Shown: positions 1-64,000, counted from the stretch's first letter. The stretch: 64,000 nt of DNA from Macrostomum hystrix (GCA_950097015.1 CATNEN010000033.1:5022001-5086000); one strand, 5' to 3'. Program-made: numbers and translations. Notes: generated by a model not told the origin, from the letters alone.

Positions 1-390
1 TCAAGCCGTTCCTGCTCAATTCGCTCCTGCTCAAGTCGTTCCTGCTCAAGCCGCTCCTGCTCAAGCCGCTCCTGCTCAAGCCATTCCTGCTCAAGCCGTT
101 CCTGCTCGAGCCGTTCCTGCTCGAGCCTCTCCTGCTCAAGCCTCTCCTGCTCAAGCCGTTCCTGCTCAAGCCGTTCCTGCTCAATTCGCTCCCGCTCAAA
201 CCGTTCCTGCTCAAGTCGCTCCTGCTCAAGCCGTTCCTGCTCAATTCGCTCCCGCTCAAGCCATTCCTGCTCAAGTCGTTCCTGCTCGAGCCGTTCCTTC
301 TCAAGTCGCTCGTGCTCAAGCCGTTCGCATTCCAACCTTTCCTGCTCGAGCCGCTCTTGCTCAAGCCGTTGTCGTTCTAGCCTCTCCTGC
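1..390 (-). repeat. 15-bp coding repeat, (EQERL)n, in the last visible ASPM exon
   Basis: Unit gagcaggaacggctt on the minus strand, about 25 copies, in frame with the IQ region, no stops; variation is mostly synonymous (GAA/GAG, CGG/CGA/AGG, CTT/CTC). Confidence 0.85.
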
Positions 391-3300
391 TCCCTCCGTC
401 TAGTGAAGAACAGGCGCCATGCCCGCTGTACAGTGCAAGCAGCATGCACTCGTGCAAGCCTCTCGCGTTCCATCCGTCTCAATCGATGCGCCCTCCAAAC
501 CTCTTGAATGCACAACGCTGCTGCCAGTCTGCGAGCCAGCCAGCTTGTCACGTGACTCTGCAGCGCCGCGAAAGCCCGATTACGCCTGCTAATCCGATAA
601 TTGGTCAGGATGACCAGGATTGCTCGCCGACGCCGGCGCCGCTCAATCTCGCGTCGAATCCGGCCCAGACGGATCTGCCGCCCGTACCGATACCAGCGCT
701 GGATGGAGCTTGCGGCCGCGGAGCGTCGAGCCGCCTCCTCGTCGCGCAGGCAGCGGACCGGAGTGTCGGCCGGCTTGCAGGACGGCCCAGGTGTGCCGGG
801 CCAGAAGCCGATGCCGAAATCGGTGACGGTAGCGACGAAGCAGCTAGCATTTTCTGCTGGCAGCGCGTCGACGCGATCTTCCTGCGCGGCGGGTGGACCG
901 GTGCGCTGTGCCCGACGCCGGCGCCAGGCCGCCTGAATGACGCGAGCGGCTCGGGACTCGGTGTTGAGATTCAACAGGCAGCCAGCCAGGGCGGCCAGCT
1001 GAGCGAGCAGCATGCTGCGGTCCGGCCGGTCTGACGAAGTCGGCAGAATGAGCGCCGGACACTGTCCCAGCTCAGCTAACCGTTCAGACACGGTGCGCCA
1101 ATCTTGATCCTCTTCGGCGCTGGAGGCCGGTGGCGCGGCGCAGTAGTGCCTTAGCAACCGCATGACAACGCGACTATCGTCCTCGGCCGGAGGCGGTAGA
1201 CCAGCTGGCCAATCGAAGGCGGCCACGCAGGCGGCCCAGCAGGGCAGGAGGCTGGCCGGTTTCGGGTCGGTGGGGGCCGGCGGGCAAGCGGCGCCGCGGT
1301 CGTGGAGGGCGCGTCGAAGGGCGCGGATTTCGAAAAGGAGGCGGCCAACTAGCTTGGGATCCTCAGCCAGGGCAAAGCGAGCCAGGCAGCGCCAGAGTAG
1401 GCTTAGTGTTTTCTCTCTGTGGCCGTCAACAATATCGCGCGGGTCGATCGGGTTGCCTGGAGTAGGGATGAAGTCATGGAGGTAAGGGAGGTCAATAGAA
1501 TGGCATGATAACTTCGGAAAATTATCAAATCTTTAGTGGTGAAGATAATATATAATGTACTATCTTGATTAATTAACTACTACATGATCCCAGATCCTAG
1601 ATACCAGATCCTAGATCCCAGATCCTAGCTCCCAGATCCTAGATCCCAGATCCTAGATCCTAGATCCCAGATCCTAGATCCCAGATCCTAGATCCCAGAT
1701 CCTAGATCCCAGATCCTAGATCCCAGATCCTAGATCCCAGATCCTAGATCCTAGATCCTAGATCTTAGATCCCAGATCCTAGATCCTAGATCCCAGATCC
1801 CAGATTCCAGATCCTAGATCCCAGATCCTAGATCCCAGATCCTAGATCCCAGATCCCAGATTCCAGATCCCAGATGGATACCTAACTAATACAAGGTAAA
1901 GAAAGTAAGGTAATAGAATGGCTGAAATGATATAGCCAATGCAATGTACGACAGATGGGCACTCACCGGAGGTCCAATCCAGCGACACGCCCAGTCCGCG
2001 AAGCTCCTCGAAAGCCACTTGACAGTTGCGAATCTTTTGTAGCCGGCTGATGGCCGGACATCGCAGCCGGCCGGACAGGGCCGCCCGGCCGCCGGTGAGG
2101 ATCTCGAGTGTCCGGCAGAGGCGAATTCCGTCGCGTAGATCCACAGCCAGGTTAGTGACTCCGAACTGGAATTCGTCCAACGGCTTCTGCGCGTGGCACA
2201 ACCGGTAACCCAGGTAGCCCAGGTGCTTAATGACGTCGCCCTCGCCAGCCAGGTAGTCCCTGGTGAAGCTGGTCACTACATCTTTCGTGCACTTATGCGG
2301 AGAGCGCTTGGCAAACAGACACGGATCGAAGTCGATCACGCGCTCGGTTTTTGCTCGGTCCAAGAAATACACAATGGCCAGGAATTTGTTCAGCACGTAT
2401 CTGGGGACAGGGCAGGTCGATGAACGGTACAATGACAGACAGACAGACAGTCAGACAGACGACAGACAGACGACAGACAGACGACAGACACAGACAGGCG
2501 CGCACTCACTTGGCCAGCTCAGCGTCAAAAACCCTTCCTGTACAGGTTGCAGACTCCGGGCATGGCAAAGCGGTCAGCCAGGCCGGGGCTCCACAGCACC
2601 CGAGACTGCAGAAAGGATCTCAGCGGAGTTCGACGCCCGGCAGCCCCGCCAGTGTCAGCGGAGGAAGACGCGGCCGGGGCAAGGATTGGCTCGCCGAATA
2701 GCGACTCGAGTGCGAGGCGCAGCCAGAGCGGGTGAAAGGCCAGGTACAGATCTGTAAGGCGGGCCCGGAGACCCCTGTCGGCGCGGAAGCAGACATCAGA
2801 CCGGACTCTAAGGCGGCCCTCGCTCACCTGGAAGGGGTGGAAAATGCAGAGAAACAAATGGTAGTCCTTAATGAGGACGTAGAAAGCGTTTGGGAATCAG
2901 GGATCAGGAAGCAGGCGGAATCCGGAAATGAGGGATCAGACAGAATCCGGAAATGTGGGATCAGGCAGAATCCGGAAATGTGGGGTCAGGCGGAATCCGG
3001 AAATGAGGGATCAGACAGAATCCGGAAATGTGGGATCAGACAGAATCCGGAAATGTGGGGTCAGGCGGAATCCGGAAATGTGGGGTCAGACAGAATCCGG
3101 AAATGAGGGATCAGACAGAATCCGGAAATGAGGGATCAGACAGAATCCGGAAATGAGGGATCAGACAGAATCCGGAAATGTGGGATCAGACAGAATCCGG
3201 AAATGTGGGATCAGACAGAATCCGGAAATGAGGGATCAGACAGATCCGGAAATCTGGGATCAGGCGGAATCCGGAAATGAGGGATCAGGCGGAATCCGGA

Positions 3301-6300
3301 AATGTGGGATCAGACAGAATCTGGAAATGAGGGATCAGACAGAATGCGGAAATGTGGGATCAGGCAGAATCTGGAAATGTGGGATCAGGCAGAATCCGGA
3401 AATGAGGGATCAGACAGATCCGGAAATCTGGGATCAGGCGGAATCCGGAAATGAGGGATCAGACAGAATCCGGAAATGAGGGATCAGACAGAATCCGGAA
3501 ATGAGGGATCAGGCGAAATCCGGAAATGTGGGATCAGACAGAATCCGGAAATGTGGGATCAGGCGGAATCTGTAAATGTGAAATCATACAGAATCTGGAA
3601 ATGAGGGATCAGACAGAATGCGGAAATGTGGGATCAGGCAGAATCTGGAAATGTGGGATCAGGCAGAATCCGGAAATGAGGGATCAGACAGATCCGGAAA
3701 TCTGGGATCAGGCGGAATCCGGAAATGAGGGATCAGACAGAATCCGGAAATTTGGGATTAGGCGGAATCCGGAAATGTGGGATCAGACAGAATCTGGAAA
3801 TGAGGGATCAGACAGAATGCGGAAATGTGGGATCAGACAGAATCCGGAAATGAGGGATCAGACAGAATCCGGAAATGAGGGATCAGACAGAATCCGGAAA
3901 TGAGGGATCAGACAGAATCCGGAAATGAGGGATCAGGCGGAATCCGGAAATGTGGGATCAGACAGAATCCGGAAATGTGGGATTAGGCGGAATCCGGAAA
4001 TGTGGGATCAGACAGAATCCGGAAATGTGGGATCAGGCGGAATCTGTAAATGTGGAATCATACAGAATCTGGAAATGAGGGATCAGACAGAATGCGGAAA
4101 TGTGGGATCAGGCAGAATCTGGAAATGTGGGATCAGGCAGAATGCGGAAATGTGGGATCAGGCGGAATCTGAGGATCTAGAATAAATGTAGAATCTGGAT
4201 CTGGGCTTGGCCTAATCTGGAAATAGGCCAATGGGATCAGAATTTCGGAAGAATCTGAGGATCTCTGAGTCCCCCGCTGGGACCCAACTCCGACATTCAA
4301 CTTTAAACGGCCCGACACAAAGAAAGGGAAAATCGGGCCGATTTATTCCCGATTTTCATCTTGTTGGGGCGTCGGTGCCGTCGGGTCGATTTTGGGCAGA
4401 CGAAAGTCGCAAACAAAAGATGAAAAATGAATCGCCATTCATCTTCGTACGATTTTCATCGGTTTTTGTCGGACCAAAAGTGAAAAATCGGCCCAAAAAA
4501 ATCGACGAGTCATCGATTATTCAAAAAACCGTAACGACAACTCCGACTTTCACCCAAAATAACTCCGACTTTCACCTGTGTAGAAATATGACTATGTATA
4601 TCCGTATGATTTCATCTATGATTTTCATCGATATTCATCTGTACATGTCGGACCAGCTGCTACACGACTTTCGCCCGACACTGAAGACCCGACTTTCATC
4701 GATATTCATCTGTACATGTACATGCTTATCAAATAGAGACTCTAGTCAGCCGATTTTGATCCGACACAGTGCAGATAAAATTCGGCTCGAAAAACGGTTT
4801 AAAATCGGGTCGAAATTACATTTCGTGTGAATTTCGGTCCGAAATCGAACCAACAGTCTGCAAAATGTCGGAGTTGAGTCCCAGCGGGCCGCTCAAGCAT
4901 TACCTCTCGCTCAACGCGGCAGATCACGGACACGAAGCTCTCGCAGCCGATCAGCCGTCGACCTCGGCTGCGCAGGGCTGCCAGGGCACGAAAGTCGGCA
5001 TAGGCGCGCAGCGACATGGCCTCCTTGGTTGGCGCTGGCCCGGTGGTTGCGCCAGCGGCTACTGTGGTCACATCGGCGACAGAGTTGGCTGTCGACGCCG
5101 GTGGCGCCGGCTCCTCGCCCTGGCAGCAGCGCAGAGCCAGTCCGGGCGTCAGCAAGTAGTTCAGCCACTGCTGCAGACCGAACTCCTGAAGGAAACACGC
5201 AGGAATTTCTGTGGAATTTACCTATTTGCCTTTGATCCTGTTGTCCGTCACTTAAATATCTCACTCGACTGTCAAACCACCAACTCATTTTAATCACCTC
5301 TCGATCGCTACTTTAAAATCAATCCCATCAACTGTCAATCCACCACTTAATATTAATTTTTTAAAATATCACTTTTTATTACAACTGCCCTAAGTGGGCC
5401 AGATGTGCAGCTGACAGCACGGCCATTGTGCAGCGCATCTGAAGGCTGCGTACGGCTGTTCAGTCCATGGACTCAGGGCGCCACACTCACCCTCAATTAC
5501 CCCAGCTGATGCTGGTACCATTTTAACGGCTGGTGAACTGAATCAAGGCAGAGTTAAGTGTCTTGGTAAAGGACACAAATTGCAACTCACCTGTTTCTCC
5601 CGCCAGCGCTCATCATAGTAGGTGCTGCAGCTTCGCTGCTCCGCCGCGGTCATCGAAGCAGCTGTCGATGCCTTTGGAGTTGTCGGAGCCAGCATGGACA
5701 GGCCGCTCAAATCGGACGCGTCGACTAAGGTGGCCGACGGCGACTCGACAATGCACTTAACGGCGGATCCGGCCACGGACGCTGCCGCAGTCGACGCGTT
5801 GACTCGCACTCTATTCGACTTTCGACGCTTAACAATGCGACCGCTCAGCGGGCTGCTGATCGCCTGCTCGGACGGTGAAGCCGCCGCAGCCGCGGCAGAA
5901 GTTCTCGCTGCAGCAGCAGCGGAGGACGCGAACCGGCCAGTCAGGGTGCTGCGCAGACTGTGCCGCCGGCGGAATCGTTCCACCGGACTCTCCGGATGGT
6001 GCTTCGGCCGCAGCCGAGCAGCCAGTCTGGAGTGCAGCAGATGCGAAAGCAGACTGGAAGCCGCGTTGCCGCCGCTGCCGCTGAATGAAACTTCGGCTAG
6101 GCGCGGCTTCTTACTGGCCGCCACCGTAGCGTCGCTAACTGAAACTGACGAAGTTGACGTCACCAACGGTGCCTCCTCCGGCGTCGCTGGCAGCATCAAG
6201 GAGGTCTGCAGGCGTCTAGATAAGCCGCCGGGACCGGAAGCTAGGCGAGCCTTGGCCACGTTGAACACTGGCGATGGCACAGCGGCTGCGTTGTCATCGC

Positions 6301-6841
6301 CATCGTTCTCCTTCCCCGCCAGCCGCTGCTCCACCCAGGTCTTCCGCTTCCTGCCGTGGCTGGCGGCTGGGACCTCCACAGCCATGCCCAGCAGCACCGC
6401 CTGCAGATTGTAGACGTCGCCAACGCGGAATGCGGCCAGCTCGCGCATGCCACCAGGCCGCTGCGGAGTCCAGGTCAGCGTGAGCATGTACTCGCCCTCG
6501 GCGTTGACAACAAACTCCTGCTCGACGCAGGCGATGCCACACTTTTCGCCGGGCAGGCGGCTGATGCGCACCTCCTGATCGTAGGCGTGCGGATTCTGGA
6601 TGAGCAGCCGCTGAGTGGCCAGGCGGCCCATCGGCACTCGGCCAAAGTCCACCAGCGGCTGCTTGGCGAAGTGGGTCAACACTAACACGTCATGAACATC
6701 GATGGTGGCGCCGGGCACGGAGACACGCGTAGGCGTGGCCACAAACCAGCCGGTGCGGATGGAGCTGGGGGTTCGAGCACAAGTTGGCGCCGACGATGAT
6801 GTCGGAGTGCCGAGAACTGCTTCCAGGCTGTGGTCGCTCAT
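1..6841 (-). CDS. ASPM: Abnormal spindle-like microcephaly-associated protein (ASPM/asp), 5 exons visible, 3' end beyond the window
   Basis: Exons (minus): 6841-5591 (ASH domain '[19 protein letters not shown]', ends [10 protein letters not shown]), 5185-4904 ([25 protein letters not shown]), 2827-2510 ([16 protein letters not shown]), 2400-1967 ([14 protein letters not shown]; CH domain [24 protein letters not shown]), 1456-<1 ([17 protein letters not shown] motifs [29 protein letters not shown]). All junctions are GT-AG with matching phases, provided one extra base at 2527-2531 is removed. Motifs recalled from human/fly ASPM. Confidence 0.95.
1585..1873. repeat. 7/14-bp minisatellite (cccagat/cctagat) in ASPM intron 4
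   Basis: Directly visible tandem array. Confidence 0.95.
2425..2497. repeat. (GACA)n microsatellite in ASPM intron 3
   Basis: Directly visible. Confidence 0.9.
2895..4190. repeat. 25-bp minisatellite (ggaaatgtgggatcagacagaatcc) in ASPM intron 2
   Basis: About 50 degenerate copies with higher-order blocks; explains the repetitive ORFs at 2732-4185. Confidence 0.95.
4273..4888. mobile_element. MITE / non-autonomous DNA transposon with 25-bp TIRs
   Basis: cccgctgggacccaactccgacatt (4273-4297) is the inverted repeat of 4864-4888 with 1 mismatch; 'cc' flanks both ends; internal repeats of ccgactttc; no transposase ORF. Confidence 0.7.
5494..5578 (-). mobile_element. CORE-SINE-like fragment in ASPM intron 1
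   Basis: Minus strand reads ttgtgtcctttaccaagacacttaac...cagttcaccagccgttaaaatggtaccagc, resembling the CORE/MIR domain (tgtgaccttgggcaagtcacttaac...ctgtaaaatgg) as recalled; a similar fragment lies at about 26905-26958. Confidence 0.5.
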
Positions 6842-9602
6842 TGATTCGCTTTAGCTGGCAGTGCACAGCTGGAGAGCTGCAAATTGTAAAGCAAAATCTA
6901 GTTAACAGAGTTTAGTGTTGACTGCTGGCATCCTGACAAGAGAGACTTAACTAAATTTATAACCACAAATTACTGCAAATTACTATACTATGTGTGATTG
7001 CATGACTGTTGTTTATTCAACATTCTGATATTTCTTTTTATAGTGCTATATTTTATTGAATGTGATGCTGATCGCTGCACAAGCAAGTCTCATAATAAGG
7101 TTTTTTGCATTTCGTTATGTTTGTTCTTATCTATAAAAGCTCGACTGCTATAGCTAGATGATAAACAATTAATCAGATGTTCTGTCACAAATTTGATGGT
7201 GTGTAACCATTTTTCTGCTATTTAATATTTAGCAATGTCATATATTTACTTATGTCTTCTCTTTGCTATATAAATATATTACTTAAGTAGCCAACATATT
7301 AAAACTTCTCTTCAAGTCTTCTCTTGTAGTGCACTTTTTTCTTTATCTTACCCCATGTATAATTTAATCTGAAATACTAACTTAAGACTTCCACAAAACT
7401 CAGTGACAGCTTATTTTAGCATTGTTTAAGTTTGAGTCAAGCAATGCCAAACTCAAGAAAAATTTAGTTTGTGACAGCCAATTTCATGACAATAGTTAAT
7501 TTTCATTTAAAGACAAGTGAGGATAAATTAACACTTTATGTATAACAATTAAATTAGCACAAATAACTAGTCTCATGATACTTTTACATCAATGGGTCTC
7601 TGGTTTTGAGAATATAATTTTAAAGCTATAAACAAATACACTATTGCTATAATATTTAAATATTTTAAAATATTTTATTATAAATATATAAAACAATAAC
7701 AGCCTATATATAAAACATACTTTATGCATATTGTTTCCTAAAATAGCATACTAATGATAAATAAACAAGATAAATGCAACACAGATAGCATGTGAGAAGT
7801 GTCTTATATTTGACTCTATAAGTGCAACATAGTTTTGTAAAGCTTATAGGTTTGTTACAATGCTTGATAATTCTCTTATCTTGTTTGTGAGTTTGAAAAT
7901 AGTAAGACATGTTTATTTGTAATTTGTGTGGCCAATGGCTATATTTCATGGTTACTGGAACTGAAAATGCTAAGATAAAGAATAATCATCGAATTAAAGT
8001 AGGCCTAAATATACTTATACATTTAAAAGGAAAAAATGTCTTAGGCCTACTTTTAAACTCAGAATAATAATTTAAACTAATAAATCTATATAGCCTTATA
8101 TGTTATATCAAAAGATAAGCACTATTTACTGCAGTAAGCTAGAAGAGTTTCAGTTGGCATATCCTATGCCTATGGTATTGTTGTGTTACAATCCCCAGTT
8201 TTGCATTATTGTGTTATACAAGCCATACGATCCCTATTGAAATGAATAAACAAAACAATGCAGATCCAGAAGTATTGTTCAAAATGTAATTCAAACAGCC
8301 ATCACCTCAATTCTGAAACATTTCTAATGAAAGCTAAAACATCAACAGCAATTGCAGCAATAGATGAGAAAATCAAGAAGAGGAGCTATATATTCACCTT
8401 TGTGTCACGATCCCTTACTGTTATGAAGCATATGAAATTGGTATGGTAGGGATTGTAAGACAAAGCAGAAAGAGGGTAATACAATCACTTATTGATAGAA
8501 ATGTGTGTAGGGGATCATAAGATAAAAGTGAATATTAGGCCTACTGAAGTTCAAACAAAGTTTAGGCCTATTCATTTCAGATATACATGAAGGGACCTGA
8601 ATAGTGGAGCAGCAAAGTAGGCCTACCTCACAACAGAACTCAGAAAGCGACAGCAAGGACCACTACTGGTACTTAGTACTTTAACTTACTTATTCGGTAA
8701 AACTTACACTTTTGCGAGTAAATACACAGCAGCGAGTTAGCTTGTAGGCCAAAAAGAAAATTTTTTATTATAAAAAATGTCACATCGTTCGAAGTAATTT
8801 TGATAAATCCGAATTTAAACTCGCGGGCCAGCAATTTTTATTACGATCTAACTTGACACATTGGTCACGTTTTAGCATTTCAAAGCCAGAAGCTATTTGC
8901 TCAGTGAGATACTGTAATTAGGCTTTAAGCAGAAAGTCGCCTTGTTTTTTTATGCTTTTAAAAACTCCTTTTAAAAACTCTGGAGCACCCACGCACACAG
9001 TTACTGTACTCAAGGCACACGATCATACAGGTGCATTGTACATCTGCCCTGACTTTCTCAACGAAACAAAGACAACTTAGGATTGAAATACTAGGGCCTA
9101 TATTCTAGAAAAAAACTATTAAGTTTTTTAATTTTTGTAAGTGCGAGTGCTTAATAAATAGTACAAAGTTTTCATGTTTATTATCCATTCGGTTAAGTAT
9201 ATTATCATGGACAAGTACACAACACACTACTATCACATAGGCAACAAATGAGTATAATTTACATTTTACTTCTTGGGACTACTAAATACTATAAACCAGT
9301 ACTATTGGAATTACTATTACTATTACGTATTAGATCTAGTATTACTTTGTTTAAGTATTTAGTAGTCCCTTGTATTAATTATGGCGCCCTTTATATCCGA
9401 TCACTCACTAGAAATTAGTGAATATTAATTTCTGAATTTTGGCTCTGAATTCGAAGCATAATGATTATTATAAAATGCGCATGTCACACATCAGACATCA
9501 CACAGCACTGATAAACTGATAAACACACACAGATGTTAGGTAGCTAGACAGATTAGACCTGGCCCCTGGACAGCTGGACCTAACACTTGGACGGATATGA
9601 GT

Positions 9603-9982
9603 AGCCCTTTGACAACTAGACCTAGCCCTTTGACAGCCATACCTAGCCCTTTGACAGCTAGACCTAGCCCTTTGACAGCTAGACCTAGCCCTTTGACAGC
9701 CAACCTAGCCCTTTGACAGCTAGACCTAGCCCTTTGACAGCTAGACCTAGCCCTTTGACAGCCAACCTAGCCCTTTGACAGCTAGACCTAGCCCTTTGAC
9801 AGCTAGACCTAGCCCTTTGACAGCTAGACATAGCCCTTTGACAGCTAGACCTAGCCCTTTGACAGCCATACCTAGCCCTTTGACAGCTAGACCTAGCCCT
9901 TTGACAGCTAGACCTACCCCTTTGACAACTAGACATAGCCATTGGACAGCTAGACGTAGCCCTTTGACAGCTAGACCTAGCC
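9603..9982. repeat. 21-bp minisatellite (cctttgacagctagacctagc)
   Basis: About 18 tandem copies. Confidence 0.95.
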
Positions 9983-11194
9983 ATTAAAGGGCAAGGCAGA
10001 AAAGCAGATGTAATTTGCTTTGGAAAGCAATTTAATTAAGTGAAGACTTCCAGCTGCTATTGCCGCCTACAGTTGCGCAACACAGACCCAGTGCAAATGG
10101 GGCCTGAGCTAGCACACTGGAGTTCGAGCTAGCCCTTGGGCGCATCAACAACAGCCAAAGCATACTGTTCCAATATGGCACCGCGGGCACATTTGTCGCT
10201 TCTACCAAAGCAAACGCTTTTACCCCGCAGTGGAATTTTCAATTCAGTTTTCGTTTTCAGTTTTGCTATGCCCTGCGGGATACACAATCACCCGGAGCCA
10301 GGGCCTAGCAGCTAGTTTAGCACCTTCATTTCAATAATTGAATAGAAAATTTAATTGAAATGCAGTCTTTGTAATAAAAGTTTATTACCTTTCCTATAAT
10401 GCTAGGTGTTCTAGGGGAGTTATAAAATAACACAAAGGCGAAAATGCCTCCCCTCGTATTATCACAGCCGAGGGGTCCAGCCCCGGTCTTTGTAGCTCAG
10501 CCTGCAGGAGCCAAACACGGGGCCAATGCCACATTAATGGATGCTGCTTGCAGGGGCAAGCAAGACTATATTGCTATCTGGGTCTTTGTAATATATACAC
10601 AAGCGGAACAGACGGCAAATTGAGGTTTACTAGTAGTAATTAGGCCATAACCATGCAATAACTCACTTCCTGTTTGGTGCACTGTTTACATTAGCTATCG
10701 CTATCCTAAATTGACCAGAATTAAGTCTGCTAGCACCGACCTCCCTGCTAGCTGATCCGAATCCGAACCAAGTTTAGCAAAATTATAAGGAGATGATAAC
10801 ACGCTCAAACTGGTCTCACGCTCCGCACACGTCCGGTTTCTGGGCCCATTTAGCTAATAGTGAGCCAGCGCGGCCTGCTTCAGCGCTAAAGCAATAAAAA
10901 ATGATGCAGCCCTGCAGCTCCCGCAGACTCCTCTGTGTCATCCGGGCTATCAACTGGGTCAGCCCGCATTAGCTGATGCAGCTCGTGTGGCCAGCAAAAC
11001 CACCCATCGAAGATTTTGTTAGCCGCTGAGCCTGATAATAATTGCTTTGATTTCTTGCATTGCTGCTTCAGAACTGTCTGCCTGTCCTGTTTTAAGCCCA
11101 CCCACCACCTGCCTGACACCTCACACCAGCTGATCCTCTGCACCCCTGTCTCACCCACCTGCCCATGCTTCTCCTTGCCCCTCATCCATTCCCC

Positions 11195-11590
11195 TCTCTC
11201 TTCCTCTCTCTTCCTCTCTGTTCCTCTCTCTTCCTCTCTCTTCCTTTCTCCTCCTTTCTCTTCCTCTCCTCTCTCTTCCTCTCTCTTCCTCTCTGTTCCT
11301 CTCTCTTCCTCTCTCTTCTTTTCTCCTCCTTTCTCTTCCTCTCTCTTGCTTTCTCTTCCTCTCTCTTGCTTTCTCTTCCTCCCTCTTGCTTTCTCTTCCT
11401 CCCTCTTGCTTTCTCTTCCTCTCTCTTCCTTTCTCCTCCTTTCTCCCCCTTTCTCTTCCTCTCCTCTCTCTTCCTCTCTCTTCCTCTCTCTTCCTCTCTC
11501 TTCCGTCTCCTCCTTTCTCTTCCTCTCTCGTCCGTCTCCTCATTCTCATCTCTTTTTCTATCTCTATTCCTCGCCTCTCTCCGTTTCTTT
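11195..11590. repeat. CT-rich low-complexity tract
   Basis: Degenerate tcctctctct repeats; source of spurious E/R-rich and S/L-rich ORFs. Confidence 0.9.
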
Positions 11591-12371
11591 CCTTTACCTA
11601 TATTTGAGCACTCTTGCTATTGTCGCTATTAATGTCCATAAGCTTCCGTACGTCTTCACCTGACAACTTTCGCTCCCTTCCTTCCTACAGTTTCCTCATT
11701 AAATTCCAGAGAGATATCCTGCGCACCCAGCACCCATGCTCCAGCTGAGCTTTAGTGAGGCCAAATATGAGGCCATAGTATAGGCTGCAAAATTCCAGAT
11801 TGATTTGAATCCCAGTCAGTGTTTGCCCTGTGTCAACACCAGCGCCAGGCCGCTAACACCATCCGGGAAGTGGCCATAGAGCATTTCCAATTTCCCACTG
11901 AGAGAAGGACAGCCTTGGCCTAGAAGACAGCTCGACTGTGAAGATTAGCAGTTTCCTGTCTGACTTTGTGTAGGCAAAAGTGAAGCCAGAGATTTCCTCA
12001 GTCAGAGACCGGCTTGCTTTGTAATGCTGGGGAGAAAGCTTGGTCATGCATATAGTCCTTAGAAGTATTATATACTCCTCAAATTTGAATATAAATTTGC
12101 TGTGTCAGATCCGAATGCTGCGGTCACGTCTCTCTCTTCAGCCTGATCCCGCAGTCTTTAACCCGAGCTGATAAGAGAGCCAAGCAACTGGCGAAGGAAA
12201 CTAGCAGCTCTCGGGGATGTTAGAAAACGCGGAACGTCACGCGCCGCGACCCAAGGGGCCGGAGCTGCCTGCTTCAGAAAATTTATTGGGTAGCGGGACT
12301 GCTTTTTAATTAACAAGGACCGACCAGGTCACCTGTTCTGCAGATCTGCTGGGTTTCATTTAAGACAGTTT

Positions 12372-12680
12372 AGGATCTGTGAAGTCTAGGATCTGTGAAG
12401 TCTAGGATCTGTGAAGTCTAGGATCTGTGAAGTCTAGGATCTGTGAAGTCTAGGATCTGTGAAGTCTAGGATCTGTGAAGTCTAGGATCTGTGAAGTCTA
12501 GGATCTGTGAAGTCTAGGATCTGTGAAGTCTAGGATCTGTGAAGTCTAGGATCTGTGAAGTCTAGGATCTGTGAAGTCTAGGATCTGTGAAGTCTAGGAT
12601 CTGTGAAGTCTAGGATCTGTGAAGTCTAGGATCTGTGAAGTCTAGGATCTGTGAGGTCTAGGATCTGTGAAGTCTAGGAT
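12372..12680. repeat. 16-bp minisatellite (aggatctgtgaagtct)
   Basis: About 19 near-perfect copies. Confidence 0.95.
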
Positions 12681-13529
12681 TTTTCCAATGGAGTTTTCCT
12701 GTGCTTCAGTGTGTGATTATGGGCATTAAACTCTCGTGTTTCTGTTAATAAAAATTAATTTGTTATTCTGTTCGCTGAATAATCAATCGGGATTCACCGT
12801 TTGCGCTTGCGCCGATGGAACTTATCGAAGCATTGTGGCGGGGCAGCGCTGAGCCTCGGCGCCAACTGCACGGCTGAAATCCCCGCGCCTGTTGTCCCAG
12901 TCCCAGCTGCTGTCAAGACTGACCCACAGCATACAGGCTGGCGAAGCAGACTGAATTGGGCAAAATTGTTGAATCCATTTTACCAGAAGGGGGGGATAAT
13001 TATCCCCACCGCCTGGGAAAGGCTCCGCTTTCTAACCAAAGATCCGCACAGCTGCCAGCTGTTTCTTTAAGTGAGCGAGTGTGTCTGTTTCATAGTTTGG
13101 TCTGCGCTACAGTCTCTGGTGTGTTTTTCTTTAGCACATGCGCCGCCAGAGCCGCTGAGCGATGACGAGAGCCAGTCGGCCAGTCAGCTGCAGCTGCCGC
13201 GGCAGTTCAGCCTCCGATGGTGTGGACCCGTGGAGATCAAAGGCGACCATACGGGCAGCTCATTAGCGGACTGAATGAAGAATGCCGTCTGCGCAACCTC
13301 TGTCAGATGGGGACGATTCAGCCCCAATTTTAGCATAGCCATTGGAGACAACTCGGGCGACAGACTGCGAGATTTGAGAGGCCACGCATGACCTCAGAAC
13401 CTGCACTGTATATACTTGAATGGCCTATGTTGATCTCAATCTTTAACACGAAGCCAGACGCGATTTTCATAATATTGTCCTCGATTTACATCAATTTTAC
13501 GAATCTTGTTTTTGACTAAAAGAATCTCA

Positions 13530-14700
13530 CCCTAGGATAGATAATCTTACCCTAGGATAAATAATCTCACCCTAGGATAGATAATCTGACCCTAGGATAG
13601 ATAAACTCAACCTAGGATAGAATAGAATAGGATAGAATCTCATTCTAGGCAAAAAGAATCTCATACTAGACTAGAAGAATCTCATACTAGACTAGAAGAA
13701 TCTCATACTAGACTAGAAGAATCTCATACTAGACTAGAAGAATCTCATTCTAGACTAGAAGAATCTCATACTAGACTAGAAGAATCTCATACTAGACTAG
13801 AAGAATCTCATACTAGACTAGAAGAATCTCATACTAGACTAGAAGAATCTCATACTAGACTAGAAGAATCTCATTCTAGACTAGAAGAATCTCATACTAG
13901 ACTAGAAGAATCTCATACTAGACTAGAAGAATCTCATACTAGACTAGAAGAATCTCATACTAGACTAGAAGAATCTCATACTAGACTAGAAGAATCTCAT
14001 ACTAGACTAGAAGAATCTCATACTAGACTAGAAGAATCTCATACTAGACTAGAAGAATCTCATACTAGACTAGAAGAATCTCATTCTAGACTAGAAGAAT
14101 CTCATACTAGACTAGAAGAATCTCATACTAGACTAGAAGAATCTCATACTAGACTAGAAGAATCTCATACTAGACTAGAAGAATCTCATACTAGACTAGA
14201 AGAATCTCATACTAGACTAGAAGAATCTCATACTAGACTAGAAGAATCTCATTCTAGACTAGAAGAATCTCATACTAGACTAGAAGAATCTCATACTAGA
14301 CTAGAAGAATCTCATACTAGACTAGAAGAATCTCATACTAGACTAGAAGAATCTCATTCTAGACTAGAAGAATCTCATACTAGACTAGAAGAATCTCATT
14401 CTAGACTAGAAGAATCTCATACTAGACTAGAAGAATCTCATACTAGACTAGAAGAATCTCATTCTAGACTAGAAGAATCTCATACTAGACTAGAAGAATC
14501 TCATACTAGACTAGAAGAATCTCATACTAGACTAGAAGAATCTCATACTAGACTAGAAGAATCTCATTCTAGACTAGAAGAATCTCATACTAGACTAGAA
14601 GAATCTCATTCTAGACTAGAAGAATCTCATACTAGACTAGAAGAATCTCATTCTAGACTAGAAGAATCTCATACTAGACTAGAAGAATCTCATTCTAGAC
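13530..14700. repeat. 21-bp minisatellite (actagactagaagaatctcat), preceded by a related degenerate cctaggatagataatctca array
   Basis: About 50 copies with an a/t variant position. Confidence 0.95.
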
Positions 14701-15204
14701 ACCAGGACACGTGAAAAGCCGCCTAATGTCAGAAACTGGGTCAGGGCAGCTGTACACAGATTCCAGTCTGATAAACTCTCATATGCAGTCCAGACAATGA
14801 AGTAACTTTATAGTTAAGTTGCTGTATCATTTTTCAGCCACAAATTCACCAACTTGGAGGGGCCTGATTAAATCAAGCAGACTTCGTGGGACGTGGAGAG
14901 TTTGAATAGGAGAGTATAAAACTTTGTTTCGCATACAATCAATTCAGATTCCTACAGGTGTTAGTACAATATGTATATATTTAGAAAAAGTATGCAGCAA
15001 CCCAGACATAGACTGCATGCGGGGCTTCCTTCCTGCGCAAGCATCTCGCTACATTTCCTCATGCTTGAAGCATTGTCGGATCGAATTGCTCTGCGTTGCA
15101 TTGCTTTCTATAAACAAATTGTTAATTAATCAATATAGTAGACTCAACAGACACCATTTTACTCACGACTTCGGTTCTTTGTGTTGCTTTTGTGTTATTT
15201 TGTG

Positions 15205-16525
15205 GACCTAAAAGAATGGTCATTTTGGGATTGTTTAGGAACCTTAAAGAATAGTCATTTTGGGATTGTTTAGGAACCTTAAAGAATGGTCATTTTGGGA
15301 TTGTTTAGGAACCTTAAAGAATGGTCATTTTGGGATTGTTTAGGAACCTAAAAGAATGGTCATTTTGGGATTGTTTAGGAACCTTAAAGAATGGTCATTT
15401 TTGGATTGTTTAGGAACCTAAAAGAATGGTCATTTTTGGATTGTTTAGGAACCTAAAAGAATGGTCATTTTTGGATTGTTTAGGAACCTAAAAGAATGGT
15501 CATTTTGGGATTGTTTAGGAACCTAAAAGAATGGTCATTTTTGGATTGTTTAGGAACCTAAAAGAATGGTCATTTTTGGATTGTTTAGGAACCTTAAAGA
15601 ATGGTCATTTTGGGATTGTTTAGGAACCTAAAAGAATGGTCATTTTTGGATTGTTTAGGAACCTTAAAGAATGGTCATTTTGGGATTGTTTAGGAACCTA
15701 AAAGAATGGTCATTTTTGGATTGTTTAGGAACCTAAAAGAATGGTCATTTTGGGATTGTTTAGGAACCTAAAAGAATGGTCATTTTTGGATTGTTTAGGA
15801 ACCTAAAAGAATGGTCATTTTTGGATTGTTTAGGAACCTTAAAGAATGGTCATTTTGGGATTGTTTAGGAACCTAAAAGAATGGTCATTTTTGGATTGTT
15901 TAGGAACCTTAAAGAATGGTCATTTTGGGATTGTTTAGGAACCTAAAAGAATGGTCATTTTTGGATTGTTTAGGAACCTAAAAGAATGGTCATTTTTGGA
16001 TTGTTTAGGAACCTTAAAGAATGGTCATTTTGGGATTGTTTAGGAACCTAAAAGAATGGTCATTTTTGGATTGTTTAGGAACCTTAAAGAATGGTCATTT
16101 TGGGATTGTTTAGGAACCTAAAAGAATGGTCATTTTGGGATTGTTTAGGAACCTTAAAGAATGGTCATTTTGGGATTGTTTAGGAACCTAAAAGAATGGT
16201 CATTTTTGGATTGTTTAGGAACCTTAAAGAATGGTCATTTTGGGATTGTTTAGGAACCTAAAAGAATGGTCATTTTTGGATTGTTTAGGAACCTTAAAGA
16301 ATGGTCATTTTGGGATTGTTTAGGAACCTAAAAGAATGGTCATTTTTGGATTGTTTAGGAACCTTAAAGAATGGTCATTTTGGGATTGTTTAGGAACCTA
16401 AAAGAATGGTCATTTTGGGATTGTTTAGGAACCTTAAAGAATGGTCATTTTGGGATTGTTTAGGAACCTAAACGAATGTTCATTTTGGGATTGTTTAGGA
16501 ACCTCAAAGAATAGTCATTTTGGGA
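15205..16525. repeat. 35-bp minisatellite (accttaaagaatggtcattttgggattgtttagga)
   Basis: About 37 head-to-tail copies, no spacers. Confidence 0.95.
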
Positions 16526-16718
16526 TTATAGTTTTGTTATAGTTGAGGAACTCAGTTTCGGTGTAATGGCAGTAAATTTGGGTTACATTTTCTATAGAAG
16601 TAACAAAATCAAATATGCAAGAGCGCTGGCCGAGTTTGCCAGTGTGGGGTCTCATCTATTTGACTGCCACGCAGCGGTGTCCCCGGTGTGCGGTCTTTTG
16701 AATGCTGAATTCGCAGGC

Positions 16719-17210
16719 CAGGTGTGCCGTCAGCTGCAGCTGAGCGGCACCAGTCACACTCCGCACCTGGCTGTTCCCGCCTCGCTGCTGCATAATACAT
16801 GCAGTGCACTGAGCAGTGATGAGGACCTGCAAGGCAGGTGGGGATGCGGAGTGACTGCGGGGCAGCAGGTGCAGCTTGGGGTGGATGGGATGCGATAGAT
16901 TCCAAAATCCCCCTCGCTTAACTGCCAGCGTCCCTTGTTCCAATCATCGGCCTCATCATGCTTATGCTAAACTTTCTCCCTAAAGCTGCAGGGCTGGCTG
17001 GAGTGCCAGGTGCTGCCAGCCTCACGCGTCTCCCCTTCCCTCCCTCTCCTTTACTTCCCTTCCGCCCTAAAATGGGGTGCGCAGCTGTGACCGCACTGCC
17101 AGCCAGATGCGCTCTCATTGGCTGTCAGACCCCAGGGCCTGTTCGTTCGGCGCAACCCCGCGCATCCTCTCGCGCCCTCCCCAACCAGATCCGTCCCTAG
17201 GATAAAACGA
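16719..17210 (+). promoter_or_regulatory. Putative Id/emc promoter: E-box cluster, CCAAT (attgg ~17116), TATA-like gataaaa (~17200)
   Basis: Eight CAGGTG/CACCTG/CAGCTG hexamers in 370 bp directly upstream of the HLH ORF. Confidence 0.5.
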
Positions 17211-17322
17211 GGCGTGCACAAGTTTGGCCTTGACTGCGATTTCCCCGACCTTTCTCCACAAGCCCCAGGCCTACTCAAACCTTCTCTTTCCATCTCGCAT
17301 AGCAACTCTCAGTCAACTCAGA

Positions 17323-18013
17323 ATGGAGACCCAGACCAAAGTCAAGGACCAGGCGGCGGCGGCACCGGCACCGTCGGCTTGCTACTCCGAGAATTTCAAC
17401 CGGGCCGACTTCGCCAACGAGGAGGAGATGTGTGACGTGGTCGAGAGCTTCGAGCAGCTGCACCGCTCGATTCCCTGGCTGGCCAAGGCCGGCGTCAGCT
17501 CCGAGTGCCACCGCGGCCAGCTGCAGATCCTGCAGGCCGCCATCGATTACATCATCGATCTGGAGGAGCAGCTCACCGACCAGCTCACCGGCGACTTCTA
17601 CCGGGCGGCTGCGCTGGCCGCGGCCTCCGCCGCAGTCAGGAGGCCGTTTGCCGACGTCAACTGTGCGGCAGCTTCCTGCCCTGAGCCCATCAGGCAGGCC
17701 TCGCCTTTGTTGTCCTCGTCGATTCTGCCGGCGCAGACCCAGACGCTGAGTGTGAGTGCTGGGATTTGCCTGCCTTCTCTGTTGCCATGGCTGTTGCCAT
17801 GGAGATTGGGACTAAGAAGGCCGAATTCTATGGGACATTGTCGGTGAATAATGAAAGATGAAATACGCCAAATAAGAAACTAGGTGTTGGGATTTGAATC
17901 TACAAAATCACCGGATAATCCTCGATTCTCAACTCTAAACAATGTCCCACCTGCAGGCCCAGATTTCGCTGAGCGAAGGATTATCTGAGGATTACAGTCG
18001 AAAGTCGCATTGA
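17323..18013 (+). CDS. emc: Id / extramacrochaetae-type HLH protein (inhibitor of DNA binding)
   Basis: Exon 17323-17751 (ATG; HLH ..SFEQLHRSIPWL..LQILQAAIDYIIDLEEQL with an acidic rather than basic preceding region), GTGAGT donor; likely exon 17957-18013 (stop); putative 3'UTR intron 18042-18141; AATAAA at ~18344. ILQxxIDYIxDL is the Id/emc helix-2 signature. Confidence 0.8.
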
Positions 18014-18784
18014 CCGGCACTACTAAGCAGTGCTATCACCGGTGAGTAATTTGGGAGTCTATCAACCTTCTAGAATTTCATATTTCCTCTGTTCTAGTTG
18101 AGTCCCTAAAATGATTTCGATGTGGCTGATTTGTGTTTCAGTTATCGGCCACTTTGATTGCGGGCCGCACCTGAAGAACTCTGCTGCTATCGCCGTGTCT
18201 ATCAGCTGCCCATAGCAACCGTTTAGCTATATCCGCAGATTGCCCTAATAGAATTCAACTGTCACAGCTGCACTGCCCACTGCTGTCTCAGTTTGGCACG
18301 CATTCTTCCTGTTAAGAAGTCACAGCTGTTGATTTTTCTTCCCAATAAAAACTATTTAATGTCTCAAGCCTGCTATATATATATTTGATATGCCTACTGT
18401 CACTCACTGTAAATACAAAACTTTGCCATCGAGTTGTCACAGCACAGAAATATACACTCGCTGATTTAAAGGTACTTAAGCATTTAATTTAGTGATGAAG
18501 AAGAAAATTTAATTGCTTTCGATACGAGCGTCTCCACAAAGGGAGGTGCAAACATAAATACAGAAGTATGTAGAATTCGATAAATGGCAAGAAAGTTTGT
18601 TGAATTAGCATAATTGATTGACAGCTGCAAACAACGACACCCTTGCACCCGGATCGGACTGCACATAGGCTAGAGTCAGGTGCAACTTGCCAATTTAATG
18701 GATAGATACCCAGGCTGGAAATAGGCAACATGAAGTAAGAGGTGAATCTGTGAGAGTTAAAAAGTGGAGCTGTGAGAGATAAAG

Positions 18785-19410
18785 CTGTGAGAGTAAGGGG
18801 GTACAGCTGTGAGAGTAGGAGGTGCAGCTGTGAGAGCAGGAGGTACAGCTTTGAGAGTAGGAGGTGCAGCTGTGAGAGCAGGAGGTACAGCTTTGAGAGT
18901 AGGAGGTGCAGCTGTGAGAGCAGGAGGTACAGCTTTGAGAGTAGGAGGTGCAGCTGTGAGAGCAGGAGGTACAGCTTTGAGAGTAGGAGGTGCAGCTGTG
19001 AGAGCAGGAGGTACAGCTGTGAGAGTAGGAGGCGCAGCTGTGAGAGCAGGAGGTACAGCTTTGAGAGTAGGAGGTGCAGCTGTGAGAGCAGGAGGTACAG
19101 CTTTGAGAGTAGGAGGTGCAGCTGTGAGAGCAGGAGGTACAGCTTTGAGAGTAGGAGGTGCAGCTGTGAGAGCAGGAGGTACAGCTTTGAGAGTAGGAGG
19201 TGCAGCTGTGAGAGCAGGAGGTACAGCTGTGAGAGTAGGAGGTGCAGCTGTGAGAGCAGGAGGTACAGCTTTGAGAGTAGGAGGTGCAGCTGTGAGAGCA
19301 GGAGGTACAGCTGTGAGAGCAGGAGGTACAGCTTTGAGAGTAGGAGGTGCAGCTGTGAGAGCAGGAGGTACAGCTTTGAGAGTAGGAGGTGCAGCTGTGA
19401 GAGCAGGAGG
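18785..19410. repeat. 42-bp (2x21) minisatellite gagagtaggaggtgcagctgtgagagcaggaggtacagcttt
   Basis: About 15 copies; each contains CAGCTG. Confidence 0.95.
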
Positions 19411-20515
19411 TAGATCAATTGGAAGCTTGTGAATGAGTGGCAAGCTGTCAGGTGTATGGACTCTAAGCTCACAGAAGAAACAAACAAAAAGACACGCGCA
19501 GACCCAGGAGTAGACAGTCAGGCAGGTGTGAGTGAGGTTGCTGAGCAGATAAACTTGCTTATCGCACAGACACGCCAAGCGGAGTAAATTGCTAGCAACA
19601 TGAGTCAGTCACCGCCAGTGGAATTTCCTGTTTCCAGGGGGTTGCTGGGCCCCAAGGCAGCATGGGAACACGAGGCTTCATCTGGTTTGCAAAGGCAGTT
19701 TTAACTCGATAAGCAGGGTGGAAGGCGGCAGGTGGACTTGGTAAATTCGCATCGCAACTGGACTAAGCGATGAAATTTTCCCATGGGTGCCAACAACGCG
19801 GGTCCCACGGCAACAACGCGAACCCAGCTGAGCGGAGTGGGAACCGCGGAGGTGGCTGGCCTACGCGACCCCCCTCTGAGCAGGCCGTGTGAGAACCTTC
19901 CTCTCCGCTCAGTTTTACTGCCTCTAACATGGAGCCCCCACTTTTTGTTAAGCTGACAGACGGTGCACAATGTGCTGCCTGCTGATAGCCTCCCATCAGC
20001 TGGCCCATCTATCCGCTGCTGCTGTTGCTGTTGCTGCCGCCTTTTGTGCTAGAAGGCTGCGTACAAAGCATTCATCCAAGCCTCACACCTGTTCTCGGCT
20101 GTCTTGGCTGATGCTATTCATTTCCTAAAGCTAATGAAGGGGCTGAACTGGAAGTTATTCTAGAGCCGTCTCGGCAGTGACTCAGCAGTTCAAAAAGATT
20201 TGTCATTCTGAATTGGCGCACTCAGGCAGTCATGTAAGCGGAACAGGAAATCGGCTTATTTATTTGTGTCCAAACCTCATTGGCCCCCAATGATATAAAC
20301 TGGCTGCCACTTATCTGTAGCGCAAGAAGACAAGCTGAAGCAGAATTTCTGGTTGCCAGGTTGTCAAGGGCCGGCTGATAACAAAGACACTGACGGGACA
20401 AAGACTGGCGCGCTCGCAGTGCAAAATGCAGGTGGCCTGCTGGAGTCTGCTTGTCAAGCGCGAACGAGATTCTCGGGAAATTTTTGAACAGTGAATGATT
20501 CATGGAATTCATGGA

Positions 20516-20524
20516 TCTATCTAC

Positions 20525-20563
<39 letters not shown>

Positions 20564-20564
20564 C

Positions 20565-20595
<31 letters not shown>

Positions 20596-20596
20596 C

Positions 20597-20682
<86 letters not shown>
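20516..20682. repeat. (CTAT)n microsatellite
   Basis: About 41 units. Confidence 0.97.
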
Positions 20683-20683
<1 letters not shown>

Positions 20684-22084
20684 GCTGAAGCGGCAGCTGA
20701 TGCTCCAGTGTTATTGTTTGGCCCAGGTTGGGTTGTCTGTCGCAGCTGTTGTTCTGTTTGCTGTTTGCCGCATACCTGTGACTGGGACATGCACGGACAG
20801 GGATCCATAATTGCACAACACACAGACAGCTCAGCGCCTGTCCTTAAGTCCATGAAGAATTCAAGGCGTCTGTCTTGTGAAATTTATAAAGAGCATTTGG
20901 TAGGAAATGCTTGCCGAACAGAAATCACAAACGGATTTCAAGCCCTGAGACGGACGGATCAAATAATGAATTGTGAAATAAATAAAATACGAGAACAGTA
21001 GAAAGCAAAATTAAAAGAGATTATAGCGGGGAAGAAATGGTGGATAGAGATAGGGAAATATATAGGATAGAAGGAGGCTGGAAGGGAGAGTGAGAAGATA
21101 TATTGCAGAGCGAGATAAAAGGGCCTCATGGTGGCAGAGATGGGAGAAGGGGAGTGTGGCTGATGGTGCTGGGAAGAACTGGTGACCGAAGACTAAAGCT
21201 TGGTATAGTAAAGATGATTGACGCAATCTTGCAGTCTCAGTCTATAGCAACTTGATTGCCTTTGATCCATCGCTTTAGGGCACAGCCGCATGCTGTTGAT
21301 ATTGCGAGCTGTGTGATATTGCGTGTTACGTCATTATTGCTGTTCTAAAAGCCCTTCTAAAAGCAATGAGCTCTGCTTGTTAGTCGGGGGAGGGTTTCTA
21401 TGGAGTCACACGGAGGGTGGGTGAGAAAGTTGGGTTCCTGCAAGCATTTTTTGGGATGGCCGGTGCTAGCATTATTAAATCCGCGACGGATTAACGAGAG
21501 TCGCAAAGCTGATCAGCTCAACAGAGTGAGTCATTCGACAATGTCCCAGAGTCTGTGCGCTTGATCGTGGGGCAAGATTTAGTTAGAGATTAATTGGCGA
21601 GTTACAGCCCGCACAAAATAGTCAGGCGCAGCGATGTAGGGACGAAGCAGTGCAGAGGCGTTGCCACGAACGAATATCGATCCCAGGCTGGTCGAAGTGT
21701 TCTGTAGGCCGCTTTGCTCAGCCCACTGGCCAAAAGTCAATAGGGATTCCCGTAGCTGCAGCTAGAGATAAACTTTACTGACTCCTCCTCCAGCGCTGTA
21801 GGAAGAATCTCCCCTAAGGGAATCAGCCAAATCCCATCCCGGATCCCGGAGCATGCAGCCCTCCCAGCATCCGCAGCGCACTTCCTGGAATGGCAGGCAG
21901 TAAAATCGATTGCTCAAGTCTTGTGAGCACGATCTTTTCTTCAGTATTTCGACTTTCTGCTAGTATTTTTTACTCCAAAAGAAATTTCTATTAATCCAAT
22001 ATTTTGCCTTCCGATGAGTAGCAAGTAATCACTTTGCAGTTACTGAACAGAAAAATGCTCATAGTGAAAGTCTTAGGAATGATT

Positions 22085-22460
22085 TTACCGGGAAAGTGTA
22101 CAGGAGGATTTCACCGGGAAAGTGTACAGAAGCATTTCATCGGGAAAGTGTACAGAAGCATTTCACCGGGAAAGTGTACTGAAGCATTTCACCGGGAAAG
22201 TGTGCTGAAGCATTTCACCGGGAAAGTGTACTGAAGCATTTCATCGGGAAAGTGTACTGAAGCATTTCACCGGGAAAGTGTACTGAAGCATTTCACCGGG
22301 AAAGTGTACTGAAGCATTTCATCGGGAAAGTGTACAGAAGCATTTCACCGGGAAATTTTATAGAATGATTTCACCGGGAAAGTGTACTGAAGCATTTCAC
22401 CGGGAAAGTGTACGAGTACTGAAGCATTTCACCGGGAAAGTGAACAGAAGCATTTCACCT
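22085..22460. repeat. 26-bp minisatellite (catttcaccgggaaagtgtactgaag)
   Basis: About 14 copies. Confidence 0.92.
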
Positions 22461-22868
22461 GTGTTTCACCAGGAAGTGGAAAATGGCTCGCGCCCCTTTC
22501 GCTTTCAATCAAGGGTCGCTAAACGCTGGCTTTGGTAGCTTGTTAAGAGCGTTCGCAAATTATTGAATAACTTTTCGCGATTCAATCTCTTCGACTCCTC
22601 GTGAAGAGTAAATTTGCTAATTGCCAAGCCTGCACCTGGCTGCAGCGAATTTTTTTTGCCCTGAAATTTCTTCTAATGCGTGCAGATAATCAGGTTTTAT
22701 CCGGTTTCAGCGATGGCACGTTGATGCCGACACTCCAAAAGTACCCACTACTCGGCTTGCAAAGGGTATTTATATTGGCCAAGCTGACACAATAAGATAT
22801 CGAGCTCTTGTTGGACCCTAAGCAAACTTTTAAGTACCTTAAGTACCTGCCACAAGGTAGAATCGACC

Positions 22869-23741
22869 ATGGCCCCAGCAGTCGGCTGCACAAGACGCCT
22901 GCTTCAAGTGGCAGCACTGGCGCTGATCCTGGTCGCTGTTGATTCAACTCCGTTGAGAAACGATTACCGGAGAAGCAGCATGGCCTCAAATTCTGATTTG
23001 GACAATAGCTGGACCAGGACAAATGGAAAAATGGTCTGGAGAAATACTGGCAATGCCCTGAACAACGGAGGAAACACCTGGAATACTGCCGCGGGTTCTT
23101 GGAACAACGGAGGAAACACCTGGAATAATGACGTGAACTCTTGGAACAACGGAGGAAACACCTGGAATACTGCCGCGGGTTCTTGGAACAACGGAGGAAA
23201 CACCTGGAATACTGCCGCGGGTTCTTGGAACAACGGAGGAAACACCTGGAATACTGCCGCGGGCTCTTGGAACAACGGAGGAAACACCTGGAATACTGCC
23301 GCGGGTTCTTGGAACAACGGAGGAAACACCTGGAATAATGACGTGAACTCTTGGAACAACGGAGGAAACACCTGGAATACTGCCGCGGGCTCTTGGAACA
23401 ACGGAGGAAACACCTGGAATACTGCCGCGGGTTCTTGGAACAACGGAGGAAACACCTGGAATAATGACGTGAACTCTTGGAACAACGGAGGAAACACCTG
23501 GAATACTGCCGCGGGCTCTTGGAACAACGGAGGAAACACCTGGAATACTGCCGCGGGCTCTTGGAACAACGGAGGAAACACCTGGAATAATGACGTGAAC
23601 TCCTGGAACAACGGCGGAAACACCTGGAACAACGGTAGAAACACCGCCATTAATGGCGGGGGCTACTGGAACATCAAAGGTCGCGCAGGTCGGAGGAGCA
23701 AGGGCCGTGGTCGCTGGAATAAAATCGGCTACTGGTTGTAG
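22869..23741 (+). CDS. Putative secreted Trp/Asn/Gly heptad-repeat protein (290 aa), family unknown
   Basis: ATG; signal-peptide-like MAPAVGCTRRLLQVAALALILVAVDS; 28 heptads of WNNGGNT alternating with WNTAAGS/WNNDVNS; unique basic C-terminus; TATTTATAT at 22767-22775; AATAAA at ~23924. Confidence 0.75.
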   Translation: MAPAVGCTRRLLQVAALALILVAVDSTPLRNDYRRSSMASNSDLDNSWTRTNGKMVWRNTGNALNNGGNTWNTAAGSWNNGGNTWNNDVNSWNNGGNTWNTAAGSWNNGGNTWNTAAGSWNNGGNTWNTAAGSWNNGGNTWNTAAGSWNNGGNTWNNDVNSWNNGGNTWNTAAGSWNNGGNTWNTAAGSWNNGGNTWNNDVNSWNNGGNTWNTAAGSWNNGGNTWNTAAGSWNNGGNTWNNDVNSWNNGGNTWNNGRNTAINGGGYWNIKGRAGRRSKGRGRWNKIGYWL

Positions 23742-24281
23742 CTGTACTAGACGCACACTGCATGAATTTTTCTAGTTATCTTGGATAGATCGAAGATCAC
23801 TTGTCTCATATGAACTACACTTCTTATTTTATTAGCAGTTTCAGTAGTTTGTTTACGCCTCAATTAATTTTTGGATAAATTTAACCTGTTAGACATTATC
23901 ATAGATTATGTACTATAATGTGCAATAAATTTTAGCAAATTTTAGTGGCGCATAGTACTTATGGAGTTTTACACATTGTTTACTATTGGGCATATTTAAA
24001 TACACTAATCATGGCAATTGATTGGTAGCGGTAAATTTGACACTTTTTGTTCGTTACCAACCCAATTTGTTTGAATTTGCATATTTGTCGGAGTTATGAA
24101 ACAGTTGCAGCGATTAAGCAGACTAAAAAGATAAAAAAATGAAGAAGAGAGTCTGGCAAGCCCTGAGATTGCTCTTGAGCTCTTGAGCTCACGGTAGGAC
24201 CGGGTTTAGAGGAGGATCGCTTATCAGCGCGCAGGCAGAGCTAGAGCCAAGGATATTGTCTGCCCTCAGGGCGCAGAGTGC

Positions 24282-24645
24282 GGGGGGTCGGTGGCAGAGC
24301 GGTTCACGCGTTTGCCTCTCGCACCACGGTCCCTGAGTTCGATTCCACGGCGAGGCCACATTTATTTGGGGCGCAGCCGCGTAGAGAAGGCTTGGGGGCT
24401 TGTCGTGCAATTCACGCCCTTGAGAGCCAACCTCCAAGGCACAGTGAAGTGCAAACTGCCTGACGATGAGAAAGTCAGGGCAGATGTATAAACCAGTGTG
24501 AGCGTGTGCCTGCGTACAGTATCTGTGTGCGTGTGTGCTCAGGAGGCAGTGAAATGGGCGGGATTGCCTCCTCGCTGGCTGCGGGTCTAGTGTCACTAAA
24601 TGATGTGCCATTGCCCGCAGCCCTCCTGCAATTATTATTATCATT
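24282..24645 (+). mobile_element. Full-length tRNA-derived SINE with 14-bp target-site duplication
   Basis: A-box-like tggcagagcgg, B-box gagttcgattcc, (att)n tail; agggcgcagagtgc at both 24268-24281 and 24646-24659; homologous copies elsewhere in the window. Confidence 0.85.
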
Positions 24646-25039
24646 AGGGCGCAGAGTGCAGTAATCCTGGCGAACCTCCTTAAAAGTGTTGAGCATACCA
24701 GGCTGCACAGTTGCGAATCAGGAATTAGAAGTTCAGCAGTTCATCACCTTGCTGTAATAGGTTCTCAGAATTGCCATTCAGTGATGGCAGTGCTTATCGA
24801 CACGGTCCCAAAGGGCCAACCCCAAGAGGCTCGGCTCTATGGATGAGGCACGGCCCACAAGCCTGCGCCTGAGCTGGCGTAAACGCCGACAACCTGTTGC
24901 CTCCAGTCCTTTTCTGTTTAACCTGAAGTTTTCAACACGCTGGAGACGAGAAAGGTGCTGACTGTGACGGCCAAAATTCACGCGGCGCAGTCGGGGCAGA
25001 GGACCAAGCTCGCCTGCTACCAGCGGTTCACCTAGCTCG

Positions 25040-25376
25040 GCGGTCTGGTTGCAGGAGTGCTTTGGGCACTGGCACATCACTTGGTGACAGTCGAGCCGCA
25101 GCCAGTGACAGGCGATTCGGCTCCTTCCGCTGACTCCTGAGCATACACTCACACAGGTACTATACACACATGCTCAAGCAGGTGCAGTGTAGATCAGCCC
25201 CGAATTTCTCATCGTCAGGCAGTGAACACTAACTGCGCGTTGGAGGTTGGCCCTTAAGGGTGTAAATTGTAGGACAAGCCCCCAAGCCATCTGGAATGAA
25301 TGTGACTTCAGGGCGGAATCGAGCTCAGGGACCTTGTAGTCATAGACAGAAGCTTCAGGTACCTTGTATCACTCCC
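25040..25376 (-). mobile_element. Diverged copy of the same SINE
   Basis: Minus strand: aaggtccctgagctcgattcc..ggcttgggggcttgtc..ctgcctgacgatgagaaa..ctcaggagtcag..gtcaccaagtgatgtgcc. Confidence 0.8.
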
Positions 25377-25755
25377 TTCATTTTTTCAAACTCGAGGTAA
25401 TCTTAACCCTAACCTTTATTTACCAAACAAAATTCAACAGTTGACAACATTGTCTCGTCGAGTTTAACCCTGGTTCGGTTGAAGCTAGACTTTTTGTTAG
25501 ACTAAAAACGTACGAGTACGTACACTCGACCCACACAAATGACATTAGCGGGTACGAGTAGCGAGACAAATTGGCTATTTCAATATATTTAATAAAAAAG
25601 TAGTGCTCGTACAACCATCAGTGCTACTTTTCTTCAAGACGCACATAGATTTATATTGAAAAATTGTTGGTCTAATGGTTTGCAATGACACTAAAAAGTC
25701 ACTAATGATGTAATTTGTTCTAAAGCATTTCGACTTCTTTCGACGCGCTGTAAGT

Positions 25756-26454
25756 TCACTTGCCTTCATGCTTGTTCCATCGACCAACGTCCTTGTTCCA
25801 TCGACCAACGTCCTTGTTCCATCGACCAACGTCCTTGTTCCATCGACCAACGTCCTTGTTCCATCGACCACCGTCCTTGTTCCATCGACCACCGTCTTTG
25901 TTCCACCGACCGCCGTCATTGTTCCATCGATCGCCGCCCTTGTTCCATCGATCGCCGTCCTTGTTCCATCGATCGCCGTCCTTGTTCCATCGATCGCCGT
26001 CCTTGTTCCATCGACCGCCGTCCTTGTTCCATCGACCAACGTCCTTGTTCCATCGATCACCGTCCTTTTTCCATCGACCGCCGTCCTTTTTCCATCGACC
26101 GCCCTCCTTGTTCTGTCGATCGCCGTCCTTGTTCCATCGATCGCCGTCCTTGTTCCATCGATCGCCGTCCTTGTTCCATCGATCGCCGTCCTTGTTCCAT
26201 CGATCGCCGTCCTTGTTCCATCGATCGCCGTGATGTCTCCAGTTGTCTACCCAATCGTTGTTCCAGCGATCTCCGTGCTTTCGCCAGTCGCTGCCTTTGT
26301 TACCACCTGAGCTCGAGTCGTGGCTGCCGGAGCCCCATTTGCCTGTCAGGCCGTCGGTCTGAGCTGGGTTGGCCGAGACGGCCGCGAGGAAAAGCACAGC
26401 TACCGCCGCTGCTAGAAGCAGAAACTCGTGGGCAGCTCGGGTTGCTGAAGCCAT
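25756..26454 (-). CDS. Putative secreted Trp/Lys/Asp/Arg heptad-repeat protein (232 aa), family unknown
   Basis: ATG; signal-peptide-like MASATRAAHEFLLLAAAVAVLFLAAVSA; about 22 heptads WNKDGDR/WNKDGGR/WNKDVGR; TATTTATAT at 26525-26517; ATTAAA at ~25590 (minus). Confidence 0.75.
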   Translation of the reverse strand: MASATRAAHEFLLLAAAVAVLFLAAVSANPAQTDGLTGKWGSGSHDSSSGGNKGSDWRKHGDRWNNDWVDNWRHHGDRWNKDGDRWNKDGDRWNKDGDRWNKDGDRWNKDGDRQNKEGGRWKKDGGRWKKDGDRWNKDVGRWNKDGGRWNKDGDRWNKDGDRWNKDGDRWNKGGDRWNNDGGRWNKDGGRWNKDGGRWNKDVGRWNKDVGRWNKDVGRWNKDVGRWNKHEGK

Positions 26455-26959
26455 TGCTTTCTGAATCGAGAGAGAACTCCAGGTTGGTCTTGCGAAAAGC
26501 GCTCCGTCGTAGCCGCATATAAATAGTGGCTTTTTTGGCTTGTCCCACTGGGGCCCATCGTGCAGTTCAGCTAATGTCTATTGTTTCAGCCAATTTTTTT
26601 GTTCGGTGAAGTTGAGCGCCCGGGACAAGAAATGACACCCGCGATCTCTCTGCAATCAGGAATATTACGCAATCGGAATAGTAATGCTAGCTTTTGGACG
26701 CGAAAATAAACTGATGGACAACGTGCCTGCGCGCCAGACTTGTCCAGAAATGAGGTTCACTCAGTGTAAATTATGTGCATGTTGCTTTGTACGATATTTA
26801 GTGAGACTAAAGCTGCATTAAACCTAGTCAAGTTGGGCAAGATGTGCAAGCAACCAGAGGCACAGCCGGCGCTTCCAAATGATTTGTACAGCTGTTCAGT
26901 CCATGTACCGGGTCGGCCGCCATTACCCATTTCTCAGCTGGGTGAACTGAAGCAATCAT

Positions 26960-27263
26960 ATTATAACAATAATTGTGGCAGGGCTGCGGGCAATGGCACA
27001 TAACTTGGTGACACTCATTTTGCTTATTCCTGAACACACACGCACACAGATACTGTACGCAGGCACACGCTTACAGTGAGAGTGTATATCTGCCCTGACT
27101 TACTCATCGTCGGTTGGCCCTCAAGGGCGTAGATTGCCGACTAGCACACAAGCCTTGTCTCCGCGGCTGCGCCCCGAATATGAATGGGGTCTCGCCACGC
27201 AATCAAGCTCAGGGACCTTGGTGCGAAAGGCTGCCACATTAACCGCTCTGCCACTCACATCCC
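26960..27263 (-). mobile_element. Third copy of the tRNA-derived SINE (internally deleted)
   Basis: Minus strand: gtggcagagcggtt..cgcaccaaggtccctgagcttgatt..gtcagggcagatata..tgtgccattgcccgcagccct..aattattg. Confidence 0.8.
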
Positions 27264-27589
27264 GAATTAGATGTCTTGCTTGTGGACACAGATTGCACCC
27301 CTTCGGATGAGATTCAAACTCCCGACCTCTAAAGAACTTTGGAAGTTATAATAATCTGCCTCAATCGTAACGTTTCACACAAAAAATACTTTGAGCCTTC
27401 ATGAAAAATGCCCCCCTGTTGATTCTGATTCGACTCGAGCCAGGAAAAAATCTCAGTCAGTTCAGATAAGACATTGGGTTACATTTTTGCTATTCTTTAA
27501 GTGCTAAAATATATTGGCGTAATGAGGGAGTACGGAGAGAGATTTAGCAAAAGGAAAGAAGGAAATCTAAAGAGTTTTGTAAATTTGTC

Positions 27590-30500
27590 ATGCATCTGTG
27601 GCACAGTCGCCTGAGCACTCTAATCTTCTCAGGTACTCTGATCGCAGCCTTCTGGTCGGACATTTCATCCAAGTGCTGCCAGGTGCTCGCGCTCTTCCTG
27701 GCGCTGCTCCTCTTGTCAGCGTCTTCCGCGGGCTGCTGGGCCGACTTCCTGAGCTGCGTCATCCGGGTGAGTTGCTCAGCCCAGCTCAGCCCAGTTGCTC
27801 AGCCCAGCTCACTGTTCTAAATTCAATTGACACTTGACTCTGCAGAAGGCAATTTCATCAGAAATAACAATTGTCTTTGGGAAGGAAATTTTGTTCACAA
27901 TAAAAACGTTACAAGGCACAGTAATTTTAGCAAGGTACAGAAGACATTGCAGAATATTCAGGGAGGTTCTGAAGACTCGGTCAGGCCAGAGACCTCACAA
28001 AAAGTTCAGGAATTAAAAAAAGCTTTATTGTGTTAAGAAGGCTTAGGATGTTCTGGAATGTTTAGAAGGCTCCAATCAAAATATTCAAAGGGTTCAGAAG
28101 GTTCAGAACGTTCAGAATGTTCAGGAGCTTCAGAAGGTTCAGAAGGTTCAGGAAGATTCAGAAGGTTCAGGAGCTTCAGATGGTTCAGAAGGTTCAGAAA
28201 TTTCAAAAGGTTCAAAAGGATTAGAAGGTTCAGGAAGATTCAGAAGGTTCAGAAGGTTCAGAAGGTTCAGAAGGTTCAGAAGGTTCAGAAGGTTCAGAAG
28301 GTTCAGAAGGTTCAGGAAGATTCAGAAGGTTCAGAAGGTTCAGAAGGTTCAGAAGGTTCAGGAAGATTCAGAAGGTTCAGAAGGTTCAGGAAGATTCAGA
28401 AGGTTCAGGAGCTTCAGAAGGTTCAGGAGCTTCAGAAGGTTCAGGAGCTTCAGAAGGTTCAGAAGGTTCAGAAGGTTCAGAAGGTTCAGAAGGTTCAGAA
28501 GTTTCAGAAGGTTCAGAAGGTTCAGAAAGTTCAGAAGGTTCAGAAGGTTCAGAAGGTTCAGAAGGTTCAGGAGCTTCAGAAGGTTCAGGAGGTTTAAAAG
28601 GTTCAGAAGGTTCAGAAGTTCGAAAGGTTTTGAAGGATCAGAAGGTTCAGGAGCTTCAGAAGGTTCAGAAGGTTCAGGAGGTTCAGAAGGTTCAGAAAGT
28701 TCTGCAGCTTTCACCAGCTTCAGATTATTTAGAAATTTTGAGGATCGAAATCGAGGTCAGAAGACTCAGAGGTGCGCGGGTCAGTAAGAAACTCGTTTTT
28801 AAACTGGCTGATTAAAATGAAACGCAAAACCATATTTGAGAACTAATTTTAGAGCATGGTGAGCAAGCGGTGCAGAAGCACTTGGTTGGAGATTTCGACC
28901 AGAAAAGCACCTGACACACGTCCAATCAGGTGTCAAAAGATTGCAATCTCAATCTGCGCCCTGTTGCTGAGGGCTTTCTTTGAATTCGCAGGCGGGACTG
29001 TCCAACCGGTTTTGCCTGTTTGGCCAACCGGTTAAAGGACCAGTTCCGGAAGAGGTCAACAAATTGAATCTTTTCAAATATCTGGCTGTGTATTTGGTAA
29101 TAAATAACTCACAACAGTGGCTGTATCAGGACTGATAAGAGAATTAGGCATTACAATTATGGTCAAGCGTGAGGTCATATGATTTTTTTCTGGCCAGCGA
29201 GAGATCACAAAATAGGCTAATCTGATGTGTGACAACGTTGCACTTATTCGCTTATTTACTCGACAAACAGAATGCGACAAGAGAAACTCACAAGCTTGAC
29301 AATCGCAATTTGGGCAATCGATGGCTGAAATTTAACATAAAGTTGATTGCAAGATTGTTCTAACTCATTCAAAATTTAGAAATAAGCAATTGATCGGGCC
29401 ACAACGATGACATCAAGTCTTGCTGTTTAAAGTTGAAACCACATTCCATGTCCTGTCGGATATTCCGACGTGTCAGATGTTCCAAGCACATTCCATGTCT
29501 TGTCGAATGTTCCAAGCACATTCCATGTCTTGTCGAATGTTCCAAGCACATTCCATGTCTTGTCGAATGTTCCAAGAACATCCCATGTCTTGTCGAATGT
29601 TCCAAGCACATTCCATGTCTTGTCGAATGTTCCAAGCACATTCCATGTCTTGTCGGATGTTCCAAGCACATTCCATATCCCGTCGGATGTTCCAATCCCT
29701 TTGCAGGTTCTCTTAAATGCTTCGATCACATTCCTTGATCTGTCAGTATGTCCATCTTCGCCTTTTCTCAGCCTCGCAGCCCCGTCGAAATTCCCACGCA
29801 GGCCTACAGCCGGCTGCCGCTGCCGCTGAACGCGCTCTCTCGCGCCTGGGGCCGCTGCCACCGCCGTCCGCTGCCACTCGCAGCTCGCGCGCCCCTCTAC
29901 CGGCTGTATAGCCGGCTCTGCCACTGCGACCTGGCCGAGGCCAGCTGCCAGGAGCTGGTCGACTTTGCCACCCTGGCCGAGTTCTTCGCCCGCAGCCTGC
30001 GACCTGGCCTGCGGCCGGTGTGCCCGGCTAGCGAGCTGGTGTCTCCAGCAGATGGCCAAGTGCTCAGTCTGGGTCGGGTGCGGGCCGGACACTTGGAGCA
30101 GGTGAAGGGCATCACCTACAGGCTGCAGGTAAGCGCTGCCTCTAAATACTTCCACTGGGCTGTGTGCAGGCCCTGACCTTCTCTTCGTCAGGAAGGGTTT
30201 GCCCGGCTTGCTATCTCTCGACCATTGTTCCACATTTGGCCTCGCCGTGGGAGAGAACTCAGGAATTTTTTGTGCGACTCGGCCCCCTTTTCACCTCATT
30301 GGGTGCGCCAGGCCTCAGAATGCTTGCTCACAGTGCAAAAAACTCAATTCCAGGATTTTCTCGGCCCTTTGCCAATCGGCGAATTCTCCCAGCAACCGCA
30401 GCAGCCGCATAGCAACCAAGACGCTGACGACCAGGCTAATGACCAGGCCTACCTGGCCAAGTTACGCCGCTTGACCGGCACGCGGCTTTATCATTGCGTA

Positions 30501-31545
30501 ATTTACCTGGCGCCAGGTGATTATCACCGGTTCCACTCGCCCGCTCACTGGCTGGTTCGAGCCAGGCGCCACTTCCCCGGCCGCCTGCTGTCTGTAGCGC
30601 CTCCCGTGGCTGCCACCATCCCCGGCCTGTTCTGCACCAACGAGCGAGCCGTCTTTGACGGCGTCTGGCGCCACGGCTGGCTTTGCATGACCGCCGTCGG
30701 CGCCACCGGGGTCGGCTCTATCAGCGTTACCTGCGACCCGGTGAGTGAGACCACTTTGAGACTGACCGGGTGTCCTTCTTGGGTGTCTACGATTGGTCAT
30801 TCTAGGGCTTTTAGAAGTGGTCATTCTAGGGCTTTTAGAAGTGGTCATTCTAGGGCTTTTAGGAGTGGTCATTCTAGGGCTTTTAGGAGTGGTCATTCTA
30901 GGGCTTTTAGAAGTGGTCATTCTAGGGCTTTTAGGAGTGGTCATTCTAGGGCTTTCAGGGGTGGTCATTTTAGGGCTTATAGGAGTTGTCATTCTAGGGC
31001 TTTTAGAAGAGATCGTTCTATGGTTTTTAAGAAGCGGAAATTTTAGTGTTTTTAGAAGTTGTCATTCAAGGGTGACTTGGTGGTCATCTTGTATGCATGA
31101 ATAGTTTATGTGTAGCCACTGATATTAGCTGCAGCCCTCAACTTTTCCAAGAGCACTTTAGTCTTCCATTTTTTCCTTTGTAATGAACAGATTTCTAGAA
31201 GGTGCTTTTTAAAGGAAATTTGTTTCTAACGGAAAAAAAGGTTTAACGGATCAGTTGTTTTCAACTCAGTAAAATTTATCGCAATTAATCGCAACTCCCA
31301 CCTCTTCCCCCGAAACGCAGGATCTGGCAACCAACCAGGCCGGGCGGGCGGCCGCGCGCAGCGGCTTCGCCGACAGGCGCCTGCGGCCAAGTCCGCGCCT
31401 GGCCAAGGGCCAGCCGTTCGGCCAGTTCAATCTGGGCAGCACAGTTGTGCTGGTGTTTGAGGCGCCGGCAAGTTTTGATTTCACCGCCTCACCGGGGCAG
31501 AGAATCCGAGTAGGGCAAGGACTGGGTCAGAGTGAGGCCGATTGA
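27590..31545 (+). CDS. PISD: Phosphatidylserine decarboxylase proenzyme (PISD/Psd1 type)
   Basis: Exons 27590-27766 (start tentative), 29772-30128 ([27 protein letters not shown]), 30354-30740 ([36 protein letters not shown]), 31321-31545 ([14 protein letters not shown], containing the LGST self-cleavage/pyruvoyl motif). All junctions are phase 0, GT-AG. Confidence 0.95.
28090..28715. repeat. 9-bp minisatellite (ttcagaagg) in PISD intron 1
   Basis: Directly visible. Confidence 0.95.
29445..29695. repeat. 30-bp minisatellite (gtcgaatgttccaagcacattccatgtctt) in PISD intron 1
   Basis: About 8 copies. Confidence 0.92.
30795..31010. repeat. 24-bp minisatellite (ggtcattctagggcttttagaagt) in PISD intron 3
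   Basis: About 9 copies. Confidence 0.92.
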
Positions 31546-31614
31546 CCGCGTGGCGAGCTTGTGCAAACATTAGAGCATTAGTGAGGCTTGCTTGATGGAT
31601 AAGATAAGGCTTCG

Positions 31615-31805
31615 AATCCCAAGTATTCGAATCCCAACTGCTCGAATCCCAACTATTGGATTCCCAAATACTCGAGTCCCAAATACTCGAGTCCCTACAA
31701 ACTCGAATCCCCACTACTCGAATCCCCAATACTCGAATCCCAACTACTCGAATCCCGACTACTCTAATCCCAACTACTCGAATCCCAAATACTCGAATCC
31801 CCACC
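31615..31805. repeat. 15-bp degenerate repeat (actcgaatcccaact) just 3' of PISD
   Basis: About 12 copies. Confidence 0.85.
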
Positions 31806-34186
31806 ACTTGATCCCACTTTCTTCATATATCTAAAATCTAATCATCTCACACCCATTTAATCCCGTTTGTTCGATGATCCCAAATCGTCATATTTCAAAA
31901 CACTACATGGTCTATAATTCAATATTAAATCCGAAAAATGTTTACCAGTCTCATCTTAGAATTCTTGAGTCCCATTCCTTCGAATACAACTATTATACTC
32001 GTAGTTCCCAAATCTTCGAGTCTCAACTCAAACAAAAAAATTGCATGCAGCTTTGATTCCAATTCCGAATATTTTAAATCAACGATCTTACGATTCGGAC
32101 TCTTCGAATCCCAGTTAGTCGAATTGGCAGGTAGATACAACGTGCGATTTTTGGTTGATCAAGCCTTTTAAAATGTGCGATCTGAATTTTCTATGTGAAA
32201 TGTGAAGCCTGAGAAGAGACTTGGTCAATAAATGAGTCGCCTTGAGCGTATATATGCCCATAGACAACAAAACTAATCGGAAGTATGGTATGTACCTCCC
32301 CGCAATTGCAACGGGCGTTAGTCTATGGTAGCTGTTCCGATTTATTCAGCCCATGCAATTAATTAATGTTAGTGTGATTAACAATATACCATTTAACAAC
32401 GCTGAGCAAGGGTTTTAATGAACATCGTTAAACTATGTCTATGGGGAATCCCACAGGGAATTCCCTTTGGATTCTTGTATTTCAAACGTTAAGTGTGTAT
32501 TTTCGATCATTGAGCAACGCTGGGATTCCCGCCATTAAATACCGCGGGGTTTTAATGGACGACATTAAAACCCCGGTGGAATGTGTATGGTGCAAACAGA
32601 ACCGCTGGGAATCCCAGCGTTACTCAATGAAAATATATACCGGCTATTTCGGGCATCAATGTCTATGGCCTCGGGCGCTGCGCGCTGCGCGTCCTCGGTC
32701 ACAGCCATTGACAATACTTTGCTTTAAAAAATGACGGAGCATAGACTCTGAGACGGTGTATTGTCAAATATGTTCCGCCCGCTGGTCCACAGGAAATAAA
32801 CGATTTATTCACCTATAGGGAAATAATTGAAAACATAGACGCTCGGCGGCGGGCAAAAGGGGGATACATGACGCTTAAAACCGCTTTTAATTGTTTTTTA
32901 AAACTGCTTGGACATTCGTGGCCGATATTCAATGTGTGCAGCAAACGTTCTTCTTAATTTGGAAGACGCCAAAAGTAGCACACACGATGAGTATTTTGTA
33001 TATTTATGTATTAATGTAAATGTAAAGTAAATGTAAATGATGTGACAGTGTGTTTCAATCGTTGTAGTATATTTCTGCTAATCGATCTATTTTTGTATTA
33101 TTCTTCATAATAACATGTATGCTAAATATTAATTGTATGAATACTTTAATTACTATACATTTGTATTTATGGGCATTTTGCGAAATCGTATTCTTTCTTT
33201 TGTGATTGCAAAGTAGCACCTGGTACTGACTTTAAAGTTGCTTTCTGATTGGCTAATTTCCATGCGTACACATGATCGTATTAATTTTTTGCAGGAAATT
33301 TTATTCACTTAATGACCAGGACACTATAATAAACATGCTTTGAGCTCAGTCATCCTTTCCGTACGTTACCTCACCGCGTCTCGCCCGCCCACTCGTCTCA
33401 GTGATGATCCGCGCCTGATATAGATAATCTGAACACTTGTAGCACTCGAACTTAAAGTTTTTCCCTTTCATGGAACCAAATATTATAACATTAACTAATT
33501 AAACCTTACTTGCGTTCAACCGGCCAACTAATATTAATCGCACTTACAATAAGTTAGGCTGCAGGTTTTGGCACAAGAGCGCTAACAATTGCTATATTGC
33601 TACTTATATCAAAATTGCATACCGCTTCATAACGATTGAGTTTCATTTGTCTCCGTTCATTCATAATTTGTCGCAATGAAGCAATTTAATTAAGTGGATA
33701 TTAAAAAATTATGATATCAAAATTAGAAGCTAAAAAATACAAAATATGAAAAATATGTTAATAACATGTGTTTTCTGTGTAAAATAAATAATTATTCTGA
33801 TTAGTCTTTTATTTAAGTAAGTTACCAATGCTTAAATTTAAATGTTCTTTTCGAAGAAACAGAGTTCCCATTCGGCGTTCTGTTGTGTTGACGTGTTATA
33901 AACTTTTGTGTATAATCGAACATTTTAAGTTTCAGTGGCTTAGATTTCCGTAAAATCTAAGAAATCTTAAATAAAAATCACTGAGTAAACACCTTCAAAT
34001 TATACTTCACATTTATTGCGGATAGGTATTGACTCTTATATACTACATAATAGTACATAGTAATTTTTTATATACAGTTATCTTAGCAGTATAACCGAGC
34101 TGTATTATATTTGATTTCTTCGTACACATATATCGTAATATGAGAAGTCTCTAATCTCTAATAACCAGGATCACTTAGATTCAGAA

Positions 34187-37100
34187 ATGGCTTCAGCTAT
34201 CAAAAGCAAAGGCGATGAAGAACTGGAAATGTGGTTAAGTAAGTAATTCTTTAGCCCTATTGCCTGTGTCTTACTAGATAAATATGTTGGCATTTAATGG
34301 CTTTTAAATTTAATGGCTTACGAAATAGACTTTTTAGCGAAATCTATCATGCATGAATAAATAGTTTGTGTTTCAGACTATGTCATTCTACACTGTCTTT
34401 AGTCTCTTAGTTCTATGAACAGCCTGTTCATTGTAGAAAAGGTTGATATTAAACTGCTTTAAAAACTCTAAACTCGCTTCACCACAGAAGTGGTTGGGTT
34501 AACCATCTAACTATTTATATGCAGCCTATGACAGACAATACATTGTTGAGAGTGGAATAAGACATTATTATATTACTATGAATTGGGCTGGTAAGATTTA
34601 TTATTTATTCTATTTCTTTTCTATCAAAAAGATTTTCTATATTTTTGTATTAGCTTTTATTTGAACTGCTAAGTGAAACTAAGATAAAGGTTTTTAATAT
34701 AGTGTGATTGTACTTTGGTATCTCAAAGGGCAAAATAGTGCAATTGATTCTCTTTGATATTCTTAACAATATTATTATTAAAGATTCAAAAAATGTTTAT
34801 CTATAATATTTTTTGCTAATTATGATACAATAGCTATTTCAAAGAATTATAAGACATCAAAAAGTGGTTACCTACTAAAAAGGAGTCTTTTCTTCAAGAT
34901 GCAACAAGATTAATATCTAGGCCTAGAGAATTAAAAGTTTAGCAATTGATTTTGGAGGGCTTCTTGAACTTCAATTCTATGAAATATGGGTTTTCCAATT
35001 AACTTCAAACTTCACCCACTGTCTTCTAGTGGGTTATAGACTTACTAAAATAAAATGGGTTGTTGACCTACTATATCTTGCAGCTTACCTGTACCTTTCT
35101 TAAAAAAATAAACTAGTTAGTTTAAGTTGACACCTAGTTTTTATTAATGGAAAAATAGAATTAAAACTAATGTGATTTTACATAAAATATATATAAATAC
35201 ACAAAAAAAGATTTCGATTGCAAGAATCTACTTGTTGCTGTAATTTGTCATTATTGTCAGTGTCATATTACCACACATTAAGGTACCCACAAAAGCACTT
35301 AGGCCCACCCTATAATAAATATGATTACTCTTCATTAGATGCCTCTATTGAAGTTTAAAACTATTTATTATTGACATACTCTTTACCCAACCCAAAAATG
35401 CTTAATCACTAAGTCCTACCTAGTGTGGTTTGGGTACCCACCCTTAGGCCTATCCTATAATATGAGTAATTTTCAATAAGCCTGCTTGAATCTATTGAAG
35501 TTTAATCCTATTTATTTGCTAATATCCCACTAATAAAACACCCAACCAACAAAAGATTATAAAATTCCTAATTAACAATGTCCAACTAAGTGGGGTCATC
35601 CTGTGATGGTAAAGCATTCCATAGAAGGTGGTTGCATATGGAACAAAATGGATTTCATGTTTGAACTCAGCACTCCTAAAATCCTCCCATAGTCAGAGAT
35701 TTATGAACCTACTAAAACTGGAACTATTTTATAGGATTTATGTCCAGTAAGCCCGGTTTGTAATATATATACTTAAGGCTTATTTCTTAAACATTCTAGC
35801 TTCTCAGTAGGCCTAGGCAGGATCTCTTGAGCTCCTTTATCTTCAGGATATTCAGGAGATTGAATATTTTAAACAACTAAATTGCTTAACTTAAAATAAA
35901 GTAATAAATTGCAGAAACTTAGCTGTATTTTGACTGTAAAATTTATCTTATTCTTGTTTGTAAAAGATCTTTTGCGCACTCGATTGACCCACATTGGCAC
36001 CCGCACCCAGATCGAGCCACAGACCCGACAAATCGAGAGATCAACTGGGACGCTGTCAATCGGTTCAGCCAGCAAGTCAGCAAGGAGCTGGAGGGGCCGC
36101 AGATAGCCCTGCGCCTGCTGGCTCACAAGATTCAGAGTCCGCAGGAGAATGAGGCTCTCTATGCTTTGGCTGTTACTGAGGCCTGTGTGCGCAACTGTGG
36201 TCCCGTGTTTCACCAGGAGCTAGGAAAATTCCGCTTTCTTAATGAGGTGATTGACCAGTTACCTAAGTTGATTGCGAGGCGTAGCTTGATGTTTGATTTA
36301 TGATTTAATCAATGATATTAAATCCTTCTAGAGGTAAGGCTCATCAAATGAATTTATGTCCTGCCACTATCAGGGTCAGGGATCAATAGTCCGATTCCGC
36401 AATCTTCCCATATTCCCCGATAAATATGCCATCCCCATCTACTCAGAGCCCGAGTGTGATCCTCCGTCTCCTCAGATCCCCAGTGTGATCCGCCATCTCC
36501 CCAGATCCAGAGTGTGATCCGCCATCTCCCCAGATCCCCAGTCTGATCCGCCATCTCCAGATCCCCAGTCTGATCCGTCATCTCCCCAGATCCCCAGTCT
36601 GATCCGTCATCTCCCCAGATCCCCATTGTGATCCGTCATCTCCCCAGATCCCCAGTCTGATCCGTCATCTCCCTAGATCCCGAGTGTGATCCGTCATCTC
36701 CCTAGATCCCGAGTGTGATCCGCCATCTCCCCAGATCCCAAGTGTGATCCGCCATCTCCCCAGATCCCGAGTGTGATCCGCCCTCTCCCTTGATCCCGAG
36801 TGTGATCCGCCCTCTCCCTAGATCCCGAGTGTGATCCGCCCTCTCCCCAGATCCCGAGTGTGATCCGCCCTCTCCCCAGATCCCGAGTGTGATCCGCCCT
36901 CTCCCCAGATCCCGAGTGTGATCCGCCCTCTCCCCAGATCCCGAGTGTGATCCGCCCTCTCCCCAGATCTCGAGTGTGATCCGCCCTCTCCCCAGATCCC
37001 GAGTGTGATCCGCCCTCTCCCCAGATCCCGAGTGTGCTCCGCCCTCTCCCCAGATCCCGAGTGTGATCCGCCCTCTCCCCAGATCCCGAGTGTGATCCGC

Positions 37101-40100
37101 CATCTCCCCAGATCCCGAGTGTGATCCGCCATCTCCCCAGATCCCGAGTGTGATCCGCCCTCTCCCCAGATCCCGAGTGTGCTCCGCCCTCTCCCCAGAT
37201 CCCGAGTGTGATCCGCCCTCTCCCCAGATCCCGAGTGTGATCCGCCTTCTCCCTTGATCCCGAGTGTGATCCGCCCTCTCCCTTGATCCCGAGTGTGATC
37301 CGCCCTCTCCCTAGATCCCGAGTGTGATCCGCCCTCTCCCCAGATCCCGAGTGTGATCCGCCCTCTCCCCAGATCCCGAGTGTGCTCCGCCCTCTCCCCA
37401 GATCCCGAGTGTGATCCGCCCTCTCCCCAGATCCCGAGTGTGATCCGGCCTCTCCCCAGATCCCGAGTGTGATCCGCCCTCTCCCCAGATAGCTAAATTG
37501 GTTTAATTGATTCCCAGGCTGTTTAAATTCGCAAATTCGCAAGCTTCACTCACAATCTTCGTTGTCCAGATCATCAAGATCCTGTCGCCGAAGTACCTGG
37601 GCGCCACGTCCAGCGAGTCAGTGAAGAAGCGGTGCACCGAGTGCCTGTACGGCTGGTCTCGGGGTCTCTACTCAGAGCCTAAGATTCGAGAGGCCTACGA
37701 GATGCTTAAGAAGCAGGGCATAATCACCAAGGACCCGGTCTACATCGACCAGACACTGCGTTCCAATCCCTATTTGCCATTGAAGAGAGGCAAGGATGCC
37801 GCGATCTTCAATGACGACAAAACTGCTCAGGAAATCAGCCGACTACTGAAGTGAGTGGGACTCCATCATGTGTATGCAGTGCTCATATCCTAATCCTGTC
37901 ATTCCCTGTCTTATCCTCCCAAGATCCAAGCGGCCCGAGGACCTGATGGCGGCCAACCGGCTCATCAAGTCCGTGGTGAAGCAGGACAGCGAGCGCATGG
38001 ACCGGCTTTCCAAACGCTTGGAGGAGCTGGAAACTGTGCGCAGCAATGCCCAGCTGCTCAGCGAGATGCTCAACCACTTCAGACCATCTGAGGCGGCCCA
38101 GAGCGACCTGGAGATCATTCGCGAGCTGCACCGAACCCTCCGTGAGGCCCGACCCCGGCTCTACAGGCTGGCCGGCGAGACGGAGACCACCGACGAGGAG
38201 TCAATGAAGGAGGTCCTGGCTGTCAACGATCTGGCCGCCGAGATTCTGCGTCGATGCGCTGAACTGGTTGGCGAAGACCAGCTGAAGGAGGCGGCTTCGG
38301 CGGCATCAACAACTACACCAGCGGCGGTGCCCGCATCGCCCACAACGACTGCCTCATCGTCTACCTCCCTCGGCAGCGGCCTCCTAATTGGTGACGTGGC
38401 ATTCGACCCATTTGATCCGCTGGGCTATCGACCGCCCACAACTGGCGCCCCCGCTTCCACTGCTGCTGGCGGTAGCATCCTCGACCTCCCGGACCTGCCC
38501 CCCGCCTATTCGGCTGCACCTAGCTCCGCCTCCTCCGTATTTAAGTCCAGCATCCCGATGCCTGTCTCATCGGCCAGCGGAAGCGGCGATATCGACTTGC
38601 TGAGCGATCTGTTCTCGTCAACAGCTTCAGTGGGGCCGTCGACTCAGCGCGTTGGCATCGCTCCTATGGTGCCGATCAAAGGCGGCGGCGGTGTCGTCGG
38701 CGGCACCGGCTCAGCCAAGCCCGCCGCAGCCGTGCCGAACCTGGCGCTGAATCCCAGCAAGCAGTCGTCTGGCACGCAGCTGCAGGCGTCCTCTGCCGCT
38801 GCCGAGAGCGCCGTGTTCAAAGGCTTGGACCAGCTGGGCAAAGACTTTCTCATGCGACAGAGTCCGAAGAAGTCGGCGTCTGCCGCTGCTGCTGATTCGT
38901 CTTCGATCGCTTCATTGCTGTCCGCAGCCAGTAATGGAAAGACTGATGATGGCTTCGCGGCCTCGCGGCCTGCCGCCTCGACCGCCTCTTCAGCGGCCGC
39001 CAGCAACGGCGTGGACAGGTACGCACAGTGTGGACAATCTTTGTACTTTTAATTTATTATACTCAGAAATACACTTGGGTGTGAAGGAGGGTGACAGATA
39101 GGCATGGGAGAAAGACAGTTTGGTATTGGGGAAAGACAGTTTGGTATTGGGGAAAGACAGTTTGGTATTGGGGAAAGACAGTTTGGTATTGGGGAAAGAC
39201 AGTTTGGTATTGGGGAAAGACAGTTTGGTATTGGGGAAAGACAGTTTGGTATTGGGGAAAGACAGTTTGGTATTGGGGAGAAAGACAGTTTGGTATTAGG
39301 GAAAGACAGTTTGGTATTGGGGAAAGACAGATTGGAATGTGAAGAAAGGCAGATTGGAATGTGAAGAAATGCAGATTGGAATGTAAAGAAAGGCAGATTA
39401 GATTGTGAAGAAATGCAGATTGGAATGTAAAGAAAGGCAGATTGGAATGTGAATAAAGACAGTTTGATCTGTGGAGAAAGACAGTTTGGTATGGGGAGAA
39501 AGACAGTATGGTATGGGGAGAAAGACAGATTGGTATGGGGAGAAAGACAGATTGGTATTGGGGAAAGACAGTTTGGTATTGGGGAAAGACAGTTTGGTAT
39601 TGGGGAAAGACAGTTTGGTATTGGGGAAAGACAGTTTGGTATTGGGGAAAGACAGTTTGGTATTGGGGAAAGACAGTTTGGTATTGGGGAAAGACAGTTT
39701 GGTATTGGGGAAAGACAGTTTGGTATGGGGGAAAGACAGTTTGGTATGGGGGAAAGACAGTTTGGTATTGGGGAGAAAGACAGTTTGGTATTAGGGAAAG
39801 ACAGTTTGGTATTGGGGAAAGACAGATTGGAATGTGAAGAAAGGCAGATTGGAATGTGAAGAAATGCAGATTGGAATGTAAAGAAAGGCAGATTAGATTG
39901 TGAAGAAATGCAGATTGGAATGTAAAGAAAGGCAGATTGGAATGTGAATAAAGACAGTTTGATCTGTGGAGAAAGACAGTTTGGTATGGGGAGAAAGACA
40001 GTATGGTATGGGGAGAAAGACAGATTGGTATGGGGAGAAAGACAGATTGGTATGGGGAGAAAGACAGATTGGTATGGGGAGAAAGACAGATTGGTATGGG

Positions 40101-42408
40101 GAGAAAGACAGATTGGTATGGGGAGAAAGACAGATTGGTATGGGGAGAAAGACAGATTGGTATGGGGAGAAAGACAGATTGGTATGGGGAGAAAGACAGA
40201 TTGGTATGGGGTGGAAGACAGTATGGTATGGGGAGAAAGACAGTATGGTATGGGGAGAAAGACAGATTGGTATGGGGTGGAAGACAGATTGGTATGGGGA
40301 GAAAGACAGTTTGGTATGGGGAGAAAGACAGATTGGTATGGGGAGAAAGACAGATTGGTATGGGGAGAAAGACAGATTGGTATGGGGAGAAAGACAGATT
40401 GGTATGGGGAGAAAGACAGTATGGTATGGGGAAAGAAATATCTCAGCTCTGAAGAACCAATGTAGCGAAGTGAAATGTCAGATCAGCATTCCCACTGGCT
40501 TTCGCAGCCGCCTGACCAGCCTACCCCCAATGTCCGTGGCCTCTCTGCGGCCGCATCCGGCCTATTCGCCACAGCCGGTGATTCAAAGCGAGCCGGGCGG
40601 CCCCGGCGCTGGTCACGTGACCGTCATGCTACACTTCGCCCAAACCGCCTGCTCACCAGCGCCCGGTGTTGCCGCACTTCTCTGCGCTGTCGCATCGACG
40701 CTTGGCCAGGTGAGCCTCAGCTGGTCATCACAATGAAGCCTTGGCCATATACCGGTCATAGACTTGATCATAGAAAGGAAGCATTGGTCATATAATGAAG
40801 GATTGCTCACAGAATGAAGTATTGGTCATAGAATGAAGCATTGATCATAGAATGAGGCATAGGTCATAGAAACAAAGTCTGGATCCATTGAACAAAGGGA
40901 TAGAAATGAATTCAGGGTCATAGAAATGAAGCCTTGATCATAGAAAGTGTCCGTAGGCTTGGTTTGGGTTAGTAGCGAATTTAGTTTATTAGTCACGATG
41001 TTTCACGATACACTTGCATATATATATAAGTCGATAGTCAACAGGGCTTAAAAGTCAACAGGTGTTGCGTACATCAATAATCAATATTCAGGCTGCGTAC
41101 ATTGGGTCAGAGTGCGGCTGGCGCGCAGGCCTGCAGATCAACCCACAGTTCACTTGCTCAACACAGTTCACGGTTCAATCATTCAAACCCTGGCACTTCA
41201 TAAAGGAAGCATAATTGATCATAGAAATGAAGTCTGGGTCATAGAAATGAAGTCTGGGTCATAGAAATGAAGTCTGGGTCATAGAAATGAAGTCTGGGTC
41301 ATAGAAATGAAGTCTGGGTCATAGAAATGAAGTCTGGGTCATAGAAATGAAGTCTGGGTCATAGAAATGAAGTCTGGGTCATAGAAATGAAGTCTGGGTC
41401 ATAGAAATGAAGTCTGGGTCATAGAAATGAAGTCTGGGTCATAGAAATGAAGTCTCGGTCATAGAAATGAAGTCTGGGTCATATAAATGAAGTCTGGGTC
41501 ATAGAATTGAAGTCTGGGTCATAGAAATGAAGTCTGGGTCATAGAAATGAAGTCTCGGTCATAGAAATGAAGTCTGGGTCATATAAATGAAGTCTGGGTC
41601 ATAGAAATGAAGTCTGAGTCATAGAAATGAAGTCTGGGTCATAGAAATGAAGTCTGGGTCATAGAAATGAAGTCTGGGTCATAGAAATGAAGTCTGGGTC
41701 ATAGAAATGAAGTCTGGGTCATAGAAATGAAGTCTCGGTCATAGAAATGAAGTCTCGGTCATAGAAATGAAGTCTGGGTCATAGAAATGAAGTCTGGGTC
41801 ATAGAAATGAAGTCTGGGTCATAGAAATGAAGTCTCGGTCATAGAAATGAAGTCTGGGTCATATAAATGAAGTCTGGGTCATAGAATTGAAGTCTGGGTC
41901 ATAGAAATGAAGTCTGGGTCATAGAAATGAAGTCTGGGTCATAGAAATGAAGTCTGGGTCATAGAAATGAAGTCTCGGTCATAGAAATGAAGTCTGGGTC
42001 ATAGAAATGAAGTCTGGGTCATAGAAATGAAGTCTGGGTCATGTTGCAGATATCGTTCCTATGTGCCTGAAGTGTCTATTTCTATCAGTGCCTGAGGCGT
42101 ATTTAGCGTCTGTTTCTAATTTAAATTGCGCATGACAGGCCTGCGAGGACGTGACCCTGACCGTGACCTGCCGGCGCGAGCCCAACTCGGTGTTGACTCA
42201 GGCACCCAGCGGCTTCAGCCTGCCGGCGAGCTCGCCGATGCTGCCTGCCGCCGCGCCTATCACCCAGTGCCTGCTGGTGCTGGACCCGGCCGAGAAGAGC
42301 CTGGCCTTCTCGCTGACCTATAGGCTAGCTGGCGAGGCAGCCGTCCGCACCCAGAAGAGCCTGCCGGTGGTGCTGCCCGATGACCTTCTGGAGACTGATG
42401 CTTCCTGA
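34187..42408 (+). CDS. GGA: GGA (Golgi-localised, gamma-ear-containing, ARF-binding) clathrin adaptor: VHS-GAT-hinge-GAE
   Basis: Exons 34187-34238 (MASAIK..LEMWLN), 36011-36246 (RATDPTN..ELEGPQIALRLLAHKIQSPQE..GKFRFLNE), 37570-37850 (LSPKYLG..IREAYEMLKKQGI), 37924-39018 (SKRPEDLMAANRLIK GAT domain plus S/A/P-rich hinge), 40508-40709 and 42139-42408 (GAE: VMLHFA..APSGFSLPA..ITQCLLVLDP..LTY). Phases are consistent. Confidence 0.93.
36455..37490. repeat. 29-bp minisatellite (agatcccgagtgtgatccgccctctcccc) in GGA intron 2
   Basis: About 35 copies. Confidence 0.95.
39105..40432. repeat. Compound 21/22-bp minisatellite (ggggaaagacagtttggtatt and variants) in GGA intron 4
   Basis: Directly visible; includes a 495-bp-offset block duplication. 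Confidence 0.95.
41215..42042. repeat. 20-bp minisatellite (atagaaatgaagtctgggtc) in GGA intron 5
   Basis: About 41 copies; degenerate related units at 40730-40950. Confidence 0.96.
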
Positions 42409-45310
42409 TCAATTCTTGCGTGTTTTCCTATGATTGGGCACATGGATTAGTGCATCGCAACTGTCAATGGGATATCAAATTGTGGGATCGTGTATTACTA
42501 CTTTCAGTACGATGCGAATGCGAATGGCTTCTGTCGGCACGCTGCTTTCCGAATTATATTGTAAGGCTTAAATAGTGTAAGATAGAGGAATTTACCATGA
42601 ATTTCTCTGCCAGAGAACTTATCAATCCAACTTGGAAAATTGATTTGCTCTTCTATTCAAATTGTTGAATGTGCAAGATCTCTGAAATGCCGCTGTTGAT
42701 TTAGAGACTTACCCAGTTACTTCAATTCATTCAAATTTTTGTTGCGTGCTCGCAAATGTGTCGGCCTCTGTTTTGGGTTGGACTCAAACATAATTTTTTT
42801 TTGCATTATTTGAGATTTAGATGCAGAAAGCACGCTCATCTTGATGAATTCTTCAGATAGATTCCTTGAAATCATACTCGTATGTTTAGAGTTGATCAAA
42901 TGGTTAGCCCAAAATGTAACCAGTTGATCTATGTCCCTACGCAGAGTTTGAGAGCGTCTTATATTCAAATTTGTTTTCTAACCATAACAATTTTATTGCA
43001 CTAATCGGTCCGCTGTGTTCTTTTACTCTCCGACCGTTCGACCTAAATCGGCTGTTATTTATCATTTGTTTATCCTGATCCTATTAATTTACACAAGGAG
43101 TATCCTAAACAGAAAATGTACTTCGTATATTTGTGAGTTGCGTTGTAGTTATTTAGAGCATTATTTATTTATTTAGCCTAGAAGATTTGAATGCATGCAT
43201 GATGCTATTAGTAGCTCTTTATATTCGTACATTTTCTCTTTGTGTCCCTCGTGGTGAATTTAGGTTTTTCAGTTTTTACTATGAATGTTGATTTGCAAAA
43301 GGTGAAATCGAAAGACTCTGAAAGATGGACTAAGAAACAATCTGCAGTGTATATTGCCACTCACTGCACTCGATGCCAGCTTAGCAAGTATGTTTTTTAC
43401 TTTGCCAATCTATAACAAATATCTTAACAACTTTCTTCGAAGTGAAAGTGAATTTCGGCGGTGAACTATTCTATCGTGTTGTGTTTTAGGCCTTCACATT
43501 AAATGGAATATAACTTGTCTTGAAGGCAGGTTTTTCTATTGTCGGGCTTCTTCATTTTGCGTTATGACACCTCGTTTTCTTGTCTAATTCATTTTCATAT
43601 ATTTATGGCATCCTAATATATTTTGTGGAGAAGCGAAGCTGAGCTCTACAAAAATCGTTGTAACTATGGCGTTCTTGTTCATTATGTTGGTGTAGTAAAA
43701 AACAAACAAACAAGTCTTAGAGATTTAGAATAGTTGTATTTTTAAGGGTTTTGTGCATTTTCCTCTACAGTGGTTTTGTGTCAACCGACGGTTGATTACG
43801 TACTTCCAAGCTTCAAAATTTGCGAGGAGCGATGTCTATAGCTTACATGCTTGAAACGGACCATTTATGCAGTCGGTAAAAACTTTTGCCGATAGAAACC
43901 TAACTGAAATGCTTTTTTTGTAAAAAGCTTTCTCGAAATAAGCAGGAAATAAGTACAACAAATGGGGCATTTTGATCATTGTTAACGTAACTATCTTGAC
44001 CCAAATATAATAAGTGATTAATACTAGATATAACAAAATATACGCTTGACTCACAAGGGCGCATCTCAAAAGGCTTTATATTCGATATTTGAGCTTAGAA
44101 AACAGTGGCTAGTTTTAATTAAATATAATTTTTACTTGGTTTGATCCTAAGAAAAAAGTGCTAGAAAAGAAACTAAGAATTTGCTTCTTGGAAAACATTA
44201 TCGTACTTATGGGGTTTCGTTGTCAAACTACCAATGCTAAAAGATTTTTCTAAGGTAAAAACTTCTTGCTTGTCCGGCTGTAAGATATCGTGCAGAGATA
44301 AAAACTATAAAACATAAACAAGTCGTTATTTTTTTGCTTACTAAAATATAAAGAAAGAAGCTACAAAAATATTTTTTGTTATTGTTTTGATAACCTGGGT
44401 CCCATTTTTATAGCAAAGTGATTGTAAACCAGTAAACCACTTGCATTTTTACTGTTCTAATTAAAACGATTAGTTTAGTTGGTTGTACAATTACTTAATA
44501 CAACGTAATTCTTTTTAAAGTTAGTTCTATACTAAATAAAGATTTTAAGGCAGATAACAAGTCTTTCTATGGTTTAGGCAAGTGGTCATATTTATAATAA
44601 ATTTCATTTCACTTTTAAGTTGTATATTAAGTTCTGAAAACTTTTTTATCTGTCTGTTTATATTGATAGAATGATCTTACTTAGTCTCACTTTTGCTTAT
44701 CTATTGCTTTTAATTCTTCTGAGCAAACTAAAGCCAGAATAGCTATGAGGCCTGAAAAAATAATATATATTTAGCTTAGCTATAAATAACATACTGATAA
44801 GTTTAGGTTTTGTATTTTCAACAGAAAAGTTAAAAGTTGAAGTACTAAGCCATTTTCCTACCTGTTTTTATATCAAAGAGAGTTTTTTTAGCAGCGCCTG
44901 AATGGTAACAATGTTGGGTAGTGACTGAAATTGTTTGACAGACTGGGCAAGGGTCTCCTGTGGATGAGTTGCACCTAATAGTTAGGCTTCATCAGTGAAA
45001 TTGGAGAAATCTGTGTTAGGGTGTCTGTAGTGGCCTAATTCCACCGGTTGTAGCCCTTGAAGGTCTAGCAGTCCATGTAGATAAAGGTAGGTTACCACAG
45101 AAAAGAAGACACATATGATACAGTCAACATGACATGTTGACAAATTTTGAAGGCCTGGCATAGCCACACTAAGACAAAAATTATCTGGGGGTTGGGGGGT
45201 CTTGTCTTGACTATAGGGTGCTCTGCACTGGTGGACGCAGCAAAGAGGCAGAGGGGATTGCCCATTCCACTAACCCCTGGTAAACCAAGCTTGTAGCTTT
45301 AGAGCAGCTA

Positions 45311-45643
45311 TTACCTTATTTTAGAGATTTCTATGTTGTACTTTGCTAAAGCTTCAGTGGTTTCCCTATCTTCTTGTGTTATCATGATGTAGTTAGATTT
45401 CTCTTCTGCTGTTAAGGATGCGAAATTGGGAGTTTTCCCAGAAATATTATTTTCAAAATTTGAATGTGAAGTGCTATACACATTCCAACTACACTTAAAA
45501 AGGAAGTGGACCTTGTTTTCAACTTCAGTTTTGCACTTATTACATAATCTATTCTCATACTGAATTTTCGGTCTCATAGTTTGCAATGTTTTGCAAGCTA
45601 GCTTACAGTTTCGTAGTCTAAACAATGATATGGCATGTCTCAA
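45311..45643 (-). mobile_element. 3' fragment of a non-LTR retrotransposon (LINE ORF2 C-terminal CCHC region)
   Basis: ISLFRLRNCKL..RLCNKCKTEVENKVHFLFKC matches the post-RT zinc-knuckle pattern of L2/Crack/RTE-X-like LINEs as recalled; no RT domain present. Confidence 0.65.
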
Positions 45644-46069
45644 CTCCAGGTTGTATATTTGTTGTAAATATTTTTCAGCTGAATAATATAAGGAGTCATA
45701 GAAGTGACTTAGCTTGCTTGAATTCTGTGTCCTTTGTCTCCAAAGGGTATAAAACTGAGAAATGAAATTTTTCCTGTGTTTTATAATTGCTTTTGCAGGA
45801 CTAATGCCTCTGCAGTTCAGCTAACCTCATTGTTGATCTTTGCTTTGATTCCAACATCACTGTATGTTGGGTCCGCTAATAACTTAAATTTGGAGTCCGG
45901 GTGGCTTGTTATGTTAGGCCCAGTATGAAATGCTTCTTTTTTGGATATTGTATAATAAAGGCAATCTTCCTAACTCTGAGCAGGCCCCATTGCTATCTGT
46001 ATTTTGGCTGACCTGTAGTATGGCTTTACACCACCTGATGCTTACCCTTTCAAAAAGATGCCCTTGAAA

Positions 46070-46315
46070 GGGCAATTCACGCCCTTGAGGTCCAACCTCC
46101 AAGACACTGTGAAGTGTACATTGCCTGACAATGAGAAAGTCAGGGCTGATGTACACACCAGTGTGAGCATGTGCCTATATACAGTATCTATGTGCATGTG
46201 TGCTTAGGAGTCAGTGAAATGGGCAGAATTGCCTCCTTGCTGGCTGTGAGTCTAGTGTCACTAAATTATTAGTCTAGTCTTGAAGCCCTCAGGCAATTAT
46301 TATAACTATTGTTAT
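46070..46315 (+). mobile_element. 5'-truncated copy of the same SINE
   Basis: caattcacgcccttgag..gcctgacaatgagaaagtcagggc..ctagtgtcactaaat..aattattataa. Shorter fragments also at ~8988-9062 (minus) and ~49060-49145 (minus). Confidence 0.8.
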
Positions 46316-47124
46316 TGCCACACTGAGGCGCAGTGCTAATTTGGGTATAGGTTGTATGAAATACACTAGCACTTATATGAAAAATCCAAGCCTGAACACT
46401 TGAATATCTCCTACAGTCTGAAAAGCAGACAACTTAATTCTTGTTTCAGAAAATGCAAAACAAAAACATTTGGGTGCAGCAAAAATTAGTTCTTCTAATT
46501 AATATGAAAAGTATTTTCAAGCATATACTTTGTATATGTTCTAACATAGTTGTAAGATTTTTTTTCTAGTTAAGTATCATAATTTTTACATTGTAGTATA
46601 CTCATATACTCATTTTTCTTTAATTTAAAATATAAATATTTTTTATGGGAGTTATGTTTTCTCAGTAATTTTATGCTATTTATTACATGTAGTATTGCAG
46701 ACTCTCAAAAATACTCCATTACACAGTACATTCTAATCAGCTTATCACATAAACTATTTTTTATCATTTCTTTTTCTTAGCAAATTTTCTATAGAAATTT
46801 TTCATAGATTTATAAAGCTCTTTTTATGCAGGCTATTTAAACACATTCATTTATATGGTAAAATCGAGGGCATTCGAGGGCATTGTTCTTCATATCGATT
46901 TTACAAGTCGATTTGTTTGTCCAATAGAAAACTCACAGTGTTCACAGCTAGAAATTATATTCCAAAATTTTATTTTAGCCCAGTCGGGCCGACTCAACAT
47001 CAGCCTGGGCATAACGGCAGAGGCCAGCAGTTTTGGACGCTGTTTCAGAAAGTTCTTGCATCGCCAGGTCCGACTCAACTAACAGGAAGTGATTGCGCGG
47101 TCAGCTGAGACTCCTAGCCGAGCT

Positions 47125-49632
<2,508 letters not shown>

Positions 49633-50364
49633 ACTCGGACAGCAACGGAACTGTGGCCTTTTTGTTATGCAATCACTCAATGATCGAGTGCCAGAGATTT
49701 AAAAGAGCAACCAAACACAGGGCTGTCACTGAGCTAAAAATAAAAACTCGCCGCACGATTTCAGTCATAGATCTTCACGATAGGAAAGCTGATTTTATTA
49801 GAGGCAATTTTTTACAAATCCATGCGTTTTTGTCTCGCCTGTCTACTCGCCCGCGTGTTTCCTCTTTTACCAGGAAGAGTTCTTCTCTGTGTTTTCGGAC
49901 TAAACAGTTTTTGGAAGACACGTCTCTCTGCTCTGCGACTAGCTATTTTGGCGCGCACTGGTTCTCTGGTGTGTCTGCTTATATTTTGTCAGCTTATTGC
50001 TATTGTAATAATTCACTTGCTGTTTGTGTTAACAGCCCCTTTTAAATCGCCGCCTCTGTTTGGAGAAATCTCAGCCTCTTTCTAAGCGTCATAAAGCGGT
50101 CCGTTTTGGATTTGCTTAAGCAGCTCTCAGCTTCAATCTGTAATCACCTGCTTCTGGCTTTTCACTCCGCCTGCGTTTTCTTCACTAACTCTTCTTGTTT
50201 GCCACCTGTGTACCATCCTTTGTCCCTCTTTATCTCTTTCCACTCCTTTCTCTTCCTCTTCCCCCACTATCTTCCCCTGAAACTCCCCTTGCACCCCAAA
50301 GCTTTCCAGTTGCTCCTTTCTGCCTTCTTTACCGCGTCAGTGCCCGGGATTGGAGGTGCTGTCC

Positions 50365-50760
50365 CCTCTCTCTTCCTCCCCTCTCTCTTCCTCCCCTCTC
50401 TCTTCCTCCCCTCTCTCTTCCTCCCCTCTCTCTTCCTCCCCTCTCTCTTCCTCCCCTCTCTCTTCCTCCCCTCTCTCTTCCTCCCCTCTCTCTTCCTCCC
50501 CTCTCTCTTCCTCCCCTCTCTCTTCCTCCCCTCTCTCTTCCTCCCCTCTCTCTTCCTCCCCTCTCTCTTCTTCCCCCTTCTCTTCCTCCCTCTCTCTTCC
50601 TCCCCCCTCTCTTCTTCCCACTTCTCTTCCTCCCCTCTCTCTTCCTCGCCTCTCTCTTCAACCCCTCTCTTTCCCCCTCTCTTCCTCCCCCCTTTCTTCC
50701 TCTCCTCTTTCTCTCTTCCTCCCCTCTTTCTCTCTTCATCCCCCCTCTCTCTTCCTCCCC
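50365..50760. repeat. 15-bp CT-rich minisatellite (ctctcttcctcccct), degenerating into low complexity
   Basis: Directly visible. Confidence 0.93.
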
Positions 50761-52189
50761 TCAATTTCCCCTGTACCCGCTCTCGCAGCCTACAAGTTCC
50801 CAGTCGCTCATCATAAGAAGCGGTCTGTGTCCCACGCAGCCCTGTGTGCAGATTGCCAGTCTCTGTGTGCAGATTTCGCCCCCCCCCCTACTAAATGAAT
50901 TTTGGTCCAACTGGACCGGCCTGCTCTGAAATTGAAATCGCGTGAAGCTGTGCGCTGTGTAAATAGAGCGTCATTCATCAGCCATCCACCGTCATTCACC
51001 AATAATGCATTGTTGTTAGTAAATCGAGTGTTTTTTCTTTGTTCTCAGTTAGTTTTGCAATTGTCACTAACAGCAGATATCCTCTGCCCGTTTATCCCAG
51101 ATGCCGCAGCTCTGCTACAGGAAGATCATGAGTCCTTTTTTGATTGGATTTTGTCTGTTTGTCTCTGTCATTTTTTATACTCCTCCTAACCGAATGGGGC
51201 CGCCTGCTTAGAGTTATTGATTGACGACTTTTTAATTCGTCTCTTTTTTAGAGTCCTTGTTTGTGTCTTTGTACATGTACAATATTTTTTTAGTCTTTGT
51301 GTGTGCAATATACAAACAGCTTTTTTGTTTCAGCCTAACAGTTTCAGATTGCATGCTGATTGTGGCGTTTACCTGCATTGTCAAAGCTATGATAACAGAT
51401 CTCAGTGCTTGCGAATATGTGCAATAGGACAGCATGCCTAAACCAATATTTGTCCCTGCGCCAGCCCACCCCTCATTGCCTTCTTGCGAGTCGGCTATGT
51501 TCAATGACCCACCTGACCAGCTTTCCATCTGCTTGGCCTTTGCTAGGGCAGTTGCTTATGCATACACATTATGCACTCTGATATATTCTATCGATTATTT
51601 TTATTGTCGTTGATTCGTGTCCTTTTTACTGATCCTCAGATTAGAAACTCTGCTTTTGCTCTCCCTCCAGGCTCGCAATTTGACTCTCTTTGGTTCTCGT
51701 TGAAAGAAGAAATGCGTTTTTTCAATCTGATGAAAACTGATTTCTTGTTGTCTGGCAGCAGGCTTGCGTACAAGGCTAGCCACCCTACTACTTATGAGTA
51801 GTATAATCTAGCTTTGGGACCTTTATTAGCAAACAGAAATGGGAAAGTAGTTGTGCTCTTTTGTTTAGAATATAATTTTTATCGACGAAGTTTCAGCCAA
51901 AAGTTGCAAAATTGCGTCTTGCAAATAGCAAAGCGAATAACATTGCTGTCATTACATTACAGTAAATTGCAATATCAGTAATAGAAAACTAATAATAATA
52001 TTTGAATGTAACCATTGCGAACCAGCCCAGACTGCAAACACAACGAGCATTAGCGACCTAACAATAATCTATTAACTACTTGAGTATTGTAAAGTATTCT
52101 TCCTCATTTTGCGCCACACTAGCAAATACTTTTGAACCTTCGGAATATTTTTAAACTCTTCTATTTCTTATACACCTCTTAATGCCATC

Positions 52190-52600
52190 TCCCTGTTCTA
52201 TCTGCCCTATGCCATCCCCATACGGGATATGCCATCTCCCCTATGCCATCTCCCATATGCCATCTCCCCTATGCAATCTTCCCTATGCCATCTCCCATAT
52301 GCCATCTCCCCATTGCAATCTTCCCTATGCCATCTCCCATATGCCATCTCCCCTATGCAATCTTCCCTATGCCATCTCCCATATGCCATCTCCCCTATGC
52401 AATCTTCCCTATGCCAACTCCCATATGCCATCTCCCCTATTCAAACTTCCCTATGCCATCTCCCATATGCCATCTCCCCTATTCAATCTTCCCTATGCCA
52501 TCTCGCCTGTGCAATGTTCCCTTTGCCATCTCCCATATTCATTCTCCCCTATGCCATCTCCCTATGCCATCTCCATTTGGCCTATGCCATATCTGTATGC
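52190..52600. repeat. 42-bp (3x14) minisatellite built from ccctatgccatctc units
   Basis: Directly visible. Confidence 0.9.
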
Positions 52601-53110
52601 CATCTACTTCTATTTTTACCCAAGCCTCTCTCTCCTCTCATTTCCCTCGATCCCTCCCAGCCGCTGATTCAGCGCAGCAATATATTGTCGGGTCTGTTTA
52701 AGTTTTTTCTGTTTCGTTTTCGTTGTGTACAGTTTGTGTGCCTCACCTCTGTCGCTATTTTATCTGATTTAATAATTAATATATATCTATAATATATGTA
52801 TATGTATATATCAACTGGCAATGATATAGCTATATATTGTTATTGAATAAAAATAAATGTGTATCGCAAACCAGTCCTCCCCGCACCCGATTTTAGAAGC
52901 TTGTGGCTGCAAATCGCTTGGAAATAATTAATTCGACAATACTTTTTTAGCTCCTGATTTCTCACTCAGTCTTTTACTTGCTTGATTTGCTTGAGAAGCG
53001 CAGAAGTCAGTTAGATTGAGCAGAAGACTAATAGAATCGGGGGGTGCATGCGAACTTGGATACGACCCTCGGTGCGAGATTCGTCTGAGATTATAAGCGG
53101 CCGTCCATTG

Positions 53111-54050
53111 CTAGCCGTCGTTGGCGGCGGTTGCCGCAGTAGCGGCGATGAACCTCTCGCGCCGCATGCAGGAGCTGTCGGCGTGCTTGCTGAGGTAGCT
53201 CTTCAAGGCGAAGCGTTTGCCGCAGCGGCCGCACTGATGCGGCTTCTCCCTGGAGTGGGTCTGCACGTGCGCTCGCAGGTTGGACTTGTCGGCGAACGAC
53301 TTGCCGCACAGCTGGCACGGGAAGGGCCTCTCGCCAGTGTGGGTGCGCAGGTGACCTGCCGGGTGGAGCGTTATTGACTGCCAGTCACTGCAAAAGGCTC
53401 AAAGTTTCACATGTCACATCAGGTAATGAACTGTAGAATTCTTGTTTCCAACAGAGTTGAGTTGTGGGTATGATTCGGGCTGGCCTTGTCCATGGGCGCA
53501 AACATCATACATGCATGAGAATCACCTTGCAGCAGCCAGGGCCGGCTGAAGCGCTTGCCGCAGTAGCCGCAGACACAGCTGGCTGCAACGGACTCTGCAG
53601 GAGTCGCGCGGCCGGTCCTGCAGATGTTGCGTGATTTGCTGCTTCGGCTGCAGCTTCTTTGCAGACTCCTGGGGTCAAGCGGAGTGCGTAGGCATGAGGT
53701 CTGCAGCATTGGCAGAGCCGCTTGCGGCCTTATCATCGTCGTCAGCAGCGGCAGGGGTAGCGGAGGCAGCTTGAGCTCCCAGCTCGGGTCACGAGGAGGC
53801 CACAAAGCGAAGCGCGCGAATGCCGTCGCCGCAGCCGCTGCAGCGGCAGCCGAGGCGGTCATCGCTGCTGCAGCCACCGCCTCTGCCGGATGCGGCCTTG
53901 GTGGCCTTGCTAGCGGAGTTACCTGAACCGCTTGGTTGGTGGGAAGCAAAACCGGGAAATATGGTAGCTGCTGCTGGCACTGCTGCTGCTGCTGAGTGTA
54001 CTTCAGGCTCGGCACATTAGCTGCAAAATCGGCAGTGTGTCTGCGGTCAA
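53111..54050 (-). CDS. scrt: Scratch-like Snail-superfamily C2H2 zinc-finger transcription factor (5' end uncertain)
   Basis: Exon ending at 53526 (poly-Q, poly-[17 protein letters not shown]), phase-1 intron, then exon 53355-53111 ([47 protein letters not shown]). FALKSYL is Scratch-typical; Snail/Slug have FSRMSLL. Confidence 0.85.
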
Positions 54051-56444
54051 ATGCGCTTCCTAGGAGACTTCTCAAGTGTTGATGAATATTTTATTTCAAT
54101 TTCAAAACTATTGCTGAAGAAATCCGGTCGCAAAACTGAGCCCGTAAACCGATAAATGTACAATTTTGCTGCATACCAGCTGTTTGAACTGTGACTTTGT
54201 AGTTGCCGAGATTTTCGAGGAAACCCGGAATCGACTACTAAAACCTAAATGATCCCAAAAGCATGTTGCCAATGTTGCCAGTGGTGTTTTAATGGCATTA
54301 AATATAATATCGGAGCTGTGTTTCTACGAATATGGATAATTAAATGATTAGAAATTTTCTACTTTGTCATTTCCGTCTGACAGAGAGGAATTTACCGAAG
54401 GAAGTCGTGTAAATGTCGCGCACGGAGAAATCCTCAGTAAAATTCATGCAGCATTTGTTCACCCGACACTTTTGACCCTAATTCCAGATGCGGGATCTCA
54501 CGGATCAGTCGGATCTTTTCGCTTCACTCGCTGCGGAGTTCTCTGATTTTGCATAGGTCCAAGTTTCAAACCTTCATTGTTCTTTAGCCACCACCCGGCG
54601 TTTCCCACACTCGCACCTAGCGGTCACTGGCGCCAGCGGCCGCTGTCAGTTGCCTGTGATTTCTTTCAGCATGTCCGCTTCACCCCGCCCCGAATACGGC
54701 AACCTTCCGGTCCGATGGGCGCATCAATCAGGGTGCCGGTTAGTGTGCGCGGCATCGGGCCCGGAGCGCCTGTCGCCACCCGCTACCTAATCTCGAGATC
54801 CTAATTTTGATGCGACAAATTTCAAGGTAAAAAGGTTATAGGCCAGAATGAACAGAAGAAAATGGTTTCCCACTGACTGAAGGGTCCGTCTGTCGCCCTC
54901 AGCTAGCCGCCAGTTGCTGTCCAAGCCTTCTGTCATTCCGTCTCTATTGAGGGCGGCAAAACGCTGCGAGCCTTGGCCGGGCTCCAGAAACGGTGGGCCG
55001 CCAATCCCGCACACCATCTAGGCATCTAGGATCGGTGCTGGCTGAGAGTGTGTGAGATCGCAAGGAATCTCTGAGAGGAATGCCTGGAATCCTAGGTCTG
55101 CGGGCTCTCGCGCTGTTTGTTCCACGCCAGCGCGCTGTTTTTAAACAACAGGAGGCTAACGGGTGGGCCGGCAACCACCGAAACTGCCCGCTATCATTGC
55201 CCGCTTCAACTGGCTGCACCAGTAGTTGCACATTGCAGTTGTGTCTCTATCAGGACTTGCAGGCCTTCGAGCGTAATTTGGCCTGGTATCTCTCGAGGAC
55301 TCTTTAACTCCACATGACATCTGTTAGATCCTAAATTTAATCCACTGATCCTCAACATAGTCCTATCTTATGTACTAAATCAGATCCCAAACTAAATCCA
55401 TCAGACCTTAAGTTTATTTCATCAAATCATATATAAACTACTGTTTTCGACAATAACATCAGATGCTAAATTTAATTCATTAGATTTCAAATTTAATTCC
55501 TCAGACCCTAAAATTAATCTATCAGACCCAAATTTAGTCCACCAGACCGACGTTTAATCCATTAGCTCCTATACACTTATGTACTCCTACTTAATCTGAT
55601 CCTACATTTAATCCATCAGACCCAAAGAAAAGTTTCACCAGACCGAAGTTTAATCCATCAGTTCCTATTATACACTTATTTAGCTAATATATATACTACC
55701 TTTAATTCATCAGATCTTACGTAAATTTAATCCACCCTCGCTTAATCGTCTTGCCACATCCAATCTGACTGGTCGGGCATGAAGTTCAATAGATTGTTGA
55801 AGTTTAAGTCAAGTGCGCCAGACCCGTACAAAATCTAATTTGAAATGGGAAAATACTCACGAAATCCAGGCCCCAATAGATGAGAGATCAACAGAGGTGC
55901 GCCTCTCAGTCGGCAGTGCAGAGATTCCACTGCGGCGTCTTCCATTCTGCAGCAGTTGACAATATTAGAGATAGTAAATTTGAATCAGAATATTTTGAAT
56001 TTATGTCGCAGCTGCAAGCAGGCACGTCTTTTCTTTTTCATAAAGATACCTAAGTGTCGCTCGCGCCTATCGAATCGGAACCAATTGTAGGCGACGCGGA
56101 TGGGTAAGACACACTGATGGGCTGAATCGCTTGTCGGAACTGTGGTTGGGATAGAATGCGTGAGAAGTAGAGAAAGGATTGTGTTGCGGGCTAAGCAGTG
56201 CTTCAATATCTTCGACCTATGGTTGGTAAATTGCATTCACGACATGTTTTTTTAATCAGTCAAGGCAAACCGGCCAATGCTTATAAAGCAAATCTGTGAA
56301 ACATTTGTAATGAGATAACTATAGTCTTTCAGTGCTTCGGCATAAGATACGAGCGGTAAATTAGAGATTACACTTGACTGCTTTAAACTAAGTTGCACCG
56401 AGAAAATAAGATGCTAGCAGTATTGTTGATACATCATAAATCAA

Positions 56445-57665
56445 CACCCCCAAATCCATAATAGCACCCCCAAATCCTTAATAGCACCCCCAAATCCTTA
56501 ACAGCACCCCCAAATCCTTAATAGCACCCAAATCCATAATAGCACCCCCAAATCCTAAATAGCACCCAAATCCATAATAGCACCCCCAAATCCTTAATAG
56601 CACCCCCAAATCCTTAATAGCACCCAAATCCATAATAGCACACCCAAATCCTTAATAGCACCCCCAAATCCTTAATAGCACCCAAATGCTTAATAGCACC
56701 CAAATCCATAATAGCACACCCAAATCCTTAATAGCACCCAAATCCATAATAGCACCCAAATCCTTAATAGCACCCAAATCCATAATAGCACACCCAAATC
56801 CTTAATAGCACCCAAATCCATAATAGCACCCAAATCCATAATAGCACCCCAAATCCTTAATAGCACACCCAAATCCTTAATAGCACCCAAATCCATAATA
56901 GCACCCCAAATCAATAATAGCACCCCAAATCAATAATAGCACCCCAAATCAATAATAGCACCCCAAATCCATAGTAGCACCCCAAATCCTTAATAGCACC
57001 CCCAAATCCTTAATAGCACCCCCAAATCCTTAATAGCACCCCCAAATCCTTAATAGCACCCCCAAATCCTTAATAGCACCCCCAAATCCTTAATAGCACC
57101 CAAATCCATAATAGCACACCCAAATCCTTAATAGCACCCCAAATCCTTAATAGCACCCAAATGCTTAATAGCACCCAAATCCATAATAGCACACCCAAAT
57201 CCTTAATAGCACCCAAATCCATAATAGCACCCCAAATCAATAATAGCACCCCAAATCAATAATAGCACCCCAAATCCATAATAGCACCCCAAATCAATAA
57301 TAGCACCCCAAATCCATAGTAGCACCCCAAATCCTTAATAGCACCCCAAATCCATAATAGCGCCCCCAAATCCTTAATAGCACCCAAATTCATAATAGCA
57401 CCCAAATCCTTAATAGCACCCCAAATCCTTAATAGCACCCAAATTCATAATAGCACCCAAATCCTTAATAGCACCCCAAATCCTTAATTGCACCCAAATT
57501 CATAATAGTTTCCCCGAATCCATAATAGCACCCCAAATCAATAATAGCACCCCAAATCAATAATAGCACCCCAAATCAATAATAGCACCCCAAATCCTTA
57601 ATAGTGCCCCCGAATCCATAATAGCACACCCAAATCCATAATGGCACCCCAAATCCTTAATAGTG
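56445..57665. repeat. About 20-bp variable minisatellite (ccaaatccttaatagcacc)
   Basis: About 60 copies with variable C-run length. Confidence 0.95.
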
Positions 57666-57910
57666 CCCCTTTTGCCTGTCAAACCATGGTGGCGCTGAGA
57701 CACAGTCACTGTCCCAAAGAGTATAACTATACGCCCCTGATCATCATTCTGAGCTAGATTTTTCGGCAATGACTTTTGCAAATCGGCTACCCTGCAAAAC
57801 AATCACCGGCGATAGTACTGTATAAATCAAGTAATGTCATCTATTATAATCTTGTACGAGGTAGATGCAAGCAGATAAATAGGATAGCATTGCAGTTTGT
57901 GTCTGTACTA

Positions 57911-59391
57911 CACTCAGCAAAAACCGCCACGCTAGAGCGAGGGAAACGATTCATCTCAACTCACTACCACAAATGACGCAATGTGCACCTGAGAGAGAGG
58001 TGAAAAACCGCGAATGACGCAATGCACTCTGCTCACCCACCCCGACTCCGTAACCAGAGAAACGAGAGTCAAATTGGGGTGTGTTATTAAATAACAAATG
58101 TTGCTAGTACAAGTTGCTAGTGAGAACTCATACAAAACTGTCAATAGCGCGTGTAGCAACCACGAACCTCAACCAGAGCGGAAACTCGGCGTGGCATTCC
58201 CAAAATTAGGCGCCGCAAGAAATTCTGAGGTAGCTGCTGCCATGCATTGTCATCGCCTGGCGTAGCTCCGCAAGATTCTGGGGCGGGGGCATTTGACGCT
58301 GGATGGTGCGTTTCATGAAATCCCAGACATGCTCAATGGGATTCATGTCAGGTGATCGCGATGGCCACCTCAGAGTTCGCAAGTTCAGTTGCTCCTTCAG
58401 CTGAGCCACAGCGGCAGCTCGGTGCGGCGGGGCGTTGTTGTCCTGGAGAATGCAGTTCTGAACCCCGCCAAATTCAGCATTGACAAAAGGCAGAAGATGC
58501 ATTTGCAGTAAATTAGCGTAGACGCCTGCCGTTACATTTGAGTCCAGAAAGACAAGCTCCGTCTTGGCGTTCAACGTGATCCTCGCCCAAACATGCGCCG
58601 AGGCTGACTGTCCGTCGGTGGCTTGAACGTGCTGTTGCAGCATTTCCTGCCGCGGCTCTCGCCAAAAACGAACGCGACCGTCTGCCTGAAAGAGGCGGAA
58701 GCGGCTCTCATCAGTGAATACGACGCGTCGCCATTGCTGCTGCCTCCAGTGAATTCGCTGCATCGCCCACAGCTCTCGTGTGGCGCAGTGAGCAGGCGTC
58801 AGTCGGGGTCGCTTGCGCATCTTCCGGCAGCGCAGCCCAGCCGCCCAACTTCTCCGTCGAATTGTTTGGGCGCTCAAGATGTTCCCGCGCCTGCTTCTTT
58901 CACCCCAGATGAGTCGAAGCAATCTGGCAGGTAAGGTGGGGTTTCCCCTCACAATTCGCAGCAGTCGCCGATCAGCCTTGCTGTGCTGCGCAGATGACGG
59001 CGCTGGACTCCACGACTTGCGTGCGCGACACTGCCAGTGTCTCTGGACTTCTGCAGAAGGCTGCGAATCGTCGAACGTGATCTGCCGAATTGCCTGGCTA
59101 CTGCTCGGATGGACATTCCGGCCTCAAGCATGCCTATGGCTCGCCATCGTTCACCATCGGTCATGTGGCGGACCATTTTGGAGATAACGAGTAATACTGG
59201 TTACTCGTTAGCTGCATTTTGACTGAGTGTGCTAAATCATCCATTTTGAACTTCGCGATAACCCTTTACCTACCCCACTCTCCCACGGTAGCTCTCCTTG
59301 CAGTCAGGTGCACATTACGTAATTTGCGGCAGTAAGTTGAGATCAACCGTTCCCCTCGCTCTAGGGTGGCGGTTTTTAATGTTGATGAGTA
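57911..59391 (-). mobile_element. Tc1/mariner DNA transposon, decayed
   Basis: About 55-bp TIRs (cactcagc-aaaaaccgccacgctagagcgagggaaacg..; the right copy has a 6-bp insertion); TA at 57909-57910 and 59392-59393; internal transposase. Confidence 0.9.
58141..59176 (-). pseudogene. Tc1 (DD34E-type) transposase with two frameshifts and a D-to-N catalytic change
   Basis: N-terminal HTH (ERWRAIGMLEAGMSIRAVARQF), VVFTDES, LQDNNAPPH, WPSRSPDMNPIEHVW; the C-terminus AWQQLPQ..MPRRV..GCYTRY* is in another frame; shifts near 59000 and 58245. Confidence 0.88.
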
Positions 59392-61797
59392 TACTTTTAG
59401 CATAGCAATACAATGTGTATTCAAGGACAACTTTGGAACAACTTCGGTTGCAATCATTGTGTGCATTGCCATAACTGCAAGTCGTAAAACCAGTTGAGCT
59501 AATTGCAGAATTTGCAAGGTTTTGGTTTTGTTTTTTTCGTTATATATTACAGATTACTACTGAAACTTTAAGTAGAGTGACGCAAATGTTTTTCATAAGA
59601 AAATGTGTTTTTCGGTCAAGCACAGCGAATGAGTGAAGGCATGCAATTGCAAACAGCAACACTGTGGATGGACGATATGGGCCACTCAATAGCTAAAACA
59701 GGCAGACACAACAGCTTCAATTCGACAATTTATTCAGCTTTCTAATCTAATTTATTTCCTTAGAACATAGTTCAGCGAAATTGAGTTTTTTCTTTAAGAA
59801 GACCTGCCGAACTGTAACTGCCCAATTCTACCCAGTGTGTGTAGAACAGCCAATAAGAATAAGTGGTCCGGAAGATGGGATTCTGAAACCGGGTAGTTTT
59901 CTCTCCAGTTTCTAAATATAAGGACTGATAAAGTACTCGACCGAGCACGAGAGCGTGGTGAGGTGATTGGTCAATAATTAGTGTAAAGCGCCGGTTTTAA
60001 AGCAGCAGAAAAGTATATTTAAATCTGAATGAAAACTTGAAAGTGAATCGAATTATAGTGCATTTGAATCATCATCTCTCAGTCACCTCACAGTCCTAGA
60101 ACTGTGAAACGTGGTTGTACTTTCGGAATTCAGCACTTACGAAGGTAACAAAATGTAAAAAAACAGCGCCGATGAAGTGTCTGCCAAGTTGATAAAGTAA
60201 ATTCCATAAAATATGTATTTCGAAATCTAAAGCGAAATGTATACATTCAAGCCAGCTCTGGAAATCAAGAGCTTTTAAAGTTTTGATTGCGATTGTGACT
60301 ATGACTGTGATCTGGGAAACGCCGAAAATAAATACGAGTACGGGCTCGTAAATATAGCCCGTGCAGTGCACTGGCTGCAAAGAATGAATTTTAACTTTCA
60401 CGATGCCTATTCAAGCTTGTTTACGACAGTAATTTTCTCACTGCAAAGTGCACACTCGGCCATAGCATGAGCCACAGCCTAGCGTGAACCTCCAAAGACC
60501 CCAAAATACGCCCATCAGTCTGGAGGGGGGTTGGGTCTGGGTCGGGGTAGAGCAGAACTTTATCGATCCATAAAAACTGGGGGGGTTTAAAATACACTAT
60601 CCAGTCTAGCCTACAACTCACCCCTCTTTTAATCCTCACCCCTCCTCTCCTGTTCAAACCTCTATCTTTTCCTATTGGCTTCTATTTGAACGGGTTGGGC
60701 GTGAGGGCCAACATCGATCGGTCGCGATTTGCTCTCTAGAATTAAAAGGAAACAAGCAGTGCTTCCTTAGAGCTATTTGCTTACTTACGAACCGTTCAAG
60801 GCCGCCCTTAGCAGTGAGATAGGAGTAAAAATCGTGCAGTGCTAGCAGGAGCCAGCCTATTTTTTGTTTTGCTCGGTCATGATTTCTGGCATCTGTTCCC
60901 TCTTTGAACCATTTTGGCAGATAATTGGCGAGCTTTCTTAGCTGTTCGCTCCTAAAATTTACATAAATTTTTATCCGACTTTCAGAATCAGACTGCAGTG
61001 CGTATTAATGAAAAATCTGCATGAAATGTGTTTAGTTAGCTACCCAGCGAACGAACGGGAAATAGTGTTGAAAACTCAATTGGCTTAGGTTAATCCTCAA
61101 TTATGATAACCCTCTCTGCATCTCTGCATTGACCCAGGTCACTCGATTCAGCTCAGTCAAAGATCTAAGCAAGGCTTCCAAACACAGCCCACGGGCAACT
61201 GCTAGATCGAGCTGTCCTCACAATATTTAACCAAAGTCAACAACGTTCAAATAATAAACGGTAAGTTAATTGTATCTGCTCATCTGTTAGTCGATACAAT
61301 CTAATATGTTAGTTATGTTTTGTTATTATTAATGGCACTTAGATTTCACAATTATGTTAGTTATAATAATTAGATAGATGGTATAAAGTCGCTAGGTGTT
61401 GGCAGATGAAATTAAAAATTAAAATGAGACTATAAATACGAAATATAGTATCTAGTATAACGGCAAGTTTTTGTAATTAGTTATTTAACAGCTGAATGCA
61501 AACGAAACGGCATTCTTTTCGAATTGTTCGTTAAACTGTTTTTGTGAGAATTTATGTTTCAAATTGATGCGAAAACATTGGGAAATCATTTTGAAAAAAT
61601 GGGAAACAATTAAACAATCGGAAACAATTATATAATAAGAAAATTTTCCAGGGGTTGTTAAGGAATGAATAACTCACTGGCTATGTTGAGGTTTCCTTTG
61701 CGATATTATTTTTCAAATGGATTTGAATTCGCGTATCCACGGAGATGATTAATATGACGTAATATCAACGATAAACAACGATAAACAACGATAACGA

Positions 61798-62700
61798 TGT
61801 AACTAAGTCGCTAGAGCGAGAAGCAGAAGGGAACGCAAGAAGGTGAATATATTTGCGAGGGGCTGGGCCTCGCGCACTTGTTAAGTGGGGTACAGAAAAG
61901 TCTATGGCTGCTTAAGCAGCGGCATCGGTCAGAACAGTCTATGGCTGCTTAAGCAGCGGCATCGGTCAACTAACAACAAAGATAGTTTAAGTACGAGTAC
62001 AACATTTCTCCCTGATCTCAAGATCAAAAGAGATTAAGCTTCGTAGCGGACTGGTGCCGACCTCTCGCGACTTGACCGCCGGGGTTCGCCGTTCCGCTCA
62101 ACGGCTCGCTCTACTCCAGGCGGCTGTGGTTGCGAGCCTGGGGCCGGCCGGACGTCAGCAATGTGACGGGGAAGCCCATCGACCTCCACTGTAGCCCCTT
62201 GTCTCTGGCCTGTCACGCGCCCCCTTGGCCACTCGTCGGTACACCTGACTGCCGGCGGCTTGACGAACACTTCCGTTCCGACCGGCAGGGCAGGGTTTGA
62301 CTCCAGTGTCTCAGAGGCCTCGGGGAGAGCCAACATGGGCGGTTTCCAGTCGTAAGTGCTGAGCATTCTGCTGGGCACGCTGCACTCCCGAGTACCATCC
62401 TTCGGAGCCATGTTGTACCAGAATACCATGTCCAGCACGTCCTTGCCGGTTCTGGATGCCATCCGCTTGATCGTCCGATGATTTCGCTCGACTATCCCGT
62501 TGGCCGACGGCCGGTGAGCGCAGCGGAAGAGGAGTTGCACTCCCCATGCTTCGCAGAATGCACGCACCTCGGCAGAGCGGAAGGTCGCCGAGTTGTCCAG
62601 AAGCAGCTGCCAGGGTGGGCCCCGCTCTCGGAAGACTTGCACGAGTGTCCCTATGATCGAAGCTGTCCGCTCGTCTGGGAGTAAATCTTGGCTAACCCAG
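61798..62700 (-). mobile_element. Ty3/Gypsy LTR retrotransposon 3' fragment: integrase C-half, PPT and probable 3' LTR
   Basis: ORF 62642-62034: VFRERGPPWQLLLDNSATF..HRPSANGIVERNHRTIKRM..WYN..VGTEVFVKPP..W..GRV; purine-rich agatcagggagaaa (62018-62005) followed by TGTTG at 62004; candidate LTR end ..TTACA at 61798 (tentative); 33-bp internal duplication within the LTR. Confidence 0.85.
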
Positions 62701-62714
62701 CGTTTGAAAAATCA

Positions 62715-63275
62715 ACGTCAACTGGGGAGTCATCATCAAAATGGGGATCAAGGTGAACTGGGGGATAATCGTCAACTGGAGGATCTTTGTCAACTGGGGG
62801 ATCGTTGTGAACTGGGGGATCATTGTCAACTAGGGGGTAAATGGTCAACTGGGGGATAATTGTCAACTGAGGAATCATCATCAAATGGGGGATCATGGTC
62901 AACTTGGGGATCATTGTCAACTGGGTGATCATCATCAACTGGGGATCATCATCAACTGGGGGATCATCATCAACTGGGGGATCATTGTGAACTGGGGGAT
63001 AATTGTCAACTGGGGGATGATTGTCAACTGGGGATCATCATCAACTGTGGGATCATCATCAACTGGGGGATCATTGTCAACTGGGGGATCATTGTGAACT
63101 GGGGGATCTTTGTCAACTGGGGGATCATTGTCAACTGTGGGATCATTGTCAACTGGGGGATCATTGTCAACTGGGGGATCGTTGTCAACTGGGGGTTCAT
63201 TGTCAACTGGGGGATCATTGTCAACTGGGGGATCATTGTCAACTGGGGGTTCATTGTCAACTGGGGGTTCATTGT
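62715..63275. repeat. 18-bp minisatellite (tgggggatcattgtcaac)
   Basis: About 30 copies, abutting the truncated integrase. Confidence 0.95.
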
Positions 63276-64000
63276 AGCTTTAAAAAGCTGTAAATTCAGC
63301 TGCTAAAAAGTATATACTAGACGAATTAAAAGTATTTCTGCTCCCCGAAGGGGGGCAAAACTTGCTAGTCTAATATACTAAAATGAAATGGTTTGTTACT
63401 TGGTTGTAATTGATTTTATCCCGAACGGCTCAACCGATTTTCACCATTTCTTCACTAAAAGATGCCAAATATGGGGACACATATACACGTATTTTTATTA
63501 AGCTTAATTCCATTGCCAAGGGGATTAAATATTCGAAAAACTGTTTTAGATAGGATTTTTAATGCATTACATCAGAGCCAGTTTTGTCAACGTGCATACC
63601 ACTGCCAATTTAAATGATTGCATTAGGACCAGTTTTGTTAAAAGTGAGTACACTGATAATAATTTCACTGTGTCAACCCCACTGGCGAGACAGTCAGTGC
63701 GAATATATAAATAGATTACATCACAGCTTTTCTCACCCATGTCAGAATTTAACTGACTGCCGCTGAATTGGAATTGCATCGCAACTTGCGCAACACCCCC
63801 TAGCTGACTGAGTTAGAAGCCTGCACGATCTGGACAGAACCTAAGTGTACTCTATTTGTACAAAGCCAGAACTTTGAGAATTCATTTTATAAGGCTACCT
63901 TTTGCAATCCAATCCAAGTCGGAGTTGCCAATGTTCAGGCTCTAGGAATAGGTTAGGCTAGGCTAGGCGAAGTGTCCTTGGTTCGACTCTGCACTGCGTA

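What the first reader, a model, noticed from the sequence alone, without database searches (positions are those of the whole stretch)
22767..26525. Convergent pair of unassigned, intronless, secreted Trp-heptad repeat genes: candidate new secreted structural system
Seen: two tail-to-tail single-exon ORFs. Each has a signal-peptide-like N-terminus followed by x-P (TP / NP), a short W-containing linker, and an array with Trp exactly every 7 residues. The shared consensus is W-N-[N/K/T]-[D/G/A]-[G/V/A]-x-x; for example WNNDVNS in gene 1 versus WNKDVGR and WNNDGGR in gene 2, with units starting TGG AAY AAN. Both have an identical TATTTATAT 94 and 63 bp upstream of the ATG, whereas most neighbouring genes are spliced. 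One protein is neutral and N/G-rich; the other is zwitterionic (K, R, D). Inference: they are paralogous, co-expressed components of a secretion (adhesive, mucus/rhabdite, egg-shell or seminal material) assembling through regularly spaced Trp by stacking or cation-pi interactions. I do not recognise the family.
Basis: partly seen in the sequence, partly recalled or inferred. Interest (0 to 1): 0.82.

Follow-up and report, generated by a model that had tools for sequence, protein, structure and literature searches.

The report
Paired secreted tryptophan-heptad repeat genes
Two neighbouring, tail-to-tail open reading frames in an animal (reportedly Macrostomum-type flatworm) genome look like real sister genes for small secreted proteins with one tryptophan every seven residues, but they have no known relatives, and neither expression nor function could be tested here.

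Summary
ORF g1 (22869-23741 +, 290 aa) and ORF g2 (25756-26454 -, 232 aa) are convergent. Each has a signal-peptide-like start, a linker, and a Trp-every-7 array beginning at residue 57.

The Trp spacing itself is not remarkable. It follows from 42-bp and 21-bp tandem DNA repeats, 24% of this window is tandem arrays, and public protein sets hold hundreds of W-heptad translations of 21-bp minisatellites.

Several features argue for real, paralogous genes:
- They are the only 2 of 76 ATG-ORFs in the window with a signal-peptide-like N-terminus.
- Their signal-peptide DNA aligns better than codon-shuffled controls (p about 0.004).
- Conservation across unit types follows codon positions.
- Both have a good Kozak context and a TATA-like 9-mer upstream.
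- Both have an AT-rich 3' flank with a poly(A) signal about 160-180 nt after the stop.

No Pfam, PDB or sequence relative was found.

Both mature proteins are Cys-free, about 12% Trp and basic.

My best reading is lineage-restricted secreted low-complexity "aromatic sticker" proteins. A two-component structural or adhesive role is untested.

First-reader notes of this scan flag similar W-heptad ORFs elsewhere in the same genome. I could not check them.

The parts
22767..22775 (+). TATA-like 9-mer TATTTATAT upstream of g1, 93 nt before the ATG
   Evidence: The identical 9-mer sits in the same orientation upstream of g2. The chance of any shared 9-mer between the two 150-nt upstream stretches is about 0.07.
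22869..23741 (+). g1: single-exon ORF of 290 aa including the stop codon. It encodes a secreted-type Trp/Asn/Gly heptad-repeat protein.
   Evidence: The Kozak context is ACCATGG. This frame scores best of six on codon usage in the non-repeat parts.
22869..22946 (+). g1 signal-peptide-like segment, residues 1-26. It has an n-region with RR and a 14-residue hydrophobic core. Cleavage is predicted around residues 23-26 (VDS/TP).
   Evidence: Heuristic scan. SignalP was not available.
23060..23629 (+). g1 homogenised 42-bp array (two heptads per unit). Heptads start at residue 57 (nt 23037), and degenerate W-containing units plus a basic tail run on to the stop.
   Evidence: All within-type unit variants are synonymous third-position changes (GGT/GGC, TCT/TCC, GGA/GGC).
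23924..23929 (+). AATAAA, 182 nt after the g1 stop, inside a 32% GC flank
25588..25593 (-). ATTAAA, 162 nt after the g2 stop, inside a 36% GC flank. A further AATAAA lies at +335.
25756..26454 (-). g2: single-exon ORF of 232 aa including the stop codon. It encodes a secreted-type Trp/Lys/Arg/Asp/Gly heptad-repeat protein.
   Evidence: The Kozak context is GCAATGG. This frame scores best of six on codon usage.
25771..26231 (-). g2 homogenised 21-bp array of 22 heptads
26371..26454 (-). g2 signal-peptide-like segment, residues 1-28. Cleavage is predicted around residues 25-28 (VSA/NP).
26517..26525 (-). TATA-like 9-mer TATTTATAT upstream of g2, 62 nt before the ATG

Best explanation
g1 and g2 are two real, paralogous, single-exon genes, apparently restricted to this lineage. 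Earlier notes of this scan call the genome a Macrostomum-type flatworm; I did not verify that.

Each gene encodes a small secreted protein: a cleavable signal peptide, a linker of about 30 residues, then 22-30 heptads with one Trp each. The mature proteins are about 24-28 kDa, Cys-free, about 12% Trp and basic (pI 10-11).

The two arrays arose from a shared W-N-x-[D/G]-[G/V]-x-x unit. Each has since been homogenised on its own by unequal exchange.

Inferred, not shown: after ER import the chains are largely disordered polymers in which evenly spaced Trp act as stickers.
- In g1 the spacers are Asn/Gly/Thr/Ser, which would allow pi-pi contacts and Asn hydrogen bonding.
- In g2 the spacers are Lys/Arg/Asp, which would allow cation-pi contacts and salt bridges.
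- Such chains could condense in secretory granules and form or modify an extracellular material (gland secretion, coat or glue).

Whether the two proteins act together is unknown.
For: - Only these 2 of 76 ATG-ORFs of 80 aa or more in the window have a signal-peptide-like start.
- The first heptad begins at residue 57 with WR in both proteins.
- The first 84 coding nt of the two genes align better than codon-shuffled controls (4 of 2000 shuffles reach the score). The promoters and 3' flanks do not align. Substitutions in the hydrophobic core are conservative.
- Across the five unit types of both genes, the first codon positions of codons 1-5 are invariant. Every third position varies except the one in TGG.
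- All within-type variants in g1 are synonymous.
- Both genes have an A or G at -3 and a G at +4 around the ATG. CDS GC is 53-57%, the 3' flanks are 32-36% GC, and poly(A) signals lie at +182 and +162.
- A TATA-like 9-mer lies upstream of both.
- The annotated frame scores best of six on codon usage in the non-repeat parts.
- There is no C-terminal hydrophobic segment, so the products would be soluble.
- A real animal analogue exists: Actinia tenebrosa XP_031555061 has a signal peptide, about 45 WKNDPQA heptads, two SRCR domains and a SUEL lectin domain.
Against: - There is no transcript, peptide or orthologue evidence. The exact proteins are absent from the 15-billion-protein collection and from the gene-position index.
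- No relative matches the N-terminal 56 residues.
- The window is 24% tandem arrays, and arrays often keep several frames open (4 of 6 and 5 of 6 here).
- W-heptad translations of 21-bp minisatellites are abundant in public protein sets.
- A W-heptad frame without a signal peptide occurs by chance at 39121-39765.
- The codon-usage and 9-mer evidence is weak.
- Structure prediction is uninformative: g1 has pLDDT 40. g2 is predicted as a long helix at pLDDT 69 from a single sequence, despite Gly, Asn and Asp in every heptad.
Confidence: 0.6

Rival explanations
1. The two arrays are ordinary non-coding minisatellites in a minisatellite-rich genome. The ORFs, including their N-termini, are chance products and are not translated.
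For: - The window holds 36 tandem arrays covering 24% of its length, and about a third have periods divisible by 3, as chance predicts.
- Several frames are open across both arrays.
- The top hits of the exhaustive protein search are spurious W-heptad translations of minisatellites such as WTLDAGR, WTVDGGR and WPLAAGR.
- The arrays are nearly identical copies, so they are young.
- There is no orthologue and no gene call on record.
Against: - Both arrays are preceded in frame by an ATG with a signal-peptide-like segment, which none of the 74 other ORFs has.
- The two share the same 56-residue offset.
- Their signal-peptide DNA is homologous while the flanks have diverged beyond alignment.
- Conservation follows codon positions.
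- The layout is gene-like, with a TATA-like motif, a Kozak context, an AT-rich 3' flank and a poly(A) signal.
Confidence: 0.2
2. The genes are real, but the products are folded or have a specific activity rather than forming a sticky disordered material. Possibilities are:
- a long Trp-striped alpha-helix or helical bundle for g2;
- a Trp-ladder solenoid for g1;
- a glycan-binding or Ca2+-responsive repeat (the g2 unit N-K-D-G-D resembles the start of an EF-hand loop; this comes from my own knowledge and was not tested);
- a cationic Trp/Arg antimicrobial coat.
For: - AF2 gives g2 helices over residues 55-230 at pLDDT about 75-86.
- In a helix, the i,i+4 pairs D6-K3' and R7-D4' would be salt bridges (read from the sequence).
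- Both proteins are basic and Trp-rich.
- Other secreted proteins carry W-N repeats next to lectin or protease domains (P0023 and P0040).
Against: - Every heptad holds Gly plus Asn and Asp, which are poor helix formers.
- Only position a is hydrophobic and position d is Asp, Gly or Ala, so this is not a classical coiled coil.
- Single-sequence AF2 tends to call charged repeats helical.
- g1 is unfolded in all five models.
- There is no Pfam or PDB match.
Confidence: 0.15
3. g2 (or both) is a prohormone-type precursor that is cut into many identical short peptides.
For: g2 has a signal peptide followed by tandem identical units, each ending in Arg, with another Arg at P8. Another note of this scan reports a tandem aromatic-peptide precursor in the same genome (s1-402476, not checked).
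Against: The arrays have no dibasic sites. The g1 units hold no basic residue at all. The released WNKDGD-type peptides would be neutral or acidic, without a consistent amidation Gly. The shared architecture of the two genes argues for a common, non-peptide role.
Confidence: 0.04

Closest known systems
Actinia tenebrosa uncharacterized protein LOC116291966 (XP_031555061.1)
   Same: It is an animal secreted protein with a signal peptide followed by about 45 heptads with Trp at a fixed position and polar or charged spacers (WKNDPQA). It was found as a repeat-level hit of g2.
   Different: The match covers the repeats only and shows no N-terminal similarity. This protein continues into two SRCR domains and a SUEL lectin domain. 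g1 and g2 have no folded domain. Homology is not shown.
Mussel Perna viridis foot protein Pvfp-1, a Trp-bearing tandem-repeat adhesive
   Same: It is a secreted tandem-repeat protein in which a regularly recurring Trp takes the sticky role that DOPA plays in other mussels. There the Trp is C-mannosylated and 7-hydroxylated (review PMC4275877).
   Different: Pvfp-1 has decapeptide, Pro/Lys-rich repeats and comes from a mollusc. There is no sequence relation. No modification of g1 or g2 is known.
Macrostomum lignano adhesive proteins Mlig-ap1 and Mlig-ap2
   Same: They are lineage-specific, secreted, repeat-rich flatworm proteins without relatives in public databases. They form a two-component system in which a cationic partner provides cohesion (PMC6410801).
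   Different: They are giant proteins. Mlig-ap1 has Lys/Arg-rich regions totalling more than 3,600 aa plus EGF-like modules. Mlig-ap2 has 221-255-aa repeats plus vWF, TIL, LDL-receptor and TSP1 domains. The paper's main text does not mention tryptophan (0 occurrences). g1 and g2 are 232-290 aa with no domains.
Sticker-and-spacer prion-like low-complexity domains (FUS/hnRNPA1 type)
   Same: They have evenly spaced aromatic residues in polar Gly/Ser/Asn-type spacers, the layout that drives reversible condensation (PMC9748015 and PMC8638251, listed).
   Different: Those are intracellular, use Tyr or Phe, and are not exact tandem repeats. g1 and g2 are secreted, use Trp only, and are near-perfect heptads.
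Spurious W-heptad ORFs translated from 21-bp minisatellites (WTLDAGR, WTVDGGR, WPLAAGR types)
   Same: They share the 7-residue Trp period and a W-x-x-D-G-G-R-like unit, and they dominate the hits of g2.
   Different: Most lack a signal peptide or any gene-like context. None matches residues 1-56 of g2.

Membership tests
Any curated protein family (Pfam-A) or solved structure | Significant profile or sequence match | tested here: not met
   Pfam gave no family for g1 and only a sub-threshold DUF4337 match (13 bits against a cut-off of 27) for g2. PDB gave nothing below E = 0.1. The ESM Atlas gave no usable hit.
Secreted protein (classical ER signal peptide) | An N-terminal n-region, a hydrophobic core of 10-16 residues and small residues at -3/-1, with no later transmembrane or GPI segment | tested here: met
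   A heuristic scan passed both ORFs and none of the 74 other ATG-ORFs. The C-termini are polar. SignalP itself was not available.
Expressed protein-coding gene | Transcript or peptide evidence | not testable with these tools
The exact products are not on record.
Paralogous pair (common ancestry of g1 and g2) | Similarity beyond the repeat composition | tested here: met
   The signal-peptide-coding 84 nt align with p about 0.004 against codon shuffles. The 56-residue pre-array length and the WR start are identical in both. BLASTP of the N-termini alone is not significant (E = 0.07).
Macrostomum adhesive proteins Mlig-ap1/ap2 | Giant size, Lys/Arg-rich regions or 221-255-aa repeats, and EGF, vWF, TIL or TSP1 domains | tested here: not met
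   g1 and g2 are 232-290 aa with no domains. The features of the family are taken from PMC6410801.
Classical heptad coiled coil | Hydrophobic residues at both the a and d positions of the heptad | tested here: not met
   Only one position is hydrophobic (W). Position d is D, G or A, and every g2 heptad and every second g1 heptad (WNNGGNT) holds Gly-Gly or Asp-Gly. The AF2 helix for g2 has only moderate confidence.
Prohormone or neuropeptide precursor | Repeated peptides flanked by dibasic cleavage sites, often with Gly for amidation | tested here: not met
   The arrays have no KR, RR or KK flanks, and the g1 units lack basic residues.
Sticker-and-spacer phase-separating low-complexity polymer | Evenly spaced aromatic residues in polar or charged low-complexity spacers, and demonstrated condensation | tested here: inconclusive
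   The sequence layout is met: 12% Trp at exact 7-residue spacing, with N/G/S/T or K/R/D spacers. Phase behaviour cannot be tested with these tools.
Non-coding minisatellite | A tandem array with no codon-structured constraint and no gene signals | tested here: inconclusive
   The arrays are TRF minisatellites. However, they carry codon-position-dependent conservation and gene-like flanks.

The most novel reading that the evidence does not exclude
g1 and g2 belong to a flatworm-specific multigene family of secreted Trp-heptad polymers. Similar ORFs are flagged elsewhere in this genome by unverified notes. In this reading, a neutral-spacer member and a polyampholyte member are packed together in gland granules and form a two-component Trp-based (pi-pi and cation-pi) coacervate or glue. 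That would be a DOPA-free, Cys-free material chemistry not yet described in animals.
Probability: 0.15. Interest if true: 0.7.

Novelty: new variant of a known kind. Interest (0 to 1): 0.42.

Why it matters
If they are expressed, these would be among the most regular natural aromatic sticker polymers known: one Trp per seven residues, no Cys and no Tyr-based chemistry. They come as a neutral-spacer and a charged-spacer pair, which would make a compact model (24-28 kDa) for testing how Trp spacing and spacer charge control condensation or adhesion of secreted materials. They could also be a lead to unknown gland products of free-living flatworms.

If they are not expressed, the case is a useful warning. 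In minisatellite-rich genomes, 21-bp arrays routinely mimic designed-looking heptad proteins.

Tried and rejected
- **Family and structure searches.** Pfam, PDB sequence search and the ESM Atlas gave nothing.
- **Word-indexed protein search.** Searches with g2, g1 and the g1 N-terminal 77 residues found no relatives.
- **Exhaustive HMMER search with g2.** It returned 816 hits. The 150 listed match only the repeat region, and most are translated minisatellites or unrelated heptad low-complexity proteins. I rejected them as homologues.
- **P0009 (WNKDGCT heptads, 57% identity).** It lies on a metagenome contig with no informative context, so I dropped it.
- **Exact look-ups.** g1, g2 and a neighbouring HLH ORF are not on record, so neither organism nor transcript evidence came from there.
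- **Run finder.** It was closed, so I could not lay reads.
- **tRNA and Rfam scans.** They found nothing in the window.
- **Literature.** Searches for the unit sequences and for Macrostomum Trp-repeat proteins found no description.
- **AF2.** The g1 model was uninformative. I did not run fold searches with the g2 single helix because they would be meaningless.
- **Open reading frame across an array.** I rejected this as evidence, because 4-5 of 6 frames are open.
- **Period divisible by 3.** I rejected this as evidence too, because the window shows no such enrichment.
Full report
**What is there.** The window holds two convergent, uninterrupted ORFs. g1 lies at 22869-23741 (+) and encodes 290 aa. 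g2 lies at 25756-26454 (-) and encodes 232 aa.

g1 reads MAPAVGCTRRLLQVAALALILVAVDS/TP, then a 30-residue linker, then heptads from residue 57. The heptads are WRNTGNA and LNNGGNT, followed by an alternation of WNNGGNT with WNTAAGS or WNNDVNS. The protein ends in degenerate units and a basic tail (…WNIKGRAGRRSKGRGRWNKIGYWL).

g2 reads MASATRAAHEFLLLAAAVAVLFLAAVSA/NP, then a Gly/Ser-rich linker, then heptads that also start at residue 57. These are WRKHGDR and later WNKDGDR, WNKDGGR, WNKDVGR, WKKDGGR and WNNDGGR.

Trp recurs every 7 residues 26 times in a row in g1. In g2 it does so about 22 times, with one W-to-Q unit. TRF reports arrays of 42 bp x 13.6 copies and 21 bp x 22 copies with no indels.

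**What the periodicity is worth.** The exact Trp spacing follows automatically from a 21-bp DNA period that holds one TGG.
- The window has 36 tandem arrays covering 24% of its length. About a third have periods divisible by 3, as chance predicts.
- Arrays are either wholly open or wholly closed in each frame. Four of six frames are open across the g1 array and five of six across the g2 array.
- A 21/22-bp minisatellite at 39093-40436 also reads as W-heptads (WYWGKTV) without any gene-like start.
- The exhaustive HMMER search with g2 returned 816 proteins at E <= 0.001. The 150 listed match only the repeat part (query residues 60 or later). Most are obvious translations of 21-bp minisatellites such as WTLDAGR, WTVDGGR and WPLAAGR, or other heptad low-complexity proteins.

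Neither the Trp-every-7 pattern nor an open frame is therefore evidence of a gene, and those hits are not homologues.

**Evidence that the ORFs are genes and paralogues.**
1. I scored all 76 ATG-ORFs of 80 aa or more in the window for a non-negative net charge before the core, an uncharged 12-residue hydrophobic core and small -3/-1 residues. Only g1 and g2 pass.
2. Both proteins have exactly 56 residues before the first heptad, and that heptad begins WR in both.
3. The first 84 coding nucleotides of the two genes align far better than codon-shuffled versions; 4 of 2000 shuffles reach the score. The linkers, the 150 nt upstream and the 200 nt downstream do not align. Differences in the hydrophobic core are conservative (L/V/A/I/F exchanges). 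This is what an old duplication with selection on a signal peptide should look like.
4. Comparing the five unit types of both genes, the first positions of codons 1-5 are invariant. Every third position varies except the one in TGG. Asn at position 2 is kept through a synonymous AAC/AAT change. Within g1, all variants between copies of one unit type are synonymous.
5. The gene layout fits. The start contexts are ACCATGG and GCAATGG. CDS GC is 53-57%, followed by about 400 nt at 32-36% GC holding AATAAA (+182) and ATTAAA (+162). An identical A/T-only 9-mer, TATTTATAT, lies in the same orientation 93 and 62 nt upstream. This last point is weak. Two 150-nt stretches of this composition share some 9-mer in about 7% of shuffles, and the canonical TATAAA reads on the opposite strand.
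6. A small codon-usage model was trained on three clear exons of the window (ASH-domain, GGA and kinase). It ranks the annotated frame first of six in both N-terminal segments and in the g1 tail. The margins resemble those of two control exons, so this too is weak.

Taken together, I put the chance that these are real genes for secreted proteins at about 0.7-0.75.

**What is missing.** The exact proteins are not in the 15-billion-protein collection or the gene-position index. Word-indexed searches with g2, g1 and the g1 N-terminus found nothing. I did not verify the organism. Neighbouring ORFs show it is an animal: an ASPM-type ASH domain, a GGA GAT domain, a protein kinase and a Tc1-like transposase. 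Earlier notes of this scan call it a Macrostomum-type flatworm. Those notes also list at least three other first-reader sightings of secreted W-heptad ORFs elsewhere in this genome. They are unchecked leads, not support.

**Properties and likely mode of action.**
- *Mature products.* With cleavage near residue 26 (g1) and 28 (g2), the mature proteins are 264 aa (28.5 kDa, pI 10.9, net +8, mostly in the C-terminal tail) and 204 aa (24.3 kDa, pI 9.95, net +14). Both are Cys-free, have a single Pro and are about 12% Trp.
- *Spacers.* The g1 repeat region is almost uncharged and is rich in Asn, Gly, Thr and Ser. g2 is a well-mixed polyampholyte in which about 45% of residues are charged.
- *Structure prediction.* AF2 without an alignment gives no fold for g1 (pLDDT 40). 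It gives long helices for g2 at pLDDT about 70-85. I distrust that helix. Every heptad contains Gly plus Asn and Asp, only one heptad position is hydrophobic, and single-sequence models tend to call charged repeats helical.
- *Best-supported reading (inference).* The chains are secreted, mostly disordered polymers. Evenly spaced Trp act as stickers through pi-pi contacts in g1 and through cation-pi contacts plus salt bridges in g2. This is the sticker-and-spacer layout known from condensate-forming low-complexity domains (PMC9748015, PMC8638251). It also recalls the recurring Trp of the mussel adhesive Pvfp-1 (PMC4275877).
- *Role.* That layout would suit packing in secretory granules and formation or modification of an extracellular material. 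Whether g1 and g2 work together, and in which gland, is open.

**Comparison with known systems.**
- No curated family or solved structure matches.
- The characterised Macrostomum glue proteins Mlig-ap1 and Mlig-ap2 are giant multi-domain proteins, and that paper's main text does not mention tryptophan at all (PMC6410801). Membership is ruled out.
- A classical coiled coil and a prohormone precursor both fail their defining features.
- The closest real-looking analogue is an uncharacterised sea-anemone protein with a signal peptide, about 45 WKNDPQA heptads, SRCR domains and a SUEL lectin domain. This shows that animals do deploy W-heptad arrays extracellularly, but homology is not shown.

**Verdict.** The case is an orphan variant of a known kind, secreted low-complexity tandem-repeat proteins. 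It is moderately interesting, and it stays limited until expression is shown.

Noticed in passing
window 24280-24640 and 25049-25353: Two inverted copies of a roughly 350-nt element fill the space between the two genes. Five inverted-repeat arm pairs of 41-61 nt are 71-85% complementary. One end of the element looks tRNA-like to my eye, but ARAGORN finds no tRNA. It is probably a SINE-type insertion pair.
   Followed up: partly
window 39093-40436: A 21/22-bp minisatellite just after the GGA GAT-domain exon reads as WYWGKTV Trp-heptads in one frame (39121-39270 and 39553-39765), with no start codon or signal peptide. It serves as a natural control showing that W-heptads arise by chance in this genome.
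   Followed up: partly
window 22947-23738 (g1 mature protein): The protein has 75 Asn and 49 Ser/Thr but not a single N-x-S/T glycosylation sequon. About 13 are expected on shuffling, and the minimum in 2000 shuffles was 4. Only three unit types exist, so the effective sample is small.
   Followed up: partly
whole window: 36 tandem arrays cover 24% of the 64 kb, with periods from 4 to 42 bp and many at 95-98% unit identity. GC content swings between 31% and 59% per 2 kb.
   Followed up: no
window 17323-17844 (+): An Id/Emc-like helix-loop-helix ORF (…QILQAAIDYIIDLEEQL…) lies 5 kb upstream of g1. I identified it by eye only, and the exact product is not on record in the gene index.
   Followed up: partly
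window 29427-31046: ORF pieces have a phosphatidylserine-decarboxylase-like motif (…GDYHRFHSP…). They are interrupted or followed by 24-bp and 30-bp arrays that also stay open in frame. I identified the motif from memory and did not test it.
   Followed up: no
window 5546-6841 (-), 37868-39049 (+), 47897-48775 (+), 58209-58952 (-), 62037-62642 (-): Pfam hits in neighbouring ORFs: an ASH domain (ASPM/Hydin type), GGA N-GAT plus GAT, a protein kinase, a Tc1-like DDE_3 transposase with HTH, and a weak integrase-core fragment.
   Followed up: partly
L001 (ENA ERZ27272092 contig k141_839157), gene 6001-7419: A metagenome protein (P0009, 472 aa) carries WNKDGCT heptads that are 57% identical to the g2 array. 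It sits among large genes with no Pfam hits. Its origin is unknown, and the similarity is probably a convergent repeat.
   Followed up: partly
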